Source: a virus
Taxonomy: Duplodnaviria; Caudoviricetes
Direction: 5' to 3' (one strand)
IMG/VR virus record: IMGVR_UViG_3300010354_000121
Coordinates: 1 to 53,542 of that record
Length of the DNA stretch: 53,542 nucleotides
Shown: positions 1 through 53,542 of the stretch, piece by piece
How the letters are laid out: the number at the start of each line of letters is the position of its first letter
Numbering within the stretch: position 1 is the first letter of the stretch
The notes under the pieces: model-generated
Told to the model about the DNA's origin: nothing
What the model saw: only the letters and a program-made list of their open reading frames with translations
Databases searched by the model: none
Made by a program: the position numbers and the translations under genes

Positions 1-1
1 G

Positions 2-2401
2 ATCCCTATATCATCTAAAATTGGGGCTATACAGAAAGTCAAGAAATTAGATATTGGTTTTGATTATAATATTGATTATACCATAAGACCAAAAATAAAT
101 GCTCTTAAAATTGCAAAAGTGGAAGTATTTTATCAATTAGATTATATTGATGTTATTTCTAGAGGAGTAAATTATACATTTAGTCCAAACATAATATTAA
201 TTGATTCAAACACCAGAGAAAAATATGATGTAGATTTAATTTATCAATCAGAAGAGAATAAAGTTGTTATTTTTAAAAATACTACGAAAATTAAAAATAA
301 TGATTTAGAAGTTATTGCTACAAATAATGATAATGGATTTGAGATTAATACCTTAACATATAATCCAACCACAAGAAGAGTAACAGTTGAGTTAGCAACT
401 CCTTTCAATAATATTTCTGAATATCCTTTTAGTGTTGGAGAATCTGTTTACATTGAAAATACCATAGTTGGGGTTTCTTCAAGGGGATATAATTCTAGTG
501 CATATGGATATAATTCTTTTGAGATACTTGAATCAACTCCAAATATTGGTGGAATTGGGGCAACATTTACCTATAGCCTAGAAGATTATCTCGATGTTGG
601 TGAAGACCCAGGAGCATTAGATAATTTTTATACTTCAGGTTTTGCAATAGCCAAAAAATATTTACCAGAATTTTCTATTAAAATTGAGCCGAATCAATTC
701 TCGGTAGGAGAGGATTTTGAGTCAAATAGCGGAACCTTTGGTAAAATAGTTTCATGGACTCCAGAAAATAATACTGTTAGATTATCGACCACAGGGAAGA
801 TTAACAACAATGATATTATTTTTGGTAAAAATAGTGGAGCCTATTTAAAGGTAATCGATGTTTACTCTACAAATGGTTATATTGATATTTCCTCGAATTC
901 AGTTGTTGAAAGGGGTTGGAGAGATAAAACAGGTTTCTTAAATGATTCACTTCAAAGGATTCATGATAATAATTATTATCAATATTTTTCTTATGATTTA
1001 AAATCTGAAATTGATTATTCTAATTGGTCTGATCTAGTTGATTCTTTGAATCACACTGCCGGATTTAAGAAATTCGGAACTTTATTAGTCAATACAACCA
1101 ATGAAAATGTAGGCATTGGTACCGATCAAAATCTAGGTGATGTTGAAATAATAAATGATTTATATTCAGTCTTAGACGTTAATTGTGTAAGCGATTTTGA
1201 TCTTGTTACTGAAAATTATTTCTCAATTGATAGTGAATTAAGATCTAATGAAATCTATTTTAATTCCAGAAGACTACAGGATTACATTGAATCTATTGGC
1301 AATAAAGTATTGATTATAGATGATATCGCTAATAGATTTACTCCAGTTGCTCCAATAGAAAACTCTATAATTGATAAATTTAAACTTAACGCAATAAGAT
1401 TTAAAAAATATGTTATTCAGGTAACTGATAAGTTAGAACCAGAAAATACTCATTCTCAAATAATTAATTTGCTTCACGATAATAATGAAGTCTCGATTAA
1501 TCAATTTTCAGTGATAGAAACTATTGATGAGTTGGGTTATTTTGATGCGGAAAGGAAAAATTTTGATATAAATTTATTATTTTATCCATTTGAGACATCA
1601 AATAAAATATATTCAGTCAACAGTTTTTCCTTTAATATTAGTGATAGTGATGATAATATTGGAAATACTCAACTTGGTAATACTATAGATATAAACTCTA
1701 GTTTTGTAACTGGAATAGGGACCACAACTATTTGTTCAATTTCAACCGATAAATCGGCCGCAAAAGTAATACTTGTATTTTCCGATAAACAAAATGGTAA
1801 TTTTTATTCAGATGAAATAAATTACATTCATAATGGAAGTTCTATTGTTTATAATTCTTATGGTGAATTGAACATGGGAAATACCGTTGGCATAGGAACA
1901 TATAATTTATATTATTCGGATGGAAACATAAATATTGATTTAACCCCATTTGAACAAAATGACTTTGTAGTAAATTCAATTGCAGTAGAATTTGATAAAA
2001 CTGCAACCACGGTTGATTCCCTATTTTTAAGTGGTAATTTATTGGAATCCTCTTATGTTGGGATAGCAACAACAGGAACCCCCTCAAAATCACTAATTTA
2101 TTCCCATAATATTGACTATACTTCTGGTCTTCATCATTTAGTAATAACTGATACTGATAATAATATAATCAATTCAGTAGAAATTTTAGGTATATTAAAT
2201 ATTACAAACCAGGATGTTTATTCTGTAAAATTTGGTAATTTGAGTACAGGAAGTGAATTAGGTGAAATTGATGTTGAATACTCAAATGTTGACGGTAGTT
2301 TTGAGATTTATTTTACTCCAAATAACGATATTAATTATGAGGTAAAAATTTTTAGTACATTAATTTCAAAATTCAGGAGATCTGAAACAGTAGAGTTATG
2401 A
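2..2401 (+). CDS. C-terminal part of a large baseplate wedge (gp7-like) structural protein, 5'-truncated by the window
   Basis: Frame is open from base 2 (IPISSKIGAIQK...), so the GTG at 119 is internal. Contains GFLNDSLQRIHDNNYYQYFSY and LNHTAGFKKFG, typical of cyanomyovirus baseplate wedge proteins; lies upstream of gp8. Confidence 0.7.
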   Translation: MPISSKIGAIQKVKKLDIGFDYNIDYTIRPKINALKIAKVEVFYQLDYIDVISRGVNYTFSPNIILIDSNTREKYDVDLIYQSEENKVVIFKNTTKIKNNDLEVIATNNDNGFEINTLTYNPTTRRVTVELATPFNNISEYPFSVGESVYIENTIVGVSSRGYNSSAYGYNSFEILESTPNIGGIGATFTYSLEDYLDVGEDPGALDNFYTSGFAIAKKYLPEFSIKIEPNQFSVGEDFESNSGTFGKIVSWTPENNTVRLSTTGKINNNDIIFGKNSGAYLKVIDVYSTNGYIDISSNSVVERGWRDKTGFLNDSLQRIHDNNYYQYFSYDLKSEIDYSNWSDLVDSLNHTAGFKKFGTLLVNTTNENVGIGTDQNLGDVEIINDLYSVLDVNCVSDFDLVTENYFSIDSELRSNEIYFNSRRLQDYIESIGNKVLIIDDIANRFTPVAPIENSIIDKFKLNAIRFKKYVIQVTDKLEPENTHSQIINLLHDNNEVSINQFSVIETIDELGYFDAERKNFDINLLFYPFETSNKIYSVNSFSFNISDSDDNIGNTQLGNTIDINSSFVTGIGTTTICSISTDKSAAKVILVFSDKQNGNFYSDEINYIHNGSSIVYNSYGELNMGNTVGIGTYNLYYSDGNINIDLTPFEQNDFVVNSIAVEFDKTATTVDSLFLSGNLLESSYVGIATTGTPSKSLIYSHNIDYTSGLHHLVITDTDNNIINSVEILGILNITNQDVYSVKFGNLSTGSELGEIDVEYSNVDGSFEIYFTPNNDINYEVKIFSTLISKFRRSETVEL

Positions 2402-5400
2402 GCAATATTTCTTTTTCAAGCGGATACGGAGAATATACAAGTGGTGAATTTTTTAAATCCGCCGCATTTGAAATAACCTCTAATGGATTTTTTATTTTTT
2501 CTAGGGAATTTCTATCAAATTCACCTAAATTTGTTAATTTAAGTGAAAATTCTTTTGATTTCACTCAACATAGTTTTGTTACTGGTGAGGAATTAGTTTA
2601 TGACTATCCTAAAAATAATATAACAATTCCTATTGGCATTGTAACCACTACAATTTCAGGGGTTTCTACTGATATCCTACCTAAAACTCTTTATGCTGTT
2701 AAACAGGATTTTTCTACACTTAAAGTTGCAGCAACAAAAGCAAATGCTTTATTGCCAGAACCAATAACATTAAATTTAAGGAGTTATGGTAAAGGAACAC
2801 ATAAAATATATTCTAAAAATCCAAATTTAAATTCTTTAATTACAATAAACAATATTATTCAAGAACCAATAGTTTCCACTTCCGTAACTACCTCCACAAC
2901 CCAATCTATTATAACAAGTGATCTTTCTGTTACTGTTGAAAATCCTGATGTATTAACAGGTGGTGATTTTATTCAGGTTAATAATGAGATAATGCGGGTT
3001 TTATCTGTTGGAATTGGGTCTACTAATAATATTTTTATCGAAAGATCCTTGCTTGGAACAGATCCTGGCATCCACGGTCAAAATTCCCTAATCACCAAAG
3101 TTAGAGGAAATTACAATATCATAGAAAATTTTATTCATTTTGTTGTTTCTCCTTATGGTAATAGTTTTGATCCAGAAAGCGGATTGACCAATTCTTCCAC
3201 ATTTAGTGGAAGGGTATTTCTAAGATCCGGAAAAGAAAGTACAACTATTGGCCCCTATGATAATAACTTTATTTTTGATTATATTTCAGAATCTTTTACC
3301 GGCAAAGATTCGACATTCACCTTAAAAAATAAGTCAAATAATGTAGTAGGTATTTCTACTGATAATGCAATTGTAACCATAAATGATGTCTTTCAGCCGC
3401 CATCAAGACTTTCTGGTAATGTTATAAATGGTGCATACACATTATCCGAAAATGTTGGAATTACTTCTATAATTTTTAATGGCAATCCATCTTTTCCTGA
3501 TTATGATGTTAATATTTCAGAATACCCAAGAGGAGGAATTATTCTTTCTGTTGGATCCACCGAAGGTTTTGGTTATCAGCCATTGATTTCTGCCGGCGGA
3601 ACCGCAATTGTATCGACTGCCGGAACTATTCAATCAATATCCATTGGCTATAGTGGATCTGGTTATAGATCAGGAATTCAGACTGTTAATGTTGGTGTCG
3701 GTTATAGCGATGTTGTTGGCTTTGACCTAGAAAAAATTGGTACAGCATCAATATCAAATGGTATTATTGTTGGAGTTAGCATAACAAATCCTGGTTCTGG
3801 ATATACAAATACAAATCCACCAAATGTTTATTTTGATGCACCTCTCTCTTATGACAATCTTCCTCTAATTTATTCTAGTGGTTCGTCTGGATTAGGAACA
3901 GGGGCAAAAATTAGCGTTATCGTGGGGCAAGGTTCTAGTGTAATAAATTTTGAACTTACAAATCTAGGTTTTGGTTATGAAAAAGGAGAAATTTTAACTA
4001 TACCCATTGGAGGGACTACTGGAATCCCCACAACTTCTAATTTTAAACAATTTGAAGTTAAAATAGATTCAATTTTCAACGATGATTCTAGTGTCAGGAC
4101 AATAGGTCAACTTATTATTATAGATCCAATTGATTCATTGTTTGACGGGAAAAGGAAATCGTTTCCACTAAGAATAAATGGAGAACAAACGGCAATTTTA
4201 AGCCGAATTGGCTCTGATCTTAATGTAGAAAATAATCTACTAATTTTTATTGATACGGTTCTCCAAGTTCCAACTGAAGCGTATAGTTTTAGGGGCGGAA
4301 GCATTATAACATTTAAAGAGGCTCCTATTAAAGGATCAAAATCAACTATTTTATTCTATGCTGGGACAGAAGGTGTTGATACGAAATTAGTCAATGTTTT
4401 GAAGACGGTTAAAATCGGGGATTACCTACAAATTTTTGATAATACTGATAGGCAAGATGATCAAAACCCAAGATCAGTATCAGATATTTTATCCGTAGAT
4501 ATTGTTAAAACAAATCTATATGATAAACAAGGTATTTCGGATCAAGATGAAATAAGACCTGTAAAATGGTGTCCTCAAAATGTTGATAGATTTGTTATAG
4601 GTTCTGGGTCAACAATTAGTACAATAGTAACAAAAGATCGTGAAATTTATGAATCATTCATTAGGCCATTCGCTTTTGTTATTTCTGGCATTGGAAGTAC
4701 ATCTAGTGAAATATTTGTAGACAATGTAAAAACATTTTTTGATAATGCAAATGAATCTCTTGTCGTTAATAGTATCAATATAATCTCGCAGATACCTCAA
4801 TCACCGGCAAAATTAACTGCAAATGTATCATTGGCCGGAACAATACAATCCATTCAAATTGAGTCTGTTGGTCAAGGATATTTTGAGCCCCCTAAAATCA
4901 GAGTATCAAATCCGGTTGGTCTAGGAACAACTGCAATATTGACATGTTCACTCAATTCTTCTGGTGGAATTTCAACGGTAAATATTATTAATGCCGGGTC
5001 TGGTTACACTGGACCACAACCTTTGGTGATTGTTGAGGAGCCAACACAAATTATAGAATCTGCTTCTGATGTTTCTTATGAAGGTGATTTTGGAATTATT
5101 GTTGGAGTCGGAACAACAACTGTTGGAGCATATTTTGATCTCTTTATTGAAGAAGATTCTTATCTAAGGGACTCTTCAATTAATTCAGTCGGAGCCGCAA
5201 TAACTGGCCCAAGTGGAATCTCAAATAATTATTATTTTTATGTTTCAAATAGTAACGTTGGAAATGGCCTGACTTCCTTGAATATTTCAGATCAACCTAT
5301 TGGCATTGGCACAACATTTATTGACAATGTTTATCAAGTAAATTCATGGAGTATTGTCCAACGAAATATAGTCGGGGTCGGGACGACTTTTGTGAAGAGA

Positions 5401-5598
5401 GTTAATGTTAAAGTAGGAAATAATTCTTCTCTTGTAGGTATTTCGGCTACTGCATATTATGGGGATTATAGTTGGGGTAGAGTTTATAACGTATCAAAAT
5501 CAGGCATTTCTACATTCCAGGCATATGCACCTGGAATTACCACCTCTACTATAATACAAAGAAGTGTTCCTTTAAAATTTGTAAATTATCTCAACTAA
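2398..5598 (+). CDS. Baseplate wedge structural protein (continuation of gp7-like protein) with GSGY beta-repeats
   Basis: ATGA overlap with the previous ORF; repeated ITNPGSGY-type units; C-terminal YYGDYSWG; directly upstream of gp8. Confidence 0.65.
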   Translation: MSNISFSSGYGEYTSGEFFKSAAFEITSNGFFIFSREFLSNSPKFVNLSENSFDFTQHSFVTGEELVYDYPKNNITIPIGIVTTTISGVSTDILPKTLYAVKQDFSTLKVAATKANALLPEPITLNLRSYGKGTHKIYSKNPNLNSLITINNIIQEPIVSTSVTTSTTQSIITSDLSVTVENPDVLTGGDFIQVNNEIMRVLSVGIGSTNNIFIERSLLGTDPGIHGQNSLITKVRGNYNIIENFIHFVVSPYGNSFDPESGLTNSSTFSGRVFLRSGKESTTIGPYDNNFIFDYISESFTGKDSTFTLKNKSNNVVGISTDNAIVTINDVFQPPSRLSGNVINGAYTLSENVGITSIIFNGNPSFPDYDVNISEYPRGGIILSVGSTEGFGYQPLISAGGTAIVSTAGTIQSISIGYSGSGYRSGIQTVNVGVGYSDVVGFDLEKIGTASISNGIIVGVSITNPGSGYTNTNPPNVYFDAPLSYDNLPLIYSSGSSGLGTGAKISVIVGQGSSVINFELTNLGFGYEKGEILTIPIGGTTGIPTTSNFKQFEVKIDSIFNDDSSVRTIGQLIIIDPIDSLFDGKRKSFPLRINGEQTAILSRIGSDLNVENNLLIFIDTVLQVPTEAYSFRGGSIITFKEAPIKGSKSTILFYAGTEGVDTKLVNVLKTVKIGDYLQIFDNTDRQDDQNPRSVSDILSVDIVKTNLYDKQGISDQDEIRPVKWCPQNVDRFVIGSGSTISTIVTKDREIYESFIRPFAFVISGIGSTSSEIFVDNVKTFFDNANESLVVNSINIISQIPQSPAKLTANVSLAGTIQSIQIESVGQGYFEPPKIRVSNPVGLGTTAILTCSLNSSGGISTVNIINAGSGYTGPQPLVIVEEPTQIIESASDVSYEGDFGIIVGVGTTTVGAYFDLFIEEDSYLRDSSINSVGAAITGPSGISNNYYFYVSNSNVGNGLTSLNISDQPIGIGTTFIDNVYQVNSWSIVQRNIVGVGTTFVKRVNVKVGNNSSLVGISATAYYGDYSWGRVYNVSKSGISTFQAYAPGITTSTIIQRSVPLKFVNYLN

Positions 5599-5601
5599 AT
5601 A
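5595..5601 (+). promoter_or_regulatory. T4-type late promoter (CTAAATA)
   Basis: CTAAATA overlapping the upstream stop codon, 16 nt before the gp8 ATG; the motif recurs before most late genes. Confidence 0.6.
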
Positions 5602-5617
5602 CTATTAAAAAATACAA

Positions 5618-7198
5618 ATGGCAGCAATCATAACTGATAATTTAAGAATCTCAAGGGCCAAGCAGTTTGTTTCTGCCGCCTCTTCTTCAAATTATTATAG
5701 TTTCATTGGATTACCCAACCCAAATGAGTATTCTTCAAATTGGAATGTTTCTCCAATAGCCCCAAAAGATAGCTTTGAGGAAGAATCGTCTTATTGGGAC
5801 AGTATGATTGCTCTTAAAAAAATTCATACTAGTGATATAAGACAGTCCATAAGAAAAATAAAATGGGAAAGTGGCATAACTTATGATATGTACCGCCATG
5901 ATATTACCCGAGATAATATTTCTAGACCATCAAGAGCAACAAGTTTATATTCATCTAATTATTACGTCGTCAATAGTAATTACCAAGTTTATATTTGTCT
6001 GTATAATGGGGTTTCACCTGAAAATCAAGAGGGAAGACCATCTCAGTTTGAGCCAACTTTTACCGACTTAGAACCAAGAACTGCCGGAAATGGTTCTGAT
6101 GGGTATATTTGGAAGTATCTTTTTACCCTAAATGCTTCTGAAATTATCAAGTTTGACAGTACTAATTTTATTCCGGTTCCACTAAACTGGGGTCAGGATC
6201 AACAAACATCTCTAATAAAAAATAATGCCCAAAACAATGGTCAGATAAAAATTTGTACCATAAAAAACCGAGGAAATTATGAAAATGTTTCTAGTGTAAG
6301 AAACAGAACATTCAGAAATATTCCCATTAAAGGTGATGGAACCGGGGCCACTGTATCGATTTCGTTTAATAGTAACTTTCAAGTAGAGAGTATTTTCGTC
6401 ACTAATGGAGGAAGTGATTATACTTATGGTCGGGTTGATTTGATGGCTGCTGGAATTCCAGCAGCCCAGGTAGAACCCGTATTTGATGTAATTATTCCAC
6501 CTAAAGGGGGCCATGGTTTTGATATTTACAATGAATTAGGTGCATTTTATGTTTCGGCTTATGCTAGAATAGAAAATGATCTAGAAAATCCAGATTTTAT
6601 AACTGGCAATGAAATTGCAAGAATTGGTATTGTTGAAAATCCTGAGAAGTTTAATTCAACAGATCCTTTAACCGTAGACAAGGCAAGTGCCCTTTCTGCC
6701 CTAAAATTAGTCGGGATAACGAATCAAAATGATTACAATTCGGCTACTTTCCAGCCAGATTCCTTTATAACCCAGACAGTAGGTACTGGAGTAACTGCTG
6801 TTGGAAGAGTAATTTCTTATGATAAGAATACTGGAGTATTAAAATATTGGCAAGATAAAACTTTGGTTGGATTTGCCACAACTGGTGGTCAAAACTCTCC
6901 TGCTTATGGGCTCAATCTTGAGAAATTCACCTCATCACCAGAAACAGGTGGAAGTCTTACTATTTCTGGTGGAAGTATTAATTTAAATATTGATGTTTCT
7001 TTTGGTTCTACAGAATCACCCGGTATAACTACAGTAATAAATAATAGGACGTATAAGTTAGGTCAATCTTTTATTAATGGAGTTTCTAATCCGGAAGTAA
7101 AGAAATATTCTGGAAACATCATTTATGTTGATAATAGACCGGCTATTACAAGATCAAAAAATCAAAAAGAAGACATTAAGGTAATTCTACAGTTCTAA
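5618..7198 (+). CDS. gp8: Baseplate wedge subunit gp8
   Basis: MAAIITDNLRI start; WESGITYDMYRHD, YQVYICLYNG, DGYIWKYLF motifs; C-terminal NQKEDIKVILQF. Confidence 0.85.
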   Translation: MAAIITDNLRISRAKQFVSAASSSNYYSFIGLPNPNEYSSNWNVSPIAPKDSFEEESSYWDSMIALKKIHTSDIRQSIRKIKWESGITYDMYRHDITRDNISRPSRATSLYSSNYYVVNSNYQVYICLYNGVSPENQEGRPSQFEPTFTDLEPRTAGNGSDGYIWKYLFTLNASEIIKFDSTNFIPVPLNWGQDQQTSLIKNNAQNNGQIKICTIKNRGNYENVSSVRNRTFRNIPIKGDGTGATVSISFNSNFQVESIFVTNGGSDYTYGRVDLMAAGIPAAQVEPVFDVIIPPKGGHGFDIYNELGAFYVSAYARIENDLENPDFITGNEIARIGIVENPEKFNSTDPLTVDKASALSALKLVGITNQNDYNSATFQPDSFITQTVGTGVTAVGRVISYDKNTGVLKYWQDKTLVGFATTGGQNSPAYGLNLEKFTSSPETGGSLTISGGSINLNIDVSFGSTESPGITTVINNRTYKLGQSFINGVSNPEVKKYSGNIIYVDNRPAITRSKNQKEDIKVILQF

Positions 7199-7203
7199 TT
7201 ATT

Positions 7204-10200
7204 ATGCCACAAGAAACTAATTTAAATGTATTTCCATATTTTGATGATTTTAATAGTGACAAGAATTACTATAAGGTCTTATTTAAACCAGAATACCCGG
7301 TTCAGGCAAGAGAATTAAATAATCTCCAGTCTATTTTACAAAATCAGGTTGAGCAGTTTGGTAACCATATTTTTAAAGAAGGTTCTGTTGTAATCCCAGG
7401 ACAACTTTCTATTGACAATCCCTTTTATGCTGTAGAGATAGAGCCAGAATTTAATAATATTCCAATCTCAGCATATTTTAATCAAATTTTAGGGAAAACC
7501 ATACGTGGTTTAATTAGTGGAGTCAGTGCTACGGTTGTTTATGTTTTAGATAAACAATTCTCAGAGAGAAATAATTATACTCTATATGTACAATACCTAG
7601 AAAGTGGAGGTCAAGACTTCTCTAATAAAGTATTTTTTGATGGAGAAACAATAATAACAGAATCAGTAATTACATACTCTGGAATTACCATTCAGGCTGG
7701 ACAAAGTATTTGCAATACAATTGCTGAAAATTCAACCTCAAGTGGTTCTTCTGTAAATATTGCTCCGGGAATTTATTTTGTTCGTGGAACATTTGCAAAA
7801 GTAAACCAACAAAGAATTCTTTTAGATCAGTACGGGACCTCACCGAATTATAAGGTAGGTTTTAATGTAATTGAAAGAATTGTCTCATCTGTAGAGGACG
7901 AAACCTTATTTGATAATTCTCAGGGGTTTTCAAATTATGCTGCCCCTGGTGCCGATAGATTTCAAATTGAACTAGAACTAAAAAAATATGGTCTAAACGA
8001 ATCTCCAGATAACTTTATAGAAATATTAAGAATTATTAATGGAACTACACAGTTTCTCCAAAAAGATCCTCAATATAGTCTAATACGTGATGAACTAGCC
8101 CGAAGAACTGCCGAAACAAATGGAGATTATTATGTAAAACCATTTACTCTTTTTGTTCGTGATTGTCTGAATGATAGGGTTTTAAACAATGGTATATATT
8201 TTGAGGACCAAAAAACCGTAAATGGTAATACACCAAATGAAGAGACTATGGTGTATGAAATTGGTCCAGGTAAGGCATATGTTAATGGATATGATGTCGA
8301 AATAATTTCTCCTAAACTACTAGAAGTTCCAAAAACAAGATCTACTAAAACAATAGAAGATCAATTAATTCCATATAATGCTGGTAAACTAATTCAACTT
8401 AATAATGTTACTGGAGTTCCATATATTGGCCTAGGGACTGATGCGACAGTCAGTTTAATGGATTCTAGAATTGGGATCAATTCTACCGTTGCTGCTGGAA
8501 CGACTATTGGTGTTGCTAGAGTTTATGATTATGTTCCAGAATCTGCTTATGTTAATGATACTAGCATCTTAGATTTAAGATTATTTGATATTCAAACTTT
8601 CTCTAAAATAACTCTTACTACTGAAATTACTCAAGCAACCCCAGCCCATATTAAAGGTGAGAGGAGCAATGCTTCTGGCTACTTATACCAATCAGTTTCT
8701 AATAGCAAAGATCTTGTTCTTTATCAAGTATCTGGTGAATTTTCCCAAAATGAACCAATCTCAATCAATGGAATTTCAAATGGTAGGCTTATTTCCAATG
8801 TAACGGATTATTCCGCGTCTGATGTAAAATCAATTTATTCTTCAACATTTAATGCTGACGTAGTTTTAAATAATAAAATTCTAATCGCTCCAGTAGGCAG
8901 CCAATTTAATATTACTAAAGGATCAGGTGGAATCAGCACAGTAACTTCTAATTTAGACAATAATTTTGTAGGGAAAATACAACCAAATGATATTATATCT
9001 TATTCTAATCCAGATGCTCAAAGCATAATTTATAATAAGGTAGGCGCCGTCGCAGCTGATGGCACTAGTTTTACTCTTACTGGAATAACAACCGTAAGCG
9101 GAATTTGCGATGGTAGATTACCTAATTCTAATTTAACTGTAACAAATTTAGTAAAAGTCTCAGGAAATATTTTCTCAAGGGATTCATCATTACTTACTAA
9201 ATTGAATCGATCAAATGTGTCATCTATAAGTTTAGATAACGCTGAAATAAAACAAAGAAGAATTTTTACAAACCAAACAATTACTGCTAGTTCTATTTCA
9301 TTATCTATAACAGATGATGATGTATTTTTTGATACTTTTGATGAAGACAAGTATCTAATTGTTTATTCTAATGGTATTATTGAGCCATTAAGAAGAGATA
9401 AATTTCAATTTGTTGGTAACACTGGTAAACAAATTAAATTTAATGGTCTTTCACAACCAAATGGAATAACCGCGACTGTTATAGCTACTGTAAAAAATGT
9501 CAGGCCAAATTCTAAAACTAAAATTTTAAATAAGACAACCAAACTTACCATTGTAAATTCAAAACTTACTGCATCAGGTGTCGGGACAACCACCTTAAAT
9601 GATGGCCTGACTTTTAGTAATGTTTATGGTACTAGAGTACAAGATGAAGAAATCAGTCTAAATGTTCCAGATGTTTTAAGGGTTATTGCAGTTTATGAAT
9701 CATCATCAACCTCCGATCCAAGTCTTCCTGTAATACAATTCTCTTCTTTCAGTGGCCCGACTAATAGTAATCAGGATTTGTTTGTTGGAGAACAAATTAC
9801 AGGTAAAACTTCTGGTGCAGTTGGCCTAATTGTCAATAGAATTGATTCAGATAAAGTTGAATATGTTTATCTTAATAACTCAACTTTTTCTGAAAATGAA
9901 GTAATTAAATCAAAAGAATCTAACATAGAAGCAAGTATTATTAGTGTATCTTTAGGTGATGCTAATGTTACCCAGAACTTCGTTTTTGATGATGGCCAAA
10001 GAGATTCTATTCTAGATTATTCTAGAATTATCCGGAAGAAGAATGTTTCAGAGCCAACTAGAAAACTAACTGTTGTATTTCAAAATTATGTTATAAATTC
10101 AAATGATGATGGAGAATTTGTATCAGTAAATAGCTATAAATCAGAAGACTATAAACACGACATTCCATATTTTAATAAAGAAAGACTTTCTGATTATATT

Positions 10201-13200
10201 GATTTAAGGCCGAGGGTTGCTCCTTATACATTAACAACTAAATCCCCTTTTGAATTTAATTCAAGGAATTTTTCCGGGGATGGTCAATATTCAAATTATG
10301 TTATTGTCCCTGATGAAACTCTTCTATTGACATATTCTTATTATCTTCCTAGGACTGATGTAGTATTTTTAGACCAAGACGGTAAATTTGAGGTGGTTCA
10401 AGGAACTCCAGATGATATTCCTCAATTACCAGAATTTAAGTCTAATTCATTTGATATTGCTATTGTAAATATTCCACCTTATGTTTATGATGTAAAAAAT
10501 ATTTTAGTGAATATGTCTGAACATAAGAGATATCGAATGGAAGATATCTCTTTATTAGAAGATAGAATCGAAAGAGTTGAAGAATTTACTGTTTTGTCCA
10601 GCCTGGAAAGTAAAACAGAAAACTTTAATATAACAGATGCTGAAACCGGTCTTAATAGATTCAAATCTGGTTTCTTTGTTGATGACTTTAAGAGTCATGC
10701 TTACCATGATCTACAAAATTTTAACTTTAAGGCATCTATTGATAAACAGAAAAAGATTTTAAGACCTCTACATTACACAACTTCAATTGATCTTCAACTT
10801 GGATCCGAGGCTATCGCAAACTTTACTGGCAGTTTTTCACCAAATGTTGATCAAAGTTTTGTAAATGATTTAGGGTCAAATGGAGTCAAAAAAACTGGAG
10901 ATCTAGTAACACTTAATTATAATGAAGTAGTTTACGACCAACAATTATTAGCAACAAAAACAGAAAGTGTTACTGCTTTTCTCGTTAGATATTGGTCTGG
11001 TCTTCTTAATTTAAATCCACCTTTAGATACTTGGGTGGACGAAAAAGCCACAACAACAAATAGCTTTAATGAAATAAGAACAACAGAAGATCCTCTTCCT
11101 GATGTTAATATCTTAATTGAAAATTCTGTAACAGAAAACCAAACTGTATTCAGGGATTCTCCCAATGCCCAAAGTGGTATCCAACCTTTTGATTGGCTAG
11201 AAAATGCGAGGAGAAGAATATCGGCTGGTGGTCAAATAGGTCTTGCTGGACGATCGGCCCAAAGCCGTAGGGCTCTTATTATAGGAAAAAACCGAAAAGG
11301 TGGAATTAGAACTTTAGAAATTGTTAATGGCAATACAATTAGAATTGATGGCATACACTGGACCACTGGAGATCTTTCACTTTTAAGTCAATACGTTCCA
11401 ACTGATGTTGCTCGACAATTTTTAACCAGAATGCGGGCCAATCCCTTAACTGGTTTAGGTGGATTTTTAGAATTTACTCCAAATAATATAAACACTGATA
11501 GTTCTTCCACTACAAGTACTCGAACAACAACAAATACTGTAACGACAATAACACCTGAAGCAATTGTCGAAACTATTGACAATTCTTCATCTTTATCAAA
11601 TTATACTGAACCAGTAAGATATCTAAGAAGTCGAAATATCGAATTTGACGCTATTGGCCTAAAACCAAGAACTAGATTTTATTCATTCTTCCAGGGCGTT
11701 AAAACAGATGATTATGTTATTCCTAAACTACTAGAAGTAGAAATGATATCTGGGTCATTTTCCGCTGGAGAAAGGGTGATCTCTGATCCAAATTTTGTTG
11801 ATAAAAAAATATCATTTAGGCTATGTACCCCAAATCATAAAGTAGGACCGCATAATAATCCAAGTGAGACTTTTGAATTTAATCCTTATACCCAGACTTC
11901 CTTTGAAACAAATTATTCACAAAGCTCTACTGTCTTAAATGTTGACACTAGATCATTAGAACTACAGACCGAAACCGATTTTTATGGTCAGGTTTCTCCT
12001 AATATGCGTCTCATCGGAACCTCATCGGGTGCCGTTGCTAGGGTCACCCGGATTAATTTACTATCAGATAATAGTGGAAGACTAATCGGGTCTCTTTATA
12101 TTCCTGATCCTAATATAATTGGGAACCCTAAATGGATAAATGGGGAAAATACCTTTACCCTAATTGATACAGCTGATCTAGATCAACTTAAATTAGTAGA
12201 ATTTCTACCAGACTCTAGAATTAATGAAAGTAGTGCCGAAACCGAATTTACTTCAAGTGGCATAACAAATATAACTGAGACCAATATTTTGACTACTAGG
12301 AATATCAGAATTATTCCACCTAGAAACATTAATACCACCACTATTAATAATGTAACGACCAATACATCTAGTAGTAGTCAACAAATAAGTCCTGGTGTAG
12401 TCAATATTCAACAACCATATGATCCACTGGCCCAGTCTTTCTATGTCTTTGAAGATACTGGAGTATTCTTGACTTCTGTTGAGGTTTTCTTTGAGACAAA
12501 AGATTCTAATAATATTCCAGTTACTCTTCAAATTAGACCTCTACTTGCTGGGGTTCCAAGTAATGTAGTTGTTCCATTTTCTGAAGTAACTCTTACACCA
12601 GATAAAGTAAATATTTCTGTTGATGGTTCGGTTTCTACTAAATTTACCTTTATTTCTCCTATTTTCCTTCAGGGTCCAAAACAACAAACTGTCAGACAAT
12701 CCCCTATTGCCAGCATCACCCAGGCCGAATATGCAATAGTTCTTCTTTCAAATAGCCCTAATTATAGAGTTTTTATAACTCAGCTGGGTCAAAATGATAT
12801 TGCCACTGGAGTTAAAGTCTCAAGTCAGCCAACTCTAGGAAGCATGTTTAAATCTCAAAATGGTAGTGTTTGGACACCTTCTCAACTAGAGGATCTAAAA
12901 TACAAAATTAACCGTGCCGACTTTGTTAATGAGGGTATCGTTAGATTTTTTAATCCAAAATTAGACATCGGAAACAAAAAAGTTTCTGTTACTGGTCCAA
13001 ATCAATTTGAATTCTTATCAAAGAAAATAATTGTTGGTCTAGGTTCAACTGGCTATTCACCCGATGTTGTTCCTGGCATAACTATTCAACAAGGTTCGGC
13101 AAGTGCAACATTAACCGGAATTGCTGGAAGCATAGCCGGGGCTGGTGTAACAATTAGCAATGTTGGTTTTGGTTATACTGATGGAACATTTACTGGGATT

Positions 13201-14925
13201 AATCTAAAAACTGAAACTGGATTTGGCATAGGTGCTGTTGCTACAGTTGTAGTCTTAAATAATGTAATAGATTCATTAAGTATTACAAATGGTGGTTCTG
13301 GTTATCTAGTAGGTGATTCGTTAACAATTCCACCAATTGGTCAAGGTGTAGGATTTGGTGGTAAATTGACTGTAACCAATATTGGTTCTCTTAATTCATT
13401 TGTTTTAGACGAGGTTCAGGGAACATTCTCAGTTGGAATAACAACAGTAAATTTTGTAAATTCTTCTGGAGTCTCAACTACAATTGGAGCCGGGGTAACA
13501 ATTTCTTCAATAACTGAGGATCAATTTTACGATGGTCTTCATATGAAAATTTACCAGCAAAATCATTGTATGCATTCTTTTGAAAATTATATGACCATTA
13601 GTAAGTTTAGACCGGCTAATAATGATTTAAATACAAGAATATCTTCAACGATTTCTTCTACTCAAACAACTCCAATCTCCGTAGTTTCTACTTCCGGTTT
13701 TGATACTTTTGAAGGGCTTAATGTAAGTGGGTCAAATCCTGGATATTTAATAATTGGGGAGGAAATTATTTCTTATACTGGAATTTCCGGTAATACCTTT
13801 ACTGGAATAACTAGGGGTATTGATGGGACATTACCTATTTCATATCAAAACAATACTAGAGTCTATAAGTATGAATTTAATGGAATTTCCCTAAGAAGAA
13901 TAAATAAAACTCACAATTTTGCAGAAGTTGATTCTGCAAATACTGGTCTATTTCCAATTGATCTTAATAGTTATTTTATAAAAATTGATACATCAGATAC
14001 TGATTTCTTGAATAACACAGTTGGCACTAATCGAGAAAATAATTTATACTTTAGAAAACATTTTCAAGGAGGTACTTCTGGGACAATTATTTCTAATAAT
14101 ATTCAATATGAATCAATTTCTCTTGATGTAGCTAATATTATCCCCGCAAAAACAAATATTTCCACAAAGATTAGGACTTTTACGGGAACAAGTGTTGGTG
14201 GTAATGAAAAATCCTTTGTTGATAGAGGATTTGAAAATATTACATTAGACACTCAAGTTTATTTTAATGAGCCAAAATTAATTTGTTCTAGGGTTAATGA
14301 AGAGAAGTTTATATCATCTTCTCCTGGAAATAAGTCTCTGACATTTGAAATGCTTATGACCACAAGCGACTCAAGGGTATCCCCTGTCATTGATACAGTT
14401 AATGCTGCAGTCACTTTATACTCAAACCTTATTAATAACCCGAATGGAGTTGGAGAAGACTCTAATTATAGTTTAGATACTAGTGTAAGAAGTATTAATA
14501 ATGATAAGCACAATTTTGTTTATTTGTCAAAACCCGTAAGATTAAAAATTCCAGCAAATGCTATTAAGGTTATCCTTAGTGCAAGCCGAAATGACCTAAA
14601 TGATATCAGGGTCCTTTATCAGATCTTTAGAGATGATGAATCCAATACCGAACCATCATTTAATCTGTTCCCCGGTTATTCAAACTATCAAGTAGATGGA
14701 TCGGGAATTAAGAGGGTTATTGATCTCTCCAAAAATGATGGATCTGCTGACTCTTTTGTTAAAGAAACATCTGATAGAGCATTCAAGGATTATGAGTATT
14801 CCATTGATGATCTTCCTGATTTTAGTGCTTTCGCAATAAAAATTGTGGGTGCAAGTAACAATCAGGCAACCCCTCCTTTAATTAAGGAACTAAGAGCCAT
14901 TGCAACAGTCAAACCTAGGATCTAA
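7204..14925 (+). CDS. Large virion structural protein, VrlC-like / DUF4815 family
   Basis: MPQETNLNVFPYFDDF, VQARELNNLQSILQNQ, APGADRF, RFKSGFFVDDF and DPLAQSF motifs; 2573 aa; located between gp8 and gp13. Confidence 0.8.
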   Translation: MPQETNLNVFPYFDDFNSDKNYYKVLFKPEYPVQARELNNLQSILQNQVEQFGNHIFKEGSVVIPGQLSIDNPFYAVEIEPEFNNIPISAYFNQILGKTIRGLISGVSATVVYVLDKQFSERNNYTLYVQYLESGGQDFSNKVFFDGETIITESVITYSGITIQAGQSICNTIAENSTSSGSSVNIAPGIYFVRGTFAKVNQQRILLDQYGTSPNYKVGFNVIERIVSSVEDETLFDNSQGFSNYAAPGADRFQIELELKKYGLNESPDNFIEILRIINGTTQFLQKDPQYSLIRDELARRTAETNGDYYVKPFTLFVRDCLNDRVLNNGIYFEDQKTVNGNTPNEETMVYEIGPGKAYVNGYDVEIISPKLLEVPKTRSTKTIEDQLIPYNAGKLIQLNNVTGVPYIGLGTDATVSLMDSRIGINSTVAAGTTIGVARVYDYVPESAYVNDTSILDLRLFDIQTFSKITLTTEITQATPAHIKGERSNASGYLYQSVSNSKDLVLYQVSGEFSQNEPISINGISNGRLISNVTDYSASDVKSIYSSTFNADVVLNNKILIAPVGSQFNITKGSGGISTVTSNLDNNFVGKIQPNDIISYSNPDAQSIIYNKVGAVAADGTSFTLTGITTVSGICDGRLPNSNLTVTNLVKVSGNIFSRDSSLLTKLNRSNVSSISLDNAEIKQRRIFTNQTITASSISLSITDDDVFFDTFDEDKYLIVYSNGIIEPLRRDKFQFVGNTGKQIKFNGLSQPNGITATVIATVKNVRPNSKTKILNKTTKLTIVNSKLTASGVGTTTLNDGLTFSNVYGTRVQDEEISLNVPDVLRVIAVYESSSTSDPSLPVIQFSSFSGPTNSNQDLFVGEQITGKTSGAVGLIVNRIDSDKVEYVYLNNSTFSENEVIKSKESNIEASIISVSLGDANVTQNFVFDDGQRDSILDYSRIIRKKNVSEPTRKLTVVFQNYVINSNDDGEFVSVNSYKSEDYKHDIPYFNKERLSDYIDLRPRVAPYTLTTKSPFEFNSRNFSGDGQYSNYVIVPDETLLLTYSYYLPRTDVVFLDQDGKFEVVQGTPDDIPQLPEFKSNSFDIAIVNIPPYVYDVKNILVNMSEHKRYRMEDISLLEDRIERVEEFTVLSSLESKTENFNITDAETGLNRFKSGFFVDDFKSHAYHDLQNFNFKASIDKQKKILRPLHYTTSIDLQLGSEAIANFTGSFSPNVDQSFVNDLGSNGVKKTGDLVTLNYNEVVYDQQLLATKTESVTAFLVRYWSGLLNLNPPLDTWVDEKATTTNSFNEIRTTEDPLPDVNILIENSVTENQTVFRDSPNAQSGIQPFDWLENARRRISAGGQIGLAGRSAQSRRALIIGKNRKGGIRTLEIVNGNTIRIDGIHWTTGDLSLLSQYVPTDVARQFLTRMRANPLTGLGGFLEFTPNNINTDSSSTTSTRTTTNTVTTITPEAIVETIDNSSSLSNYTEPVRYLRSRNIEFDAIGLKPRTRFYSFFQGVKTDDYVIPKLLEVEMISGSFSAGERVISDPNFVDKKISFRLCTPNHKVGPHNNPSETFEFNPYTQTSFETNYSQSSTVLNVDTRSLELQTETDFYGQVSPNMRLIGTSSGAVARVTRINLLSDNSGRLIGSLYIPDPNIIGNPKWINGENTFTLIDTADLDQLKLVEFLPDSRINESSAETEFTSSGITNITETNILTTRNIRIIPPRNINTTTINNVTTNTSSSSQQISPGVVNIQQPYDPLAQSFYVFEDTGVFLTSVEVFFETKDSNNIPVTLQIRPLLAGVPSNVVVPFSEVTLTPDKVNISVDGSVSTKFTFISPIFLQGPKQQTVRQSPIASITQAEYAIVLLSNSPNYRVFITQLGQNDIATGVKVSSQPTLGSMFKSQNGSVWTPSQLEDLKYKINRADFVNEGIVRFFNPKLDIGNKKVSVTGPNQFEFLSKKIIVGLGSTGYSPDVVPGITIQQGSASATLTGIAGSIAGAGVTISNVGFGYTDGTFTGINLKTETGFGIGAVATVVVLNNVIDSLSITNGGSGYLVGDSLTIPPIGQGVGFGGKLTVTNIGSLNSFVLDEVQGTFSVGITTVNFVNSSGVSTTIGAGVTISSITEDQFYDGLHMKIYQQNHCMHSFENYMTISKFRPANNDLNTRISSTISSTQTTPISVVSTSGFDTFEGLNVSGSNPGYLIIGEEIISYTGISGNTFTGITRGIDGTLPISYQNNTRVYKYEFNGISLRRINKTHNFAEVDSANTGLFPIDLNSYFIKIDTSDTDFLNNTVGTNRENNLYFRKHFQGGTSGTIISNNIQYESISLDVANIIPAKTNISTKIRTFTGTSVGGNEKSFVDRGFENITLDTQVYFNEPKLICSRVNEEKFISSSPGNKSLTFEMLMTTSDSRVSPVIDTVNAAVTLYSNLINNPNGVGEDSNYSLDTSVRSINNDKHNFVYLSKPVRLKIPANAIKVILSASRNDLNDIRVLYQIFRDDESNTEPSFNLFPGYSNYQVDGSGIKRVIDLSKNDGSADSFVKETSDRAFKDYEYSIDDLPDFSAFAIKIVGASNNQATPPLIKELRAIATVKPRI

Positions 14926-14927
14926 TC

Positions 14928-15149
14928 ATGTCTTATTTAAAAGTAAAAGATAGTGATCATCTTTTAAGAGATCTCAGTTCAAATGGAATCATCAATACTG
15001 ATGATGTGGAATATAAAAATTATGTAAATAATTACATAAGAAAAATAAATTCAAAAGTAAAAATGGAAGAACTTCAACAAGAAGTTGATGAAATTAAGTC
15101 TAATGTTAAAGAAATAAAGGACCTTATTTTAAAACTATTAAATAGTTAA
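14928..15149 (+). CDS. Small coiled-coil virion-associated protein
   Basis: 73 aa with heptad C-terminus; tight spacing after the VrlC-like gene, a usual position in T4-like cyanophages. Confidence 0.65.
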   Translation: MSYLKVKDSDHLLRDLSSNGIINTDDVEYKNYVNNYIRKINSKVKMEELQQEVDEIKSNVKEIKDLILKLLNS

Positions 15150-15154
15150 AAACA

Positions 15155-15973
15155 ATGGCAAAACCCTCCTCAAGGCAAGAACTAGTCGATTACTGCAAAA
15201 GAAAACTTGGCGCTCCGGTCTTAGAAATTAATGTGGCCGATGAGCAGATAGATGATTTGGTTGATGATGCTATTCAACTTTTTCAGGAAAGACATTTTGA
15301 TGGTGTGGCCCAGACATTTTTAAAATATGAAATAACCCAAGAAGATATTGACCGGGCCAGAGGTAGAACCGGAGAAGGCATTTCTTCAAAAGTTGGCATT
15401 GCAAAAACATATACTTATCAAGAAAATTCTAATTATATTGAAATTCCGGATCATGTGATCGGAATTAATAAAATTTTTAAATTATTTGGTGGTAATAGTC
15501 TTGGTTATGGTATGTTCAATTTTAAGTATCAACTACTACTAAATGATCTTTATTATTGGGGTTCTACGGACATTCTAACTTATTTTACTGTAAAGCGTTA
15601 TCTTGAGGATCTTGACTGGATTTTAAGTCCGGATATTATGGTGAGGTTTAATAAAAGAGACACTAAACTTTATATTGATATTGATTGGGCAACCGTTTCT
15701 CCTGGTAATATCCTTCTTATTGATTGTTATAGGGCCCTTGATCCAACAGATTCAACAAAAGTCTGGAACGATAGTTTTCTTAAACAATATCTAACGGCAC
15801 TTATTAAACGGCAGTGGGGTCAGAATCTTATTAAGTTTAGGGGAGTAAAACTTCCTGGTGGCGTCGAGTTAAATGGTCGGGAAATGTATGATGATGCCCA
15901 AAAAGAAATTGATATGCTTATGGAGCGTATGAGTTCCACATATGAGATGCCGACCTTCGACCTTATCGGATAA
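15155..15973 (+). CDS. gp13: Neck protein gp13
   Basis: LVDYCKRKLGAPVLEINV; ALIKRQWGQNLIKFRGVKLPGGVELNG. Confidence 0.92.
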   Translation: MAKPSSRQELVDYCKRKLGAPVLEINVADEQIDDLVDDAIQLFQERHFDGVAQTFLKYEITQEDIDRARGRTGEGISSKVGIAKTYTYQENSNYIEIPDHVIGINKIFKLFGGNSLGYGMFNFKYQLLLNDLYYWGSTDILTYFTVKRYLEDLDWILSPDIMVRFNKRDTKLYIDIDWATVSPGNILLIDCYRALDPTDSTKVWNDSFLKQYLTALIKRQWGQNLIKFRGVKLPGGVELNGREMYDDAQKEIDMLMERMSSTYEMPTFDLIG

Positions 15974-15976
15974 TTT

Positions 15977-17830
15977 ATGTTAAATCCATTCTTCCTCAAT
16001 GGATCCACCACAGAACAAAATCTTATAAATGACCTAGTAAAAGAGGCCATTCAAATTCATGGTGTAGATGTTTATTATCTTCCTAGAGAATACGTCACAA
16101 AAAGAACAGTAATAAGAGAAGTAATTGAGTCTAAATTTAGTAATGCCTTTCCTTTAGAGGCATATATCGATACTTATGAAGGGTATGAGGGAGCCGGGGT
16201 CCTTTTAAGTAAATTTGGTATTCAACCAAGTACTGATATTACTCTTATTATTTCAAAAGAAAGATATGAAACACATATTACTCCATTAATCAAAAATATC
16301 CCAAACATAAAACTTTCAGATAGACCGAAAGAAGGCGATCTAATTTGGTTTCCTTTAGGTGATCGTTTGTTTGAAATAAAATTTATTGAACATGAAATTC
16401 CTTTTTATCAATTACAAAAAACCTATGTTTATAATCTAAAATGTGAGTTATTTAGATATCAAGATGAGATTATTGCTACTAATATTGACTTTATTGATGA
16501 TAATACTAAGGATCAGGGTTATACCGAATTTTATAATATGCTTGCAAGGGGCGAACAGGCTTCTGCAATTACAAGTCTTGAAGATTGCGGAGTAAGATAT
16601 GTAACAGTAACAAAAAGAGGAGTATATTCATCTACACCAACTGTCAATTTCCCACAATCTCCGGAAGGTATAACTGCAACTGGAGTTGCAAGAATGATCT
16701 CTGGTATTGTTGATTTATGTGAACCAGATGAATCTAAATTAAGGGTTCAAGCAGTTGATATAATTAATCCCGGTTCTGGGTACTGTGGTGCGGTTATTGA
16801 CTCTTTTGATAAATCTTTAATTAGATTTAAAAAATATTTAATCCACGTTAATAATAATTCAGATCCTAATAAAACACAAAACTTACTTTTAAATTTGATA
16901 CACAATAATGGCGATATTATTGTCAATAATCAATATGGATTAGGCTATTCTCAAGTAAATTTGGGTAATTTTAGTGGCAGAATGGTTGATTCAAGAATAA
17001 ATCTTATTTTTTCGCCATTTGATGTTTCGTCTACTTATTCAATTAATAGTTTTTCTTTTGATATTAATGATTCTGATACAACAGTTGGCAATATTTCTTT
17101 AGGGGATGTAGTAAAAATTAATTCTTCTAATGTTTCTGGTGAAGAAAATAAAACTATAATAAAAATTCCTAATACAAAATCCGCAGCAAAAGTTTTAATT
17201 GTTTATTCGGATTTAATTAACAATAAATTTTATTCCGAAGAAATAAATTATATACAAGATGGGGTTGATATATTATATAATACATATGGAAGTTTAGATA
17301 TAAATAAACCATCTGGAATAGGGACTTATGCATTAACATATGATGGTCCTGATATTAATATTGAATTTTATCCAGACGAGAATACTGAATTTAATATAAA
17401 TGTTCTTTCTATTGAAATATCAGATTTATCTGCCACCTCGACAGGCACTTTGATTTTAAGTGGTAGTAGAATAGAATCTACTTATGTTGGAGTTAATTCC
17501 TCTGGCTCACCCCAAAAAACTCTAATTTATTCATATAATAATAATTTTAATTCTGGTTTACATCAAATATTAATTGAAACTGAAAGTAATAATAATATAA
17601 ATTATTCAGAGGTTTTAACCCTATTAAATAGTTCAAATAAATCTGTAAATTCAGTAGAATTTGGCAAGTTAAATCTTCGTGGTGAAATTGGCATAATAGA
17701 AACTGAGTATTTACCTTCAACTAATACATTAGAAATGTATTTTACCCCATATCAAGATATAGATTATCAGGTAAGAATATGTAGTATTTTGACTTCAACC
17801 AATAAAAGGTCAGAAATTTTATCAATATGA
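15977..17830 (+). CDS. gp14: Neck protein gp14 N-terminal part fused to a module paralogous to the C-terminus of ORF 2..2401
   Basis: EQNLINDLVKEAIQIHGVDVYYLPRE, RPKEGDLIWFP, PFYQLQK are gp14 motifs; residues from ~273 onward align by eye with the last ~345 aa of the first ORF. Confidence 0.85.
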   Translation: MLNPFFLNGSTTEQNLINDLVKEAIQIHGVDVYYLPREYVTKRTVIREVIESKFSNAFPLEAYIDTYEGYEGAGVLLSKFGIQPSTDITLIISKERYETHITPLIKNIPNIKLSDRPKEGDLIWFPLGDRLFEIKFIEHEIPFYQLQKTYVYNLKCELFRYQDEIIATNIDFIDDNTKDQGYTEFYNMLARGEQASAITSLEDCGVRYVTVTKRGVYSSTPTVNFPQSPEGITATGVARMISGIVDLCEPDESKLRVQAVDIINPGSGYCGAVIDSFDKSLIRFKKYLIHVNNNSDPNKTQNLLLNLIHNNGDIIVNNQYGLGYSQVNLGNFSGRMVDSRINLIFSPFDVSSTYSINSFSFDINDSDTTVGNISLGDVVKINSSNVSGEENKTIIKIPNTKSAAKVLIVYSDLINNKFYSEEINYIQDGVDILYNTYGSLDINKPSGIGTYALTYDGPDINIEFYPDENTEFNINVLSIEISDLSATSTGTLILSGSRIESTYVGVNSSGSPQKTLIYSYNNNFNSGLHQILIETESNNNINYSEVLTLLNSSNKSVNSVEFGKLNLRGEIGIIETEYLPSTNTLEMYFTPYQDIDYQVRICSILTSTNKRSEILSI

Positions 17831-18465
17831 GTAATATTTCATTTTCATCTAATTATGCGGAATATAATGATTATTCTAAGTTCTCTATTTCTTTTACTGG
17901 AGGAGATGGTTCTGGGGCAGAAGCTTTTCCTACAATAGGTGAAGGAATTATTGGAATAATAACAGTAACTAATGGTGGTTCTGGTTATTTATCGCCCCCA
18001 GAAATTTCTTTTGTTGGAGTTGCAGAATCATCAGCAAAAGCAGTATCTGTTATTTCTAATGGTTCGGTTTCTCAAATAAGAATTTTAGATGCTGGTTCTG
18101 GATATACAGAAGTTCCTCAAATAGTTATAGGTGCTCCTTATGTTTCTGGATTTGGTACATATATTTTTAATGAAGAGGTTGTAGGTAGTGCCTCTAGTAT
18201 GACTGCCAGAGTAAAAGACTGGAACACACAGACGCTAATACTACAGCTATCTAATATCTCTGGACCATTTATTCCAGGTGAATTAATTATTGGTCAGCAA
18301 TCTGGGGCTAGTTATCAGATTATTTCTGGAAATCGATTAACAACAATTGACGAGAAAATTGAAGACAGTATTGTTACTAATGGGTTTACTCAAAATGATG
18401 ATATTCAGATAGCTGCCAATGAAATACTTGACTTTAGTGAAAGAAACCCATTTGGAGTACCATAA
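17827..18465 (+). CDS. gp14 C-terminal part encoded as a separate ORF
   Basis: Ends in NEILDFSERNPFG, the usual gp14 C-terminus; starts MSNISFSS like ORF 2398..5598; ATGA overlap with the upstream ORF. Confidence 0.75.
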   Translation: MSNISFSSNYAEYNDYSKFSISFTGGDGSGAEAFPTIGEGIIGIITVTNGGSGYLSPPEISFVGVAESSAKAVSVISNGSVSQIRILDAGSGYTEVPQIVIGAPYVSGFGTYIFNEEVVGSASSMTARVKDWNTQTLILQLSNISGPFIPGELIIGQQSGASYQIISGNRLTTIDEKIEDSIVTNGFTQNDDIQIAANEILDFSERNPFGVP

Positions 18466-19466
18466 TGTTTGAACATTTTTATTACGAGGCAATTAGAAAA
18501 ACTGTTATTGCCTTTGGAACACTTTTTAACAACATTTATATTAAACATAAAAATGATGAAGGAAACGTTGTATCAACCCAAAAGGTTCCTTTTGCCTATG
18601 GTCCTACTCAAAAATTCTTAGCCAGACTAGAACAATCACCTGATTTGAATAAACCAATTCAAATCACGACTCCTAGAATGTCCATGGAGATTATTGGACT
18701 TTCTTATGACTCTTCAAGAAAAGGCGGGACTATGAGAGCCTTTACTGCCACTGATGACAACAATAAACCAAGGAAGTCATACTTACCTGTTCCGTACAAC
18801 ATTAATTTTGAACTGAGTATTTTTACTAAGTTAGAGGATGATATGTTCCAAATAGTGGAACAAATTCTTCCTTATTTCCAGCCACATTATACAATAACTA
18901 TAACTCTTATTGAAGAAATTAATGAAAAAAGAGACATAAAATTTACTCTGGATAATGTTTCATTAAGCGATAATTATGAAGGAAATTTTGAACAAAGAAG
19001 AGCACTTATTTGGACATTAAAGTTTACGGCAAAAACTTATATGTTCTTACCAATTTCTGGGGCTTCTATTGAAAATAGTATTATCAACAAGGTCACTCTT
19101 GGGTTTGCGGCCGGGGAAAATTCAAATACCATAAACAACGATATTGACATCACTGTTACTCCAAAAGCGGCCAAAAATTATACTGGCACTGTTGTAACAA
19201 CTGTTAAACAAGATGCTAAGGCCGATGAAAAATTAATCTATGTCAATGACGCATCTAGTTTGTCACCTCAAAGCCTAATCCAAATTAATAACGAGACTCT
19301 TTATATTGAAACAGTAAATACTGATTCAATCAAGGTAATTAGAGGGATTTATGAAACTCAGGCCCAGTTACATGTTTCTGGTTCTGATGTATTAAATATA
19401 ACTACAGTGGATAATAATTTAATTCCACCAAATGATTTATTTGGTTTCATAAGTACATTTACATAA
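18465..19466 (+). CDS. gp15: Tail sheath stabiliser / tail terminator gp15
   Basis: FYYEAIRKTVIAFGTLFNNI, KVPFAYGPTQKFLARL, QIVEQILPYFQP. Confidence 0.92.
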   Translation: MFEHFYYEAIRKTVIAFGTLFNNIYIKHKNDEGNVVSTQKVPFAYGPTQKFLARLEQSPDLNKPIQITTPRMSMEIIGLSYDSSRKGGTMRAFTATDDNNKPRKSYLPVPYNINFELSIFTKLEDDMFQIVEQILPYFQPHYTITITLIEEINEKRDIKFTLDNVSLSDNYEGNFEQRRALIWTLKFTAKTYMFLPISGASIENSIINKVTLGFAAGENSNTINNDIDITVTPKAAKNYTGTVVTTVKQDAKADEKLIYVNDASSLSPQSLIQINNETLYIETVNTDSIKVIRGIYETQAQLHVSGSDVLNITTVDNNLIPPNDLFGFISTFT

Positions 19467-19470
19467 TACC

Positions 19471-19923
19471 ATGACTAAAAAATTTAAAGAATTAAATGAT
19501 GCCTTTGATATTGAGGTTAAAAGTGAGGTCATATCCACGGCAATAGAACCCAAAAAAGAAGAGCAAGCCAAAAAAACTGACATCAAACAAGATTATGAGT
19601 ACTCAAGGGCTACTTTGACATCTTTAGTTGATAAGGGCCAAGAGGCAATTGAGGGTATTTTAGAATTGGCCAGAGAAACAGATTCACCTAGGGCCTATGA
19701 GGTGGTTGGTCAACTTATTAAAACAGTGACTGATTCTGCCGAAAAGTTGATGGATATTCAGAAGAAACTTAAAGACCTAGAACAAGAAAAAACGGCCAAT
19801 ACTGTTACGAATAATGCCTTGTTTGTTGGGACCACTAATGAAGTTTTGACTTTATTAAAAAATGAATTGAAATTAAAACCTAATAAAACTATAAATAATA
19901 AGAATACAGAAGATGAAAAATGA
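19471..19923 (+). CDS. gp16: Terminase small subunit gp16
   Basis: DYEYSRATL, SPRAYEVVGQLIK, NNALFVGTT. Confidence 0.9.
   Translation: MTKKFKELNDAFDIEVKSEVISTAIEPKKEEQAKKTDIKQDYEYSRATLTSLVDKGQEAIEGILELARETDSPRAYEVVGQLIKTVTDSAEKLMDIQKKLKDLEQEKTANTVTNNALFVGTTNEVLTLLKNELKLKPNKTINNKNTEDEK
19890..19897 (+). promoter_or_regulatory. T4-type late promoter TATAAATA
   Basis: Exact T4 late consensus 22 nt upstream of the ATG at 19920. Confidence 0.65.
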
Positions 19924-21515
19924 AGAAACTTTCAGAAGACCATAAAGAAATCGCCTCTGGTCAAAAAATGGACGATGAGGGTTACATGGCGAAAGTAGAG
20001 ATGCAAAAAATTGTTCAGTCTCTCAATACATTGAAAAAAGTTATTAAAACTTCTGATCAGCAAATTCCGGCCTGGGTACAAAGTAAAATTACAAAGGCGA
20101 GTGATTATCTGGATATCGCAGCCGATTATCTTTCTTCTGATGTTGAGATGGATGAAGAGTTGGATATGAAAGCCTTTGAAGCAAATTTAAAAAGAGTCGG
20201 AAAAGAGGTTCGGGATACCCTTAAGAAAAGGGAAGAACGGTTAGAAAAAGAAAAATCTTCAAATAAACCACCTCAAAAACCTAAAAGTCCAGAACTTCCA
20301 AGTTTTGTAAAGAAAGAGGAAGTTTCTTTGGTTGATAAAATCCTGGCCGAAATGATGGATGAAAAGCCAGGATGTGATACAAAAAAGCCAAAAAAGCTAA
20401 GTGCAATTGCAAAAAAACATAAAGTCTCCATTGAATCACTTGAAAAGCAATTGCAAAAAGGCATTAAAATTGAAATGGAACACACCAGCGACAAAGGTGA
20501 GGCTGAAACTATTGCTCTTCATCACCTAGACGAAATTCCCGATTATTATTCTAGGCTTCATAAGATGGAAAAGGGTGCCGAGATAAATGAAGAATCAAAA
20601 TCAGGAGATTCTAATTTAAGAGATTGGTTTAAAAAATCTAGTGGAAAAGACCCTAAAACGGGTAAAGAAGTTCCTGGGTGGGTTCAGATTGGTGGTCCTT
20701 ATGCTGGGGCTCCTTGTGCTAGACAGCCTGGACAAAAATCTACCCCAAAATGTGGTAGTTCTAAGATGGCAGCAAATTTATCAGATAAGGAAGAAGAAAA
20801 AGCATTTAATATAAAAAATAGGAAGGATCCAAATCAACCAGAAAAGACGGGTTCGGCAAAACCAACTTATGTAAAAACTGAACTCGAAGAAAAAGAAGGA
20901 AAAAAAGATGCCTGTTATCATAAAGTAAAATCTAGGTATCGAGTATGGCCAAGTGCCTACGGCTCTGGTGCATTGGTTAAATGCCGTAAAGTTGGTGCTG
21001 ATAATTGGGGTAAAACAGTAGACGAGGCAACAACCCGCCTTCCAATGCAGAATGGCCAGCTTCTTAGGGTTCTTATCAATTGGAGAGGCAAGCATCTTTC
21101 GGTTCAGATGTTCTTCCCTCAATTAGGAACTCCTAAAAGAGACGAAATTACTTATGCAGTGAATAAGGTTTATCCAGAGGCCAGAGTAATTAGTTATGTA
21201 CCTTGTGAAATGGATTCAAGCATTCCTATTGTTCAGATGAGAGAGGAGTCTGAAATTAATGAAGACTGGCAAAAAGTTAATAAAAAGGACAGAACTGATG
21301 GGATGAGTCAAAAGGCGGTAGATGCTTATAGAAGGGAAAATCCAGGTTCAGAATTAAAAACGGCAGTAACAGAAAAAAATCCATCAGGGAAAAGAAAACA
21401 AAGAAGAATTGATTACTGTACAAGATCAAAGGGTCAACAAGATATGCATAATATTGATTGCTCTAAGACCCCAGATAAACCAATTTGTAAAGCAAGGCGT
21501 CGTTGGAAGTGTTGA
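19920..21515 (+). CDS. Multi-module Lys/Cys-rich hypothetical protein (includes a DUF5661-like module); candidate internal head polyprotein
   Basis: Short modules (PAWVQSKITKA; GIKIEMEHT...HLDEIPDYY; WPSAYGSGALVKC; CKARRRWKC) separated by Glu-rich linkers. Confidence 0.6.
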   Translation: MKKLSEDHKEIASGQKMDDEGYMAKVEMQKIVQSLNTLKKVIKTSDQQIPAWVQSKITKASDYLDIAADYLSSDVEMDEELDMKAFEANLKRVGKEVRDTLKKREERLEKEKSSNKPPQKPKSPELPSFVKKEEVSLVDKILAEMMDEKPGCDTKKPKKLSAIAKKHKVSIESLEKQLQKGIKIEMEHTSDKGEAETIALHHLDEIPDYYSRLHKMEKGAEINEESKSGDSNLRDWFKKSSGKDPKTGKEVPGWVQIGGPYAGAPCARQPGQKSTPKCGSSKMAANLSDKEEEKAFNIKNRKDPNQPEKTGSAKPTYVKTELEEKEGKKDACYHKVKSRYRVWPSAYGSGALVKCRKVGADNWGKTVDEATTRLPMQNGQLLRVLINWRGKHLSVQMFFPQLGTPKRDEITYAVNKVYPEARVISYVPCEMDSSIPIVQMREESEINEDWQKVNKKDRTDGMSQKAVDAYRRENPGSELKTAVTEKNPSGKRKQRRIDYCTRSKGQQDMHNIDCSKTPDKPICKARRRWKC

Positions 21516-21547
21516 TATTTAAATAGTTATTATGTCTAAATAATAAT

Positions 21548-21614
21548 AAGTCTGTTCAGATGGCACTCTCTACAGACAGAAAAGGCGCTTCTTTATGAGG
21601 CGCCTTTTCTTTTA
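21548..21614 (+). ncRNA. Putative small antisense RNA, copy 1 (upstream of terminase large subunit)
   Basis: CTAAATA at 21536-21542; GTCT...CTCTACAGAC body; terminator at 21578-21614; 21551-21565 is complementary to 21641-21655. Ends are approximate. Confidence 0.6.
21578..21614 (+). terminator. Intrinsic terminator
   Basis: AGAAAAGGCGCTTC-TTTAT-GAGGCGCCTTTTCT followed by a T-run. Confidence 0.8.
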
Positions 21615-21629
21615 TGGAGAATTATTAAT

Positions 21630-21636
21630 CTAAATA
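21630..21636 (+). promoter_or_regulatory. Late promoter for gp17
   Basis: CTAAATA after the terminator and 37 nt before the ATG. Confidence 0.65.
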
Positions 21637-21673
21637 ATAATGCCATCTGAATAGAATAGTAAAAGTAATTATT

Positions 21674-23764
21674 ATGTCTGATACAAATCATTACATGGGA
21701 AATCCGTTATTGAAACGGGCAAATATTCCCAGTGAATTTACACAAGAGCAATTAGTAGAATTAGCAAAATGTGCGGCTGATCCCGTGTATTTTGCTAAAA
21801 ATTATATTAAAATTGTTAACATCGATGATGGCCTTGTATCATTTGATATGTGGCCTTTTCAAGAAAAGATGCTTACTACTTTTCATGAAAATAGATTTAG
21901 TATTTGTAAACTTCCCCGTCAGCCGCTAGAAGATAATACCCCAATCCCGACTCCTAGTGGTTATAAAAAAATTAAAGATCTAAAAATAAATGACATTGTT
22001 TATGATTTATATGGAAAGAAAACAAAAGTCATAAACAAAGTAAGTTATAAAAATACCGAAAAATGTTATAAACTTTCTTTTAAAGGAAAAATATTTGAAG
22101 AAAAAATTTTTTGTGATAAGGATCACTTCTGGAGAGTATATTTTGACAATACTTGCCAAGTATTGACTACAGAGCAAATTTATAATTTAAAAAAAGAAAT
22201 TTTCTTAAAAAGACAATCGTTTAATACATTAGTTGATAATTGGGGCGAAGTAATAAAATTAGTATCAATAGAAGAAATTGAGCCCGTAAATGTTTCGTGT
22301 GTTGAAATAGAAAATAAGGACCATTCTTTTTTATGTGGTAAGAATTTTATACCCACGATGAACTGCGGAAAAAGCACCACGGCGGTATCATTCCTTCTAC
22401 ACTACGCAATTTTCAATGATAATGTCTCTATTGCTATTCTTGCAAACAAGGCATCAACAGCAAAAGATCTACTAGGAAGACTACAAGTATCTTTTGAAAA
22501 CCTTCCTAACTGGATGCAACAAGGTATTAAATCATGGAATAAAACGTCATTAGAACTTGAAAATGGATCAAAAATTATAACCGCATCAACTTCAGCATCT
22601 TCTGTTCGGGGGGGTTCTTATAATGTTATCTTCTTGGACGAATTTGCGTTCGTACCAAATAATGTGGCATTGAATTTTATGAATTCGGTTTATCCCACTA
22701 TTTCTTCTGGTAAAGACTCAAAAGTTATAGTTGTATCAACCCCAAATTCGCTTAATCATTTCTATAAAATGTGGGATGATGCTATAAAAAAAGAAAATGA
22801 TTATGTTCCACTAGAAATTAACTGGAATGACGTTCCTGGAAGAGACGAAGAATGGAGAAAGAAAACTATTGCAAACCTAGGCTCTGAGAAAGCCTTCGAC
22901 CAGGAATTCAACTGTTCTTTCCTCGGATCATCAGACACTTTAATTTCTGGAGCAAAACTCCAAACAATGGTACATAATAAACCAATAAAATCTAAAAAAT
23001 TTCTTGATACTTATGAAGAGCCAATAGAAGAACATCAATACATGATAACCGTTGACGTTGCAAGAGGCGTTGATCTTGACTATTCGGCATTTACTGTTAT
23101 TGACATAACCAAAATGCCTTATAAAATGGTAGCAAAATACCGGGACAACACAATCAAACCGATTATGTTCCCCTATATTGTCAAAGATGTTGGGCTCCAT
23201 TATAATAAGGCCTTTGTTTTATGTGAGACAAATGACGTTGGAGATCAGGTTGCCAATGCCCTTCATTATGACCTCCAATACCCCAATCTACTTACCTGTT
23301 TTATTAAAGGAAGACAGGGGCAAGTTTTAGGTCAGGGTTTTGGTGGAAATCGAGTTGAGTATGGCGTTAAGATGTCTAAAAACGTCAAAAAACTAGGCTC
23401 GATCAACCTAAAAATGTTAATCGAAGAAGATAAACTATTAATCAATGATTACGACACGATTAATGAATTATCGACATTTATTCAAAAATCTAATTCTTTT
23501 ATGGCCGAGGAAGGCAAAAATGATGACCTTGTTGCTTGTTTGATCCTATTTGCCTGGGCCTCAACAAACGAGTACTTCAAAGAAATCACCGATGATGATA
23601 TTAGAAAAAGACTATTCCAAGAAAAACAGGCCAATGAAGAGAACGATATGCTCCCAATTGGGTTCTTAGAAAACGGTCTACAAGAAGAAACATTTGTAGA
23701 AGAAGATAAACTTTGGCATGTTGTTTCTAATGAAGAACTAGCCACCCTTTGGAATTTCTATTAA
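21674..23764 (+). CDS. gp17: Terminase large subunit gp17, intein-containing
   Basis: YMGNPLLKRAN, DPVYFAKNYIKI, Walker A KLPRQ//CGKSTT interrupted by an insert, Walker B IFLDEFAFV, nuclease motifs VDVARG and NDDLV. Confidence 0.95.
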   Translation: MSDTNHYMGNPLLKRANIPSEFTQEQLVELAKCAADPVYFAKNYIKIVNIDDGLVSFDMWPFQEKMLTTFHENRFSICKLPRQPLEDNTPIPTPSGYKKIKDLKINDIVYDLYGKKTKVINKVSYKNTEKCYKLSFKGKIFEEKIFCDKDHFWRVYFDNTCQVLTTEQIYNLKKEIFLKRQSFNTLVDNWGEVIKLVSIEEIEPVNVSCVEIENKDHSFLCGKNFIPTMNCGKSTTAVSFLLHYAIFNDNVSIAILANKASTAKDLLGRLQVSFENLPNWMQQGIKSWNKTSLELENGSKIITASTSASSVRGGSYNVIFLDEFAFVPNNVALNFMNSVYPTISSGKDSKVIVVSTPNSLNHFYKMWDDAIKKENDYVPLEINWNDVPGRDEEWRKKTIANLGSEKAFDQEFNCSFLGSSDTLISGAKLQTMVHNKPIKSKKFLDTYEEPIEEHQYMITVDVARGVDLDYSAFTVIDITKMPYKMVAKYRDNTIKPIMFPYIVKDVGLHYNKAFVLCETNDVGDQVANALHYDLQYPNLLTCFIKGRQGQVLGQGFGGNRVEYGVKMSKNVKKLGSINLKMLIEEDKLLINDYDTINELSTFIQKSNSFMAEEGKNDDLVACLILFAWASTNEYFKEITDDDIRKRLFQEKQANEENDMLPIGFLENGLQEETFVEEDKLWHVVSNEELATLWNFY
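21923..22363 (+). mobile_element. Mini-intein (147 aa, class-3-type) in the gp17 Walker A motif
   Basis: Insert PLEDNTPIPTPSG...DHFW...VSCVEI...FIPTMN followed by Cys; removal restores PRQCGKST; too short to hold a homing endonuclease. Confidence 0.88.
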
Positions 23765-23777
23765 ACATTATTTTTTT

Positions 23778-23784
23778 CTAAATA
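23778..23784 (+). promoter_or_regulatory. Late promoter for gp18
   Basis: CTAAATA in the intergenic gap; AAGGGAG ribosome-binding site before the ATG. Confidence 0.6.
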
Positions 23785-23815
23785 ATTAATAGCAAATATA
23801 TTAAAGGGAGTACAC

Positions 23816-25987
23816 ATGGCTACACCTCAATTATCTCCTGGGGTTCTAATTAGGGAAGTTGATCTTACAGTTGGAAGAGTCGAAAACGTTTTAGATAATA
23901 TTGGCGCAATTGCTGGTCCTTTCCCAATTGGACCTGTCGAAGAAGCAGTAGATATTACAACCGAACAAGATCTAATCAACGTCTTTGGCAAACCCCAGTC
24001 CACTGATTCTCAGTATGAGTACTGGATGAGTGCTTCCTCATTCCTCACTTATGGTGGTGTTCTAAAGGTCGTAAGAACCAGTGGCTCAAATTTATTAAAC
24101 GCAACCGCTGTAAGAAATGCTGCCGGCGTTTCAACTGCTGGTATTGGTGTCACCATCAAAAACTTCGATGATTATGAGCTAAACCACGACGATGATTCTA
24201 AGGACTATGTATTTGCGGCCAAGACTCCTGGTACTTGGGCAAATAATCTAAAAGTTGCCATTATTGATGACAAGGCCGACCAAATCCTAGGTGTAACTAC
24301 TTCTGTTGCGACTGCGGCAGTAGTTGGTCAAGGTGTTACTGCTGCAATTGTAAACCAGACTATTCCTGGTATTGGAATTACTTCTGTTTTTGATGGATAT
24401 ATAAAAGGCATCATCACTGGTGTTGGCACTTCTACTCTTGATGTAAAAATTGTTTCTCTTGTTGCTGCTGGCTCTACCGTAGATATTCCAGTAAATTATC
24501 AGCAACTAAATCAAGGTGGTTCTTTCCTTGTAGGGAACACTGTAACTGTAACTAATTCTACTGGTGTAGCAGTTACTTCTCATACCCTTACTGAAGTAAG
24601 TGATTGGTATGATAATCAGTTTATCGAACTAACTAATTCGAGAATTCTTTGGAGTTCAATTGCTCCTAAACCAGTTTCTACTCAATATGCACTAGATCGC
24701 AATGCAAAAAATGATGCGATCCACGTTGCTATTATTGATGATACTGGCAGTCTAACCGGAATTGCTGGCAATCTTCTTGAAAAACATCTATTCCTTTCAA
24801 AGGCTGAAGATTCTATTTCGGCGGTTAATCCGGCCCAGAGAAACTGGTGGAAAACATATATCGCCCAATTCTCTAATTATGTTTATGTTGGCGATAACCC
24901 CTCAGACAACACTAATCCTAACGAAAATGTCTATCAGACTGGATTCTCTTCTGGATTTGTTACTCTTTCAACTACACAAGGACAATGGAATCTTCCAGTC
25001 CAAGGAAAGACCTTTTCCGCAATTGGTAATGTAACTTATAACCTTTCTGGTGGTAAAAATTATACCCCCACTGATGGCTATACCACGACTCTTGGCGATC
25101 TAGTCAATGCCTACAGACTATTTTCTAACCGCAATGAAATCGATGTTGATTATCTGATTATGGGTCCAAGCCTAGGTGATAAATTTGAATCCCAGGCAAA
25201 AGCCCAGGAACTTATTTCTATTGCAAACCAAAGAAAAGATTGTATTGCTGTTATTTCTCCTCATAGGGGTGACGTAGTAGACATTACTAATTCTGATACT
25301 CAAACCGATAATATCATTCAGTTCTTTGCTCCACTGACTTCTTCTTCTTATACTGTCTTTGATGATAATTATAAGTACACTTATGATCGTTTCAACAACA
25401 AGTTCCGTTACGTTGCTTGTAATGCAGATACTGCCGGTCTAATGGTAAGGACAAATATTGTTTCTTTCCCATGGTTCTCTCCTGCTGGTCAGCAAAGAGG
25501 TGTTCTTAATAATGCTATTAAACTTGCATATAATGCAAGCAAGGCCCAGCGAGATCAACTCTACCCCCAGCGCATTAATTCTTATATAAATCAGCCTGGC
25601 GCTGGCGTTCTTCTCTTCGGAGATAAGACGGCTCTTGGCTATGCTTCTGCCTTTGATAGAATTAACGTTCGTAGACTATTCCTGACTATTGAACAGGCCA
25701 TTGAAAGCAGTGCAACTGCCCAGCTCTTTGAACTCAACGATGATATCACTCGTTCTAACTTTATTAATACTATAGAACCCTATCTCCGTGATGTTCAGGC
25801 CAAGCGAGGTATTATTGACTTCAGGATTATTTGTGATGAAACAAATAACACCCCGGATGTAATTGATAACAATGAGTTCAGGGCCGATATTTTCATCAAA
25901 CCTGCCAAGTCTATTAATTATGTCACTCTCACCTTTGTTGCCACTAGAACTAGTGCAAGTTTTGAAGAAGTAACTGGTAGAGTTTAA
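23816..25987 (+). CDS. gp18: Tail sheath protein gp18
   Basis: LSPGVLIREVDLT, PWFSPAG, SAFDRINVRRLFL, IFIKPAKSINYVTLTFVATRT. Confidence 0.95.
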   Translation: MATPQLSPGVLIREVDLTVGRVENVLDNIGAIAGPFPIGPVEEAVDITTEQDLINVFGKPQSTDSQYEYWMSASSFLTYGGVLKVVRTSGSNLLNATAVRNAAGVSTAGIGVTIKNFDDYELNHDDDSKDYVFAAKTPGTWANNLKVAIIDDKADQILGVTTSVATAAVVGQGVTAAIVNQTIPGIGITSVFDGYIKGIITGVGTSTLDVKIVSLVAAGSTVDIPVNYQQLNQGGSFLVGNTVTVTNSTGVAVTSHTLTEVSDWYDNQFIELTNSRILWSSIAPKPVSTQYALDRNAKNDAIHVAIIDDTGSLTGIAGNLLEKHLFLSKAEDSISAVNPAQRNWWKTYIAQFSNYVYVGDNPSDNTNPNENVYQTGFSSGFVTLSTTQGQWNLPVQGKTFSAIGNVTYNLSGGKNYTPTDGYTTTLGDLVNAYRLFSNRNEIDVDYLIMGPSLGDKFESQAKAQELISIANQRKDCIAVISPHRGDVVDITNSDTQTDNIIQFFAPLTSSSYTVFDDNYKYTYDRFNNKFRYVACNADTAGLMVRTNIVSFPWFSPAGQQRGVLNNAIKLAYNASKAQRDQLYPQRINSYINQPGAGVLLFGDKTALGYASAFDRINVRRLFLTIEQAIESSATAQLFELNDDITRSNFINTIEPYLRDVQAKRGIIDFRIICDETNNTPDVIDNNEFRADIFIKPAKSINYVTLTFVATRTSASFEEVTGRV

Positions 25988-26019
25988 TTATTTAAAGCAA
26001 ACTAAGGAGGACTTAAAAA

Positions 26020-26649
26020 ATGACACTTCGCACTATTTCACAATTCAAAAGCAAACTACAAGGTGGTGGAGCACGGCCCAATCTATTTGAGGTTTCTATT
26101 CCATCATTCCCCCCTGCGCTTCAAAGTGCCTGGACCAATTCAGTATCAGAAAAGTTTAATTTTATGTGTGAGGCAACTTCAATGCCTGCCTCAACAGTAA
26201 ACCCTATTGATATTCCTTTTAGAGGAAGAATTCTTAAGGTAGCTGGTGATCGTACTATTGATATTTGGTCTGTTACTGTAATTAATGATGAAGACTTTGA
26301 CATTCGCTCGGCGTTTGAAAAGTGGGCAAACCTCATTAGTAAATTAGATAATGCTTCTGGTGCTACTGATCCAAATGCCTACATGGTAAATGCTTTTGTC
26401 AAGCAATTGGGCAGAGGAGCCCAACAATATGCCACAACAAATAATAGTGGAAATACGTCTGCAGTCTTAAGAACCTATAAATTATATGATATTTGGCCTT
26501 CTTCTGTTGGTGCAATTGATCTTTCTTATGCTGATAACAATACCATTGAAAGATTTACTGTAGACTTTCAGATGCAATGGTTTGAAGTTGGAGATACTTC
26601 TTCTGGTGGGGCCTCTAATGCCAATCTAAGTGGTGACGTGATTCAATAA
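26020..26649 (+). CDS. gp19: Tail tube protein gp19
   Basis: GGGARPNLFEV, IPFRGRILKVAGDRT, WSVTVINDEDF. Confidence 0.95.
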   Translation: MTLRTISQFKSKLQGGGARPNLFEVSIPSFPPALQSAWTNSVSEKFNFMCEATSMPASTVNPIDIPFRGRILKVAGDRTIDIWSVTVINDEDFDIRSAFEKWANLISKLDNASGATDPNAYMVNAFVKQLGRGAQQYATTNNSGNTSAVLRTYKLYDIWPSSVGAIDLSYADNNTIERFTVDFQMQWFEVGDTSSGGASNANLSGDVIQ

Positions 26650-26673
26650 ATAGAATATCCCTAACTCTTAATT

Positions 26674-28362
26674 ATGGCAAAACTTTTTGGATTTTCTATT
26701 AATGATACAACAAAACTAAGTCAAACAGCAGTCTCCCCCATTCCTCAAAATGATGAGGATGGGGTTGACTATTATCTGACATCTGGTTTTTTTGGATCTT
26801 ATGTTGATATTGAAGGTGTATATAGAACCGAATATGATCTAATTCGCCGGTATCGTGAAATGTCACTTCATCCAGAAGTAGATTCGGCCATTGAAGATAT
26901 TGTAAATGAGGCAATTGTATCCGACTCTAATGATAGTCCGGTTCAAATAGAACTATCAAACCTAAATGCAAGTGATGGAATAAAGCAAAAAATAAGAGAC
27001 GAGTTTAAATATATTTTACAACTCTTAGATTTTGATAAAAAATGCCACGAAATTTACAGAAATTGGTACGTTGATGGTAGACTTTATTACCATAAAATAA
27101 TTGACTTTAAAAAACCAGAACTCGGAATCCAAGAACTGAGATATATCGATAGCCTCAAAATGAGGTATGTAAGACAGGCAAAGAAACCTGAAAAGGACAT
27201 AAATAGATTAAATCGCATGGGAGAAGAACCCGATCCAATGCGTCAATCTTTCCCTGAGATTGAAGAATATTTTGTATATAATTCAAAACCTAATTATCCA
27301 TTAACAAATACTTCTATTAGTGCAACCTCTTCTGAAAACGCCAAGAATGATGGGGCGATCAAATTTGCAAAAGATAGTATTGTTTATTGTACTTCAGGTC
27401 TAGTTGATAGAAATAAAAACACTACACTTTCTTACCTCAATAAAGCAATCAAATCACTCAACCAATTAAGAATGATTGAGGATAGTATTGTCATTTATAG
27501 GATGGTGAGAGGAACCGAAAGAAGAATTTTCTACATTGACGTGGGTAATATGCCTAAGGTCAAGGCCGAGCAATATCTCAAAGAAACAATGATGAGATAT
27601 AGAAACAAACTAAATTACAATATTGAAACCGGCGAAGTCCAGAATGACCGGAGATTTCAGAGTCTGATGGATGATTATTGGCTTCCTAGGAGAGAAGGTG
27701 GAAGAGGAACCGAAGTAACCACTCTTCCAGGTTCTAATAACCTAGGAGAACTAACCGATCTTAATTACTTCCAAAGGAAACTTTATAAGTCCCTAAATGT
27801 TCCGTCTTCTAGAATTGACGGGGAAAGCGGGTTTAATCTTGGCAGGTCTTCTGAGATCCTAAGGGATGAGGTTAAATTTTCTAAGTTCGTTGGAAGACTA
27901 AGAAAAAGATTTTCTAAACTTTTTGTTGATCTTCTCCGGACTCAGCTGATTCTAAAAAATATCATAACCCCAGAAGACTGGGAAGCAATGTCTGAGCACA
28001 TTCAATTTGATTATCTTTATGACAATCACTTTGCCGAACTTAAAGAATCGGAACTCTTAACGGAAAGACTGAATATGGTCTCAATGGCCGAACCTTATGT
28101 TGGTCGATATTTCTCTCAAGATTACCTAAGACGCAAGGTTCTAAGGCAAACCGACGAAGAAATTGTCGAGCAAGATATTCTTATTAAAAAAGAAATTGAA
28201 GAAGGAATAATTCCTGATCCATCAATTCCAGTAGATCCAGAAACTGGTCAACCACTTGCAGAACCTCCTGGTGATGCTATTGAAGGTGAAATGGGCAAGG
28301 TCCCAACAGAACCTGGAGTTAATACAAAGGCAATGGAGATGCCAAAAGGTGGCGAGATCTAA
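26674..28362 (+). CDS. gp20: Portal vertex protein gp20
   Basis: ERRIFYIDVGNMPKVKAEQYL, YWLPRREGGRGTE, SEILRDEVKFSKFV. Confidence 0.95.
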   Translation: MAKLFGFSINDTTKLSQTAVSPIPQNDEDGVDYYLTSGFFGSYVDIEGVYRTEYDLIRRYREMSLHPEVDSAIEDIVNEAIVSDSNDSPVQIELSNLNASDGIKQKIRDEFKYILQLLDFDKKCHEIYRNWYVDGRLYYHKIIDFKKPELGIQELRYIDSLKMRYVRQAKKPEKDINRLNRMGEEPDPMRQSFPEIEEYFVYNSKPNYPLTNTSISATSSENAKNDGAIKFAKDSIVYCTSGLVDRNKNTTLSYLNKAIKSLNQLRMIEDSIVIYRMVRGTERRIFYIDVGNMPKVKAEQYLKETMMRYRNKLNYNIETGEVQNDRRFQSLMDDYWLPRREGGRGTEVTTLPGSNNLGELTDLNYFQRKLYKSLNVPSSRIDGESGFNLGRSSEILRDEVKFSKFVGRLRKRFSKLFVDLLRTQLILKNIITPEDWEAMSEHIQFDYLYDNHFAELKESELLTERLNMVSMAEPYVGRYFSQDYLRRKVLRQTDEEIVEQDILIKKEIEEGIIPDPSIPVDPETGQPLAEPPGDAIEGEMGKVPTEPGVNTKAMEMPKGGEI

Positions 28363-28390
28363 ATAGTATGAGTTTATAATTTTAAACAAC

Positions 28391-28540
28391 ATGGAAGACC
28401 TAATTAATGCTATTATTGCCGATGAATCTCCTTCACAGATCAGTGATGAAATCAAAAATATTCTGTCAATCAAGGCAGTAGAAAAAATTGACAATTATCG
28501 TCCAGAAGTGGCGATGAGTATGTTTAATAGCAATGAGTGA
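28391..28540 (+). CDS. Small protein downstream of portal (prohead-core-like), 49 aa, absent from the ORF track
   Basis: Hand translation MEDLINAIIADESPSQISDEIKNILSIKAVEKIDNYRPEVAMSMFNSNE; CTAAATA at 28359-28365 upstream. Confidence 0.7.
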   Translation: MEDLINAIIADESPSQISDEIKNILSIKAVEKIDNYRPEVAMSMFNSNE

Positions 28541-29204
28541 TCTTTCTGATTTTTTTAAGTTAGTATCAGAAGAAAAAAAGAAAACCAAAAAAGAGCTGGA
28601 TGATTTAATCTCTGGTTCTTTTGAGGAGTCATTTATTGCACCATTAACCGAAAAAGTAACCCCGAAACCAAAAAAAGTTACGCCTAGACCAAAGAAAAAA
28701 GAATCCTTTGGTGAACCGACTCTTATTCAAAAGTCATTAGGACTATTGGCCGAACCAATAAAAACAAATAATTCGGATCCTTTAACTCCTTTAAACCAAA
28801 ATTTTGCTACTTTAGAGGATCTTCAAAAGCATTATAAGATCTTTATTGATCGGGTTCAACAGCAACTTTCTACTTTAGGAGGAGGTGGTGAAACCAATCT
28901 GACGTTTATGGATGTTCCTATAACATCCGTAACATCGAATTCATATTCAATAAGGCCACAAGATTATTATATTGGCGTCAATTATGCGGGTGCAGTTACA
29001 ATAAATCTTCCACAGGCTGAAAGAGAAGGGAAAATATTTATTGTAAAAGACGAATTAGGTGAGGCCTCAAGAGGATCTAATCGATATATCACAATTTTAC
29101 CATCTGGTTCTGATCTAATTGACGGTAGAGATCGGGCAATTCTTGCATTTGATTATGGTAGTCTAACATTTATTTGGAAAGGTAATTCCTGGAGAGTAGT
29201 CTAA
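28533..29204 (+). CDS. Hypothetical virion protein
   Basis: 223 aa; QQQLSTLGGGGE hinge then a beta-rich C-terminal domain; overlaps neighbouring genes. Confidence 0.55.
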   Translation: MSDLSDFFKLVSEEKKKTKKELDDLISGSFEESFIAPLTEKVTPKPKKVTPRPKKKESFGEPTLIQKSLGLLAEPIKTNNSDPLTPLNQNFATLEDLQKHYKIFIDRVQQQLSTLGGGGETNLTFMDVPITSVTSNSYSIRPQDYYIGVNYAGAVTINLPQAEREGKIFIVKDELGEASRGSNRYITILPSGSDLIDGRDRAILAFDYGSLTFIWKGNSWRVV

Positions 29205-30454
29205 TGTCACATTTATATGAACCGTTTAAACCACAAGATGATGCATTTGGAAGACTGAGGGTTTCAGAACCTTTTACCCTAGGGGATTATAAGCATTTAT
29301 ACTCAATTGACCCGGATTTTATTGATGTAAAAGTCGGAACTGGAGCAACAGTTACTTTTAATCAAAACCAGGCAGCGGCCATTTTAAACTCTGGTATTAG
29401 TACAAACGGGCTTTGTATTCACCAATCGAAAAGATATCACCATTACATGCCAGGTAAATCACAGTTAATTTTTAGTTCATTTGTCTTTGGTGAGCCACAA
29501 CAAAATGTTATCAAGAGAACTGGTTATTTTGATGACCTAAATGGAATCTTTTTTGAACAAGATCAAAGTGGTGTCCTGAATTTTGTAATCCGATCTTTTA
29601 TATCAGGTATTGCATCAGACAGAAAAGTATCACGATCCGAATGGAATAAAGATAAATTAGACGGAAACGGTCCTTCTGGGTATACATTAGATGTCACTAA
29701 ATCCCAACTATTTTTTACTGATTTTGAATGGCTTGGTGTAGGAAGGGTTCGCTGTGGATTTAGTATTGATGGGAAAAATATAGTTGCCCATGAGTTTTAT
29801 AACTCAAACAATCTCAATACTGTTTATATGTCCAACCCCAACCTCCCTGTTAGATGTGAGGTCAGAAACACCGGTACTCAAGTTGGGGCTGGTGGATCAT
29901 TTTTACAAATTTGCTCATCCGTAATGAGTGAAGGTGGTTATACCGAAGCAGGTAGGGAATTTTCTCATGTGTCACCACTTAGGACTGTAGGAGTTGGTTC
30001 TACTGTACCGGTTATTGCGATCCGTCTTAAAAATTCTTTTAAAGGATACCCAAACAGAGCAACAGTAAAATTAGAAGATATTTCTATTATTAGTGTTGGA
30101 GATAATGTGAAGTATGAGGTTGTAAAAATAAGGGGATTTGCTGGATTTTCTACAATTGGAACCTGGGTCTCTGAAAGCGACGAATCTGTTGTTGAATATA
30201 ACGAGACTGCAACCGGGATAAGTACTGCAATTTTTGAAGATTTTATGGGAGGATTTGCTTCTGGTGATAGTCAGAATATAATCAAGCCATCGTCTGGTGG
30301 CTCACAATCACAGTTTGGTCCTACATCAAAGAAAAACTTTTTATCACAGAATTATGATTCAACTGATTCAGAAATTTTTTCGGTAAGAGTTTCAAATCTT
30401 GGAACCAATTCTACTAATGTCGGGGTTGCCATAAGATGGCGTGAAATCTACTAA
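29204..30454 (+). CDS. Hypothetical beta-rich virion protein
   Basis: DAFGRLRVS start, YMPGKSQL, DFEWLGVGRVR motifs seen in phage structural hypotheticals; late-gene context. Confidence 0.55.
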   Translation: MSHLYEPFKPQDDAFGRLRVSEPFTLGDYKHLYSIDPDFIDVKVGTGATVTFNQNQAAAILNSGISTNGLCIHQSKRYHHYMPGKSQLIFSSFVFGEPQQNVIKRTGYFDDLNGIFFEQDQSGVLNFVIRSFISGIASDRKVSRSEWNKDKLDGNGPSGYTLDVTKSQLFFTDFEWLGVGRVRCGFSIDGKNIVAHEFYNSNNLNTVYMSNPNLPVRCEVRNTGTQVGAGGSFLQICSSVMSEGGYTEAGREFSHVSPLRTVGVGSTVPVIAIRLKNSFKGYPNRATVKLEDISIISVGDNVKYEVVKIRGFAGFSTIGTWVSESDESVVEYNETATGISTAIFEDFMGGFASGDSQNIIKPSSGGSQSQFGPTSKKNFLSQNYDSTDSEIFSVRVSNLGTNSTNVGVAIRWREIY

Positions 30455-30513
30455 AAATAATAAATATATGATCAAAAATTTTACTAAATACATAATATAA
30501 AGCTGTTAGTCAA

Positions 30514-31218
30514 ATGCTTCTTGATAAAAAATCATCTGTTAAATTAACAACTAATCAACTTGTTCCGGCTGTCGCCATCGTAAATAGTGATGGAGAACAA
30601 GTATCTAGTTTTAGTGGAAGTGGGGGTGGTATCGGAACTAGTATTGTTACAGTTTCAAATACTAACTCAAATCCTGTCCCCATTAATGACGCAGCAAGTT
30701 CACTTACAGTTGACGGTAAGGCGTATAGAGTTGCCGTTGCCATTACTCGACCTTCAAATACAACTCAATACACTGCTGGCGATGTAATTGGAGTAGCAGA
30801 TAGTGGTACTCCGGCTAATGCTGGTAGTGCGATTATTAATTTGTCTGGGATTGGTCCAAGTGGTGGTTATGTTTTAATTCAAAGTGTCAGAATGTTGATT
30901 GGTATCACAAGTGTAACAAGTGGGATATCTGGATTTAGATTGCATTTATACACTTCTTCGCCTGCAGCGGCTCTTGATAATGCTGCCTTTGATCTAACAA
31001 GTGTAGATGTCGATAAATATGCGGGATATATTGATCTACCAACCCCTCAGGATTTAGGTTCAATTATATATACTCAAACAGACTATCCAGGAACATTGAT
31101 TAAGTTGGGAACTGGTAGCACTAGTTTATTTGCTGAATTAGAAACTAGAGGAACATTTATTCCTGCTAGCGGGACCGTATTTAATTTGCGAGTAATGACG
31201 CTGGAGGCGGGTCTCTGA
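30514..31218 (+). CDS. Hypothetical virion/decoration protein
   Basis: 234 aa, ITRPSNTTQYTAGDVIG motif; CTAAATA at 30484-30490; coupled to the next gene by TGATG overlap. Confidence 0.5.
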   Translation: MLLDKKSSVKLTTNQLVPAVAIVNSDGEQVSSFSGSGGGIGTSIVTVSNTNSNPVPINDAASSLTVDGKAYRVAVAITRPSNTTQYTAGDVIGVADSGTPANAGSAIINLSGIGPSGGYVLIQSVRMLIGITSVTSGISGFRLHLYTSSPAAALDNAAFDLTSVDVDKYAGYIDLPTPQDLGSIIYTQTDYPGTLIKLGTGSTSLFAELETRGTFIPASGTVFNLRVMTLEAGL

Positions 31219-32564
31219 TGAGGGGATCTGCGGCACTGCGAGCTTCTGTAGCGCCTGGTGGTCTACTGGCTGGCCCGTGGGTGCGCAATGAGCTTTGGCG
31301 TCGTGCCCTTGCAGTGCCGAGTTTAGACCTTCGGTTTGCCGAGAGCCGGAGCCTGATCGATGCGGTAAGCGGCCAGCAGCTAATCACTTTTACCCGGGCC
31401 AGTGACGGGACGTTTATAGGTAGCAACGGGTTAATACAGACGGCGGGCACCAACGTGCCGAGGTTTGACCATAACCCGCTGACGGGCGAGAGCCTGGGGC
31501 TGCTGGTGGAGGAGCAAAGGACAAACAGCATCCGCAACAACACGATGGCGGGTGCGGTAGCCGGGACGCCGGGGACGCTGCCGACTAACTGGACTGATGT
31601 AGGACTTTTATCTGGATTATCGAGACAGGTTGTAGAAATTGGAACGCTTAACGGCGTAAGCTATATTGACCTTCGCTTTTATGGTACAACTAATTCAACT
31701 TTTTTCGCAATTGCGCTTGAGGGTAACTCCAATATCAGTGCTGCAACTGGACAGCAGTGGTCAGAGTCAGCTTGGATTTCTATTGTTAATGGTACTACTA
31801 ATAACATTTCAAGTTTCGCATTTAATATTGTTGAGAGAACTTCTGGAGGGGGACTCGTTTTCCAGCAAACCGGAGGAAACTTACTAGGACTCGTTAATAA
31901 CTCATTGCTTAGATACTCTTCCACATTTACCTTGAGTGGTGGTGCAACAACTGCATTCGTAGTTCCACGTATAATTTTTGGATGCTCAACTGGCTCCGTC
32001 ATCGACATAACCCTCCGCATTGGTCTGCCCCAGCTAGAGCTGGGCGCGTTTGCCACCAGCGTGATCCCGACATCTGGTACATCCGTCACCCGCAGTGCTG
32101 ACGTGGCGAGTATCACGGGGAGTGCGTTTAGCTCGTGGTATCGGCAGGATGAGGGGACGATCTTTATAGAAGGAATTATGGCGCCAGTTGTTTCTAGATT
32201 TCCTACAGAATGGGCGCTACATGATGGCACCGCATTAAATTCAATACAAGCTTACAATTTTACAAATGCATACGCAGCAACAGTCCGTAAAACTGGTGAA
32301 GCCAACACTGACCCAACACTAAGTGCAACGGTTGCCAGTGGAATTCTATACAGAAAAGCTGTTGCAATAATAGCAGCCAATTATCGTATTGCGGCAAACG
32401 GAACTGAAGGTGCGTCTGTTAATCCTGCATTCATCCCGTCTGTAGACAGGATCACTCTTGGCAGCAATCCAACGGGTGGCGGGAATTTGAACGCACCAAT
32501 CCGCCGCCTGTCGTACTGGCCCCGCAGGCTCGACAACACCACGCTTCAGGCCCTGACCCAGTAG
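31218..32564 (+). CDS. Head-fibre / lectin-like (LamG-type) structural protein, GC-rich and probably horizontally acquired
   Basis: ITFTRAS, PRFDHNPLTGESLGLLVEEQRTN, QLELGAFATSVIPT and IRRLSYWPRRL motifs; codon use unlike flanking genes. Confidence 0.6.
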   Translation: MRGSAALRASVAPGGLLAGPWVRNELWRRALAVPSLDLRFAESRSLIDAVSGQQLITFTRASDGTFIGSNGLIQTAGTNVPRFDHNPLTGESLGLLVEEQRTNSIRNNTMAGAVAGTPGTLPTNWTDVGLLSGLSRQVVEIGTLNGVSYIDLRFYGTTNSTFFAIALEGNSNISAATGQQWSESAWISIVNGTTNNISSFAFNIVERTSGGGLVFQQTGGNLLGLVNNSLLRYSSTFTLSGGATTAFVVPRIIFGCSTGSVIDITLRIGLPQLELGAFATSVIPTSGTSVTRSADVASITGSAFSSWYRQDEGTIFIEGIMAPVVSRFPTEWALHDGTALNSIQAYNFTNAYAATVRKTGEANTDPTLSATVASGILYRKAVAIIAANYRIAANGTEGASVNPAFIPSVDRITLGSNPTGGGNLNAPIRRLSYWPRRLDNTTLQALTQ

Positions 32565-32566
32565 CC

Positions 32567-32899
32567 ATGTTTTGTTTTCGCTTTCCCGACCGCGAGACCT
32601 TCCGCAGCCTGGCTGAGGCTGAAGGGCTGATTACGTTGACCGGCGAGCTGATCACCGCCAGCCACACGCACGCCATCGATGAGGTGGGCACGATCTACGA
32701 AGACGGCAGCTACGACCCAGAAACCGGCGAAGTCCTAACACCTCCTGTCGCGCTCGACGGTTGGCACGTAAACGCCATGGGCATTGCCCCTGAGGCGTGG
32801 GATCCCTATCTCTGCATCGTGAATCATCCGGCGCGGGTATTCGCTGGTGGTTCCACCCAGGCACCCGCCACTGATGTTCTGGAGGAGATCGTAAAATGA
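32567..32899 (+). CDS. Small acidic protein partnered with the fibre gene (possible chaperone)
   Basis: 110 aa, GC-rich, DGWHVN motif, 2 nt after the fibre gene stop. Confidence 0.55.
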   Translation: MFCFRFPDRETFRSLAEAEGLITLTGELITASHTHAIDEVGTIYEDGSYDPETGEVLTPPVALDGWHVNAMGIAPEAWDPYLCIVNHPARVFAGGSTQAPATDVLEEIVK

Positions 32900-33006
32900 A
32901 CCCCTATCTCCGCGCTGCTCAAAAATCCCCCGAATTCCGTAAGCGAGCCCAAGAAGTTCTAGACAAACGCCTAGAACATAATGAAAACCAAAGCCCCTTT
33001 GGATGA
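32896..33006 (+). CDS. Possible 36-aa ORF or remnant at the right edge of the GC-rich island
   Basis: ATGA overlap with the previous gene; MNPYLRAAQKSPEFRKRAQEVLDKRLEHNENQSPFG. Confidence 0.3.
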   Translation: MNPYLRAAQKSPEFRKRAQEVLDKRLEHNENQSPFG

Positions 33007-33156
33007 AGTTTCCTCCCTGGTCCCAGATAATTTGGTTTTAAAAGACCCTGGACTAACACAAAATTAAAAATTTTCGGTAGTTTATTACTTAATCTAAAAA
33101 GTTTTTAATGCTGGCTTTTCCTGAAACATAAATAAATATATCACTTAGTTATTATT

Positions 33157-33723
33157 ATGGCCGCATTTAAAATAGTACAAAATATCGATTCACTTGTTCT
33201 TCCATTAAGTGGGGTGAGTACAAGTCAACCTATTGCCCTAAAAAGCGGTTATTTGAGGATTAGATCAGAATCTGATTGTTATCTTGAAATAGGATATAAT
33301 CCAGTCGGGGTTAATACTAATTCTAGTTTATGGATTGATCGATCTGAAACTTTAGTAATAAAGGAACCTATTGCCTCGCAAAGAGTAGTAGGAGTATTAA
33401 CAGGAACAACAACCTTAATTGATTTTCCACAAGGAACCGGATCTCCAGTTGAGGTTAATGATTATGTAAATCTTTCTGGTATTCAACCAACCGGAATAAA
33501 CACTAGTTTTGCAAGAGTTTCTCAGATTTATACGTCTTCTAATGTTGGTGGATATTATTCTACTCGTATAGCATTAGACTGGAATACATCAAATATAAGT
33601 GGAATTGTCACTGTAACCAATAGTGCTGAAATACGAAAAGCAATTAAAGTTTCGGCTCTTGATGGCGGTTTTGGTCCAAATAAAGTTCACATCACAGAAA
33701 TTCAAATAACATCAGAGGCATAA
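33157..33723 (+). CDS. Hypothetical virion protein upstream of prohead protease
   Basis: 188 aa; TAAATA motifs upstream; 2 nt before gp21. Confidence 0.6.
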   Translation: MAAFKIVQNIDSLVLPLSGVSTSQPIALKSGYLRIRSESDCYLEIGYNPVGVNTNSSLWIDRSETLVIKEPIASQRVVGVLTGTTTLIDFPQGTGSPVEVNDYVNLSGIQPTGINTSFARVSQIYTSSNVGGYYSTRIALDWNTSNISGIVTVTNSAEIRKAIKVSALDGGFGPNKVHITEIQITSEA

Positions 33724-33725
33724 AA

Positions 33726-34376
33726 ATGAAACTAATCATCGAAGAAGCCGAATCAGTAAAATATATTACTGAAGAAGTCAATGGTAAAAAGGCCCTTTTT
33801 ATTGAGGGTAATTTTCTCATGGGCAATAACCCCAATAGAAACAACAGGGTTTATCCAATGGAAATCCTAAGAGAAGCCGTAAAAACTTATACAAACAATT
33901 TTATTGATTCTAAAAGATCTCTTGGTGAACTGAATCACAATTCAGTTCCAGGTGTTGATCTAACAAAAGTATCTCATATGATTACTTCTCTTAAAGAGAA
34001 TGGTAATTATTTTTATGGTAAGGCCAGAATTCTTAATACCCCAATGGGTAAAATTGCCCAGGGTCTTATTGATGAAGGTGTTGTTCTTGGCGTTAGTTCA
34101 CGGGCTCTTGGTAGTGTAAAACCAACTAATGAAGGATATTCCGTGGTCGGTCCTGATCTTGTTATTAATTGTGTTGATATTGTTCACGATCCTTCTGTTG
34201 GTGCTGCTGCTTTTGTTAATGGCATTTATGAAGGTAAAGAGTGGATTTATGATTCTGCCAAGCAAGAATACGTTGCAATGAATATTAAAAACAAGATTGA
34301 ACGTGACGTAGTGAGTAGAAAATTATCCGAAGAGCGGATGATTATGCATTTTGAGAATTACTTAAACATGCTCTGA
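33726..34376 (+). CDS. gp21: Prohead protease gp21
   Basis: MKLIIE, NRNNRVYP, LGEL-H, ILNTPMGKI, LGVSSRALGS, DIVHDPS. Confidence 0.92.
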   Translation: MKLIIEEAESVKYITEEVNGKKALFIEGNFLMGNNPNRNNRVYPMEILREAVKTYTNNFIDSKRSLGELNHNSVPGVDLTKVSHMITSLKENGNYFYGKARILNTPMGKIAQGLIDEGVVLGVSSRALGSVKPTNEGYSVVGPDLVINCVDIVHDPSVGAAAFVNGIYEGKEWIYDSAKQEYVAMNIKNKIERDVVSRKLSEERMIMHFENYLNML

Positions 34377-34406
34377 TACTAAATAAATGTATAAAGTATC
34401 TACTTT

Positions 34407-34414
34407 TATAAATA
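34407..34414 (+). promoter_or_regulatory. Late promoter TATAAATA for gp22-gp23
   Basis: Exact consensus; AAGGAGA ribosome-binding site before the ATG at 34453. Confidence 0.7.
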
Positions 34415-34452
34415 ACAATAGAGTAATAACAACTGTTAAGGAGACTTTTTAA

Positions 34453-35634
34453 ATGGCTCGCAAGCAACAACTAGATGAAATGGAAGCAAAGAACTCTCAG
34501 TCAAAGACTAAGGTTAATGCAAGTGCCAAACCTGGCGATCCAATGCCAAAGCTAACCACTGGTATTCCTGATGGTCAGACTGGTGGTTGGGAAGATCTTG
34601 GAGGACCTACCCCAGAAAATGCCAAGCCCGATGATGATAGCGCAAAGCTAAAAGATCCGGCCGCCAATATCCAACGGGTCGCCAATATCATCCGTGGCCG
34701 TAAAGGTTCACAAGAAGGCGATCAGACCATGTCTAAAATGCATCTTCCCGAAGAGGATGAGCAAGACGAAGACGATCTAGTAGTCGAAGAATCTTCTTGC
34801 GAAGACGAAGAAGATGATGAAGACGAGGATGACGAAAAGGAAGAAAAGGGCCACAAAAAACAAAAGAAAATGGATGAAGAAATCGACCTAGAAGACGAAG
34901 AAGATTTCGACATCCAAGAAGATGTTGAGGCTCTTGTCGGTGGCGAAGATCTTTCTGAAGAGTTCAAAGAAAAGGCCAAGACCATCTTTGAGGCCGCTCT
35001 TCGATCTAAAGTCTCCGAAATTAAAGAATCTCTTGAAGAGCAGTATAACGCGGCTCTCCAAGAAGAAGTTCAGGCCATTGCCGAAGAACTTCAAGAACGT
35101 GCTGATTCCTACCTTGAATATGTTGCAGAAGAGTGGATGCATGAGAATCAGCTCGCTATCACTCGCGGTATTAAGGAAGAACTCACTGAGAGCTTCCTTG
35201 TAAATCTCAAGGGACTTTTTGAACAACATTATGTATCCATGCCAGATGAAAAATACGATGTCCTTGAGAATATGGTGAAAAAACTAGATGAAATGGAAAA
35301 TAAACTCAACGAGCAAATTGACAAAAATATCCAACTAAACAAGCGTCTCTGTGAGGCGGTTGCCGAAGGTATTTTTGACGATGTAGCTGATGGCCTAGCC
35401 GCCACTCAGAAAGAAAAGCTCGCCTCACTTGCCGAAAGTGTTGAGTTTGAAAGTGAAAATTCATATCGTGAAAAACTAGAGACCCTACGGGAATCATATT
35501 TCCCGGTAACTTATGTCTCTTCAATTGCACAGCCTGAAGTGCTCACTGAAGACACTGAATACGTTGCGAATGAGTCCTACTCAAACTCAATGAATCAGTA
35601 TCTCAAGGCAGCTTCACTGCTTGCTAATAATTGA
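34453..35634 (+). CDS. gp22: Prohead core scaffold protein gp22
   Basis: LSEEFKEKAKTIFEAAL, YLEYVAEEWM, acidic coiled coil; between gp21 and gp23. Confidence 0.9.
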   Translation: MARKQQLDEMEAKNSQSKTKVNASAKPGDPMPKLTTGIPDGQTGGWEDLGGPTPENAKPDDDSAKLKDPAANIQRVANIIRGRKGSQEGDQTMSKMHLPEEDEQDEDDLVVEESSCEDEEDDEDEDDEKEEKGHKKQKKMDEEIDLEDEEDFDIQEDVEALVGGEDLSEEFKEKAKTIFEAALRSKVSEIKESLEEQYNAALQEEVQAIAEELQERADSYLEYVAEEWMHENQLAITRGIKEELTESFLVNLKGLFEQHYVSMPDEKYDVLENMVKKLDEMENKLNEQIDKNIQLNKRLCEAVAEGIFDDVADGLAATQKEKLASLAESVEFESENSYREKLETLRESYFPVTYVSSIAQPEVLTEDTEYVANESYSNSMNQYLKAASLLANN

Positions 35635-35683
35635 TTTCAATATTAAATCAAACCCAAACTTTAAACTCTAAAAGGTAACGCAA

Positions 35684-37090
35684 ATGTCCGAACTAAACGA
35701 ACAACATCTGCTAGAAAAGTGGGCGCCTCTTCTGAACTTTGATGGCCTTGAGCCCATCAAGGATTCTCATCGTCGGAAGGTAACCGCTATTCTACTAGAG
35801 AACCAAGAAAAAGAACTCCGTGAGACCAATGCTTTTAATAATGGTCTCCTTATGGAAACTACCCTAGGTAACGCCCCTGGCGCTTCTGGTGGTTTCAGTG
35901 GTTCAGCCGCTGCTGGTGGTCCAGTAGCCGGTTTTGACCCAATCCTAATCAGCCTGATTCGTCGGGCCATGCCTAATCTGGTCGCTTATGATCTTGCTGG
36001 CGTACAGCCTATGACCGGTCCTACTGGTCTTATCTTCGCCATGCGCTCTCGTTATAACAGCCAGACTGGTGATGAGACCTTCTACAATGAAGTCGATACT
36101 TCATTCTCTGGTCAAAACAGTGGTCGTAGCCTAACCGCCGGTATTAGCTCTGCTATTTCTGGTATGGGTACCACTGCTGGTCAGCAAGGCACCAACCCTG
36201 GTCTACTCAACCCAACCGGTTCCGCTAACCAGGCTGCTTATAACCTTGGTCAAGGTATGGTAACTGGTGATGCCGAAAACCTAGGTAACGGCGATAACAA
36301 CCAGTTCAATGAAATGAGCTTCTCTATTGAGAAAGTTCTTGTTGAAGCAAAGAGCCGTGCTCTGCGTGCCGAGTACACCATTGAGCTTGCCCAGGACCTC
36401 AAGGCCATTCATGGTCTTTCTGCCGAGGCCGAGCTGGCTAACATTCTGTCTACCGAAATTCTGGCCGAAATGAACCGCGAGGTTATTCGTACCATTTATA
36501 AGGTAGCCGAACAGGGTGCAGCCGTAAATACCGCAACTCCTGGTGTATTTGACCTTGATATCGACAGCAACGGTCGTTGGTCCGTTGAGAAGTTTAAGGG
36601 TCTTCTTTTCCAAATCGAGCGCGATGCAAACGCTATCGCCCAGCGTACTCGTCGCGGGAAGGGTAACGTAATCATGTGCTCCGCCGATGTAGCCTCTGCG
36701 CTAACCATGGCCGGTGTACTCGATTATACTCCTGCTCTTAATGCTAACCTGAACGTAGACGATACTGGCAATACTTTTGCTGGTGTTCTTATGGGTAAGT
36801 ATCGTGTTTATATCGATCCTTATTCTGCCAACGTTAATGCTACTCAGTATTATGTTGTTGGTTATAAAGGTTCTAATCCATTCGACTTCGGGCTCGCATA
36901 TTGTCCATATATTCCGCTCCAAATGGTTCGTGCTGTAGATCCTAAGACCTATCAGCCTTCCATCGGATTTAAGACTCGTTATGGCATGGTGGCAAACCCC
37001 TTTGCTGAGGGTCCTGATAAGGGTCTAGGTGCTCTTAAGATTAATAGCAACAGATATTATCGTCGTGTAGCGATAAAAAATATTTCTTGA
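35684..37090 (+). CDS. gp23: Major capsid protein gp23
   Basis: LIRRAMPNLVAYDLAGVQPMTGPTGLIFAMRSRY, GRWSVEKFKGL, IGFKTRYGM. Confidence 0.97.
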   Translation: MSELNEQHLLEKWAPLLNFDGLEPIKDSHRRKVTAILLENQEKELRETNAFNNGLLMETTLGNAPGASGGFSGSAAAGGPVAGFDPILISLIRRAMPNLVAYDLAGVQPMTGPTGLIFAMRSRYNSQTGDETFYNEVDTSFSGQNSGRSLTAGISSAISGMGTTAGQQGTNPGLLNPTGSANQAAYNLGQGMVTGDAENLGNGDNNQFNEMSFSIEKVLVEAKSRALRAEYTIELAQDLKAIHGLSAEAELANILSTEILAEMNREVIRTIYKVAEQGAAVNTATPGVFDLDIDSNGRWSVEKFKGLLFQIERDANAIAQRTRRGKGNVIMCSADVASALTMAGVLDYTPALNANLNVDDTGNTFAGVLMGKYRVYIDPYSANVNATQYYVVGYKGSNPFDFGLAYCPYIPLQMVRAVDPKTYQPSIGFKTRYGMVANPFAEGPDKGLGALKINSNRYYRRVAIKNIS

Positions 37091-37120
37091 GGTCTAAAAT
37101 TTGTCTTGAATTTAATATAT

Positions 37121-37150
37121 AAAGAGGTGGGAAACCACCTCTTTTTTATT
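37121..37150. terminator. Intrinsic terminator after gp23, probably bidirectional
   Basis: AAAGAGGTGG-GAAA-CCACCTCTTT followed by T-run, between convergent genes. Confidence 0.85.
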
Positions 37151-37151
37151 G

Positions 37152-37940
37152 TTAATTATCAGGATACTTCTTCCTACATTTATACTTTCTATGATGACTC
37201 CTTTCACCAGCGGCCACCAAATACATTTTAGAGCGGTCTAAACCACGCTCTTTACAAAAATCGGAAAGATTGACCACTTCTAACTCTTCACCTTCAGGTG
37301 TTATAACAATCCATTCTTTTTGTTTGGCCTCAATGTTTTTCTTAAGAGCATCTTCTTGTAAGGCGGCAGCACGAAGTTTTGCTTTAGATTCTTCAGTGTG
37401 CTGACGACCTCTTGATTTGTCACCAATCTTCTTTCTATGTTCTTCTCTCTTGGGAACCCCTTTATGTGTTTTACTTATTTTTTCTCTGGCCTCTTTGGTG
37501 TGCGTTTTCCCTTTATGTTTTTCTGACATAAGTTTCTTTGACTCTTCACTATGAGTCCTACCATAAAAAGGATTCATTTCACCGTACTTTGGAGCGGGTT
37601 TATTTGCAAGATAAAAATTAAATAAAATACCACTCTCCTCATAACCAATTCTACCGTATTTTCTAATTTCTAGCTCCTCCAAATCGTAAGCATATTTTTC
37701 TGTCATATTTTCTTGAATTTTAAAAATCACAGGCTCAATGCCTTTGACCCTAAGTTTTAAAATATGACCGGTTAATCTTTTATTTCTAGTAGTCTTCATA
37801 GTATCAGACAAATGCTGATAGCATCTACGGTTTTTACCTTTGCCAACATAAAAAGGGATCCCAGTCATGGGGTTGATCAAGTGATAGACATAATAGACAG
37901 GATCAAGAGAGTAATCGGAATCAGAAACCAGCTCAAACAT
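37152..37940 (-). CDS. GIY-YIG family homing endonuclease with NUMOD3-type repeats
   Basis: YYVYHL...PFYVGKGKNRR N-terminus; repeats FYGRTHSEESKKLMS, KGKTHTKEAREKIS, RGRQHTEESKAKL. Confidence 0.8.
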   Translation of the reverse strand: MFELVSDSDYSLDPVYYVYHLINPMTGIPFYVGKGKNRRCYQHLSDTMKTTRNKRLTGHILKLRVKGIEPVIFKIQENMTEKYAYDLEELEIRKYGRIGYEESGILFNFYLANKPAPKYGEMNPFYGRTHSEESKKLMSEKHKGKTHTKEAREKISKTHKGVPKREEHRKKIGDKSRGRQHTEESKAKLRAAALQEDALKKNIEAKQKEWIVITPEGEELEVVNLSDFCKERGLDRSKMYLVAAGERSHHRKYKCRKKYPDN

Positions 37941-37963
37941 TTTTTATCGACTCAATTTCGGAA

Positions 37964-37992
37964 ATTATACTATATATCCCCGAATTTGTCAA
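37964..37992 (-). promoter_or_regulatory. Sigma70-type promoter for the GIY-YIG gene
   Basis: Minus strand reads TTGACA-17 nt-TATAAT, a perfect consensus. Confidence 0.8.
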
Positions 37993-39472
37993 CCCCAAAC
38001 CCATAAGTAAGACTTCCACAATCCCATATTTTCTCATAACCCATCTCACGCGCCTTCTCATACTCGGTGCAATCATAAGCCCCAATAAACTTCTTCTGAA
38101 ACCTCATGCGGTTATAACGCCTTAAACAACTACTGTCCACATAAAAATAAGAAGGCCCATTAAACCTGATTAATTCAAACCCATTTTTTTCATAAACACC
38201 ACCGCACGATATGCGTCTATCCGCATAACTAACAATAGAACCACCATAAAAACCAATAAAATACTTTAACAACTTACTAAAGCCACCAACAACAGTATAA
38301 CCACCCAGACATGAAAACCTGGATAATTCCCAATCAAAATTCTTATTAAACCTAGAGCCACTAAAGGTCATAACCGCAACCAAAGTATCCTCATAAAAAA
38401 GACCTAGTTTTACCTTACTTTTGTCTTCTCCTTGAATATGATTTTGATTTAAAAAAGAATTCTTCTCAGAAACCCCAATCTCTTTAATTAAACATTTTCT
38501 TCCATAAATCCTCTCATTTAGACCTAATTTACTCTTTATGATGTTCTTAACAATATCTTCTTTAAACTTCCACTCATCACTAAAAAATTGAAGTAATTGA
38601 ATACCTTGCTTTTCACATTCAATAGTTTTTTGTAAGTGATAATTTCTTCCTTTAATAAGTCCCTCTTTTTCTTCCCATGGTCTATAAAGATGTGAATAGA
38701 GCCCATTATACTCAATGGCAATCTTTTTATCAGGTATAAAAATATCCAATTCCTTACCATTAAGAATAAACCTATTTGACTGCTGGATCTCGCCTTTATA
38801 AACCTCACTCAACCAATTGTAGAGGTTGTTTTCCTCTTTAGAGATCTTTTTGATTTTTCTCTCATAAAAATTACTAGGTCTCGCCTGGATCTTATGGACA
38901 ACCATCCACCTAGATACAGTTCCTTTTGTTGTATTAAGATTTTCGGCTATTTGTTCGGTGGTTAGTCCCGATTCATAAAGACCTGATAATTCTTCTCTCG
39001 ATTGAAGGATTTTATTTGCATTGACGTTTCTTTGCCGTGCATCAAACAGATCAATAAGACCGAATTCTTTTAATTTGTTTCTGATTGAAACCTCTCCAAT
39101 TTTTAGGTCTTTTGCAATCTGTTCTACTGATTTTTGAAGAACAATTCTCTGGTGGTATAAGTCTTCTTTGGTGATACTAGGAGTTTTGTTTTTTAAGGAA
39201 TGATTGTTATTATAAAATTTCCTAAATCCTTGTTCTGGATTCGTTTGGTTAAGAGCGGCTGGTAAACCGCAACCGCACTTGCAAAGAGGTGGAGCGTTTA
39301 TATCATTTAAGAGAACGTAGACTCTGTGCTTGTTTCTTACTTTAGTATAGTGTTCGTCTAAAAAGGAAGTTTGATCTTCTAAGGTACTAATAAAATCCTG
39401 ATTTCTACAAAGCCGTATAAATAGATTAGAATCACTCCAGGAATCTTTTAGGAGTTGTTTAAATTTATTCAT
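37970..39472 (-). CDS. Hef-like / very-short-patch-type endonuclease with Zn-ribbon, HTH and GNAT-like C-terminal domain
   Basis: CKCGCG; two HTH-like segments (EQIAKDL, EQIAENL); ELDIFIPDKKIAIEYNG; C-terminal WELSRF...IVSYADRR...IWDCG. Confidence 0.7.
   Translation of the reverse strand: MNKFKQLLKDSWSDSNLFIRLCRNQDFISTLEDQTSFLDEHYTKVRNKHRVYVLLNDINAPPLCKCGCGLPAALNQTNPEQGFRKFYNNNHSLKNKTPSITKEDLYHQRIVLQKSVEQIAKDLKIGEVSIRNKLKEFGLIDLFDARQRNVNANKILQSREELSGLYESGLTTEQIAENLNTTKGTVSRWMVVHKIQARPSNFYERKIKKISKEENNLYNWLSEVYKGEIQQSNRFILNGKELDIFIPDKKIAIEYNGLYSHLYRPWEEKEGLIKGRNYHLQKTIECEKQGIQLLQFFSDEWKFKEDIVKNIIKSKLGLNERIYGRKCLIKEIGVSEKNSFLNQNHIQGEDKSKVKLGLFYEDTLVAVMTFSGSRFNKNFDWELSRFSCLGGYTVVGGFSKLLKYFIGFYGGSIVSYADRRISCGGVYEKNGFELIRFNGPSYFYVDSSCLRRYNRMRFQKKFIGAYDCTEYEKAREMGYEKIWDCGSLTYGFGVDKFGDI
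39416..39423 (+). promoter_or_regulatory. Late promoter TATAAATA for gp3, inside the opposite-strand endonuclease ORF
   Basis: Exact consensus 59 nt upstream of the gp3 ATG. Confidence 0.6.
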
Positions 39473-39482
39473 GTGAATTATA

Positions 39483-40025
39483 ATGGTAAATCTTCCTTAT
39501 GCTCAACCTGGACGGAACCAGGTAGAAAACAGAAACTTCCTCCAACCAACCCAGTTTTTGTTTACCCTGAATAAGGCACCCAAGGTCTCGTTTTATTCTA
39601 ACACATCAAACATCCCATCGATGACCTTGGGTCTGGCCGATTATCCGACTCCTTATAAAGACCTTTATGAACCAGGAGACAAAATAACATTTGAGGATTT
39701 TAACCTTAAGTTTTTGGTTGACGAGAATCTTGAGAACTATTTAGAGATCTATAAATGGATCAAGGGTCTTGGCTACCCAGAAAGTCTAGACCAAATTTAT
39801 GATTTAAGAAGAAGCGAAGGAGGTCTTTATTCTGACGGAACCCTTCAGGTCCTAAACAGTAATCAACGTCCAAACTTTATGGTTAAATACTACGATCTGT
39901 TTCCTTATGGTCTGACAACCTTATTGTTTGACTCGACTCTTACGGATTCAGATCCATTTACTGCAGAAGTAAAATTTAAATACACTTATTTTGAAATTGT
40001 AGATCCGACAGGAAACCCTTTATGA
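39483..40025 (+). CDS. gp3: Tail tube terminator / completion protein gp3
   Basis: NRNFLQPTQF, PGDKITFEDF, FLVDENLENYLEIYKWI; upstream of uvsY. Confidence 0.85.
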   Translation: MVNLPYAQPGRNQVENRNFLQPTQFLFTLNKAPKVSFYSNTSNIPSMTLGLADYPTPYKDLYEPGDKITFEDFNLKFLVDENLENYLEIYKWIKGLGYPESLDQIYDLRRSEGGLYSDGTLQVLNSNQRPNFMVKYYDLFPYGLTTLLFDSTLTDSDPFTAEVKFKYTYFEIVDPTGNPL

Positions 40026-40447
40026 AACTAAACGAAATTGAGGCCATGTGGAAAGAGGATTCAGAAATGGATCCAGATAATCTACATGAAGAGGCCCTTA
40101 GAATTCCTATGCTTCACAGCAAATACCATGAAATCCAAAATAGATTTTATGAGCTAAAAAAGGAATTTGAGACCAAGTATAATAATCTATATACCGAGAA
40201 GACTCTTTATTATTTGGGGAAGGCCGATCCGGCAGTATATGATGAAAAACCATTTCCTCATAAAGTACTAAAAAACGACATTCCACTTTACCTAAATTCA
40301 GACGAAGAACTAGTAAAACTAAAAACTAGGGTTGATTATTGTTCTCATGTTATGGGGTATCTCACTGATATCCTGAAGATGATTCACAATCGATCATTCC
40401 AAATCCGAGATAGCATCGAATGGAGTAAATTTATCGCAGGTCAGTAA
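40022..40447 (+). CDS. uvsY: Recombination mediator UvsY
   Basis: MWKEDSEMD, IPMLHSKY, IHNRSFQIRDSIEW. Confidence 0.88.
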   Translation: MKLNEIEAMWKEDSEMDPDNLHEEALRIPMLHSKYHEIQNRFYELKKEFETKYNNLYTEKTLYYLGKADPAVYDEKPFPHKVLKNDIPLYLNSDEELVKLKTRVDYCSHVMGYLTDILKMIHNRSFQIRDSIEWSKFIAGQ

Positions 40448-41913
40448 TGTCTGATGTAATCATTGAAAAAAAGAACGAAGTATTTGTTAAACTAGTTTGT
40501 GAGCCACATGTTCTTTATGAGCTGGCTCCTCACTTTACCTTTGAGGTTCCAGGGGCCAAATTTTCACCGGCCTATAAAAGAGGTGGCTGGAATGGACAAA
40601 TATGCTTACTATCAAAAACAACCGGAGAAATTTATGCAGGATTGCTTGATAAGGTAATCGCCAAAATAAAGGCCTACGGGTATTCTTACGAGTTCAGAAA
40701 TAGCAAGTATTACGGGTGTCCTTTTGAGATTAATGAAGAAATAACCAAAGAAGGTGTTTCTGGTTTTGTCAAGGCCATTGGTAAAAAAAGTGGTCTTGAT
40801 CCTTATGACTACCAGATTGATACTGTTTATGAATGCCTAAGATACAATAGAAAAACTGTATTATCGGCTACTTCCTCTGGTAAGTCTTTTATGATTTACT
40901 GTATCTCAAAATATTACCTGATGAAGGGGTTAAGGATCCTTTGCGTTTTTCCGACTACTGGTCTGATTCATCAAATGTACAAGGACTGGGCGGATTATGG
41001 ATACGACTCAGAAGAGAATATTCATATGATTTATTCTGGTCAAAATCATAAAACCGACATGCCGGTTACTTTTTCAACCTGGCAAAGTATAAGCGATAAC
41101 CCAAAGTCTTTTTATGATAATTATGACGTTATTATGGTTGATGAATGCCATGGAGTAAAATCCAAGAGTCTGATCAACATTATGAAAAATGCCCATAATG
41201 TAAAATATCGTTTTGGCTTTACTGGAACCCTGACAAATAATGACGACGGAAAGGCCGTTAACGAGCTTACGATTACAGGGCTTTTTGGTCAATCATATAA
41301 GGCAATTAATACCAAAGAACTTATCGAAAAAGGAAGAGCCGCAAAACTTGATATTAAATGTTTGGTGTTAAAACATAAAGAACAAAGATTTGAAACTTAT
41401 GAAGACGAAGTTCAGTACTTAATTTCTAATGAGAATAGAAATAATTACTTACGAAATCTTGCATTAAGTCTAAAAGGAAATACTCTCTTGATTTTTTCAA
41501 GAGTAGAAACTCACGGACAAGTTCTTTACGATTTGATTAATGAAAAATCGGCTGGTGGTAGAAAAGTCTTCTTTGTTCATGGTGGTGTTGTTGCCAAAGA
41601 AAGAGAGGAAGTCCGTGGAATTGTTGAAAGAGAAAACAATGCAATTATATGCGCTTCTTATGGAGTTTTTAGTACGGGAATTTCGATTAAAAACCTGAAT
41701 AACATTATCTTCGGTTTTCCAAGTAAAGGAAAAATCAGGGTTCTTCAAACAATTGGTCGAGGACTCAGAAAATCCAAAACAAAGGATAAGTGTGTTTTAT
41801 ATGATATTGCTGATGATTGTGGAAAGAATTATACCTTAAACCACTTTATAGAAAGAGTTAAACTTTATAATGAAGAAGAGTTTGAGTACGATATTTATAA
41901 AATAGATTTATAG
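40447..41913 (+). CDS. uvsW: DNA helicase UvsW
   Basis: SF2 motifs TSSGKS, VDECH, GFTGT, QTIGRGLR. Confidence 0.93.
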   Translation: MSDVIIEKKNEVFVKLVCEPHVLYELAPHFTFEVPGAKFSPAYKRGGWNGQICLLSKTTGEIYAGLLDKVIAKIKAYGYSYEFRNSKYYGCPFEINEEITKEGVSGFVKAIGKKSGLDPYDYQIDTVYECLRYNRKTVLSATSSGKSFMIYCISKYYLMKGLRILCVFPTTGLIHQMYKDWADYGYDSEENIHMIYSGQNHKTDMPVTFSTWQSISDNPKSFYDNYDVIMVDECHGVKSKSLINIMKNAHNVKYRFGFTGTLTNNDDGKAVNELTITGLFGQSYKAINTKELIEKGRAAKLDIKCLVLKHKEQRFETYEDEVQYLISNENRNNYLRNLALSLKGNTLLIFSRVETHGQVLYDLINEKSAGGRKVFFVHGGVVAKEREEVRGIVERENNAIICASYGVFSTGISIKNLNNIIFGFPSKGKIRVLQTIGRGLRKSKTKDKCVLYDIADDCGKNYTLNHFIERVKLYNEEEFEYDIYKIDL

Positions 41914-42060
41914 TCTTTGAGATTCTAACCCGGTTACTTGAACTCCTCTATCAATCATATTTTTCATTGCGGCCTGGGCCGTTCCTAGGGTGAAATAAAC
42001 AGCGAACATTTGTTTGTCCATGTATTTGTACCCAACCTTATAAAATTCAAAGTGGTCCAT
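41908..42060 (-). CDS. Hypothetical 50-aa protein (not in ORF track)
   Basis: Hand translation MDHFEFYKVGYKYMDKQMFAVYFTLGTAQAAMKNMIDRGVQVTGLESQRL; fills the gap and overlaps both neighbours. Confidence 0.45.
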   Translation of the reverse strand: MDHFEFYKVGYKYMDKQMFAVYFTLGTAQAAMKNMIDRGVQVTGLESQRL

Positions 42061-42331
42061 TCCCTGTCTTTTTGAGAATGTAAATTAAACTGTCCAATGC
42101 TTGAATTGTATCATAAATTGAATGTCCGGTAAAATTTGTATCCCCAGGGAACAATTTAGCCTCTTCTAAAAGACCGGCCTTTACAGCCTCATATTTTTGT
42201 ATTAAGGAGTCAATAAAGGCCTCTGGGTCTTCACATTCTAAGGAAACCTCTTGATAGGGCTCTTTATGGAACTCAGGGATTTTTATGTTGTAGGTCGATC
42301 CATCTGCTCTATGGACTGTTATGTTCGTCAT
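42047..42331 (-). CDS. Hypothetical protein
   Basis: 94-aa ORF in the minus-strand cluster downstream of a sigma70 promoter. Confidence 0.6.
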   Translation of the reverse strand: MTNITVHRADGSTYNIKIPEFHKEPYQEVSLECEDPEAFIDSLIQKYEAVKAGLLEEAKLFPGDTNFTGHSIYDTIQALDSLIYILKKTGNGPL

Positions 42332-42432
42332 TAGAGTGGAGGGATATTAAGAACTAGAACTACTTGCCAACAGAAAATAAGTGTGTTAAAAGAATTTAAA
42401 ATATTAATGGTAGAAAGAGAAATATTTTTCAT
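42331..42432 (-). CDS. Possible 33-aa hydrophobic peptide
   Basis: MKNISLSTINILNSFNTLIFCWQVVLVLNIPPL; ATGA overlap upstream and TAATG overlap downstream. Confidence 0.35.
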   Translation of the reverse strand: MKNISLSTINILNSFNTLIFCWQVVLVLNIPPL

Positions 42433-42719
42433 GGTGTTTTTGGTGGTGGTTCAGGATTTCCTTGTTGTTTTATAGGTTGATAGCCGCCATTAAAATACTG
42501 GCCTTTAGGGATAATTTCTGGTTTAGGGGTTAATGGCCCATCTCTATTATGATTTCTTTGTACGGGGCTTTCATCGAGCCTTAACAATTTCTTAAGTTTT
42601 AGTGGAGGTGGACCTTTTGGCCGATTATAGTTTCCATAAGACCTTCTCTTTGGCGAAGAATTTTGACCTATTATGATTCCTATACCAATAAAAACGGCGC
42701 AGATAAAAATTAATTCCAT
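42429..42719 (-). CDS. Small membrane-anchored Pro/Lys-rich protein
   Basis: N-terminal hydrophobic helix LIFICAVFIGIGIIIG followed by a basic Pro-rich tail. Confidence 0.6.
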   Translation of the reverse strand: MELIFICAVFIGIGIIIGQNSSPKRRSYGNYNRPKGPPPLKLKKLLRLDESPVQRNHNRDGPLTPKPEIIPKGQYFNGGYQPIKQQGNPEPPPKTP

Positions 42720-43022
42720 TTACACTTCAGAGTCTTCCAGATCCTCAGATTCTTCTACCTCATCTGGTTCTTCCACTTCTTCAGGATCCTCAGAACCAAC
42801 ACTCATTACGGAGGTATCAGGGGCATTATTGTAGAAATTACAATTAGAAACATTGGCCACTGGACCAGAGACACTGGCCAAATCACAAATGGCCGAAATA
42901 GCCCTGGCGTTTTCTACTACTGCATTGGCTAGTGCAACTATGGCCTGGGATTCCTCATAAGAAATCCGAGTGGACTTATCGACATGGTTGCTTACATGAA
43001 AAAGGCTTTTAAGATTAGACAT
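42720..43022 (-). CDS. Hypothetical protein with acidic tail
   Basis: 100 aa; first gene after the minus-strand sigma70 promoter. Confidence 0.6.
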   Translation of the reverse strand: MSNLKSLFHVSNHVDKSTRISYEESQAIVALANAVVENARAISAICDLASVSGPVANVSNCNFYNNAPDTSVMSVGSEDPEEVEEPDEVEESEDLEDSEV

Positions 43023-43046
43023 TATAAAAATTTATTGGACTTGCGT

Positions 43047-43075
43047 ATAATACACTTTTTATTTGAATTTGTCAA
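43047..43075 (-). promoter_or_regulatory. Sigma70-type early promoter
   Basis: Minus strand TTGACA-17 nt-TATTAT, 24 nt before the ATG at 43022. Confidence 0.7.
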
Positions 43076-43140
43076 CTACCCTTGTGCCAATTTCTTGATT
43101 GTCATATACCCACTTGACTTTTTCAGGAATGGGTCTAGGA

Positions 43141-43241
43141 TCGGTTTGTCGGTTTGATGGATATGTTCTAGTATTAATTAATACTTAATAATTATCAGAT
43201 AATTCTAGTGTCTGCTTCGCAGATGTTTCCTTCAGAAACAT
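43141..43241. repeat. Cluster of a direct repeat, AT-rich palindromes and hairpins
   Basis: TCGGTTTG x2 (43141-43156); AGTATTAATTAATACT (43170-43185); AATTATC-A-GATAATT (43190-43204); hairpins at 43211-43223 and 43223-43241. Confidence 0.7.
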
Positions 43242-43256
43242 AAAACTAAAACTTGT

Positions 43257-43661
43257 TTAATCCGAAGGATTGTTCTCCGAAGGAGAACTATTCAATAACT
43301 GTTCTAGTTTATTTCTCATAATATTCACATTAGAAACATATCCTTGTTTTTTACTTAATTTTTCTTCATAAGGATCTACATAACCAATCATATTCTTTTT
43401 AGCTATAAACTTTAGATGGTAATTAATAATATCTTTGTCCTTACATTCACTTAAGGTGATAATATTATTTCGATTAACAATAAACATGTCATCATCAGCT
43501 GTCTTTAACCAAGGTTCGATTTTATAACCATAATCACCATTCATTGTCTTAATATCGGTAATAATAACCGGTTCATAAAGCATCAAGAAATCTTTTTCTG
43601 GTAGGACAATAGCGAAAATCTCCTCTCCAGTCGTTAGCTTGATTGTAGCAGGAAAATCCAT
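43257..43661 (-). CDS. Conserved cyanophage hypothetical protein (Sm-like fold suspected)
   Basis: ATIKLTTGEEIFA and KIEPWLK motifs; ATG at 43661 preferred because a minus-strand CTAAATA lies at 43685-43691. Confidence 0.65.
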   Translation of the reverse strand: MDFPATIKLTTGEEIFAIVLPEKDFLMLYEPVIITDIKTMNGDYGYKIEPWLKTADDDMFIVNRNNIITLSECKDKDIINYHLKFIAKKNMIGYVDPYEEKLSKKQGYVSNVNIMRNKLEQLLNSSPSENNPSD

Positions 43662-43696
43662 TGGTGTCAAGTCTTCGTTACCCTTATTTAGGGGGC

Positions 43697-43736
43697 TTGA
43701 CAAAATCTGGTTTTGGCGCTACAATTTCACTAAATA
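43697..43736 (+). promoter_or_regulatory. Sigma70-type promoter plus late promoter for gp55
   Basis: TTGACA-17 nt-TACAAT (43697-43725) followed by CTAAATA (43730-43736). Confidence 0.7.
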
Positions 43737-43751
43737 CCAATTAAAGGAAAA

Positions 43752-44249
43752 ATGATTACAACAGCAGTAATGTCAAAGAAAAGACGCCCATCGCATTACG
43801 TCAACAATAAAGAGTTCTTAGATGCGCTAGTTCAGTATAAATTAGACTGTAAAAAGGCAGCCGAGAATAATGAAAAGAGACCACAAATTCCAAGGTACAT
43901 AGGAGAATGTTTTCTTGATATTGCAACAAGATTTGGTTATCAGGGAAATTATGCAAATTATTCCTTTAAAGAAGACCTGATTTCTGATGCAGTCGAAAAT
44001 ATGTCTAGGTACATCCTAAACTTTGATCCAGAAAAATCAACCAATCCTTTTGCCTACTTCACACAGATCACTTATTATGCTTACTTGAGGCGGATTAAAA
44101 TCGAGAAGAAAGAATCCGAAAAGAAATCAATGATTATTGAGAGACTGAATTTTAGTGAAGTCATGTTTGATGATGGGGAATGCACTGATAATTATTCTGA
44201 TTATTCTTCTATTCGTGATAATGTTTACTTAAGGAATCGAATTCAATGA
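43752..44249 (+). CDS. gp55: Late-transcription sigma factor gp55
   Basis: HYVNNKEFL, YIGECFLDIA, NFDPEKSTNPFAYFTQITYYAYLRRI. Confidence 0.93.
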   Translation: MITTAVMSKKRRPSHYVNNKEFLDALVQYKLDCKKAAENNEKRPQIPRYIGECFLDIATRFGYQGNYANYSFKEDLISDAVENMSRYILNFDPEKSTNPFAYFTQITYYAYLRRIKIEKKESEKKSMIIERLNFSEVMFDDGECTDNYSDYSSIRDNVYLRNRIQ

Positions 44250-44398
44250 ACTTACAAAGTGAAAAAAGACAAATTAAGATAAGAGAAGACAAAAGGAAAG
44301 TGATGATCGAAAAGCTGTTTACAAAATTAGAATCTTCTGAGGACAGGGCGCTTTTATTGCTCTTGGTTCAGTCTTATAAGGACGAGATCGATGGCTAA
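44246..44398 (+). CDS. Hypothetical 50-aa protein (not in ORF track)
   Basis: MNLQSEKRQIKIREDKRKVMIEKLFTKLESSEDRALLLLLVQSYKDEIDG; overlaps the gp55 stop and the gp47 start. Confidence 0.55.
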   Translation: MNLQSEKRQIKIREDKRKVMIEKLFTKLESSEDRALLLLLVQSYKDEIDG

Positions 44399-45422
44399 AA
44401 TATGTTGTATAACGGACACCCATTACTGCGCGAGGAAGTCTTCCAAACTCTTTCAGGATTATTTTGAACTGTTTTATAAAAACATCTTCTTTCCTACATT
44501 AGAAAAAGAAGGAATCAAAACAGTTCTTCATTTGGGTGATGCTTTTGATAATAGAAGATCCATTGATTTTGAAGGTCTGGAATGGACCCAGAGAGTTGTC
44601 TTTGAACCTCTTAGGAATTATGAGGTTCATATGATTACAGGTAACCACGATGTTACCATGAAGAATTCTAATAAACTAAATTCCCCTTCACTCCTTCTTC
44701 ATCAATATAAAAACATCCACGTTTATTCAGACCCAACAGAAGTCAATGTAGAAGGACTGGATATTCTCTTTATTCCCTGGATAAACACTGAGAACGAGGA
44801 ATCTGTCTATAAGGCCGTTAAAGGCTCTTCTGCGCGGCTTGCAGTGGCCCATCTGGAGCTAAATGGATTCGTTGCCCATAGAGGGCATGTTATGGAAGAT
44901 TCAAGAGATCCTCAACCGTTTTTAAAATTTGAAAAAGTCTTTTCTGGTCATTATCACACTCGATCTGATAATGGAAAAATCTTTTATCTAGGTAATCCTT
45001 ATGAGATCTACTTCAATGATGTTGACGACGTAAGGGGATTTACTATTTTTGATACGGAAACCCTAGAGCACGAACATGTAAATAATCCTTACAAGTTGCA
45101 TTATCAAATTGTCTATGACGAGGACAAGATTTTCATCCCAAAAGACCTAGAAGGAAAACTTGTAAGAGTAATTGTAAGAAACAAAAAAGATGTAAGGAAG
45201 TTTGAGAAGTTTATTGAAAAAATAAATGATCAGGGTCCTTATGAAATGAAGGTAGTTGAAAATCTTGAATTTTCTACTATTGGTTCTTTAGAAAATATTG
45301 AAAGTGAAGATACCATGAGCATTTTACATTCCTACATTGATGAGACAGACGTTACTTTAGATAAGACAAAAGTTAAAAATATTATCAACGACATTTATAA
45401 GTCCGCACTGGATATGGTATGA
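44391..45422 (+). CDS. gp47: Recombination endonuclease subunit gp47 (Mre11/SbcD-like)
   Basis: Phosphoesterase motifs DTH, GDAFD, GNHD, SGHYH. Confidence 0.92.
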   Translation: MAKICCITDTHYCARKSSKLFQDYFELFYKNIFFPTLEKEGIKTVLHLGDAFDNRRSIDFEGLEWTQRVVFEPLRNYEVHMITGNHDVTMKNSNKLNSPSLLLHQYKNIHVYSDPTEVNVEGLDILFIPWINTENEESVYKAVKGSSARLAVAHLELNGFVAHRGHVMEDSRDPQPFLKFEKVFSGHYHTRSDNGKIFYLGNPYEIYFNDVDDVRGFTIFDTETLEHEHVNNPYKLHYQIVYDEDKIFIPKDLEGKLVRVIVRNKKDVRKFEKFIEKINDQGPYEMKVVENLEFSTIGSLENIESEDTMSILHSYIDETDVTLDKTKVKNIINDIYKSALDMV

Positions 45423-45694
45423 TGTTTGTTATTACATTAGCAAGTGGTAATGAAAAAGGAGCCTTTTCGGTTATTAATGAAATGGGTGAAAAGGTTATTT
45501 TGTTTTTTGAGGACAAAGATGATGCAGAGCGATATGTTTTAATGCTTAACGAAATGGGTATTAATGATTTGAACGTTATTGAGCACGATGAAGAGATGTT
45601 AATAAAAACCTGTAAATTAATCGGGTTTAAGTATTCTAAAATTAGTAGTCATGATTTTGTAATTCCACCAGGTTATCCAGATGATAGTTTTTAA
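45419..45694 (+). CDS. Conserved cyanophage hypothetical protein
   Basis: LFFEDKDDAERY motif; between gp47 and gp46. Confidence 0.65.
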   Translation: MMFVITLASGNEKGAFSVINEMGEKVILFFEDKDDAERYVLMLNEMGINDLNVIEHDEEMLIKTCKLIGFKYSKISSHDFVIPPGYPDDSF

Positions 45695-47396
45695 AAAAGC
45701 CAGGGCCAAGAATTTTCTTTCGATTGGCAATAATTTTCTTGAGTATGATTTAAACGTTGATAACATGACCCTTTATAAGGGCAAAAATTCTATGGGTAAA
45801 TCTATTTTATCCAGCATTTTGGCCTTTGCTCTTTTTAAAAAGCCTTACAGACAGGTCAACATCCCTCAACTGGTCAATAACATCAACAAAAAGGACTGTA
45901 TTGTTGAACTAGAATTTCAGATCAATAAGACCGAATGGAAAGTCGTAAGGGGTCTGGCCCCTGCAGTGTTTGAGATTTATAAAAACGGTGAATTGCTCGA
46001 TCAACATTCTTCCGTAATTGAGCAGCAAAAATGGTTTGAGCAAAATGTCCTAAGGATGAACTTTAAGACGTTTACCCAGATCATTGTTCTTGGCACCGCA
46101 AACTTTATTCCTTTCATGCAATTAAGCCCTTCTGACAGAAGAGAAGTGATAGAAGAACTTCTTGATATTAAAGTCTTTTCTTCAATGAACGTGTTGGTTA
46201 AAGACAACATAAAGAGCCTTAAGGATAACATTAAATTACTTCGGGTCAAAGAAGTTGGCCTTGAAGAAAAGATCGAACTCCAGCAAGAATTCATCGAGCA
46301 GATCAAACAAAAAGACTCTGCAAACCTTCAGGATAAAAAAGACAAGATCAAGAAGTATCAAGAGTTTATTACGGAACTTTATAATGAAAACAAGGCCCAT
46401 ACAGACGAGTTGAATTCTATTAACGAGGAATTGAAACAATACCTAAAGGCCTCGTCCCAATTGAAGAAGATGGGTTCTATAAAAGGAAAACTGACCCAGA
46501 AGTTAGAATCTCTAAAAGAGAACCATGCATTTTTTGAGCACAATGACGTTTGCCCTACTTGTTCCCAGGATATTTCTCCTGAGGTCAAAGAACAAAAGTT
46601 AAAGGAATCTGAAGAAAAGATTGAAGAAGTATCTAAGGGTTATTCAGATCTTATTCAGACCATAAAGGCCGAACAAAAGAAAGAAAAGAAGTTTTTGGAA
46701 TTATCCAATCAGATTTCTGTATTAAATCAGAAGATTTCTGAAAACCAGGCGACCATGAATCAATACACTAAAATAATTGTTGAGATCCAGGGTGAAATTA
46801 AGTCCATGAGTAAGGTTGATGATCTTCAAGAAGAAAATGCAAAGTTAGAATATTTTTATGAAGAACTCCATAAGATAAAGAATGAAATTATTAGTAATAT
46901 AGACCAGTCTCAGTATTATGATTTTGTTGGTAATCTGTTAAAAGATGGTGGGGTCAAGACAGTTATTATTAATAAATATCTTCCTTTAATTAACCAGAAG
47001 GTTAATGAATACCTGAGGATGATGGACCTTTACATTAATTTTACCTTGGATGGTGAGTTTAATGAAACGATCCTGACAAATACTTTTGAAAACTTTACTT
47101 ATGGTAACTTTTCAGAAGGTCAAAAACAACGGATCAATCTGGCCCTGACTTTTGCATTGATGTCGGTTGCCGCAATGAAGAATTCGGTTAATACGAATTT
47201 GCTGATTCTTGATGAGATTCTTGATGGTTCGATGGATGCCGAAGGGATTTCTATGTTTTTGGGTATTATCAGGAAAGAGATGAAGGACAAGAATATCTTT
47301 ATGATATCGCATCGTGACAATTTGGACAGTAAGTTCGATAAAATTATTCTTTTTGCGAAAAAGGGACACTTTACGTTTAAAGAACAGATTTGCTAA
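45681..47396 (+). CDS. gp46: Recombination ATPase gp46 (Rad50/SbcC-like)
   Basis: KNFLSIGN, Walker A GKNSMGKS, CPTC zinc hook, FSEGQK signature, LILDE Walker B. Confidence 0.93.
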   Translation: MIVFKKARAKNFLSIGNNFLEYDLNVDNMTLYKGKNSMGKSILSSILAFALFKKPYRQVNIPQLVNNINKKDCIVELEFQINKTEWKVVRGLAPAVFEIYKNGELLDQHSSVIEQQKWFEQNVLRMNFKTFTQIIVLGTANFIPFMQLSPSDRREVIEELLDIKVFSSMNVLVKDNIKSLKDNIKLLRVKEVGLEEKIELQQEFIEQIKQKDSANLQDKKDKIKKYQEFITELYNENKAHTDELNSINEELKQYLKASSQLKKMGSIKGKLTQKLESLKENHAFFEHNDVCPTCSQDISPEVKEQKLKESEEKIEEVSKGYSDLIQTIKAEQKKEKKFLELSNQISVLNQKISENQATMNQYTKIIVEIQGEIKSMSKVDDLQEENAKLEYFYEELHKIKNEIISNIDQSQYYDFVGNLLKDGGVKTVIINKYLPLINQKVNEYLRMMDLYINFTLDGEFNETILTNTFENFTYGNFSEGQKQRINLALTFALMSVAAMKNSVNTNLLILDEILDGSMDAEGISMFLGIIRKEMKDKNIFMISHRDNLDSKFDKIILFAKKGHFTFKEQIC

Positions 47397-47423
47397 ATAC
47401 TTAATAGTTTTAGTAATTTAAAA

Positions 47424-48116
47424 ATGAATTCACAAATTCTTTCCCAATTAAACGAGGCCTATCGCCACGGTGTTTATGCCGAAGAAACCCTTTCTGAGGC
47501 GGAACTAGCAGGCATCAATCAGTGGGTAAGTCAATTGATCTCCGAGGGTTACGATCTTGATCAATATTCAGACGAAGAACTTTATGAGGCTTATCTAGAA
47601 TATCTTGACGAGGCACTAACTGGCCCAAGGAAAGAATATGCTCTTAAAAGAGCTGAAGAATTAAGGGACAGATCGCGTCAGGTAGGAGACATAGCCAAAC
47701 GTCGTCGTGGTGGTAGACACGCTATTAGTGATAAAATGGATAAAAGGGCTGCTGCTCTAGTAAGACTGGCTACTAGAGAAGTCGATGGAGGAACGAAAGA
47801 AAAAGGATCATGGGAAACTCTTCCTAGAAAAAGGGGTGGATCTGGAATCAAAGGTGACCCAAAAGATATGGATTTTGGTGTGGATCATTCTCGTTCACAA
47901 AAATCAGATAAAGATCTAATTAAATCTAAGCTCCGTAAGCGGGCATTAAGAAAAATCAATAGAGGGATGACTGAAGAATTAGACCTTTACGATATTATTT
48001 CTGAATACCTAGTAACAGAAAGTTTCTGTGATTCTTATGAAGACGCTGATGTGATTATGGCCAACATGTCAGAAGAGTGGCGCGAAAGCATTTTAGAGGA
48101 GACTAAAAAAAAGTAA
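47424..48116 (+). CDS. Hypothetical late protein, candidate internal head protein
   Basis: CTAAATA at 47393-47399; acidic N- and C-terminal segments around a basic core. Confidence 0.55.
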   Translation: MNSQILSQLNEAYRHGVYAEETLSEAELAGINQWVSQLISEGYDLDQYSDEELYEAYLEYLDEALTGPRKEYALKRAEELRDRSRQVGDIAKRRRGGRHAISDKMDKRAAALVRLATREVDGGTKEKGSWETLPRKRGGSGIKGDPKDMDFGVDHSRSQKSDKDLIKSKLRKRALRKINRGMTEELDLYDIISEYLVTESFCDSYEDADVIMANMSEEWRESILEETKKK

Positions 48117-48224
48117 TAAGGGCCGTAGTCAAAATTTTAAAAAAGAGTACAAAAACAAAACCAGCAAAAGCAATAACAACTTTTGTGAAAAACACGGCCC
48201 TTGGTGCCCTAATCCCCTGACCCC

Positions 48225-48253
48225 TTGACAAAAACCCAAAAACGTGTTAGAAT
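48225..48253 (+). promoter_or_regulatory. Sigma70-type promoter for the clamp / clamp-loader operon
   Basis: TTGACA-17 nt-TAGAAT with extended -10 TG. Confidence 0.75.
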
Positions 48254-48254
48254 T

Positions 48255-48291
48255 CCGGTCTCTCCCCAATAGGAGAACCGGTTTTCTTTTT
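48255..48291 (+). terminator. Terminator-like hairpin
   Basis: CCGGT(C)TCTCC-loop-GGAGAACCGG followed by TTTTCTTTT. Confidence 0.6.
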
Positions 48292-48304
48292 AACAAACAA
48301 TATT

Positions 48305-48607
48305 ATGGAATCAAATCATTTTTGGAAATTTAATGAGGGGGAAATCCTTAAAGAAGTAGAGAGTTATCTTATTTCTACCTATAAGGGCCATTACACATCA
48401 GACGAAAGTAAGGTCCAGACAATTGATCTTATCGAATCAATTGGCGATGCCGAACCTTTTTGTAGGAGCAATGCAATTAAATATCTCTCTCGCTTCCGTA
48501 AAAAGGAGCAATCAACCCCAAAGGCAGATCTACTGAAAGCAATTCATTATTGTATTCTTCTTTATCATTTTTCTGGCTCTGATGCCAAGAACAATTACAC
48601 TCTTTGA
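48305..48607 (+). CDS. DUF3310-like protein
   Basis: HY...QTIDLI...FCRSNAIKYLSR...DLLKAIHY pattern. Confidence 0.7.
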   Translation: MESNHFWKFNEGEILKEVESYLISTYKGHYTSDESKVQTIDLIESIGDAEPFCRSNAIKYLSRFRKKEQSTPKADLLKAIHYCILLYHFSGSDAKNNYTL

Positions 48608-48612
48608 ACATT

Positions 48613-49287
48613 ATGGAACTATCTGCCGAAACACTCGCAATCCTAAAAAACTTTTCTAACATCAACCAATCAATCCTGGTTAGTCCTGGAAATTCTCTCA
48701 GGACCATAAAGGTATCCAGGAACGTCCTGGCCGAGGCTACTATTTCAGAAAAGTTTGAGTCTGGATTTGCCATTTATAATCTCAATCAATTCCTTAACAG
48801 CATCAATCTTTTAGGAAATCCTGATCTTGATTTCTCTAACGAAAAGTACATGGTCCTAAAAGAAGGCAAGCGTAAGATCAAGTATTTTTACGCTGATGCC
48901 TCGGTTATTGTGTCGCCCCCTGATAAAAAGATGAGTCTTCCATCTCAGGACGTTTGTTTTGTATTGGACCAGACTTCTCTTGATAAAATTATCAAGGCCA
49001 AACAAATCTTTTGTCTGGACGATCTTTCTGTTGTTGGTGATGGTGAAAAAATTGAGCTAATTGTTCAGGACAAAAAGAACGATACCTCAAACGAGTATTC
49101 AATTGAAGTTGGAACCACAACCGAAAAGTTCTGCATGAACTTTAAGATTGAAAATCTCCAGTTCTTCCCTGGCAGTTATGAGGTTGTTCTGTCTAAAAAG
49201 AACATTGCCAAATTTTCCCATCAAAAAATGTCCCTGGTTTATTGGGTCGCAATGGAACCTGATTCAAAATTTGAAAACAATGAATGA
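48613..49287 (+). CDS. gp45: Sliding clamp gp45
   Basis: ILKNFSNINQSIL, FAIYNLNQFL, YWVAMEPDS; ATG at 48613 preferred to TTG at 48604. Confidence 0.93.
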   Translation: MELSAETLAILKNFSNINQSILVSPGNSLRTIKVSRNVLAEATISEKFESGFAIYNLNQFLNSINLLGNPDLDFSNEKYMVLKEGKRKIKYFYADASVIVSPPDKKMSLPSQDVCFVLDQTSLDKIIKAKQIFCLDDLSVVGDGEKIELIVQDKKNDTSNEYSIEVGTTTEKFCMNFKIENLQFFPGSYEVVLSKKNIAKFSHQKMSLVYWVAMEPDSKFENNE

Positions 49288-50212
49288 TTTTCTTTTTGTA
49301 GAAAAATACGCATCTAAAAATGTATCTGAATGTATCCTCCCAAAGGACATAAAAAAGGTCTTCCTTGAAATTGAAGAATCAGGAAATGTCCCGAACATGA
49401 TTCTCTCTGGCCCTCCTGGGGTTGGGAAAACAAATCTGGTCAAGGCCCTGGCCAAGAGTCTGGATCGGGACTTTATGAAAATAAATGGATCTGATGAGAG
49501 GTCCATTGATGTTATTCGCAATAAGGTGAAGGAATATGCCTCGACAGTATCTCTTTCTTCTACCGGAAAGAAAATCCTTCTTATTGACGAGGGAGATAAT
49601 TTAACAAACGATGCCCAACTGGCCCTAAGAGCGGCCATTGAGGAATTACAACATAACTGTTCTTTTATCTTTACTTGTAATTATAAAAACCGAATTGACC
49701 CGGCCCTTCATTCAAGATGTCCGGTGATTGATTTTACAATTCCTTCTAAGGAAAGGCCCTTACTTGCAAAGCAGTTTAACGATCGAATCATTTACATCCT
49801 AGAACAAGAAAGAATTCAATGTGAAGACGATAAGATCATTACTAAACTCTTGATCAAGTACTTCCCTGATTTCAGGAGAATTTTAAACGTCCTGCAAAAG
49901 TATTCTAATTCGGGAGTAATTGATTCTTCTATCCTGGCCCAGGCTGCCGACATAAAAATTTCGGCCCTTTATGATCATTTAAAGCAAAAGAACTTTACAG
50001 AGGTCAGAAAGTGGGTTATTAATAATCTGGACAACGACCCGAATGTAATCCTAAGAAAGTTTTATGATGGCCTAGAACAGGTCATGGTAAAGCATTCTAT
50101 TCCTCAGGCCATTTTGATTATTCATGATCACATGAGCAAGAACGTTGTCGATAATGAGGTTAATTTAATTGCATGTTTTATTAAAATTATGGTTGAATGT
50201 GAATGGAATTAA
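49280..50212 (+). CDS. gp44: Clamp loader large subunit gp44
   Basis: FLFVEKY, Walker A GPPGVGKT, IDEGD, HSRC; true start most likely the ATG at 49280. Confidence 0.93.
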   Translation: MNDFLFVEKYASKNVSECILPKDIKKVFLEIEESGNVPNMILSGPPGVGKTNLVKALAKSLDRDFMKINGSDERSIDVIRNKVKEYASTVSLSSTGKKILLIDEGDNLTNDAQLALRAAIEELQHNCSFIFTCNYKNRIDPALHSRCPVIDFTIPSKERPLLAKQFNDRIIYILEQERIQCEDDKIITKLLIKYFPDFRRILNVLQKYSNSGVIDSSILAQAADIKISALYDHLKQKNFTEVRKWVINNLDNDPNVILRKFYDGLEQVMVKHSIPQAILIIHDHMSKNVVDNEVNLIACFIKIMVECEWN

Positions 50213-50577
50213 AGGACTGGCTGGATTCAATTTATTTTTCTAAGAAAGACGTTTTGAAGGATATTGATAATCCAAATCAATATCCTGCTTTTGTTATTAA
50301 TAGAATTCTTTCTGGTAATATTGATACTGTTCTTTTTGCAAGTGAACTGAATGAAAGATTCACCATGGACAAAGACATGCAGTACAAGTTTCTTCTTTAT
50401 GGGGTTCCAAAGAGAAAAAGATTTTCTAATTATTTAAAGAAGAACACCTTAGATAATCTTGATATTGTTAAGCGGTATTATGGGTATAATAATGAAAAGG
50501 CAATTGAGGTATTGAAATTATTATCTAAAGAACAGATTGATTACATTAAAGAAAAGTTGAACTTTGGTGGAGTATAA
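50203..50577 (+). CDS. gp62: Clamp loader small subunit gp62
   Basis: MELKDWLDSI, YPAFVINR, VKRYYGYNNEKA. Confidence 0.9.
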   Translation: MELKDWLDSIYFSKKDVLKDIDNPNQYPAFVINRILSGNIDTVLFASELNERFTMDKDMQYKFLLYGVPKRKRFSNYLKKNTLDNLDIVKRYYGYNNEKAIEVLKLLSKEQIDYIKEKLNFGGV

Positions 50578-50609
50578 ATAATACATAATTCATTATCTTT
50601 GAGGAATTT

Positions 50610-51071
50610 ATGGCTAATTATGAATTGAATGGCCAATACATTAAATGGTCCCCGGATCTTATGGTAGAAGTAGAGCTGGAAACCCCAGACTCTTTTCTTC
50701 TTGCAAAAGAGACATTAACCCGCATGGGTGTTGCATCCAAATATAAAAAGGAATTATACCAAACTGCCCACGTACTTTATCGCGGAAATAAATACTATTT
50801 GGTGCATTTTAAATTTATGTTTGTTCTTGATAATCGTAGTGCAACAATTACGGTTAATGATCTAGAGAGGCTTCATGCTATTGCTCACTTACTCGATCAG
50901 TGGGGAATTGTAAAAGTCAAAAATCCGGCCCAAATAGAGGATCGGGCTCCACTAAACCAAATCAAGATTCTTCCGTTCAAAGAGAAACAATCTTGGAATC
51001 TTGTAGAAAAATATAGTATAGGGAATACAAAGAAAAAGAACGACACTACTGATTCTTTGATAACTAAATAA
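50610..51071 (+). CDS. regA: Translational repressor RegA
   Basis: ETLTRMGVAS, LYQTAHVL, YYLVHFK; TATAAATA at 50573-50580. Confidence 0.88.
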   Translation: MANYELNGQYIKWSPDLMVEVELETPDSFLLAKETLTRMGVASKYKKELYQTAHVLYRGNKYYLVHFKFMFVLDNRSATITVNDLERLHAIAHLLDQWGIVKVKNPAQIEDRAPLNQIKILPFKEKQSWNLVEKYSIGNTKKKNDTTDSLITK

Positions 51072-51074
51072 CTA

Positions 51075-51140
51075 CGTCTTTAGGTACGGCAATACTCTAC
51101 AGACAAAGATTAGGTGGCCTTTGGGTCACCTTTTCTTTTA
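51075..51140 (+). ncRNA. Putative small antisense RNA, copy 2 (upstream of HNH endonuclease)
   Basis: CTAAATA at 51064-51070; GTCT...CTCTACAGAC body; terminator at 51112-51140; 51077-51094 is complementary to 51165-51182. Ends are approximate. Confidence 0.6.
51112..51140 (+). terminator. Intrinsic terminator
   Basis: AGGTGGCC-TTTG-GGTCACCT followed by TTTCTTTT. Confidence 0.75.
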
Positions 51141-51188
51141 TAAAATATTATTTTAACTAAATAATATTGCCGTACTTAAAGAATAAAG

Positions 51189-52115
51189 ATGTGTAGACTA
51201 AACGAACGCACCCATAAGCATCATATCATTCCAAGATACATGGGTGGAAGCAATGAGCCAAAAAATCTTGTTAAAGTAACAGTAACTCAACATGCCATGT
51301 TCCACTTCTGTAATTACCAATTATGGGGTAATGAAGAAGATAGAATAGCATGGAGAGCTTTATCTGGTCAGATAACCATGGATGAGATCAAATTAGAAGC
51401 CCAGTCTTTAAATGGCAAAAGAAATAGCCAAAAACAGAAAGAGAATGGAACTGGAATTTTTGGACTAACATTAGAGCAAAGAATTGAAGCTGGCAAAAAA
51501 GGAGGACAAATACATAAAGAAAATGGAACTGGAATTTGTGGACTAACTTATGAACAGAGAAGGGAAATAGGTAAAAGAACAAACCAAAAATGTAAAAAAA
51601 ATGGTACCGCATTTTATGGTATGAGTCCAGAAAAAAGATCGGAAAATGGTAAAAAGGGGGCCGAAGTAAATAGACAAAATGGAACTGGGATTTTCGGACT
51701 GACGCCAGAACAAAAAATAGAACGTAGTAGAAAGTCGGGTCAAAAAACATATGAAGACGGTATTGGAATTCACGGAATGGATCTAGAAGAAAGAGTTGAA
51801 GTCTGCAAAAAAGGAGGAAAAAAAGGCGGAAAAATAGTCTCTTCCCAAAAATGGCAATGCACAGTAACTGGACATGTTTCTAATGCAGGAGGACTTTCTA
51901 GATTTCAAAAAGCTAAGGGGATCGACACATCGAATAGAATAAAAATAGATGGACCTAGAAGTTGGGAAATTACTTTTGAAGATGGTAGAGTTGTTGTTAC
52001 TAATTGTTTATCTACTTGGGCCAAAGAAAACGGCTATAAGTATGTTAATATCCATAGTGTACGGATAGGAAACTCTTCAAATTACCAGGGAATCGTAAAA
52101 GTAGTTCCATTCTAA
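51189..52115 (+). CDS. HNH homing endonuclease with five 26-aa tandem repeats
   Basis: HKHHIIPRYMGGSNEPKNLV...QHAMFH N-terminal HNH motif; NGTGIFGLTxEQR repeats; CTAAATA at 51157-51163. Confidence 0.8.
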   Translation: MCRLNERTHKHHIIPRYMGGSNEPKNLVKVTVTQHAMFHFCNYQLWGNEEDRIAWRALSGQITMDEIKLEAQSLNGKRNSQKQKENGTGIFGLTLEQRIEAGKKGGQIHKENGTGICGLTYEQRREIGKRTNQKCKKNGTAFYGMSPEKRSENGKKGAEVNRQNGTGIFGLTPEQKIERSRKSGQKTYEDGIGIHGMDLEERVEVCKKGGKKGGKIVSSQKWQCTVTGHVSNAGGLSRFQKAKGIDTSNRIKIDGPRSWEITFEDGRVVVTNCLSTWAKENGYKYVNIHSVRIGNSSNYQGIVKVVPF

Positions 52116-52261
52116 TTATCGAATAAATAGCCACCGAGGAAGTTCGGTCATCCACACCATAATCACTTGACTTTTCAGGGAATCCATGATTAAATAATAC
52201 TGAGGAAATTGCCTAAGGGGATTTCTTCAGTAAACCTCTCGCTTTTAAAGGAGACATTAAA

Positions 52262-52687
52262 ATGACACTAGCAAAATACAACTCAACTTCACTGTCTAAA
52301 TTTCTTGATGACTTAGACAGGTCTAGCATCGGGCTTTATGACTGGCTCGATAGGGTAACATATCTGGACACCCAGTCCAATTACCCCCCATATAATCTAA
52401 TAAAAGAAAGTGACACAAGATTTAAACTAGAACTGGCGGTTGCTGGTTTTAAACGTTCGGAACTTTCTGTGTACACTGAGAATAATCAACTCATTATCCA
52501 ATCAAATCGGGCCGATAAAGAGGAATATAAATACGTTCATCGCTTTCTTTCCCAGAGAAACTTTAAGAGAGTTTGGCCCATTTCTGATGACATTAGAGTT
52601 GATAATGTAGATCTTGTTGATGGTATTTTAACCGTTCATCTTGATCGGATTGTTCCAGATCATCAGAAGAAGAAAGTTTATTTCTAA
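52262..52687 (+). CDS. hsp20: Small heat shock protein Hsp20
   Basis: NYPPYNLIK, LELAVAGF, DGILTVHL alpha-crystallin motifs; between regA and gp43. Confidence 0.92.
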   Translation: MTLAKYNSTSLSKFLDDLDRSSIGLYDWLDRVTYLDTQSNYPPYNLIKESDTRFKLELAVAGFKRSELSVYTENNQLIIQSNRADKEEYKYVHRFLSQRNFKRVWPISDDIRVDNVDLVDGILTVHLDRIVPDHQKKKVYF

Positions 52688-52734
52688 TAAATACTTCTGG
52701 CTACCACCCAAGTAAAGTTGGCGCAACCACCCCC

Positions 52735-52764
52735 TTGACAAATCCCAAGGGGACGTGCTAAAAT
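52735..52764 (+). promoter_or_regulatory. Sigma70-type promoter for the DNA polymerase operon
   Basis: TTGACA-18 nt-TAAAAT with extended -10 TG. Confidence 0.65.
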
Positions 52765-52792
52765 AAGAGGGTCGTTCAAAGACCCTCTTTTT
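52765..52792 (+). terminator. Terminator-like hairpin
   Basis: AAGAGGGTC-GTTCAAA-GACCCTCTT followed by TTT. Confidence 0.65.
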
Positions 52793-52793
52793 C

Positions 52794-53045
52794 ATGGAAA
52801 TTAAAATTATACTGTTCCCAAATAATCTCATTCTTATCGCCCAGATCGAAGAAGTCGTTCCTGAAGAGATTGGAGATCCCACATGTAAGATTATAGAACC
52901 TTTTGTAATAGACAAAGACTTTTTAACTCCTTGGCTACTCGATATAACGACCCAAAATTCGTTTATGATGCACCCGGATAAATTCCTAACCATTGCCGAA
53001 CCAAATGTTAATCTGCTTGCAAAATATAAAGAGCTAATTAAGTAG
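52794..53045 (+). CDS. Conserved hypothetical protein upstream of DNA polymerase
   Basis: 83 aa, IGDPTCKIIEPF motif; abuts the gp43 start. Confidence 0.7.
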   Translation: MEIKIILFPNNLILIAQIEEVVPEEIGDPTCKIIEPFVIDKDFLTPWLLDITTQNSFMMHPDKFLTIAEPNVNLLAKYKELIK

Positions 53046-53542
53046 ATGTTTTATACCTCTGTCAAACAAATCGGAAATAGTGTTTATGAAAGGGGTTATG
53101 ACGACTCGGGTGTTCCTTTTCATAGAAAATTAGACTACAGACCCACTTTCTACATTACATCAAATAAACCCTCAGAATGGAAAACCCTAGACAATAAAAA
53201 CGTTTCCCCAATAAATCCAGGATCTATTAAAGAATGCAGGGAATGGCTGACCCAATACAAGGATGTTGATAACATCTCGATTTATGGACATGAGACGGCC
53301 ATTTATCAGTATCTGGCAGAATATTATCCAGACGAGATTGAAGATTTTAATATCAATAAAATCAGGCTTTATACACTTGATATTGAAACCGCCGCCGAAC
53401 TTGGAGGATTCCCTGAACCAGATATTGCCCAAGAAGAAATTCTTCTGATTACTATTCAAGATTATTCTACCAAAAAAATCTATACCTGGGGAAGTCGGCC
53501 TTTTTCTGAGGTAATGGATAATTATGTTTATCAAGAATGTGC
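53046..53542 (+). CDS. gp43: DNA polymerase gp43, N-terminal part (3'-truncated by the window)
   Basis: Hand translation MFYTSVKQIGNSVYERGY...YRPTFY...LYTLDIETAAELGGFPEP (ExoI DIE motif); frame open to the window end. Confidence 0.9.
   Translation, partial: MFYTSVKQIGNSVYERGYDDSGVPFHRKLDYRPTFYITSNKPSEWKTLDNKNVSPINPGSIKECREWLTQYKDVDNISIYGHETAIYQYLAEYYPDEIEDFNINKIRLYTLDIETAAELGGFPEPDIAQEEILLITIQDYSTKKIYTWGSRPFSEVMDNYVYQEC

Follow-up and report, generated by a model that had tools for sequence, protein, structure and literature searches.

The neck gene gp14 of the freshwater cyanophage studied here is interrupted by a piece of about 1.09 kb which, judging from the sequence comparisons below, comes from the baseplate gene gp7 of a foreign B3-like lineage and was inserted once. 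The whole stretch of DNA analysed (hereafter the window) is 53,542 nucleotides long, and its resident gp7 holds a diverged copy of the same segment, making this a duplication; the split gp14 is unique to its lineage, occurs in independent samples and carries a copy that is under constraint. In the explanation that we think best and consider probable, the foreign gp7 piece split gp14, and a joint made of a short tag and a beta block tethers the halves. The piece, from another B3-like lineage, would have entered a surface loop in the second GxGY beta-repeat of gp14. It would have covered the place at which gp7 itself is cut, taking in the block, the ATGA overlap and the first 13-19 codons of gp7-C, and because the copied piece spanned this cut gp14 would have inherited it and become two open reading frames (ORFs). 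The products would be gp14(1-272)-block and tag-gp14(C-terminal 193 aa), probably translated in a coupled fashion and presumably reassembled in the virion. The gp7 cut would be a non-covalent joint, the tag MSNISFSSxYxEY lying as a beta-strand on the last strands of the block subdomains, and the same joint, probably with help from the orphaned strand SISF, would hold the C-terminal fragment of gp14 on the neck core. The tethered fragment would bear an acidic helix and a tail, whose presumed T4 counterpart clasps the tail terminator gp15.

The baseplate region of the window contains the following features:

2..2401, + strand: gp7-N, first polypeptide of the baseplate wedge initiator, 3' part only, as the window begins inside the gene (tblastn, B3 annotation, P0153)
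1361..2398, + strand: resident block, taking up the final 346 codons of gp7-N and made of three beta subdomains of ~110 aa in tandem (BLASTP, hhalign)
2398..2401, + strand: ATGA stop/start overlap of gp7-N and gp7-C
2398..5598, + strand: gp7-C, the second of the two polypeptides that make up this initiator, matched by phrog_2885 'baseplate wedge subunit' at E 3.6e-219
2398-2436, + strand: conserved tag MSNISFSSGYGEY, gp7-C residues 1-13

The ORF at 2..2401 is open at its 5' end, and several lines of evidence identify it. The tblastn matches to the block fall in CDSs named 'baseplate wedge initiator/subunit' in 17 phage records; the annotation of Synechococcus phage B3 gives gp7 as two neighbouring CDSs, that of Synechococcus phage B23 likewise has two gp7 CDSs, and protein P0153 (2818 aa) is almost identical to the resident gp7-N across the block. 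The subdomains of the block resemble one another with hhalign probabilities of 95.5% (d1-d2), 86% (d2-d3) and 54% (d1-d3). Within the B3-like cyanomyovirus clade, the block forms the C-terminus of gp7-N in 27 of the 27 proteins compared, and ATGA followed by MSN[IV]SFS marks the gp7 junction in 15 of 16 loci compared, a set from which loci L016-L021 (30-33% to gp7-C) were left out because tblastn placed no block within 2.5 kb upstream. In the gp7 relative L040, ATGA is replaced by TAA and then ATG in the same frame. The gp7 of S-SM2 is a single unsplit CDS of 4156 aa, collinear through the junction, and in unsplit gp7 proteins of ~4000 aa the block lies at about residues 2570-2960. By these comparisons, the gp7 cut is clade-wide among B3-like cyanomyoviruses and old, and the block, being continuous in S-SM2, is a normal internal stretch of gp7 rather than a device dedicated to splitting. 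The initial annotation had described a duplicated protein-splitting module at both sites, and that description gives way to a normal piece of gp7 with one insertion into gp14.

The neck region of the window contains the following features:

15155..15973, + strand: gp13-type neck / head completion gene, upstream neighbour (synteny with B3 b3_0269)
15977..17830, + strand: first gp14 ORF (P0003, 617 aa)
15977..16792, + strand: gp14 proper, N-part, with the neck core (aa 1-177) followed by the initial GxGY beta-repeats as far as the loop GSGY-CGA (aa 178-272)
16793..17883, + strand: insert, the foreign gp7 segment (block, ATGA and 19 codons of the downstream ORF)
16793-17826, + strand: block within the gp14 insert
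17827..17830, + strand: ATGA overlap created in gp14 by the insert
17827..17871, + strand: tag MSNISFSSNYAEYND, downstream ORF residues 1-15, to which the predicted interface is confined on the partner's side
17827..18465, + strand: second gp14 ORF (212 aa)
17884..18465, + strand: gp14 proper, C-part, with the strand SISF completing the interrupted repeat, two further repeats, a beta domain and, at the end, a predicted acidic helix with a tail that closes in LDFSERNPFGVP
18465..19466, + strand: gp15-type tail completion / terminator gene, downstream neighbour (synteny with B3 b3_0271 'T4-like gp15')

The neck protein gp14 is an essential virion hexamer that joins head to tail. In the window, Pfam family PF11649 (T4_neck-protein) matches residues 1-177 of the first ORF (E 6.1e-33, 114.8 bits, the cut-off being 25), T4 gp14 chains 9mkb/9lu4 match a close unsplit relative (E 1.4e-27), and the C-part at 17884..18465 matches phrog_460 'head closure Hc2' (E 3.8e-31). 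At locus L023, gp14 residues 1-177 are 96.6% identical to those of the window, and the flanking gp13-type and gp15-type ORFs are 97% (dS 0.56) and 93% identical, respectively. Comparison with unsplit relatives bears out the earlier observation that the block interrupts a gp14 repeat and that the usual C-terminus lies in the second ORF, since these relatives read ...GFGY TVAP SVSFSGGGGGG... where the window reads ...GSGY CGA [VIDSF...block...stop / MSNISFSSNYAEYNDYSKF] SISFTGGDGSG.... The codon of V273 begins at 16793 and that of residue 19 in the second ORF ends at 17883, and the interval first given for the feature, 16793-17885, fits this insert. The predicted N-terminal peptide of the 212-aa ORF is (M)SNISFSSNYAEYNDYSK; among the first 19 codons of this ORF 13 are clearly gp7-derived and the other 6 not clearly so, and gp14 homology begins at its residue 20, 21 or 25 across 16 of 16 related loci.

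The AlphaFold2 model of the unsplit gp14 P0010, which is 82% identical to the window gp14 N-part and stands in for the window protein in folding, has a mean pLDDT of 73, with the repeats at 83-95. In this model the insertion point corresponds to the loop 267-275, between strands 257-266 and 276-280. Superposition on T4 gp14 (9lu4_M) gives Z 8.8 and an rmsd of 3.5 over 95 aligned residues within model residues 28-162, and the C-terminal end forms a helix (442-456) followed by a low-confidence tail. The last 42 residues of the second ORF in the window include 9 acidic against 2 basic residues. No sequence homology was detected between the gp14 C-terminus and the T4 hook, the Pfam and PDB matches ending at about residue 177. 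The account of the T4 neck in PMC12929629 has gp14 residues 212-245 (acidic helix and hook) embracing the gp15 ring, and by analogy we infer a gp15-binding role for the cyanophage gp14 C-terminus.

The two copies of the block are readily aligned. As the initial annotation had noticed, the closing ~345 residues of the window's first ORF are matched by gp14 residues ~273-617: in a BLASTP comparison of P0001 with P0003, residues 455-799 align to 272-617 with 154 of 347 positions identical (44%), 3 gaps and an E of 3e-81, and the codon-aligned nucleotide identity of the blocks is 618/1032 (60%). At both sites the sequence directly shows the ATGA overlap and, after it, an ORF that begins MSNISFSS. 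The first 13 residues of the two downstream ORFs are identical at 11 positions, both conforming to MSNISFSS-Y-EY, and a scan of all six frames found these motifs at the two places only in the window.

The resident gp7 is not the nearest relative of the insert, with which it shares 45% amino acid identity against 62% for the nearest one, the gp7 of locus L043. In the phylogeny, the insert nests with the gp7 of L042/L043 (support 97/87) and of P0130/P0132 (100/99), and residue N9 of the tag is common to the insert and L043. The terminal branch of the insert is 0.66 long, compared with 0.13-0.15 for its sisters, and the gp14 copy evolves 4-5 times faster than these gp7 sisters. Among 120 listed gp14 homologues, the 617-aa form is represented by P0009 only (616/617 identical), the other 119 being unsplit proteins of 387-475 aa; the split gp14 was seen in a single 90%-identity cluster, and none of 36 other matches to the 212-aa ORF covers residues 1-19 or begins MSNISFSS. 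A scan of IMG/VR with the gp14 block copy alone found no relative, relatives being recovered once gp7-C, gp14-C and the block alignment served as queries, and the metagenome scan contributed 4 further loci, all gp7. The survey of fused and split forms suggested at the outset thus gives a gp7 that is split clade-wide and unsplit in S-SM2, and a gp14 that, among the homologues listed, is split in this lineage alone. After such divergence no convincing microhomology can be read at the insert boundaries.

Several comparisons indicate that constraint has been retained on the gp14 copy. It keeps 40 of the 43 positions that are invariant across 36 gp7 blocks, while its identity to L043 at variable block positions is 38%, and its reading frame stayed open in 0 of 20000 shuffles of the insert. 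The tag has undergone a single change in 13 residues relative to L043, against a block divergence of 38% (binomial p 0.018). Within gp14 proper, dN/dS is 0.06 for the C-terminal domain (aa 106-212 of the second ORF) and 0.03 for the core, and 0.2-0.27 for the repeats flanking the insert, compared with 0.05-0.07 for these repeats between two unsplit relatives. The 4-5-fold branch and the flanking dN/dS fit relaxed constraint as well as adaptation.

The initial annotation had also proposed beta-strand complementation, with the MSNISFSS peptide docking into the upstream module; structure prediction agrees, and the idea stands as a predicted docking. The complex model of the gp14 block with residues 1-40 of the downstream ORF gave ipSAE values of 0.86, 0.87 and 0.87, compared with 0.01 for the best of 3 controls. 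The ipSAE mark applied is reached by 58 of 80 solved complexes and by 2 of 110 mismatched pairs, counts that hold only roughly for a model which, like this one, comes from one job with shallow custom alignments (7 and 6 rows). The docking runs share at least 95% of contacts, the partner has a pLDDT of at least 48 (48-52) and its fold is uncertain. In the predicted interface, tag residues 1-15 contact block residues 79-100, 1-14, 204-228 and 335-346, and peptide 3-11 runs antiparallel to block strand 85-93, so that the tag is predicted to dock on the block as a beta-strand. Between gp7 lineages, conservation is higher at the interface than in the remainder of the block (39/53 vs 149/292, Fisher p 0.0026), and in the gp14 copy the interface is not significantly better kept than that remainder (36/53 vs 178/292, p 0.36). 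Since the block has no PDB relative by sequence, the score is unlikely to reflect a memorised structure, and it should be noted that the model may readily bring together segments that an ancestral protein carried side by side. AlphaFold2 applied to the block alone (7-row alignment) gave a mean pLDDT of 52.7, too poor for a fold search, and the fold is therefore not independently established.

Other explanations of the same arrangement were considered. The window is a metagenomic viral contig with a CheckV completeness of 25, which would leave room for an assembly chimera or a sequencing error. We regard such an artefact as extremely improbable, as both flanks of the insert are gp14 and the two copies, at 60% DNA identity, are not confusable during assembly. 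Furthermore, the left boundary of the insert is bridged by contigs of runs X3 and X6, and the ATGA and right boundary by a contig of X2; these runs belong to three other studies, and positions 16973-17221 lie outside contig cover. A second 617-aa sequence, differing at one residue, is present on two other contigs, the 212-aa protein is present on 4 contigs from four sources, and several studies, whose runs date from 2017 to 2024, have contigs carrying the allele. The bridging contigs uphold the earlier statement that this is not a sequencing frameshift. It is also very improbable, in our opinion, that programmed -1 frameshifting at ATGA yields one fused gp14 with an internal block, and likewise a fused gp7. 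At both junctions the downstream ORF is indeed in the -1 frame with respect to the upstream one, and the junction has been conserved, but a slippery heptamer of the form X XXY YYZ is absent from the junction sequences (TTA TCA ATA TGA and GTA GAG TTA TGA), the codons ahead of the stop vary between lineages, and in L040 the TAA-ATG in the same frame needs no frameshift, such that a shared -1 shift could not serve there. ATGA overlaps are ordinary coupling signals, and other overlapping stop/start pairs exist in the window. Recoding had been named from the beginning as the alternative, and the lack of a heptamer at either junction and the L040 arrangement disfavour it.

More attention is owed to an explanation that shares the origin proposed here and differs in the glue, namely that the SISF strand, repeat packing, or binding to gp15/gp13 unites the fragments, with the block as a passenger or a neck decoration present six times per neck. 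SVSF (276-280) is confidently modelled in unsplit gp14 (regional pLDDT 94-95), and the transfer of the corresponding SISF strand to another chain creates a second possible site of complementation. The insert also lies in a loop beyond the neck core, T4 gp14 aligning to model residues 28-162 only, and both the rate of the copy and the lack of preferential retention of its interface (p 0.36) agree with a passenger. However, the tag is kept at 12/13 positions relative to L043 while the block has changed by 38%, 40 of the 43 invariant block positions have been retained, and the complex model passes by a large margin; hence we consider this explanation rather unlikely. Alternatively, the split allele could be partly defective, with gp14-N-block serving alone and the 212-aa ORF dispensable or being lost. 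The neck core (1-177) is complete within the first ORF, the split form is limited to one 90%-identity cluster, and the flanking repeats show the raised dN/dS given above. We nevertheless find a defective allele improbable: the 212-aa ORF shows no disruption, L022 and L023 have the identical 19 residues at their C-terminus, the C-terminal dN/dS is 0.06, although averaged over pre-split time, and the allele recurs in several studies from 2017 to 2024. In addition, the T4 C-terminal region forms the neck-tail clasp in the description given by PMC12929629.

Tethering of the halves by the tag and block, as favoured above, would have parallels in known systems. Strand complementation between chains is familiar from donor-strand complementation in chaperone-usher pili and from the engineered split GFP 1-10/11. 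The predicted arrangement is similar in that a short N-terminal strand would join the beta-sheet of another chain, and it differs in having no sequence or fold relation to these systems and in a strand that was once covalently continuous with its docking domain. Split inteins share two-piece coding, in which the first piece carries additional sequence at its C-end and the second at its N-end. Unlike split inteins, the gp7 copies have no nucleophile at block residue 1 and no C-terminal Asn followed by Cys/Ser/Thr, and the block is permanent in unsplit gp7. An intein was accordingly rejected as a candidate: no HINT family matched at E <= 10, the gp7 block starts S/T-V/I-I-D and the insert ends ...YSKF before S. 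Insertion of a homing endonuclease was likewise rejected, given that the two halves share an ATGA overlap that leaves no room for an intervening ORF, and that the block has no nuclease family match.

The most closely related junction is the fission of gp7 in B3 and B23, the source junction, which has the same block, ATGA and tag as gp14. It differs in that the cut parts of gp7 belong together in unsplit relatives, whereas the gp14 junction is foreign and retains a tag of 13-19 residues with no further gp7-C. T4 gp14 (9lu4, 9mkb), as described in PMC12929629, has a homologous N-terminal core, and its acidic C-terminal helix and tail have a predicted analogue in the window gp14. T4 gp14 is one chain of 256 aa, to which cyanophage gp14 adds ~200 residues of GxGY beta-repeats and a beta domain, and the window gp14 a further 345-aa gp7 block and a chain break. 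A phage gene cut by inserted foreign DNA with both halves kept is on record for NrdA of phage Aeh1 (Crona et al. 2011, PMC3045599). There, in the published account of the locus (PMC3045599), free-standing mobE lies between the nrdA halves, whose tails were born of that insertion, whereas nothing lies between the gp14 ORFs. The gp14 insert is moreover a piece of a structural gene bringing a joint already used clade-wide in gp7, and its target, known from sequence, is a virion protein instead of an enzyme.

A search of titles and abstracts found no published description of a split gp14 or of gp7 fission, and the gp14 case is a variant of 'genes in pieces'. It constitutes a natural experiment in protein fragmentation, in which a phage whose neck gene has been cut persists across several freshwater data sets. 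Should the docking prove real, structural proteins can exchange a split site as one unit with the non-covalent joint that belongs to it, and the one studied precedent, Aeh1 NrdA, is extended from enzymes to virion architecture and from tails made by an insertion to a joint already working elsewhere. We suggest more tentatively, and with slightly less than even confidence, that the gp7 block and its 13-15-residue tag are a self-sufficient, transferable non-covalent coupler ('catcher/tag') that was moved into an unrelated protein and keeps the cut gene functional. Were this true, the virion would contain two paralogous pairs, in the baseplate and in the neck, that must not cross-pair, and the 4-5-fold acceleration of the neck copy could reflect selection for orthogonality. 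Split junctions evolved beforehand would then let large phage structural genes break and reshuffle without loss of assembly. This would also account for the differing domain borders at which lineages cut their giant cyanophage gp7 (~4000 aa), and 15 residues against a beta block of 345 make a small, bench-testable interface and a possible part for protein engineering.

Searches of other collections bear on the identity of the block. It had no PHROG match at E <= 0.001, and nothing usable came from Pfam (E <= 10), PHROGs, the ESM Atlas or a profile search of the PDB; gp7-C had no match in a PDB sequence search. No block was found on a non-gp7 host among the 7 proteins inspected of 150 matches listed. 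P0200, P0166 and P0174, which had been candidates for other hosts, carry the motif QRIHDN.YYQYFSY and were rejected as gp7 fragments. The block itself does not match PF23618 (T4 gp9/gp10 C-terminal domain) at the 25-bit cut-off, and 5 of 14 small proteins that resemble its first subdomain have sub-threshold PF23618 scores of 19.8-24.6 bits.

The viral contig (53.5 kb; CheckV completeness 25; G+C 36%) comes from the structural-gene region of a T4-like cyanomyovirus, with Synechococcus phages B3 and B23 (Kyanoviridae) as its nearest named relatives (~71% nucleotide identity across gp14), and the sequencing runs in which the stretch occurs carry the source labels aquatic, lake water, freshwater and crustacean metagenomes. 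The genes lie in the following order:

2..2401, plus strand: gp7-N, first polypeptide of the baseplate wedge initiator gp7 (5' end open)
2398..5598, plus strand: gp7-C, second polypeptide of gp7
5618..7198, plus strand: gp8-like ORF
7204..14925, plus strand: 2573-aa ORF between the gp8-like gene and gp13
15155..15973, plus strand: gp13
15977..17830, plus strand: first ORF of the neck protein gp14 (617 aa, P0003)
17827..18465, plus strand: second ORF of gp14 (212 aa, P0004)
18465..19466, plus strand: gp15

B3 encodes a homologue of the 2573-aa ORF, a "hypothetical protein", in the corresponding position. Both gp14 (16550..16790 and 17884..18140) and gp7-C (3640..3850 and 4860..5050) contain short beta-repeats of the form N-x-G-x-G-Y-x-x-x-P-x-I/V-x-F, shared by BLASTP (E 2e-7). 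These repeats matched no Pfam family, and PHROG matches place them in several other large virion proteins as well.

The C-terminal block of gp7-N is present a second time inside gp14, as the initial annotation had claimed: residues 455-799 of gp7-N (P0001) and 272-617 of P0003 are identical at 154 of 347 positions with 3 gaps (E 3e-81), and their codon-aligned DNA at 618 of 1032. The shared junction was likewise borne out, with ATGA ending both upstream ORFs and MSNISFSS-Y-EY (the tag) opening both downstream ORFs; the window holds two such copies only. The block indeed interrupts a gp14 repeat unit, the window reading GSGY-CGA-[VIDSF ... stop/MSNISFSSNYAEYNDYSKF]-SISFTGGDGSG where unsplit relatives have GFGY-TVAP-SVSFSGGGGGG. 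The block alignment, together with the start of gp14 homology at residue 20, 21 or 25 of the second ORF in 16/16 related IMG/VR loci, places the insert at 16793-17883, essentially the extent first proposed. On the gp14 side of its left boundary, 16784..16792 encodes Cys270-Gly-Ala (CGA vs TVA in relatives), with the new cysteine just 5' of the block. This residue prompted a check for a split intein, which was negative, as the junction and insert fail its tests.

The block had initially been read as a duplicated protein-splitting module. It is no free module: in a tblastn search it falls under gp7 CDSs annotated as "baseplate wedge initiator" or "subunit" in 17 phage records. For example, gp7 of S-SM2 is a single 4156-aa CDS with the block in its interior, continuing unbroken past it through the segment aligning with the tag (...EIDFGNGLIVSHYARYEGT...), and B3 has two gp7 CDSs with an ATGA overlap, cut exactly where gp7 of the window is cut. 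The cut directly after the block is clade-wide, being typical of B3-like phages. The block is terminal in all 27 gp7-N-type proteins found to carry it (40-62% identical, 1421-2863 aa), and ATGA followed by MSN[IV]SFS[SA][GN]Y recurs at 15 of 16 further loci. The sixteenth, L040 (2471-2640), has TAA followed directly by ATG in the same frame, a diverged tag (MSNLFLSSNYSEY) and a block whose branch in the tree is long (1.1). Among 1.84 billion representatives, 275 proteins matched a block profile at E <= 0.001. Because three size groups of block-bearing proteins differ in block position (at the end in those of ~2800-3100 aa, near residues 2570-2960 in those of ~3800-4800 aa, and at the start in those of ~1400-1500 aa), gp7 is cut before the block, after it or nowhere, depending on the cyanomyovirus lineage. 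In P0178, a member of the smallest group that was read, the block continues unbroken into gp7-C.

A maximum-likelihood tree was reconstructed from 37 distinct blocks, with 8 identical rows dropped and P0156-P0158 left out as too distant. The gp14 block nests within one gp7 subclade, with loci L042 and L043 (97/87) and then P0130 and P0132 (100/99), and the resident gp7 block groups with P0153, far from the gp14 copy. This placement, the identity of 62% to L043 vs 45% to the resident copy, and a tag Asn9 common to the second ORF of gp14 and L043 (Gly in most gp7-C) argue that the donor is the gp7 of another lineage. Since the common node the gp14 block has evolved 4-5 times faster than its sisters (terminal branch 0.66 vs 0.13-0.15). 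Divergence of the surrounding region was computed against the close relative L023.

Divergence of the gp14 region from L023
gp13: dS 0.56
Neck core, gp14 aa 1-177: dS 0.70, dN/dS 0.03
gp14 aa 178-271: dS 1.36, dN/dS 0.27
Second ORF aa 20-105: dS 1.31, dN/dS 0.20
Second ORF aa 106-212: dS 1.15, dN/dS 0.07
gp15: dS 0.71

Along 16508..18465 (gp14 from ~aa 178 to the end), dS to L023 is 1.15-1.46, whereas gp13, gp15 and the gp14 core stay at 0.56-0.71. In the repeats beside the insert dN/dS is 0.2-0.27, vs 0.05-0.07 between two unsplit relatives. From ~aa 178 on, gp14 thus looks like a recombined patch that has been separate for longer, though only suggestively so, dS being near saturation.

The split gp14 is restricted to one lineage, as surveys of homologues, of the 212-aa ORF and of block loci show no other. 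Among the best 120 of 5206 gp14 homologues (from 5.8 billion proteins), the 617-aa form appears only in P0009, one residue off the window protein, and the other 119 (387-475 aa) match the gp14 part alone. Of the 37 matches to the 212-aa ORF, the other 36 reach a coverage of 91% at best, all of them lacking an MSNISFSS start. At every block locus outside the window, at least 480 open codons lie upstream, which identifies these loci as gp7 rather than gp14.

The inserted copy is still under constraint. It retains 40 of the 43 positions invariant across 36 gp7 blocks, keeps 70% of the positions with 80-99% conservation, and is just 38% identical to L043 at variable positions; shuffling the insert letters left 0 of 20000 versions open. 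The tag differs from that of L043 at 1 of 13 residues, where 38% divergence predicts ~5 (binomial 0.018).

Docking of the tag on the block, as first proposed, is supported by prediction. The block (alignment A2) and second-ORF residues 1-40 (alignment A3) were folded together three times, giving ipSAE of 0.86, 0.87 and 0.87 (best of 3 controls 0.01); the ipSAE mark is reached by 58/80 solved complexes and 2/110 mismatched pairs, counts that are only rough with custom alignments. At least 95% of contacts agree between runs, with partner pLDDT of at least 48. The block has no sequence relative among PDB chains, so recall of a solved structure by the model is an unlikely source of the score. In the models the partner contributes residues 1-15 only, and its residues 3-11 (NISFSSNYA) pair antiparallel to block 85-93 (INSFSFDIN, P0003 356-364), where conservation within the first subdomain is highest. 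Further modelled contacts (block residues 1-14, 204-206, 221-228 and 335-346) involve the N-terminus of the block, the final strands of its second and third subdomains and the linker that follows the second, from which we infer that the three subdomains would pack around the tag and that block entry and exit would lie close together, a requirement for insertion into a loop. Between gp7 lineages, conserved positions are more frequent in the predicted interface than elsewhere in the block (39/53 vs 149/292, p 0.0026).

The unsplit relative P0010 was modelled with AF2 (62-row alignment; mean pLDDT 73.2, repeats 83-95). The model places the insertion point in a loop (267-275) between strands 257-266 and 276-280, and at its C-terminal end a helix (442-456) leads into a low-confidence tail. 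T4 gp14 (9lu4_M) aligns to the core only (model 28-162; Z 8.8, rmsd 3.5, 95 residues). In T4, gp14 residues 212-245 make up an acidic helix with a hook, disordered before the tail joins and then embracing the gp15 ring (PMC12929629). The second-ORF end is similarly acidic (9 acidic vs 2 basic in 42 residues), with no sequence match between the T4 and window gp14 C-termini. By analogy, if the C-terminal fragment plays the same part as the T4 hook, it would have to stay on the neck core, which the first ORF encodes.

On balance, we favour a scenario in which a gp7 segment of another lineage inserted into gp14, bringing a working non-covalent joint, and the tag would dock on the block, with the C-terminal fragment held at the neck. 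The two gp14 ORFs would probably be produced by termination-reinitiation, because at every junction the stop and start codons overlap or directly adjoin and no Shine-Dalgarno motif was seen at the usual distance from the junction starts. It is unlikely, if by no means negligible, that the fragments reassemble via the orphaned strand of gp14 itself or by other contacts, the block being a passenger or decoration; the predicted interface is not significantly better kept than the rest in the gp14 copy (p 0.36). A partly defective split allele is improbable; the second ORF remains intact and ends in 19 residues identical to those in L022 and L023. Recoding, initially offered as the alternative, lost ground when the junctions failed the frameshift-site test, leaving -1 frameshifting there very improbable. 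An artefact is scarcely credible: the split allele occurs in several data sets, with the 212-aa protein on 4 contigs from four sources, the left insert boundary bridged by contigs of sequencing runs X3 (16235-16909) and X6 (16670-16850), ATGA and the right boundary by an X2 contig (17675-18465), and 300 nt of block in X8 without a difference.

Judged by title and abstract, no paper listed in literature searches seems to deal with a split gp14 or with gp7 fission. The nearest studied case is Aeh1 nrdA, split by mobE, where the tails created by the insertion event are reported to be essential, with a proposed role as interaction domains (PMC3045599). Compared with that case, the gp14 insert is part of another structural gene and contains no endonuclease gene, the split target is a virion protein, and the joint, whose docking is predicted, pre-existed and is conserved in its source gp7.

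The block is built of three mutually homologous beta subdomains of ~110 aa (hhalign: d1-d2 95.5%, E 1.4e-8; d2-d3 86%; d1-d3 54%), which may represent a widespread end domain of fibre or baseplate proteins that lacks its own Pfam family. Pfam T4_gp9_10_C matched 5 of 14 scanned small subdomain proteins below threshold, a lead rather than an assignment, and one of these also matched the T7 tail fibre N-terminal domain below threshold. Many small phage proteins (200-400 aa) carry a single subdomain (~85-110 aa) at their C-terminus, for instance P0263, P0272, P0273, P0276, P0279, P0281 and P0286.

What the first reader, a model, noticed from the sequence alone, without database searches (positions are those of the whole stretch)
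21536..21676. Second copy of the small-RNA cassette sits on the leader of the essential terminase gene
Seen: CTAAATA (21536) - GTCT-GTTCAGA-TGGCA-CT-CTCTACAGACA - 14-bp terminator - CTAAATA (21630) - TGCCATCTGAATAGA (21641-21655), complementary to 21551-21565 at 14/15 with one G-U, ending 18 nt before the gp17 ATG. Both genes downstream of these cassettes encode DNA nucleases. Inference: either the cassette was left behind when a homing endonuclease upstream of gp17 was deleted, or it was co-opted to limit terminase dosage. The two guides differ, so each RNA should be specific to its own neighbour.
Basis: partly seen in the sequence, partly recalled or inferred. Interest (0 to 1): 0.8.

Follow-up and report, generated by a model that had tools for sequence, protein, structure and literature searches.

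The report
Orphaned endonuclease control cassette before terminase
A compact RNA control module that normally sits in front of selfish homing-endonuclease genes in freshwater cyanophages has lost its endonuclease here, so it now lies directly in front of the phage's essential DNA-packaging (terminase) gene.

Summary
Window 21536-21673 holds two late-promoter motifs, a 5' hairpin, an intrinsic terminator, and two 15-nt arms that pair 14/15 plus one G-U.

It is one of at least 45 distinct copies of a conserved cassette found in freshwater or estuarine T4-like cyanophages (S-SRM01, B3, B23 and IMG/VR relatives). In 40 of the 43 copies whose downstream ORF could be read, that ORF is a free-standing homing-endonuclease gene. 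The other 3 are this gp17 copy and its two variants.

Covariation supports all three helices:
- **Arm1:arm2:** 14 of 15 pairs change on both sides.
- **Terminator:** 8 of 8 pairs.
- **5' hairpin H1:** 5 of 6 pairs. H1 competes with arm1:arm2 for arm1.

A relative (L046) has the same insertion junction at the gp17 start but still carries a 281-aa endonuclease between cassette and gp17. The window copy is therefore a solo relic of an endonuclease deletion.

The arm pairing with an embedded late promoter matches the known T4-type endonuclease translational control, already noted for cyanophage-like loci in 2009. The conserved upstream late promoter, hairpin and terminator are new. They predict a discrete ~64-nt late RNA complementary to the 5' end of the neighbouring mRNA. 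No RNA data could be obtained, so trans action and any effect on terminase remain inferences.

The parts
21521..21543 (+). Relic of the ancestral gp17 5' junction: the first copy of the 17-nt direct repeat, with the old start codon at 21532-21534. This now opens a 3-codon mini-ORF, ATG TCT AAA TAA, that overlaps P1.
   Evidence: Direct repeat D1, 21521-21537 vs 21663-21679, 88%. Uninterrupted relatives read TGA + about 18 nt + ATGTCTGAT (L044, L040 group, L051). B3 reads TGAtATG.
21536..21542 (+). P1: late-promoter motif CTAAATA. The predicted start is near 21548-21550.
   Evidence: [AC]TAAATA is present in 45 of 45 distinct cassettes, amid 24 different 5-nt spacers and any base before it. In the window, this motif on the + strand ends 18-80 nt before a major ORF start in 14 of 30 cases, against 4.7% of positions (p = 2e-11). 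NATAAATA is the reported cyanophage late promoter (PMC2984593, passage).
21550..21577 (+). H1: a 5' hairpin, GTCTGT...ACAGAC. Its 5' strand and loop are arm1 (21551-21565).
   Evidence: MFE fold. On an alignment not fitted to H1, 90.8% of 239 cells pair against 17-47% when slid, and 5 of 6 pairs change on both sides. There are 34 distinct H1 sequences, and the stem base lies -2..+2 nt from the predicted P1 start.
21578..21613 (+). Intrinsic terminator: a 14-bp stem, a 5-nt loop and the tract UUUUCUUUU. It is the predicted 3' end of a ~64-nt RNA.
   Evidence: Inverted repeat I2; fold. The terminator helix changes on both sides in 8 of 8 pairs and 99.4% of cells pair.
21630..21636 (+). P2: the second late-promoter motif, CTAAATA. 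The predicted start is G21642.
   Evidence: [AC]TAAATA is present in 45 of 45 cassettes, 4-5 nt before arm2. It lies inside the loop of the arm1:arm2 helix.
21641..21655 (+). Arm2: the first 14-15 nt of the predicted P2 transcript, complementary to arm1.
   Evidence: Inverted repeat I1. In the arm1:arm2 helix, 98.9% of 450 cells pair and 7 of 15 pairs change on both sides in A2; in A5, 97.3% pair and 14 of 15 pairs change on both sides. Wobbles are G-U or U-G on the + strand only.
21656..21673 (+). Rest of the gp17 leader, containing the deletion junction. ATAGTAA matches the sequence just before the endonuclease ATG in L046. A(A/G)GTAAT(T/C)ATT matches the sequence just before gp17 in L046.
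21674..23764 (+). gp17, the large terminase subunit (696 aa). It is now the first ORF after the cassette.
   Evidence: Pfam Terminase_6N 8e-25 and Terminase_6C 6e-12.
51064..51188 (+). The intact sister cassette: P1 51064-51070, H1 51076-51104, arm1 51077-51092, terminator about 51105-51139, P2 51157-51163, arm2 51167-51182.
   Evidence: (108.9 bits).
51189..52115 (+). A 308-aa HNH-type homing endonuclease served by the sister cassette.
   Evidence: PHROG phrog_655 'homing endonuclease' 7.6e-12. Pfam HNH is weak, below the cut-off.

Best explanation
The element is a solo copy of a portable regulatory cassette that free-standing homing-endonuclease genes (HEGs) carry in one group of freshwater and estuarine T4-like cyanophages.

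**Anatomy of the cassette (shown):**
- A late promoter, P1.
- A 5' hairpin, H1.
- An intrinsic terminator.
- A second late promoter, P2.
- A short leader whose first 14-15 nt (arm2) are complementary to the 5' strand and loop of H1 (arm1).

Both the arm1:arm2 pairing and the rival H1 hairpin are maintained by compensatory change.

**How it works (inferred):**
1. The terminator stops transcription coming in from upstream.
2. Any transcript that reads through folds arm1 onto arm2 and is translationally silent. This is the T4 I-TevI / segB / mobE logic.
3. Transcripts from P2 lack arm1 and can be translated late.
4. P1 plus the terminator make a stable ~60-65-nt late RNA (H1 plus terminator hairpin). 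Its loop pairs with the very 5' end of the P2 mRNA and spreads down the stem, damping translation in trans. I rate this step at about 0.55.

**At gp17 (shown):** the endonuclease ORF was deleted, leaving the cassette.

**Consequence (inferred):** gp17 is now cut off from upstream late transcription. It is transcribed from P2 with a 33-nt leader that still carries the target.
For: **It belongs to a family.**
- A scan that did not require P1 found 29 viral contigs with 30 cassettes; 7 further loci were chance hits in coding DNA.
- Covariance model R1 found 6 copies in S-SRM01, 3 in B3, 3 in B23 and 2 in the window.
- 45 distinct cassettes were analysed.

**It goes with endonucleases.**
- Of 44 cassettes with a leader, 1 is cut at the contig end, 40 precede HEG-like ORFs and 3 precede gp17.
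- 6 of 6 representatives hit PHROG 'homing endonuclease' families. 3 further ones hit Pfam GIY-YIG. The rest were assigned by eye from shared N-termini.

**Arm1:arm2 pairing is real.**
- In A2, 98.9% of 450 cells pair against 30-48% when slid.
- In A5 (42 sequences), 14 of 15 pairs change on both sides.
- All 34 wobble cells in A2 are G-U or U-G on the + strand, so the structure is RNA of this strand.

**H1 and the terminator are real.** H1 is supported, where 5 of 6 pairs change on both sides. The terminator is supported (8 of 8).

**P1 is under its own selection.** It is present in 45 of 45 cassettes with variable flanks.

**The geometry fits.** The best duplex starts at nt 1 of the predicted P2 RNA. 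The cognate net energy has a median of -15.4 kcal/mol (n = 24), against -1.6 for the 54 within-genome non-cognate pairs.

**The endonuclease was deleted.** L046 holds cassette + HEG + gp17 at the same junction. 12 near relatives have an empty site.

**The solo copy is kept intact.**
- Across three variants (window, L053 = L055, L056), 23 variable columns fall in the 89 other cassette columns and no substitution falls in the 49 promoter and arm columns.
- Fisher's p = 0.003. Collapsing adjacent columns to 9 events gives 0.017.
- The 4 helix substitutions in L053 all turn Watson-Crick pairs into G-U pairs.
Against: - No transcript evidence of any kind exists. Promoter use, start sites, termination and the small RNA are all inferred.
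- In the gp17 copy the target ends 18 nt before the AUG, so the ribosome-binding region is not covered by the duplex.
- One cassette of 44 (L015:304-408) has arms that do not pair (net -1.2 kcal/mol), and L126 is weak (-6.8).
- 6 of 54 within-genome crossed pairs reach -8 kcal/mol or lower, against 18.9% of between-source pairs. There is therefore no clear sign of selection for orthogonality.
- The total count of the promoter motif in the window is not above chance.
- Alignment A5 was fitted to the model's structure, so it leans towards it.
- The three solo variants are only about 5% diverged, so intact arms may partly reflect short time.
- Many cassettes are near-identical, which suggests gene conversion. 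Sequence counts are therefore not independent events.
Confidence: 0.72

Rival explanations
1. Purely cis-acting hairpin. The arms only silence read-through transcripts, as in T4 I-TevI, segB and Aeh1 mobE. P1 and H1 make no functional RNA, and P1 is kept for some other reason such as a junction or recombination signal.
For: This mechanism is documented for T4-family endonucleases (PMC2988022, passages). It was also proposed for hairpins with an embedded TATAAATA in cyanophage-like loci (PMC2677866, section 14). The read-through RNA's minimum-energy fold has arm1:arm2 enclosing the terminator.
Against: It does not explain four things:
- P1 is present in 45 of 45 cassettes with free flanks.
- H1 starts within 2 nt of the predicted P1 start.
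- H1 competes with the silencing helix yet is kept by compensatory change.
- 17 of 30 cassettes hold a G in arm1 that is G-C in H1 but only G-U in arm1:arm2.

A terminator between the arms also makes transcripts that carry both arms rare.
Confidence: 0.3
2. Domesticated regulator. After the endonuclease was lost, the cassette was kept because the P1 RNA and the terminator set the dose of terminase.
For: The solo cassette persists in 4 contigs (3 variants). The promoters and arms carry no substitutions, and the helix changes preserve structure. gp17 now depends on P2 or on terminator read-through for transcription.
Against: The target lies at -33 to -19 from the AUG, not over the start region. 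Divergence among the variants is low. The closest relative, L044 (95% gp17 identity), does without any cassette. There are no expression data.
Confidence: 0.2
3. DNA-level element. The inverted repeat serves recombination, cruciform formation or endonuclease recognition, as the PeSL promoter-terminator shuffling cassettes do.
For: Blocks that are 100% identical from GTCT to ATG precede unrelated endonuclease families, for example L006 and L021. Cassettes therefore do recombine as modules. PeSLs are a precedent (PMC4122927, abstract and passages).
Against: All 34 wobble cells are G-U or U-G on the + strand and would be A-C mismatches in DNA or on the other strand. The arm sequences vary freely while pairing is kept. 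Reverse-strand model scores are 30-37 bits against 110-134 bits. Shuffling as a module does not exclude an RNA function.
Confidence: 0.08

Closest known systems
T4-family homing-endonuclease translational control: an RBS-sequestering RNA structure with an embedded late promoter (I-TevI, I-TevII, I-TevIII, segB, Aeh1 mobE). Source: Edgell, Gibb & Belfort 2010, PMC2988022 (passages read).
   Same: Complementary arms flank a late promoter, so long transcripts are silent and late transcripts lack the 5' arm. The control serves endonuclease genes, and a terminator adds a further layer.
   Different: Here the loop carries a full intrinsic terminator. A second, upstream late promoter and a covarying 5' hairpin precede arm1, which predicts a discrete RNA. 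The 3' arm stops 6-11 nt before the AUG rather than covering a clear Shine-Dalgarno sequence. One conserved cassette serves at least six unrelated endonuclease N-terminal families.
Hairpins in the 5' UTRs of endonucleases in cyanophage-like 'fractured gene' loci. Source: Dassa et al. 2009, PMC2677866 (section 14 and passages read; figures and supplements not seen).
   Same: The loci are metagenomic and cyanophage-like, including freshwater Lake Gatun. 15 of 16 endonuclease 5' UTRs have a hairpin, and 10 have an embedded TATAAATA. Two conserved motifs complement each other. One locus (gp41-7) lacks the endonuclease but keeps the hairpin before the downstream gene, which is the same kind of orphan as here.
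   Different: The text I read mentions no upstream promoter, no terminator and no small RNA. I could not compare sequences, because Figure 4 and Supplementary Figure S4 were not available. Identity with this cassette is therefore open.
c4 antisense RNA of phages P1 and P7 (immI). Its regulation of ant is from a passage in PMC8201110. That it is encoded on the same strand upstream of its target, and that P1/P7 specificity rests on covarying bases, is recalled (Citron & Schuster 1990).
   Same: A short RNA encoded on the same strand just upstream of the mRNA region it pairs with. Specificity is set by covarying complementary bases.
   Different: c4 is processed from the operon transcript and controls lysogenic immunity. 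Here the RNA would have its own late promoter and terminator and would serve a selfish gene in a lytic phage. There is no sequence or Rfam similarity.
IS10 RNA-OUT / RNA-IN (recalled, no call).
   Same: In geometry, the 5' end of the mRNA pairs with the loop of a stable hairpin RNA and pairing spreads down the stem. The effect is to limit expression of a selfish element's enzyme.
   Different: RNA-OUT is a true antisense transcript from the opposite strand. Here both RNAs come from the same strand.
PeSL composite promoter-terminator cassettes of T4-like phages. Source: Comeau, Arbiol & Krisch 2014, PMC4122927 (abstract and passages).
   Same: Small, conserved promoter-plus-stem-loop modules that recur between variable genes and shuffle by recombination.
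   Different: PeSLs carry early promoters and flank assorted genes. This cassette carries late-promoter motifs and long-range arms, and it is tied to endonuclease genes.

Membership tests
T4-type endonuclease translational-control hairpin with embedded late promoter | Two complementary segments flank a late promoter upstream of the ORF | tested here: met
   The arms 21551-65 and 21641-55 have CTAAATA at 21630 between them. The same holds in 45 of 45 cassettes. Covariation is shown.
T4-type endonuclease translational-control hairpin with embedded late promoter | The 3' segment sequesters the ribosome-binding site or start codon | tested here: inconclusive
   Arm2 ends 6-11 nt before the ATG in the endonuclease copies and 18 nt before it at gp17. 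No clear Shine-Dalgarno sequence can be named.
T4-type endonuclease translational-control hairpin with embedded late promoter | Late transcripts start inside the structure and lack the 5' arm | not testable with these tools
   The motif position predicts a start at G21642, the first base of arm2. No RNA run was listed.
T4-type endonuclease translational-control hairpin with embedded late promoter | It serves a homing-endonuclease gene | tested here: not met
   This copy precedes gp17. 40 of 43 readable family members precede HEG-like ORFs, and L046 keeps the endonuclease at this site.
Independently transcribed trans-acting small RNA (base-pairing type, like c4) | Own promoter and own terminator delimiting a short RNA | tested here: inconclusive
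   The promoter motif is conserved in 45 of 45 cassettes. Its positional bias for gene starts is shown. The terminator hairpin covaries. The fold has z = -7.3. Promoter activity was not tested.
Independently transcribed trans-acting small RNA (base-pairing type, like c4) | Complementarity to a target, kept by compensatory change | tested here: met
   The cognate median is -15.4 kcal/mol against -1.6 for non-cognate pairs.
Independently transcribed trans-acting small RNA (base-pairing type, like c4) | The RNA is detected, and it acts when supplied in trans | not testable with these tools
   No RNA holder was listed. No transcriptome is known to me for S-SRM01, B3 or B23. The S-SRM01 paper has no mention of 'promoter' or 'terminator'.
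Any Rfam family | A match at the gathering score | tested here: not met
   0 matches in the whole window. Around the element only sub-threshold hits appear, the best being 26.3 bits against a gathering score of 45.
PeSL (promoter-early stem-loop) cassettes | An early (sigma-70 type) promoter joined to a stem-loop, flanking variable genes | tested here: not met
   The motifs here are the late type, [AC]TAAATA. The association is with endonuclease ORFs only.

The most novel reading that the evidence does not exclude
Homing endonucleases of this phage group carry their own same-strand small-RNA gene: a late ~60-nt RNA that base-pairs with the 5' end of the neighbouring mRNA. After the endonuclease was lost at gp17, this sRNA-leader pair was kept and now tunes production of the essential large terminase. 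That would be a selfish element's brake domesticated by its host.
Probability: 0.2. Interest if true: 0.8.

Novelty: new variant of a known kind. Interest (0 to 1): 0.6.

Why it matters
Homing endonucleases must stay nearly silent to be tolerated. The known solution in T4-like phages is a cis hairpin.

This cassette adds a separately promoted, terminated and structurally conserved RNA that carries the silencing arm. If that RNA exists, it would be a compact, portable and naturally diversified set of sRNA-leader pairs. Cognate pairs are 13-15 kcal/mol more stable than crossed pairs.

The gp17 copy also captures one step of the endonuclease life cycle in closely related genomes: an empty site, an invaded site, and a site where the endonuclease is lost but its control DNA remains. 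It further shows that an essential late gene can come to depend on a promoter left behind by a selfish element.

S-SRM01, B3 and B23 are cultured, so the question can be tested directly.

Tried and rejected
- **RNA evidence.** The look-up of sequencing runs on window 20800-22600 (kind rna) listed no RNA holder.
- **Rfam.** Nothing reached the gathering score. Around the element there were only sub-threshold hits, mostly on the terminator.
- **Simple terminator scan.** It did not list the 21578-21610 hairpin. I attribute this to the maximal stem using up part of the U tract. The hairpin rests instead.
- **Marine model cyanophages with published transcriptomes.**
  - Syn9, S-PM2 and S-SKS1 gave only marginal model hits (E 0.03-0.09), and P-HM2 gave none.
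  - On reading them, Syn9's hit lies before a transaldolase-like ORF with poor arms.
  - S-PM2's hit is a terminator plus TATAAATA before an ORF I take to be the endonuclease F-CphI; that name is recalled. It lacks arm1, H1 and P1.
  - I rejected these as family members, so no existing transcriptome could be brought to bear.
- **Selection for orthogonality within genomes.** 6 of 54 crossed pairs reach -8 kcal/mol or lower, against 18.9% of 1874 between-source pairs. The sampling is confounded, so I claim nothing from this.
- **Pfam on the endonuclease ORFs.** It was weak: 4 of 10 had no family, and the window's HNH is below the cut-off. PHROGs was used instead.
- **Chance.** Rejected.
- **Guide RNA for the endonuclease (OMEGA-like).** Considered and rejected. 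The cassette serves unrelated endonuclease families, and its target lies inside the cassette itself.
- **Literature.** Searches found no description of a small RNA tied to phage homing endonucleases other than the S-PM2 antisense RNA. For most hits I saw listings and abstracts only. The figures and supplements of PMC2677866, which may show the same motifs, could not be seen.
- **Limit of the gp17 survey.** Of the 80 gp17 loci, I examined the gp17 5' junction in 16 of the 20 nearest (L040-L059). L045, L049, L054 and L058 do not reach the gene start. The 60 more distant loci (L060-L119) were not examined.
Full report
**What is there.** The window is a 53.5-kb IMG/VR fragment of a T4-like cyanophage. 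Its nearest cultured relatives are Synechococcus phages B3 and B23, at about 83% identity in the genes flanking the element.

A 158-nt spacer lies between the stop of a 531-aa DUF5661/DUF6321 protein (TGA 21513-21515) and the start of gp17 (ATG 21674; Terminase_6N/6C).
- CTAAATA at 21536 and 21630, inside an exact 13-nt duplication.
- A local hairpin, GTCTGT...ACAGAC, at 21550-21577, here called H1.
- A 14-bp terminator stem at 21578-21610 followed by a U tract.
- Two 15-nt arms, 21551-21565 and 21641-21655, that pair 14/15 plus one G-U.

A sister copy lies at 51064-51188, between regA and a 308-aa HNH-type ORF.

**It is a family.**
- A pattern scan of viral contigs that did not require the upstream promoter motif returned 36 loci. 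Seven were chance hits in coding DNA. The other 29 held 30 cassettes.
- A covariance model built from 30 copies found 2 copies in the window, 6 in the cultured phage S-SRM01, 3 in B3 and 3 in B23. It also found more diverged second copies in several contigs.
- After removing duplicates and six reverse-strand echoes, I analysed 45 distinct cassettes.
- Marine model phages gave only marginal hits. On reading, these were not full cassettes.

**What it accompanies.** Of the 44 cassettes with a leader, one is cut off by a contig end. Forty precede ORFs of 178-361 aa (where complete) that fall into about seven N-terminal families, and three precede gp17.
- Six of six representatives match PHROG 'homing endonuclease' families.
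- Three others match Pfam GIY-YIG, and several carry NUMOD3.
- S-SRM01's own annotation calls three of its six 'HNH restriction endonuclease' or 'NUMOD3 protein'.
- The remaining assignments are by eye from shared N-termini.
- Blocks identical from GTCT to ATG precede unrelated endonuclease families, for example L006 and L021. The cassette is therefore a module and not part of any one gene.

**Structure.** Three helices are supported.
1. *Arm1:arm2.*
   - In the MAFFT alignment A2, 98.9% of 450 cells pair, against 30-48% when the partner is slid. Seven of 15 pairs change on both sides.
   - In the model-fitted alignment A5 (42 cassettes, including the diverged S-SRM01 and B3 copies), 14 of 15 pairs do so. 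A5 leans towards the model's structure.
2. *The terminator.* Eight of 8 pairs change on both sides, and 99.4% of cells pair.
3. *H1.*
   - On A5, which was not fitted to H1, 90.8% of 239 cells pair against 17-47% when slid. Five of 6 pairs change on both sides.
   - Stem types include GTCTGT/ACAGAC, ACCTGA/TCAGGT, TGCTT/AAGCA and GCTCT/AGAGT.

H1 and arm1:arm2 share arm1, so they exclude each other. All 34 wobble cells in A2 are G-U or U-G on the + strand, which places the structures in + strand RNA and not in DNA. Seventeen of 30 cassettes keep a G in arm1 that is G-C in H1 but only G-U with arm2.

**The promoters.**
- [AC]TAAATA fits the NATAAATA late-promoter motif reported for cyanomyoviruses (PMC2984593, passage).
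- In the window its total count is not above chance, but its placement is non-random. Fourteen of 30 + strand copies end 18-80 nt before a major ORF start, against 4.7% of positions (p = 2e-11). Without the four cassette motifs the figure is 12 of 26.
- In the cassettes, P1 and P2 are each present in 45 of 45. P1 has any base before it and 24 different 5-nt spacers after it.
- I recall that T4 late transcripts start about 6 nt after TATAAATA; this spacing comes from no call. On that basis the P1 RNA would start within 2 nt of the base of H1, and the P2 RNA would start at the first base of arm2.

**Energetics.**
- The predicted 64-nt P1 RNA of the gp17 copy folds as H1 plus terminator at -33.6 kcal/mol, z = -7.3.
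- A read-through RNA folds with arm1:arm2 enclosing the terminator, z = -9.5.
- The net gain from pairing the P1 RNA with the cognate leader is -14.6 kcal/mol for copy A and -15.4 for copy B, against -0.5 and -1.9 for the crossed pairs.
- Over nine sources with several cassettes, the cognate median is -15.4 (n = 24) and the non-cognate median is -1.6 (n = 54).
- Exceptions are L015:304-408, whose arms do not match (-1.2), and L126, which is weak (-6.8).

**Origin of the gp17 copy.** I examined the gp17 5' junction in 16 near relatives.
- Twelve have an empty site, TGA or TAA plus about 18 nt plus ATGTCTGA(T/A). These are L040-L044, L047, L048, L050-L052, L057 and L059. B3 has just TGAtATG.
- L046 (gp17 88% identical) reads ATTATTATGTCT|AAATA. 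A cassette of the same subtype follows, then a 281-aa endonuclease (phrog_314), then gp17.
- The window, L053 = L055 and L056 have the same 5' junction and cassette but no endonuclease.
  - Their leader reads ATAGTAA, which is the sequence up to the endonuclease ATG in L046.
  - It continues with A(A/G)GTAAT(T/C)ATT-ATG, which is the sequence just before gp17 in L046.

The solo cassette is therefore an L046-like insertion minus roughly L046:287-1163. The old gp17 start survives upstream as a 3-codon mini-ORF at 21532-21543.

**Is the solo copy decaying?**
- Among the three variants, 26 of 138 cassette columns vary, and 23 of these lie outside the 49 promoter and arm columns.
- The other three are a 3-nt indel in the AATAAT run beside P1. 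The aligner placed it inside the motif, although CTAAATA is intact in all three variants.
- Fisher's one-sided p is 0.003. Collapsing adjacent columns to 9 events gives a 0.017 chance of sparing the constrained set.
- The four helix substitutions in L053 (two in H1, two in the terminator) all convert Watson-Crick pairs to G-U pairs.
However, these relatives are close, at about 5% divergence.

**Mechanism.**
- *Shown:* the anatomy, the three conserved helices, the link to endonucleases, and the deletion.
- *Inferred, in line with documented T4-family controls* (PMC2988022; and proposed for cyanophage-like loci in PMC2677866): the terminator and arm1:arm2 keep incoming transcripts from expressing the ORF, and P2 gives late, translatable mRNA.
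- *Inferred and new:* P1 + H1 + terminator make a discrete late RNA that pairs through its loop with the 5' end of the P2 mRNA. The cis-only model leaves the conserved P1, the conserved rival hairpin H1 and the terminator between the arms unexplained, so I put the trans step at about 0.55.
- *For gp17:* transcription should now depend on P2. Whether the RNA affects translation is open, because the target ends 18 nt before the AUG.

**Comparison and novelty.**
- The arms with an embedded late promoter are a known kind. Dassa et al. 2009 even report a locus that kept the hairpin after losing its endonuclease.
- I found no description of the upstream promoter, hairpin and terminator unit or of a small RNA (searches; the S-SRM01 genome paper has no mention of promoter or terminator).
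- The figures and supplements of the 2009 paper were not visible to me.
- I therefore file this as a new variant of a known kind.

Noticed in passing
window 21923-22363 (gp17 residues 84-230): gp17 carries a 147-aa insertion inside its Walker A loop (..LPRQ | PLEDNT...IPTMN | CGKST..). It matches solved mini-inteins: DnaB helicase inteins 6rix at 2e-9 and the cyanophage-like gp41-1 intein 6riz at 4e-5. It starts with Pro rather than Cys or Ser and ends MN rather than HN. The relative L044 (95% identical) has no insertion (550 aa). L053-L056 carry larger LAGLIDADG-bearing inteins, and B3's gene encodes 880 aa.
   Followed up: partly
window 21704-21718 (gp17 codons about 11-15): A small hairpin, CCGTT-ATTGA-AACGG, lies in the gp17 coding sequence. 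It is replaced by CCTCTT-CTC-AAGAGG in L053 and L056, by CCTCT-ACTAA-AGAGG in B3, and by CGCTCTT-AAA-AAGAGCG in the L040 group. The peptide (PLLKR) is the same throughout, so codon choice co-varies to keep a stem.
   Followed up: no
window 21761-21798: The terminator scan lists a 16-pair stem (TTAGCAAAATG...TATTTTGCTAA) inside gp17, about 90 nt after the start codon. Its function is unknown, and it may be chance in coding DNA.
   Followed up: no
L015:304-408: This one cassette has arms that do not match each other (net pairing -1.2 kcal/mol), although P1, H1, the terminator and P2 are intact. It may be a recombinant between two cassette types, and it still precedes an HNH-type endonuclease.
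   Followed up: partly
L006:1548-1657 vs L021:3297-3406 (and L022, L038, L015, L035, L027, L039): Nine cassettes share an identical H1, and two are 100% identical from GTCT to ATG, yet they precede unrelated endonuclease families. The P1 flank differs in 8 of the 9. This suggests gene conversion of the cassette core with its edge at P1.
   Followed up: partly
S-PM2 NC_006820 136606-136667 (locus L142): A terminator followed directly by TATAAATA precedes the ORF downstream of psbA in S-PM2. I take this ORF to be the endonuclease F-CphI; the name is recalled. There is no arm1, H1 or P1, so this is a simpler form of the same layout.
   Followed up: partly
window 19920-21515: A 531-aa DUF5661 + DUF6321 protein sits between the small (gp16-like, PF11053) and large terminase genes. 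This arrangement is shared with B3 (gp273) and the IMG/VR relatives.
   Followed up: no
S-SRM01 MW015081 62515-63273 and 51291-51992: The record names a cassette-linked ORF 'translation initiation factor 2', although its N-terminus (FYTYAYLREDRTPYYIGKG) belongs to an endonuclease-like family. For another ORF the annotated start lies inside the cassette, about 55 nt upstream of the ATG that follows arm2.
   Followed up: no

Follow-up and report, generated by a model that had tools for sequence, protein, structure and literature searches.

A Conserved Cassette Upstream of Homing Endonuclease Genes in T4-like Cyanophages, with Two Covarying Helices and a Predicted Anti-leader Small RNA

The window analyzed here, by which we mean the whole stretch of 53,542 nt from the virus record IMGVR_UViG_3300010354_000121, comes from a T4-like cyanophage. 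It contains, between a gene for a regA-like translational repressor and a gene for an HNH homing endonuclease, a compact arrangement of boxes, hairpins, and complementary arms that we call cassette B. The features at this locus are as follows.

50610..51071, + strand, regA-like translational repressor gene (Pfam PF01818, E 2.2e-33)
51064..51070, + strand, P1 of cassette B, a late-promoter-type box CTAAATA (sequence)
51076..51104, + strand, local hairpin of cassette B, GTCT...CTCTACAGAC, with GTCT paired to AGAC (RNAfold)
51077..51094, + strand, 5' arm ("guide") of cassette B, 17/18 complementary to 51165–51182 (complementarity, family covariation)
51105..51141, + strand, intrinsic terminator of cassette B, stem 51112–51131 plus T-run (terminator scan, RNAfold)
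51157..51163, + strand, P2 of cassette B, a late-promoter-type box CTAAATA (sequence)
51165..51182, + strand, 3' arm ("target") of cassette B, ending 6 nt from the ATG (complementarity, covariation)
51189..52115, + strand, HNH homing endonuclease gene, 308 aa, ATG at 51189 (phrog_655 "homing endonuclease", E 7.6e-12)

The final codons and stop of the regA-like gene overlap P1, and the HNH gene matches PF01844 weakly, under the cut-off. A preliminary description of this DNA had proposed that a short RNA made from the cassette pairs with the leader of the neighboring nuclease mRNA and limits its translation, and the boxes, hairpin, terminator, and arms of cassette B all lie where that description placed them. 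The 17/18 complementarity of the arms is confirmed; the sole exception is G51083/T51176, which forms a G-U pair in the + strand RNA only. Across the 53.5 kb, no inverted repeat other than 51077–51094/51165–51182 reaches 17/18 with a loop of 40–120 nt, and none arises in 20 dinucleotide-type shuffles of the window. The terminator is called by the consensus terminator scan, and in the RNAfold structure the loop of the local hairpin exposes the middle of the 5' arm. The role of closing stem suggested for CTCTACAGAC is borne out, in that its AGAC pairs with GTCT and the pairing covaries in the family. Pairing of CTCTACAGAC with the start of the downstream gene was also considered and was rejected, as it fits the HNH start (TGTAGA) only and not the other families. 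Inspection by eye revealed no antiterminator arrangement in which this handle would pair with one half of the terminator.

A second cassette, cassette A, precedes the gene for the large subunit of terminase, and its features are the following.

21521..21537, + strand, left one of the two direct repeats flanking solo cassette A, with the duplicated ATGTCT of the terminase start (repeat search)
21536..21542, + strand, P1 of cassette A, CTAAATA, created at the insertion junction (sequence, repeat search)
21550..21577, + strand, local hairpin of cassette A, with the 5' arm at 21551–21567 and CTCTACAGAC at 21568–21577 (RNAfold)
21578..21615, + strand, terminator hairpin of cassette A plus T-run (RNAfold, 14-bp hairpin)
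21630..21636, + strand, P2 of cassette A (sequence)
21639..21655, + strand, 3' arm of cassette A, 15/17 complementary to the 5' arm
21663..21679, + strand, right copy of the direct repeat, which holds the real terminase ATG (repeat search)
21674..23764, + strand, terminase large subunit gene (PF03237, PF17289)

Cassettes A and B are homologous and share one layout, and at each of the five arm positions where they differ the change has occurred on both sides. The two exceptions to the 15/17 match in cassette A are one G-U and one C-A, its helix stops 19 nt upstream of the terminase ATG, and its terminator is not called by the consensus terminator scan. The terminase cassette is thus the homolog that the preliminary description took it to be, but it is a solo copy without a nuclease gene and is absent in close relatives. 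It forms a 142-bp insertion between direct repeats of 11–17 nt, and the relatives G001 and B3 have, at the terminase start, a single copy of the repeat and no cassette. In the window, the cassette persists at this site without any nuclease gene of its own.

Both cassette boxes are of the late TATA type. In this they are unlike promoter-early stem-loop cassettes (PeSLs), where the stem-loop of a terminator is coupled to an early promoter of sigma-70 type, and sigma-70-like matches in the two cassette regions are at chance level (3 versus 5.6 expected and 6 versus 4.7 expected). CTAAATA is not over-represented in the window, with 14 occurrences observed and 17.7 expected. All 11 occurrences on the + strand are intergenic or at gene edges, and when the two P1 boxes are set aside, 8 of the remaining 9 lie 22–74 nt before an ORF start; it is the placement of the motif, rather than its number, that is non-random. 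According to the account of T4 in PMC2988020, the late TATA box spans −13 to −6. If this T4 rule is carried over, the purines 5 nt past the boxes become the predicted +1 sites, which for cassette B are 51076 (P1) and 51169 (P2), and for P2 of cassette A is 21642. It is on this basis that we infer promoter activity and start sites. P1-type CTAAATA is absent from the regA end of phage B3, and P1 is likewise absent from the terminase junction of G001; therefore, P1 belongs to the element.

Scanning viral contigs with the terminator motif alone identified more than 120 places (124 matches) that make up the main set. Seven of the 124 were dropped because they lay near the end of a locus, and 21 of the remaining 117 were merged as duplicates, leaving 96 unique complete copies that, having been drawn by one terminator motif, represent one subfamily. 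One hundred copies from viral contigs were aligned with MAFFT; two of these (L144 and L151), which are without a 3' arm, were kept in this alignment and in the ORF tally and left out of the model alignment and the energy set. Three further pattern scans differed in yield. The first gave a cassette at 4 of 80 loci (L046, L070, L063, and L081), and the other 76 were matches by chance that lay for the most part in coding sequence. In the second, 12 of 14 loci held true copies and L089 and L091 were chance matches; in the third, 4 of 13 did so, and the other nine have no P1-GTCT-handle pattern.

The cassette is present in cultured Synechococcus phages as well, with six copies in S-SRM01, one of them at 48432–48535 of MW015081, and three in B3 by model search, and its number per genome is 2–6. 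The 12 copies in S-SRM01, B3, and the relative G001 have other arms and other terminators in an unchanged layout, and at the regA-HNH locus of G001 a sequence-divergent cassette occupies the same place. Since the model (R1) covers the P1 positions, the presence of P1 in copies found by the model is not fully independent evidence. In blastn searches against cultured phages, cassette B matched by the HNH coding part only, and a consensus-like copy matched S-SRM01. Rfam 15 gave no match in the whole window at gathering thresholds, and in permissive mode the best matches reached at most 20 bits against cut-offs of 40–285, which is nothing meaningful.

Throughout the family the order of elements is constant: P1, 5 nt, a purine that opens the local hairpin, the intrinsic terminator, P2, 5 nt, and a purine that opens the 3' arm, followed by a leader of ~20 nt and then the ATG. 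A TAAATA box is found both upstream and downstream of the terminator in 96/96 of the terminator-anchored copies. In the 100-copy alignment, the distance from P1 to the first base of the hairpin is exactly 5 nt in 91 copies, and that base is always a purine (G in 78, A in 22); from P2 to the purine that opens the conserved 3' arm, 98/100 copies have exactly 5 nt. A leader of 20 nt is found in 80/96 copies, the helix spans +1 to about +15, and 5–8 nt separate its end from the ATG. The spacing from CACCTTTTCT to the start of the P2 TAAATA is 4 nt in 64/96, so that the T-run of the terminator enters the P2 box. The promoter boxes and terminator postulated for the small RNA are hence present and conserved across the family. 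With both boxes and the terminator conserved, it is reasonable to predict an RNA of ~60 nt that has its own promoter and terminator, and the predicted length from P1 to the terminator is 56–65 nt among the copies.

The long-range helix between the two arms covaries strongly. In the 100 copies, changes on both sides are seen at 13 of its 18 pairs, and pairing holds in 86.9% of cells; these are per-sequence counts, and many of the copies are related to one another. Covariation scores 0.292 as compared to 0.115 in shuffles, none of the 500 shuffles reaches 0.292, and sliding the helix partner lowers the score to 0.060 or less. The compensatory change between guide and target, first noticed in two copies, therefore exceeds what chance would give, and selection on arm complementarity is supported. 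Counted over the same copies, there are 54 different arm pairs and 38 different 5' arms. Among 1500 cells of the core helix, 1323 are Watson-Crick, 117 are G-U as read on the + strand, and 32 are A-C; the covariance model scores 97.4 bits on the forward strand and 31.6 bits on the reverse. Heavy covariation together with G-U pairs on the + strand identifies the long-range helix as an RNA structure. The local hairpin covaries too, with 5 of 9 pairs changed on both sides in the 100 copies; its closing pair is GC in 65, AU in 17, and GU in 7, and the next pair is UA in 78 and CG in 11.

In RNAfold predictions, the long-range helix is the minimum-energy fold of the read-through RNA (z of −7.9 and −9.5). 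The conserved helix stops at the predicted P2 +1 even where the arm sequences are unrelated. The 8-nt variable segment singled out in the preliminary description is real, but it is simply the stretch of the helix left free of constraint by both the local hairpin and the P2 start region. Predicted pairing of the small RNA with its own leader has a mean net gain of −15.0 kcal/mol and is below −8 in 96/96 cases, as compared to −4.8 for non-cognate leaders, and by predicted pairing, copies that share a genome are largely orthogonal. The leader shows no canonical Shine-Dalgarno sequence; sequestration of the ribosome-binding site is consequently read from position alone, that is, from the end of the helix 5–8 nt before the ATG.

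An intact HEG-type ORF lies downstream of the cassette in 91/96 copies, and a truncated homing endonuclease gene (HEG) remnant does so in three further copies. The intact ORFs fall into five N-terminal families, one of which accounts for 41/96 ORFs and is mostly missed by Pfam and PHROGs. The cassette has the orientation of the downstream ORF in every copy for which the ORF was read. The HNH proteins are Mob-like and 33–41% identical to T4 MobE, a protein-guided homing endonuclease. The module had been thought to be tied to the HNH nuclease, but this proved too narrow, as copies stand before GIY-YIG-type homing endonuclease genes as well as HNH ones.

A phage has to keep homing endonucleases, which are selfish nucleases, under restraint, and the textbook form of restraint in T4 is a cis hairpin. 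The reading we favor, to which we give about an even chance, is that of a portable 5' control cassette of free-standing HEGs in T4-like cyanophages that acts as + strand RNA and includes a brake in trans. The 5' arm would form a helix of ~15 bp with the first 14–15 nt of the ~20-nt HEG leader, covering the region where the ribosome lands and leaving the nuclease untranslated. The intrinsic terminator would halt most transcripts arriving from upstream, and a transcript that reads through, having both arms, would be silenced in cis. P2 lies between the arms in 98/100 copies, and transcripts from it would begin at the 3' arm, be without the 5' arm, and so be translatable, which is the logic of I-TevI and mobE. 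The predicted start of P1 coincides with the base that begins the local hairpin, which would display the 5' arm, and from this start and the terminator a discrete RNA of ~60 nt is expected late in infection. This RNA would bind the 5' end of the P2 mRNA in trans by pairing, damping nuclease synthesis while P2 is active; because P1 is of the late type, the 5' arm would be made late, when the P2 mRNA does not contain it. Here we infer the small RNA and its effect on translation from the conserved arrangement, and we regard its action in trans as plausible. The more specific proposal, that the P1-terminator unit is a trans-acting "anti-leader" small RNA travelling with HEGs, a programmable, same-strand, non-overlapping brake with at least 38 specificities on one scaffold, is more tentative, and we place its probability somewhat below even.

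The cassette may instead work in cis only, the helix mattering on transcripts with both arms, whether from upstream or from P1 read-through, with the terminator as a second barrier and the P1 RNA as a by-product. Cassette B follows regA, in the replication-gene block, and by analogy to T4 early or middle transcription is expected upstream within such a block. Action in cis accounts by itself for the long-range helix, which is the favored fold of the read-through RNA; it is established for HEGs of the T4 family (PMC2988022), and the same reading has been given to the TATAAATA hairpins before cyanophage-like HEGs (PMC2677866). It offers, however, no role for P1, which is part of the element and present in 100/100 aligned copies, and none for the covarying local hairpin. 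Moreover, in placing a late-type promoter just before the 5' arm, the cassette reverses the arrangement of T4, whose late transcripts avoid that arm. We therefore consider the cis-only explanation possible but rather doubtful.

How much of the cassette is new can be judged against these systems. RBS-sequestering hairpins are described as controlling I-TevI, I-TevII, I-TevIII, segB, and Aeh1 mobE (PMC2988022). As in I-TevI and mobE, the cassette has, by its sequence, a helix on the translation start region of a HEG of a T4-like phage and a putative late promoter positioned so that late transcripts would be without the 5' arm, and synthesis of the nuclease is proposed to be limited in both time and amount. 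The cassette differs in its loop of ~70 nt with an intrinsic terminator, in a second late-type promoter box directly before the 5' arm, in the covarying hairpin that would present this arm, and in the canonical Shine-Dalgarno sequence not being visible. In T4, the 5' arm comes solely from upstream early or middle transcripts, whereas the cassette has the late-type P1 5 nt ahead of it. The preliminary description had named the cis hairpins of I-TevI and had recognized no version with a promoter and terminator of its own; the helix and the internal late promoter do correspond to the known I-TevI/mobE cis mechanism. What is new is the terminator, the local hairpin with its covariation, and the conserved late-type promoter upstream, which together predict a discrete anti-leader RNA of ~60 nt.

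Likely relatives are described by Dassa et al. 2009, who report hairpins in the 5' UTRs of free-standing HEGs at "fractured gene" loci in metagenomes of oceans and lakes (PMC2677866). In that article hairpins stand before 15 of 16 HEG starts, 10 of them including TATAAATA, in a cyanophage-like setting, and a locus that has lost its HEG retains the hairpin, which parallels the solo terminase cassette. The text gives a cis reading only, with no mention of an upstream promoter, a local hairpin, or a small RNA and with no occurrence of the word "terminator" (PMC2677866). As compared by text description, these hairpins probably belong to the same family or to a sister family. Our literature search turned up no account of a small RNA preceding cyanophage HEGs; the motif may already be present in Supplementary Figure S4 of PMC2677866, which concerns two complementary motifs, and among the candidate RNAs tabulated in PMC10690425.

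Control could also be exerted mainly at the level of transcription, with P1-driven and upstream polymerases that end on the P2 box occluding or feeding P2, and with the terminator and promoter forming a "reset" that insulates the inserted gene from those around it. The helix would then be merely a back-up or a processing site, e.g., for RNase III, for which 15 bp with G-U pairs is short. The entry of the T-run into the P2 box in the 64/96 copies noted above is in keeping with this idea. So are a proposed model in which the clamp-tethered T4 late polymerase rescans after termination (PMC7892883) and the composite terminator/promoter motifs reported as mobile modules in T4-type phages (PMC4122927). 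Such control, however, gives no reason for a 15-bp helix that covaries at 13 of 18 pairs and sits exactly on the leader, and we judge it unlikely. As a separate matter, P1 might exert its effect by sending RNA polymerase across P2 and not by way of an RNA.

Much less probable still is a DNA-level element, in which the arms would be the ends or recombination sites of a MITE-like or PeSL-like mobile element and the covariation would come from one arm being copied from the other. Cassette A, as a solo insertion between direct repeats of 11–17 nt that is absent from G001 and B3, looks the part, as does the occurrence of one cassette before unrelated HEG families and in 2–6 copies per genome; a flanking direct repeat is seen for cassette A only. 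P1, however, lies outside the 5' arm, which makes the arms internal rather than ends of the element. The mismatches are also strand-asymmetric (117 G-U versus 32 A-C), the cassette is co-oriented with the downstream ORF wherever the ORF was read, and the edges of the helix coincide with predicted transcription starts.

The more speculative suggestion of the preliminary description, that the small RNA guides the nuclease protein in RNA-guided DNA cleavage, has next to no probability: the likeness of a variable segment on a constant scaffold beside a nuclease gene is formal only. HNH and GIY-YIG-type genes share the cassette, which speaks against the RNA being a guide of the HNH protein, as do its solo occurrence and the resemblance of the HNH proteins to protein-guided T4 MobE. 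The only known complement of the guide, at a distance of 70 nt, is within the element itself, and a DNA guide would thus target its own phage genome.

With the anti-leader reading in mind, the nearest functional parallels lie outside HEGs. The c4 antisense RNAs of phages P1 and P7, reportedly described by Citron and Schuster in 1990, are likewise short structured same-strand RNAs upstream of their target whose loops pair with the downstream translation start, and their specificity shifts between related phages by matched changes on both sides. They differ in being processed from the target's own transcript and in serving temperate phage immunity, with no such promoter or terminator and no HEG, and c4 and the cassette have no sequence relation. 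In hok/Sok, a type I toxin-antitoxin system, and in the plasmid system CopA/CopT, a small hairpin antisense RNA has its own promoter and terminator. There too, a loop pairs with the leader of a potentially harmful neighbor gene, but those RNAs are mostly opposite-strand or divergent, whereas the cassette RNA and its target would be in tandem on one strand and non-overlapping. The part of the "toxin" would moreover be played by a homing endonuclease, without any addiction function being implied.

Phage modules of partly similar build are also known. PeSLs, which PMC2839356 also concerns, resemble the cassette as repeated terminator-plus-promoter modules at sites of insertion and deletion in T4-type genomes, and they differ, as they are described in PMC4122927, in having early promoters and neither a long-range helix nor a link to HEGs. 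In StxS of a Shiga-toxin phage, a late promoter followed by a terminator gives a short regulatory RNA, as is predicted here; by the description in PMC7547250, StxS depends on lambdoid antitermination, acts on host targets, and has no complementarity to an adjacent leader. CfrI of cyanophage S-PM2 is likewise a non-coding RNA of a T4-like cyanophage tied to a homing endonuclease gene, but it is presented as a true antisense RNA of ~225 nt between psbA and F-CphI, with another layout and another sequence (PMC12197685).

These observations suggest that control of HEGs in T4-like cyanophages may be held in a self-contained portable module, with two putative late promoters, a terminator, and two competing helices, that is common to unrelated nuclease families. 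For annotation, the cassette flags HEGs, including the family that makes up 41/96 ORFs, as well as sites of HEG loss. If the ~60 nt RNA does act in trans, it would represent a new class of phage small RNA outside Rfam and an antitoxin-like partner of HEGs, and the family would hold dozens of natural orthogonal RNA/leader pairs on one scaffold, which would be useful for synthetic regulation. The cultured phages S-SRM01 and B3 carry the cassette, and these predictions are thus directly testable. If the anti-leader reading is true, solo cassettes could tune an essential late gene and would not be dead remnants, and they could also silence the matching nuclease of an incoming relative in mixed infections. 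Indeed, the arms of cassette A are predicted to pair with the leader of the G001 HNH cassette at −20 kcal/mol.

The 53.5-kb window comes from a T4-like cyanophage; among cultured phages, Synechococcus phages B3/B23 and S-SRM01 are closest to it. It holds two copies of a cassette, one before an HNH homing endonuclease gene (cassette B) and one before terminase (cassette A), each with an upstream and a downstream late-promoter-type box (P1 and P2).

21536-21676: cassette A, directly before the large terminase gene
50610-51071, upstream of cassette B: regA-type translational repressor gene (PF01818)
51064, + strand: P1 of cassette B, CTAAATA, then 5 nt
51076-51104, + strand: GTCT, a 14-nt segment and the handle CTCTACAGAC of cassette B
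51105-51141, + strand: terminator of cassette B, a GC-rich hairpin with a T-run
51157, + strand: P2 of cassette B, the second CTAAATA
51165-51182, + strand: 3' arm segment of cassette B, then 6 nt to the ATG
51189 (ATG), + strand: ORF of 308 aa, HNH homing endonuclease gene (phrog_655)
52262-52687, downstream of the HNH gene: Hsp20 gene

Computation confirms the complementarity noted in the preliminary description: the 5' arm of cassette B, 51077-51094, is the reverse complement of 51165-51182 at 17/18 positions, and the single exception, G51083 opposite T51176, makes a G-U pair in RNA of the + strand only. No other inverted repeat in the window matches as well with a loop of 40-120 nt, and 20 shuffles gave none. 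Cassette A aligns with cassette B over its whole length and its arms pair at 15/17 positions; relative to B, five positions are changed in both arms, which bears out the shared scaffold and compensating changes claimed earlier. The HNH element lies inserted between the regA-type and Hsp20 genes. The stop and last codons of the regA-type gene overlap P1; these codons are not the ones found in B3, having come with the inserted element.

Overall, CTAAATA is no more frequent in the window than chance. All 11 + strand occurrences are intergenic or at gene edges and, excluding the two P1 boxes, 8 of 9 sit 22-74 nt ahead of an ORF start, so by its placement the word behaves as the late-promoter box of this phage. 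Since the late TATA box of T4 spans -13 to -6 (PMC2988020), the purines 5 nt past P1 and P2 are the predicted transcription starts (+1).

Relatives were first found by pattern scans of viral contigs; a later scan was keyed on the terminator motif alone, to avoid circularity, and found it in at least 120 places. The matches listed comprise 124, of which 117 have enough flank, giving 96 unique copies that represent one terminator subfamily. In 96/96 of these copies among the matches listed, a TAAATA box lies 30-38 nt ahead of the terminator motif and a second follows it, reading TATAAATA in 89. A MAFFT alignment of 100 rows (the 96, both window copies, L046 and L081), not structure-fitted, places exactly 5 nt after P1 in 91/100; the purine that follows (G 78, A 22) starts a local hairpin. 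The gap after P2 is exactly 5 nt in 98/100 and leads to a purine that opens the 3' arm. An extra 10-nt unit between terminator and P2 occurs in 29/96 listed relatives (e.g. L108, L112, L114; alignment columns 96-112); its box is degenerate (TATAAAC, TATGAAC or the like), the intact TATAAATA comes next, and the unit looks like a duplicated, decayed P2.

Guide-target covariation among homologs is borne out by this alignment. Counted per sequence, with many copies related, the long-range helix between the arms shows changes on both sides in 13/18 pairs and 86.9% of cells paired; its covariation score, likewise counted per sequence, is 0.292 against 0.115 in shuffles, with 0/500 shuffles reaching 0.292. 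Sliding the partner by 1-3 columns gives at most 0.060. Single pairs swap freely (e.g. GC 40, UA 30, CG 29), and across the 100 copies there are 54 different arm pairs, with 38 different 5' arms. The 1500 cells of the 15 core pairs comprise 1323 Watson-Crick, 117 + strand G-U, 32 A-C, 22 other mismatches and 6 gaps, and a covariance model (R1) scores 97.4 bits on the + strand versus 31.6 bits on the reverse strand at that locus; the mismatch counts and strand scores point to a helix of + strand RNA, not a DNA repeat. Covariation extends to the local hairpin, in which GTCT pairs with AGAC (closing pair GC 65, AU 17, GU 7; second pair UA 78, CG 11), a result that supports the earlier idea of CTCTACAGAC as a closing stem, and the 5' base of its closing pair is always a purine, which fits an initiating nucleotide. 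The "variable segment" of the preliminary description corresponds to the part of the 5' arm on which the long-range helix is the sole constraint; the first bases of the arm also pair with the handle, and the last face the P2 start region.

Searches with R1, a model that includes the P1 positions, add no window copy to the two already known; S-SRM01 yields 6 copies, B3 yields 3, and the related 127-kb contig G001 also yields 3. Read base by base, all 12 copies from these three keep every part in spite of divergent arm and terminator sequences: P1, 4-5 nt and a purine; local hairpin; terminator; P2, 5-6 nt and a purine opening the 3' arm. Where arms do not have the common ...GCA/TGC... end, the helix still ends at the predicted P2 +1. 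The regA-HNH locus of G001, the same as the window's, holds such a sequence-divergent cassette.

Among the 96 listed copies, the gene that follows is usually a homing endonuclease gene (HEG), and five N-terminal families account for the 91 intact ORFs.

Intact HEG-type ORF (>=150 aa or running off the locus): 91/96
Truncated HEG remnant: 3/96 (L115, L160, L123)
No 3' arm, DUF6450 gene next: 2/96 (L144, L151)
SPRIYxYKITFEE... family: 41 (L094 has no Pfam or PHROG match; a B3 member matches phrog_314, "homing endonuclease", 3.7e-7)
Mob-like HNH family: 27 (phrog_655; 33-41% identity to T4 MobE)
GIY-YIG-type family with NUMOD3 repeats: 14
EYHYTYYSYEE... family: 8 (L090 phrog_314; L125 no match)
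Classic GIY-YIG family: 1

Measured from the predicted P2 +1 up to the ATG, the leader has 20 nt in 80/96 listed copies, which leaves just the 5-8 nt next to the start codon outside the helix.

The core of this finding is an already known kind of device, because I-TevI, I-TevII, I-TevIII, segB and Aeh1 mobE are controlled by a helix over the HEG start region, with a late promoter sited so that late transcripts exclude the 5' arm (PMC2988022), and because Dassa et al. 2009 (PMC2677866) describe hairpins ahead of 15/16 metagenomic cyanophage-like free-standing HEGs. Ten of those 15 hairpins include TATAAATA, two motifs are complementary to each other, and one locus without a HEG retains the hairpin (same source). 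Three parts go further: an intrinsic terminator within the loop, a conserved late promoter 5 nt ahead of the 5' arm, the opposite of the T4 design, and a covarying local hairpin beginning at that promoter's predicted +1. Together these three parts predict a discrete RNA of 56-65 nt. Rfam holds no family that matches the cassette, and full-text searches turned up no account of a small RNA ahead of cyanophage HEGs; Supplementary Figure S4 of PMC2677866 and the supplementary tables of PMC10690425 might hold the motif.

We propose that the helix would act as an RNA device over the HEG start region, very probably limiting translation of the nuclease. Transcription from P1 to the terminator would yield a short RNA displaying the 5' arm, and it is likely that this RNA is made. 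It would then pair in trans with the leader of the P2 transcript, a step to which we give close to an even chance. Predicted net gains for the small RNA on its own leader average -15.0 kcal/mol after the cost of the local hairpin (96/96 below -8), versus -4.8 for non-cognate pairs; for copies within one genome, predicted cognate duplexes range from -14.6 to -26 kcal/mol and cross pairs from -2 to -17. Such modelled thermodynamics are compatible with action in trans. The strongest competitor, though on balance unlikely, is a helix that works in cis only: it accounts for the helix, but a cis-only silencer of early/middle read-through needs none of the three added parts and leaves P1 and the local hairpin unaccounted for. 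Polymerase traffic, or a terminator-promoter reset, would suit the terminator T-run that enters the P2 box in 64/96 listed copies; it does not foresee the helix, and we consider it improbable. A mobile repeat at the DNA level is more doubtful still, given strand-asymmetric mismatches and arms internal in the element. The suggested guide role for the HNH protein can be dismissed, as unrelated nuclease families share the cassette and such a guide would target its own genome.

Cassette A is a solo insertion before terminase, without a nuclease gene. At this junction B3 has a stop codon, 1 nt and ATGTCT, and G001 has about 12 nt between stop and ATGTCT; the window has a 142-bp insert between direct repeats AAATAGTTATTATGTCT / AAGTAATTATTATGTCT. 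The "CT" of the insert's CTAAATA derives from the duplicated ATGTCT, and CTAAATA is absent at the regA end of B3; from these two junctions we infer that P1 arrived with the element in both window copies. The closest relative of the cassette A arms, one compensated change apart, precedes an HNH gene elsewhere in G001. Blocking of terminase by the helix is unlikely because it stops 19 nt short of the ATG. A 17-nt imperfect direct repeat (21521-21537 and 21663-21679; 11 nt perfect, TTATTATGTCT) brackets the cassette and includes a second copy of the terminase start. It resembles a footprint of the insertion event and may have arisen by target duplication, microhomology or nuclease-gene loss.

Some relatives depart from the usual arrangement. 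L144:2797-2935 and L151:1651-1789, on related contigs, have P1, local hairpin and terminator without P2, 3' arm or nuclease gene, and are orphan "small RNA only" modules, which may be decay products or may act on a target elsewhere. The third G001 cassette (C1:40564-40670, L246), whose next ORF starts MASTKKLTTEEVIQR, may be a copy without a homing endonuclease link. The start M..SPRIYxYKITFEEVPYYYYG is found in ORFs of 41/96 listed copies, e.g. L094:2090-2719(-), and in B3 gp390 and gp301 (L247, L249); judged by sequence, and with a weak phrog_314 match in one B3 member, these proteins are probably an unannotated GIY-YIG-like homing endonuclease family. B3 gp45 (L248:640-1263), which lies behind a cassette, matches phrog_15526 and phrog_314 (homing endonuclease); its annotation, "translation initiation factor 2", looks wrong. 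Finally, the window encodes a large terminase ORF of 696 aa (21674-23764). Its counterpart is a 1025 aa open frame in G001 (L227-L229), where additional sequence separates the matches to residues 4-235 and 165-696, and an annotated CDS of 2643 nt in B3 (L001, 1606 onward); the relatives' terminase may contain an intein or other insert, or a duplication.
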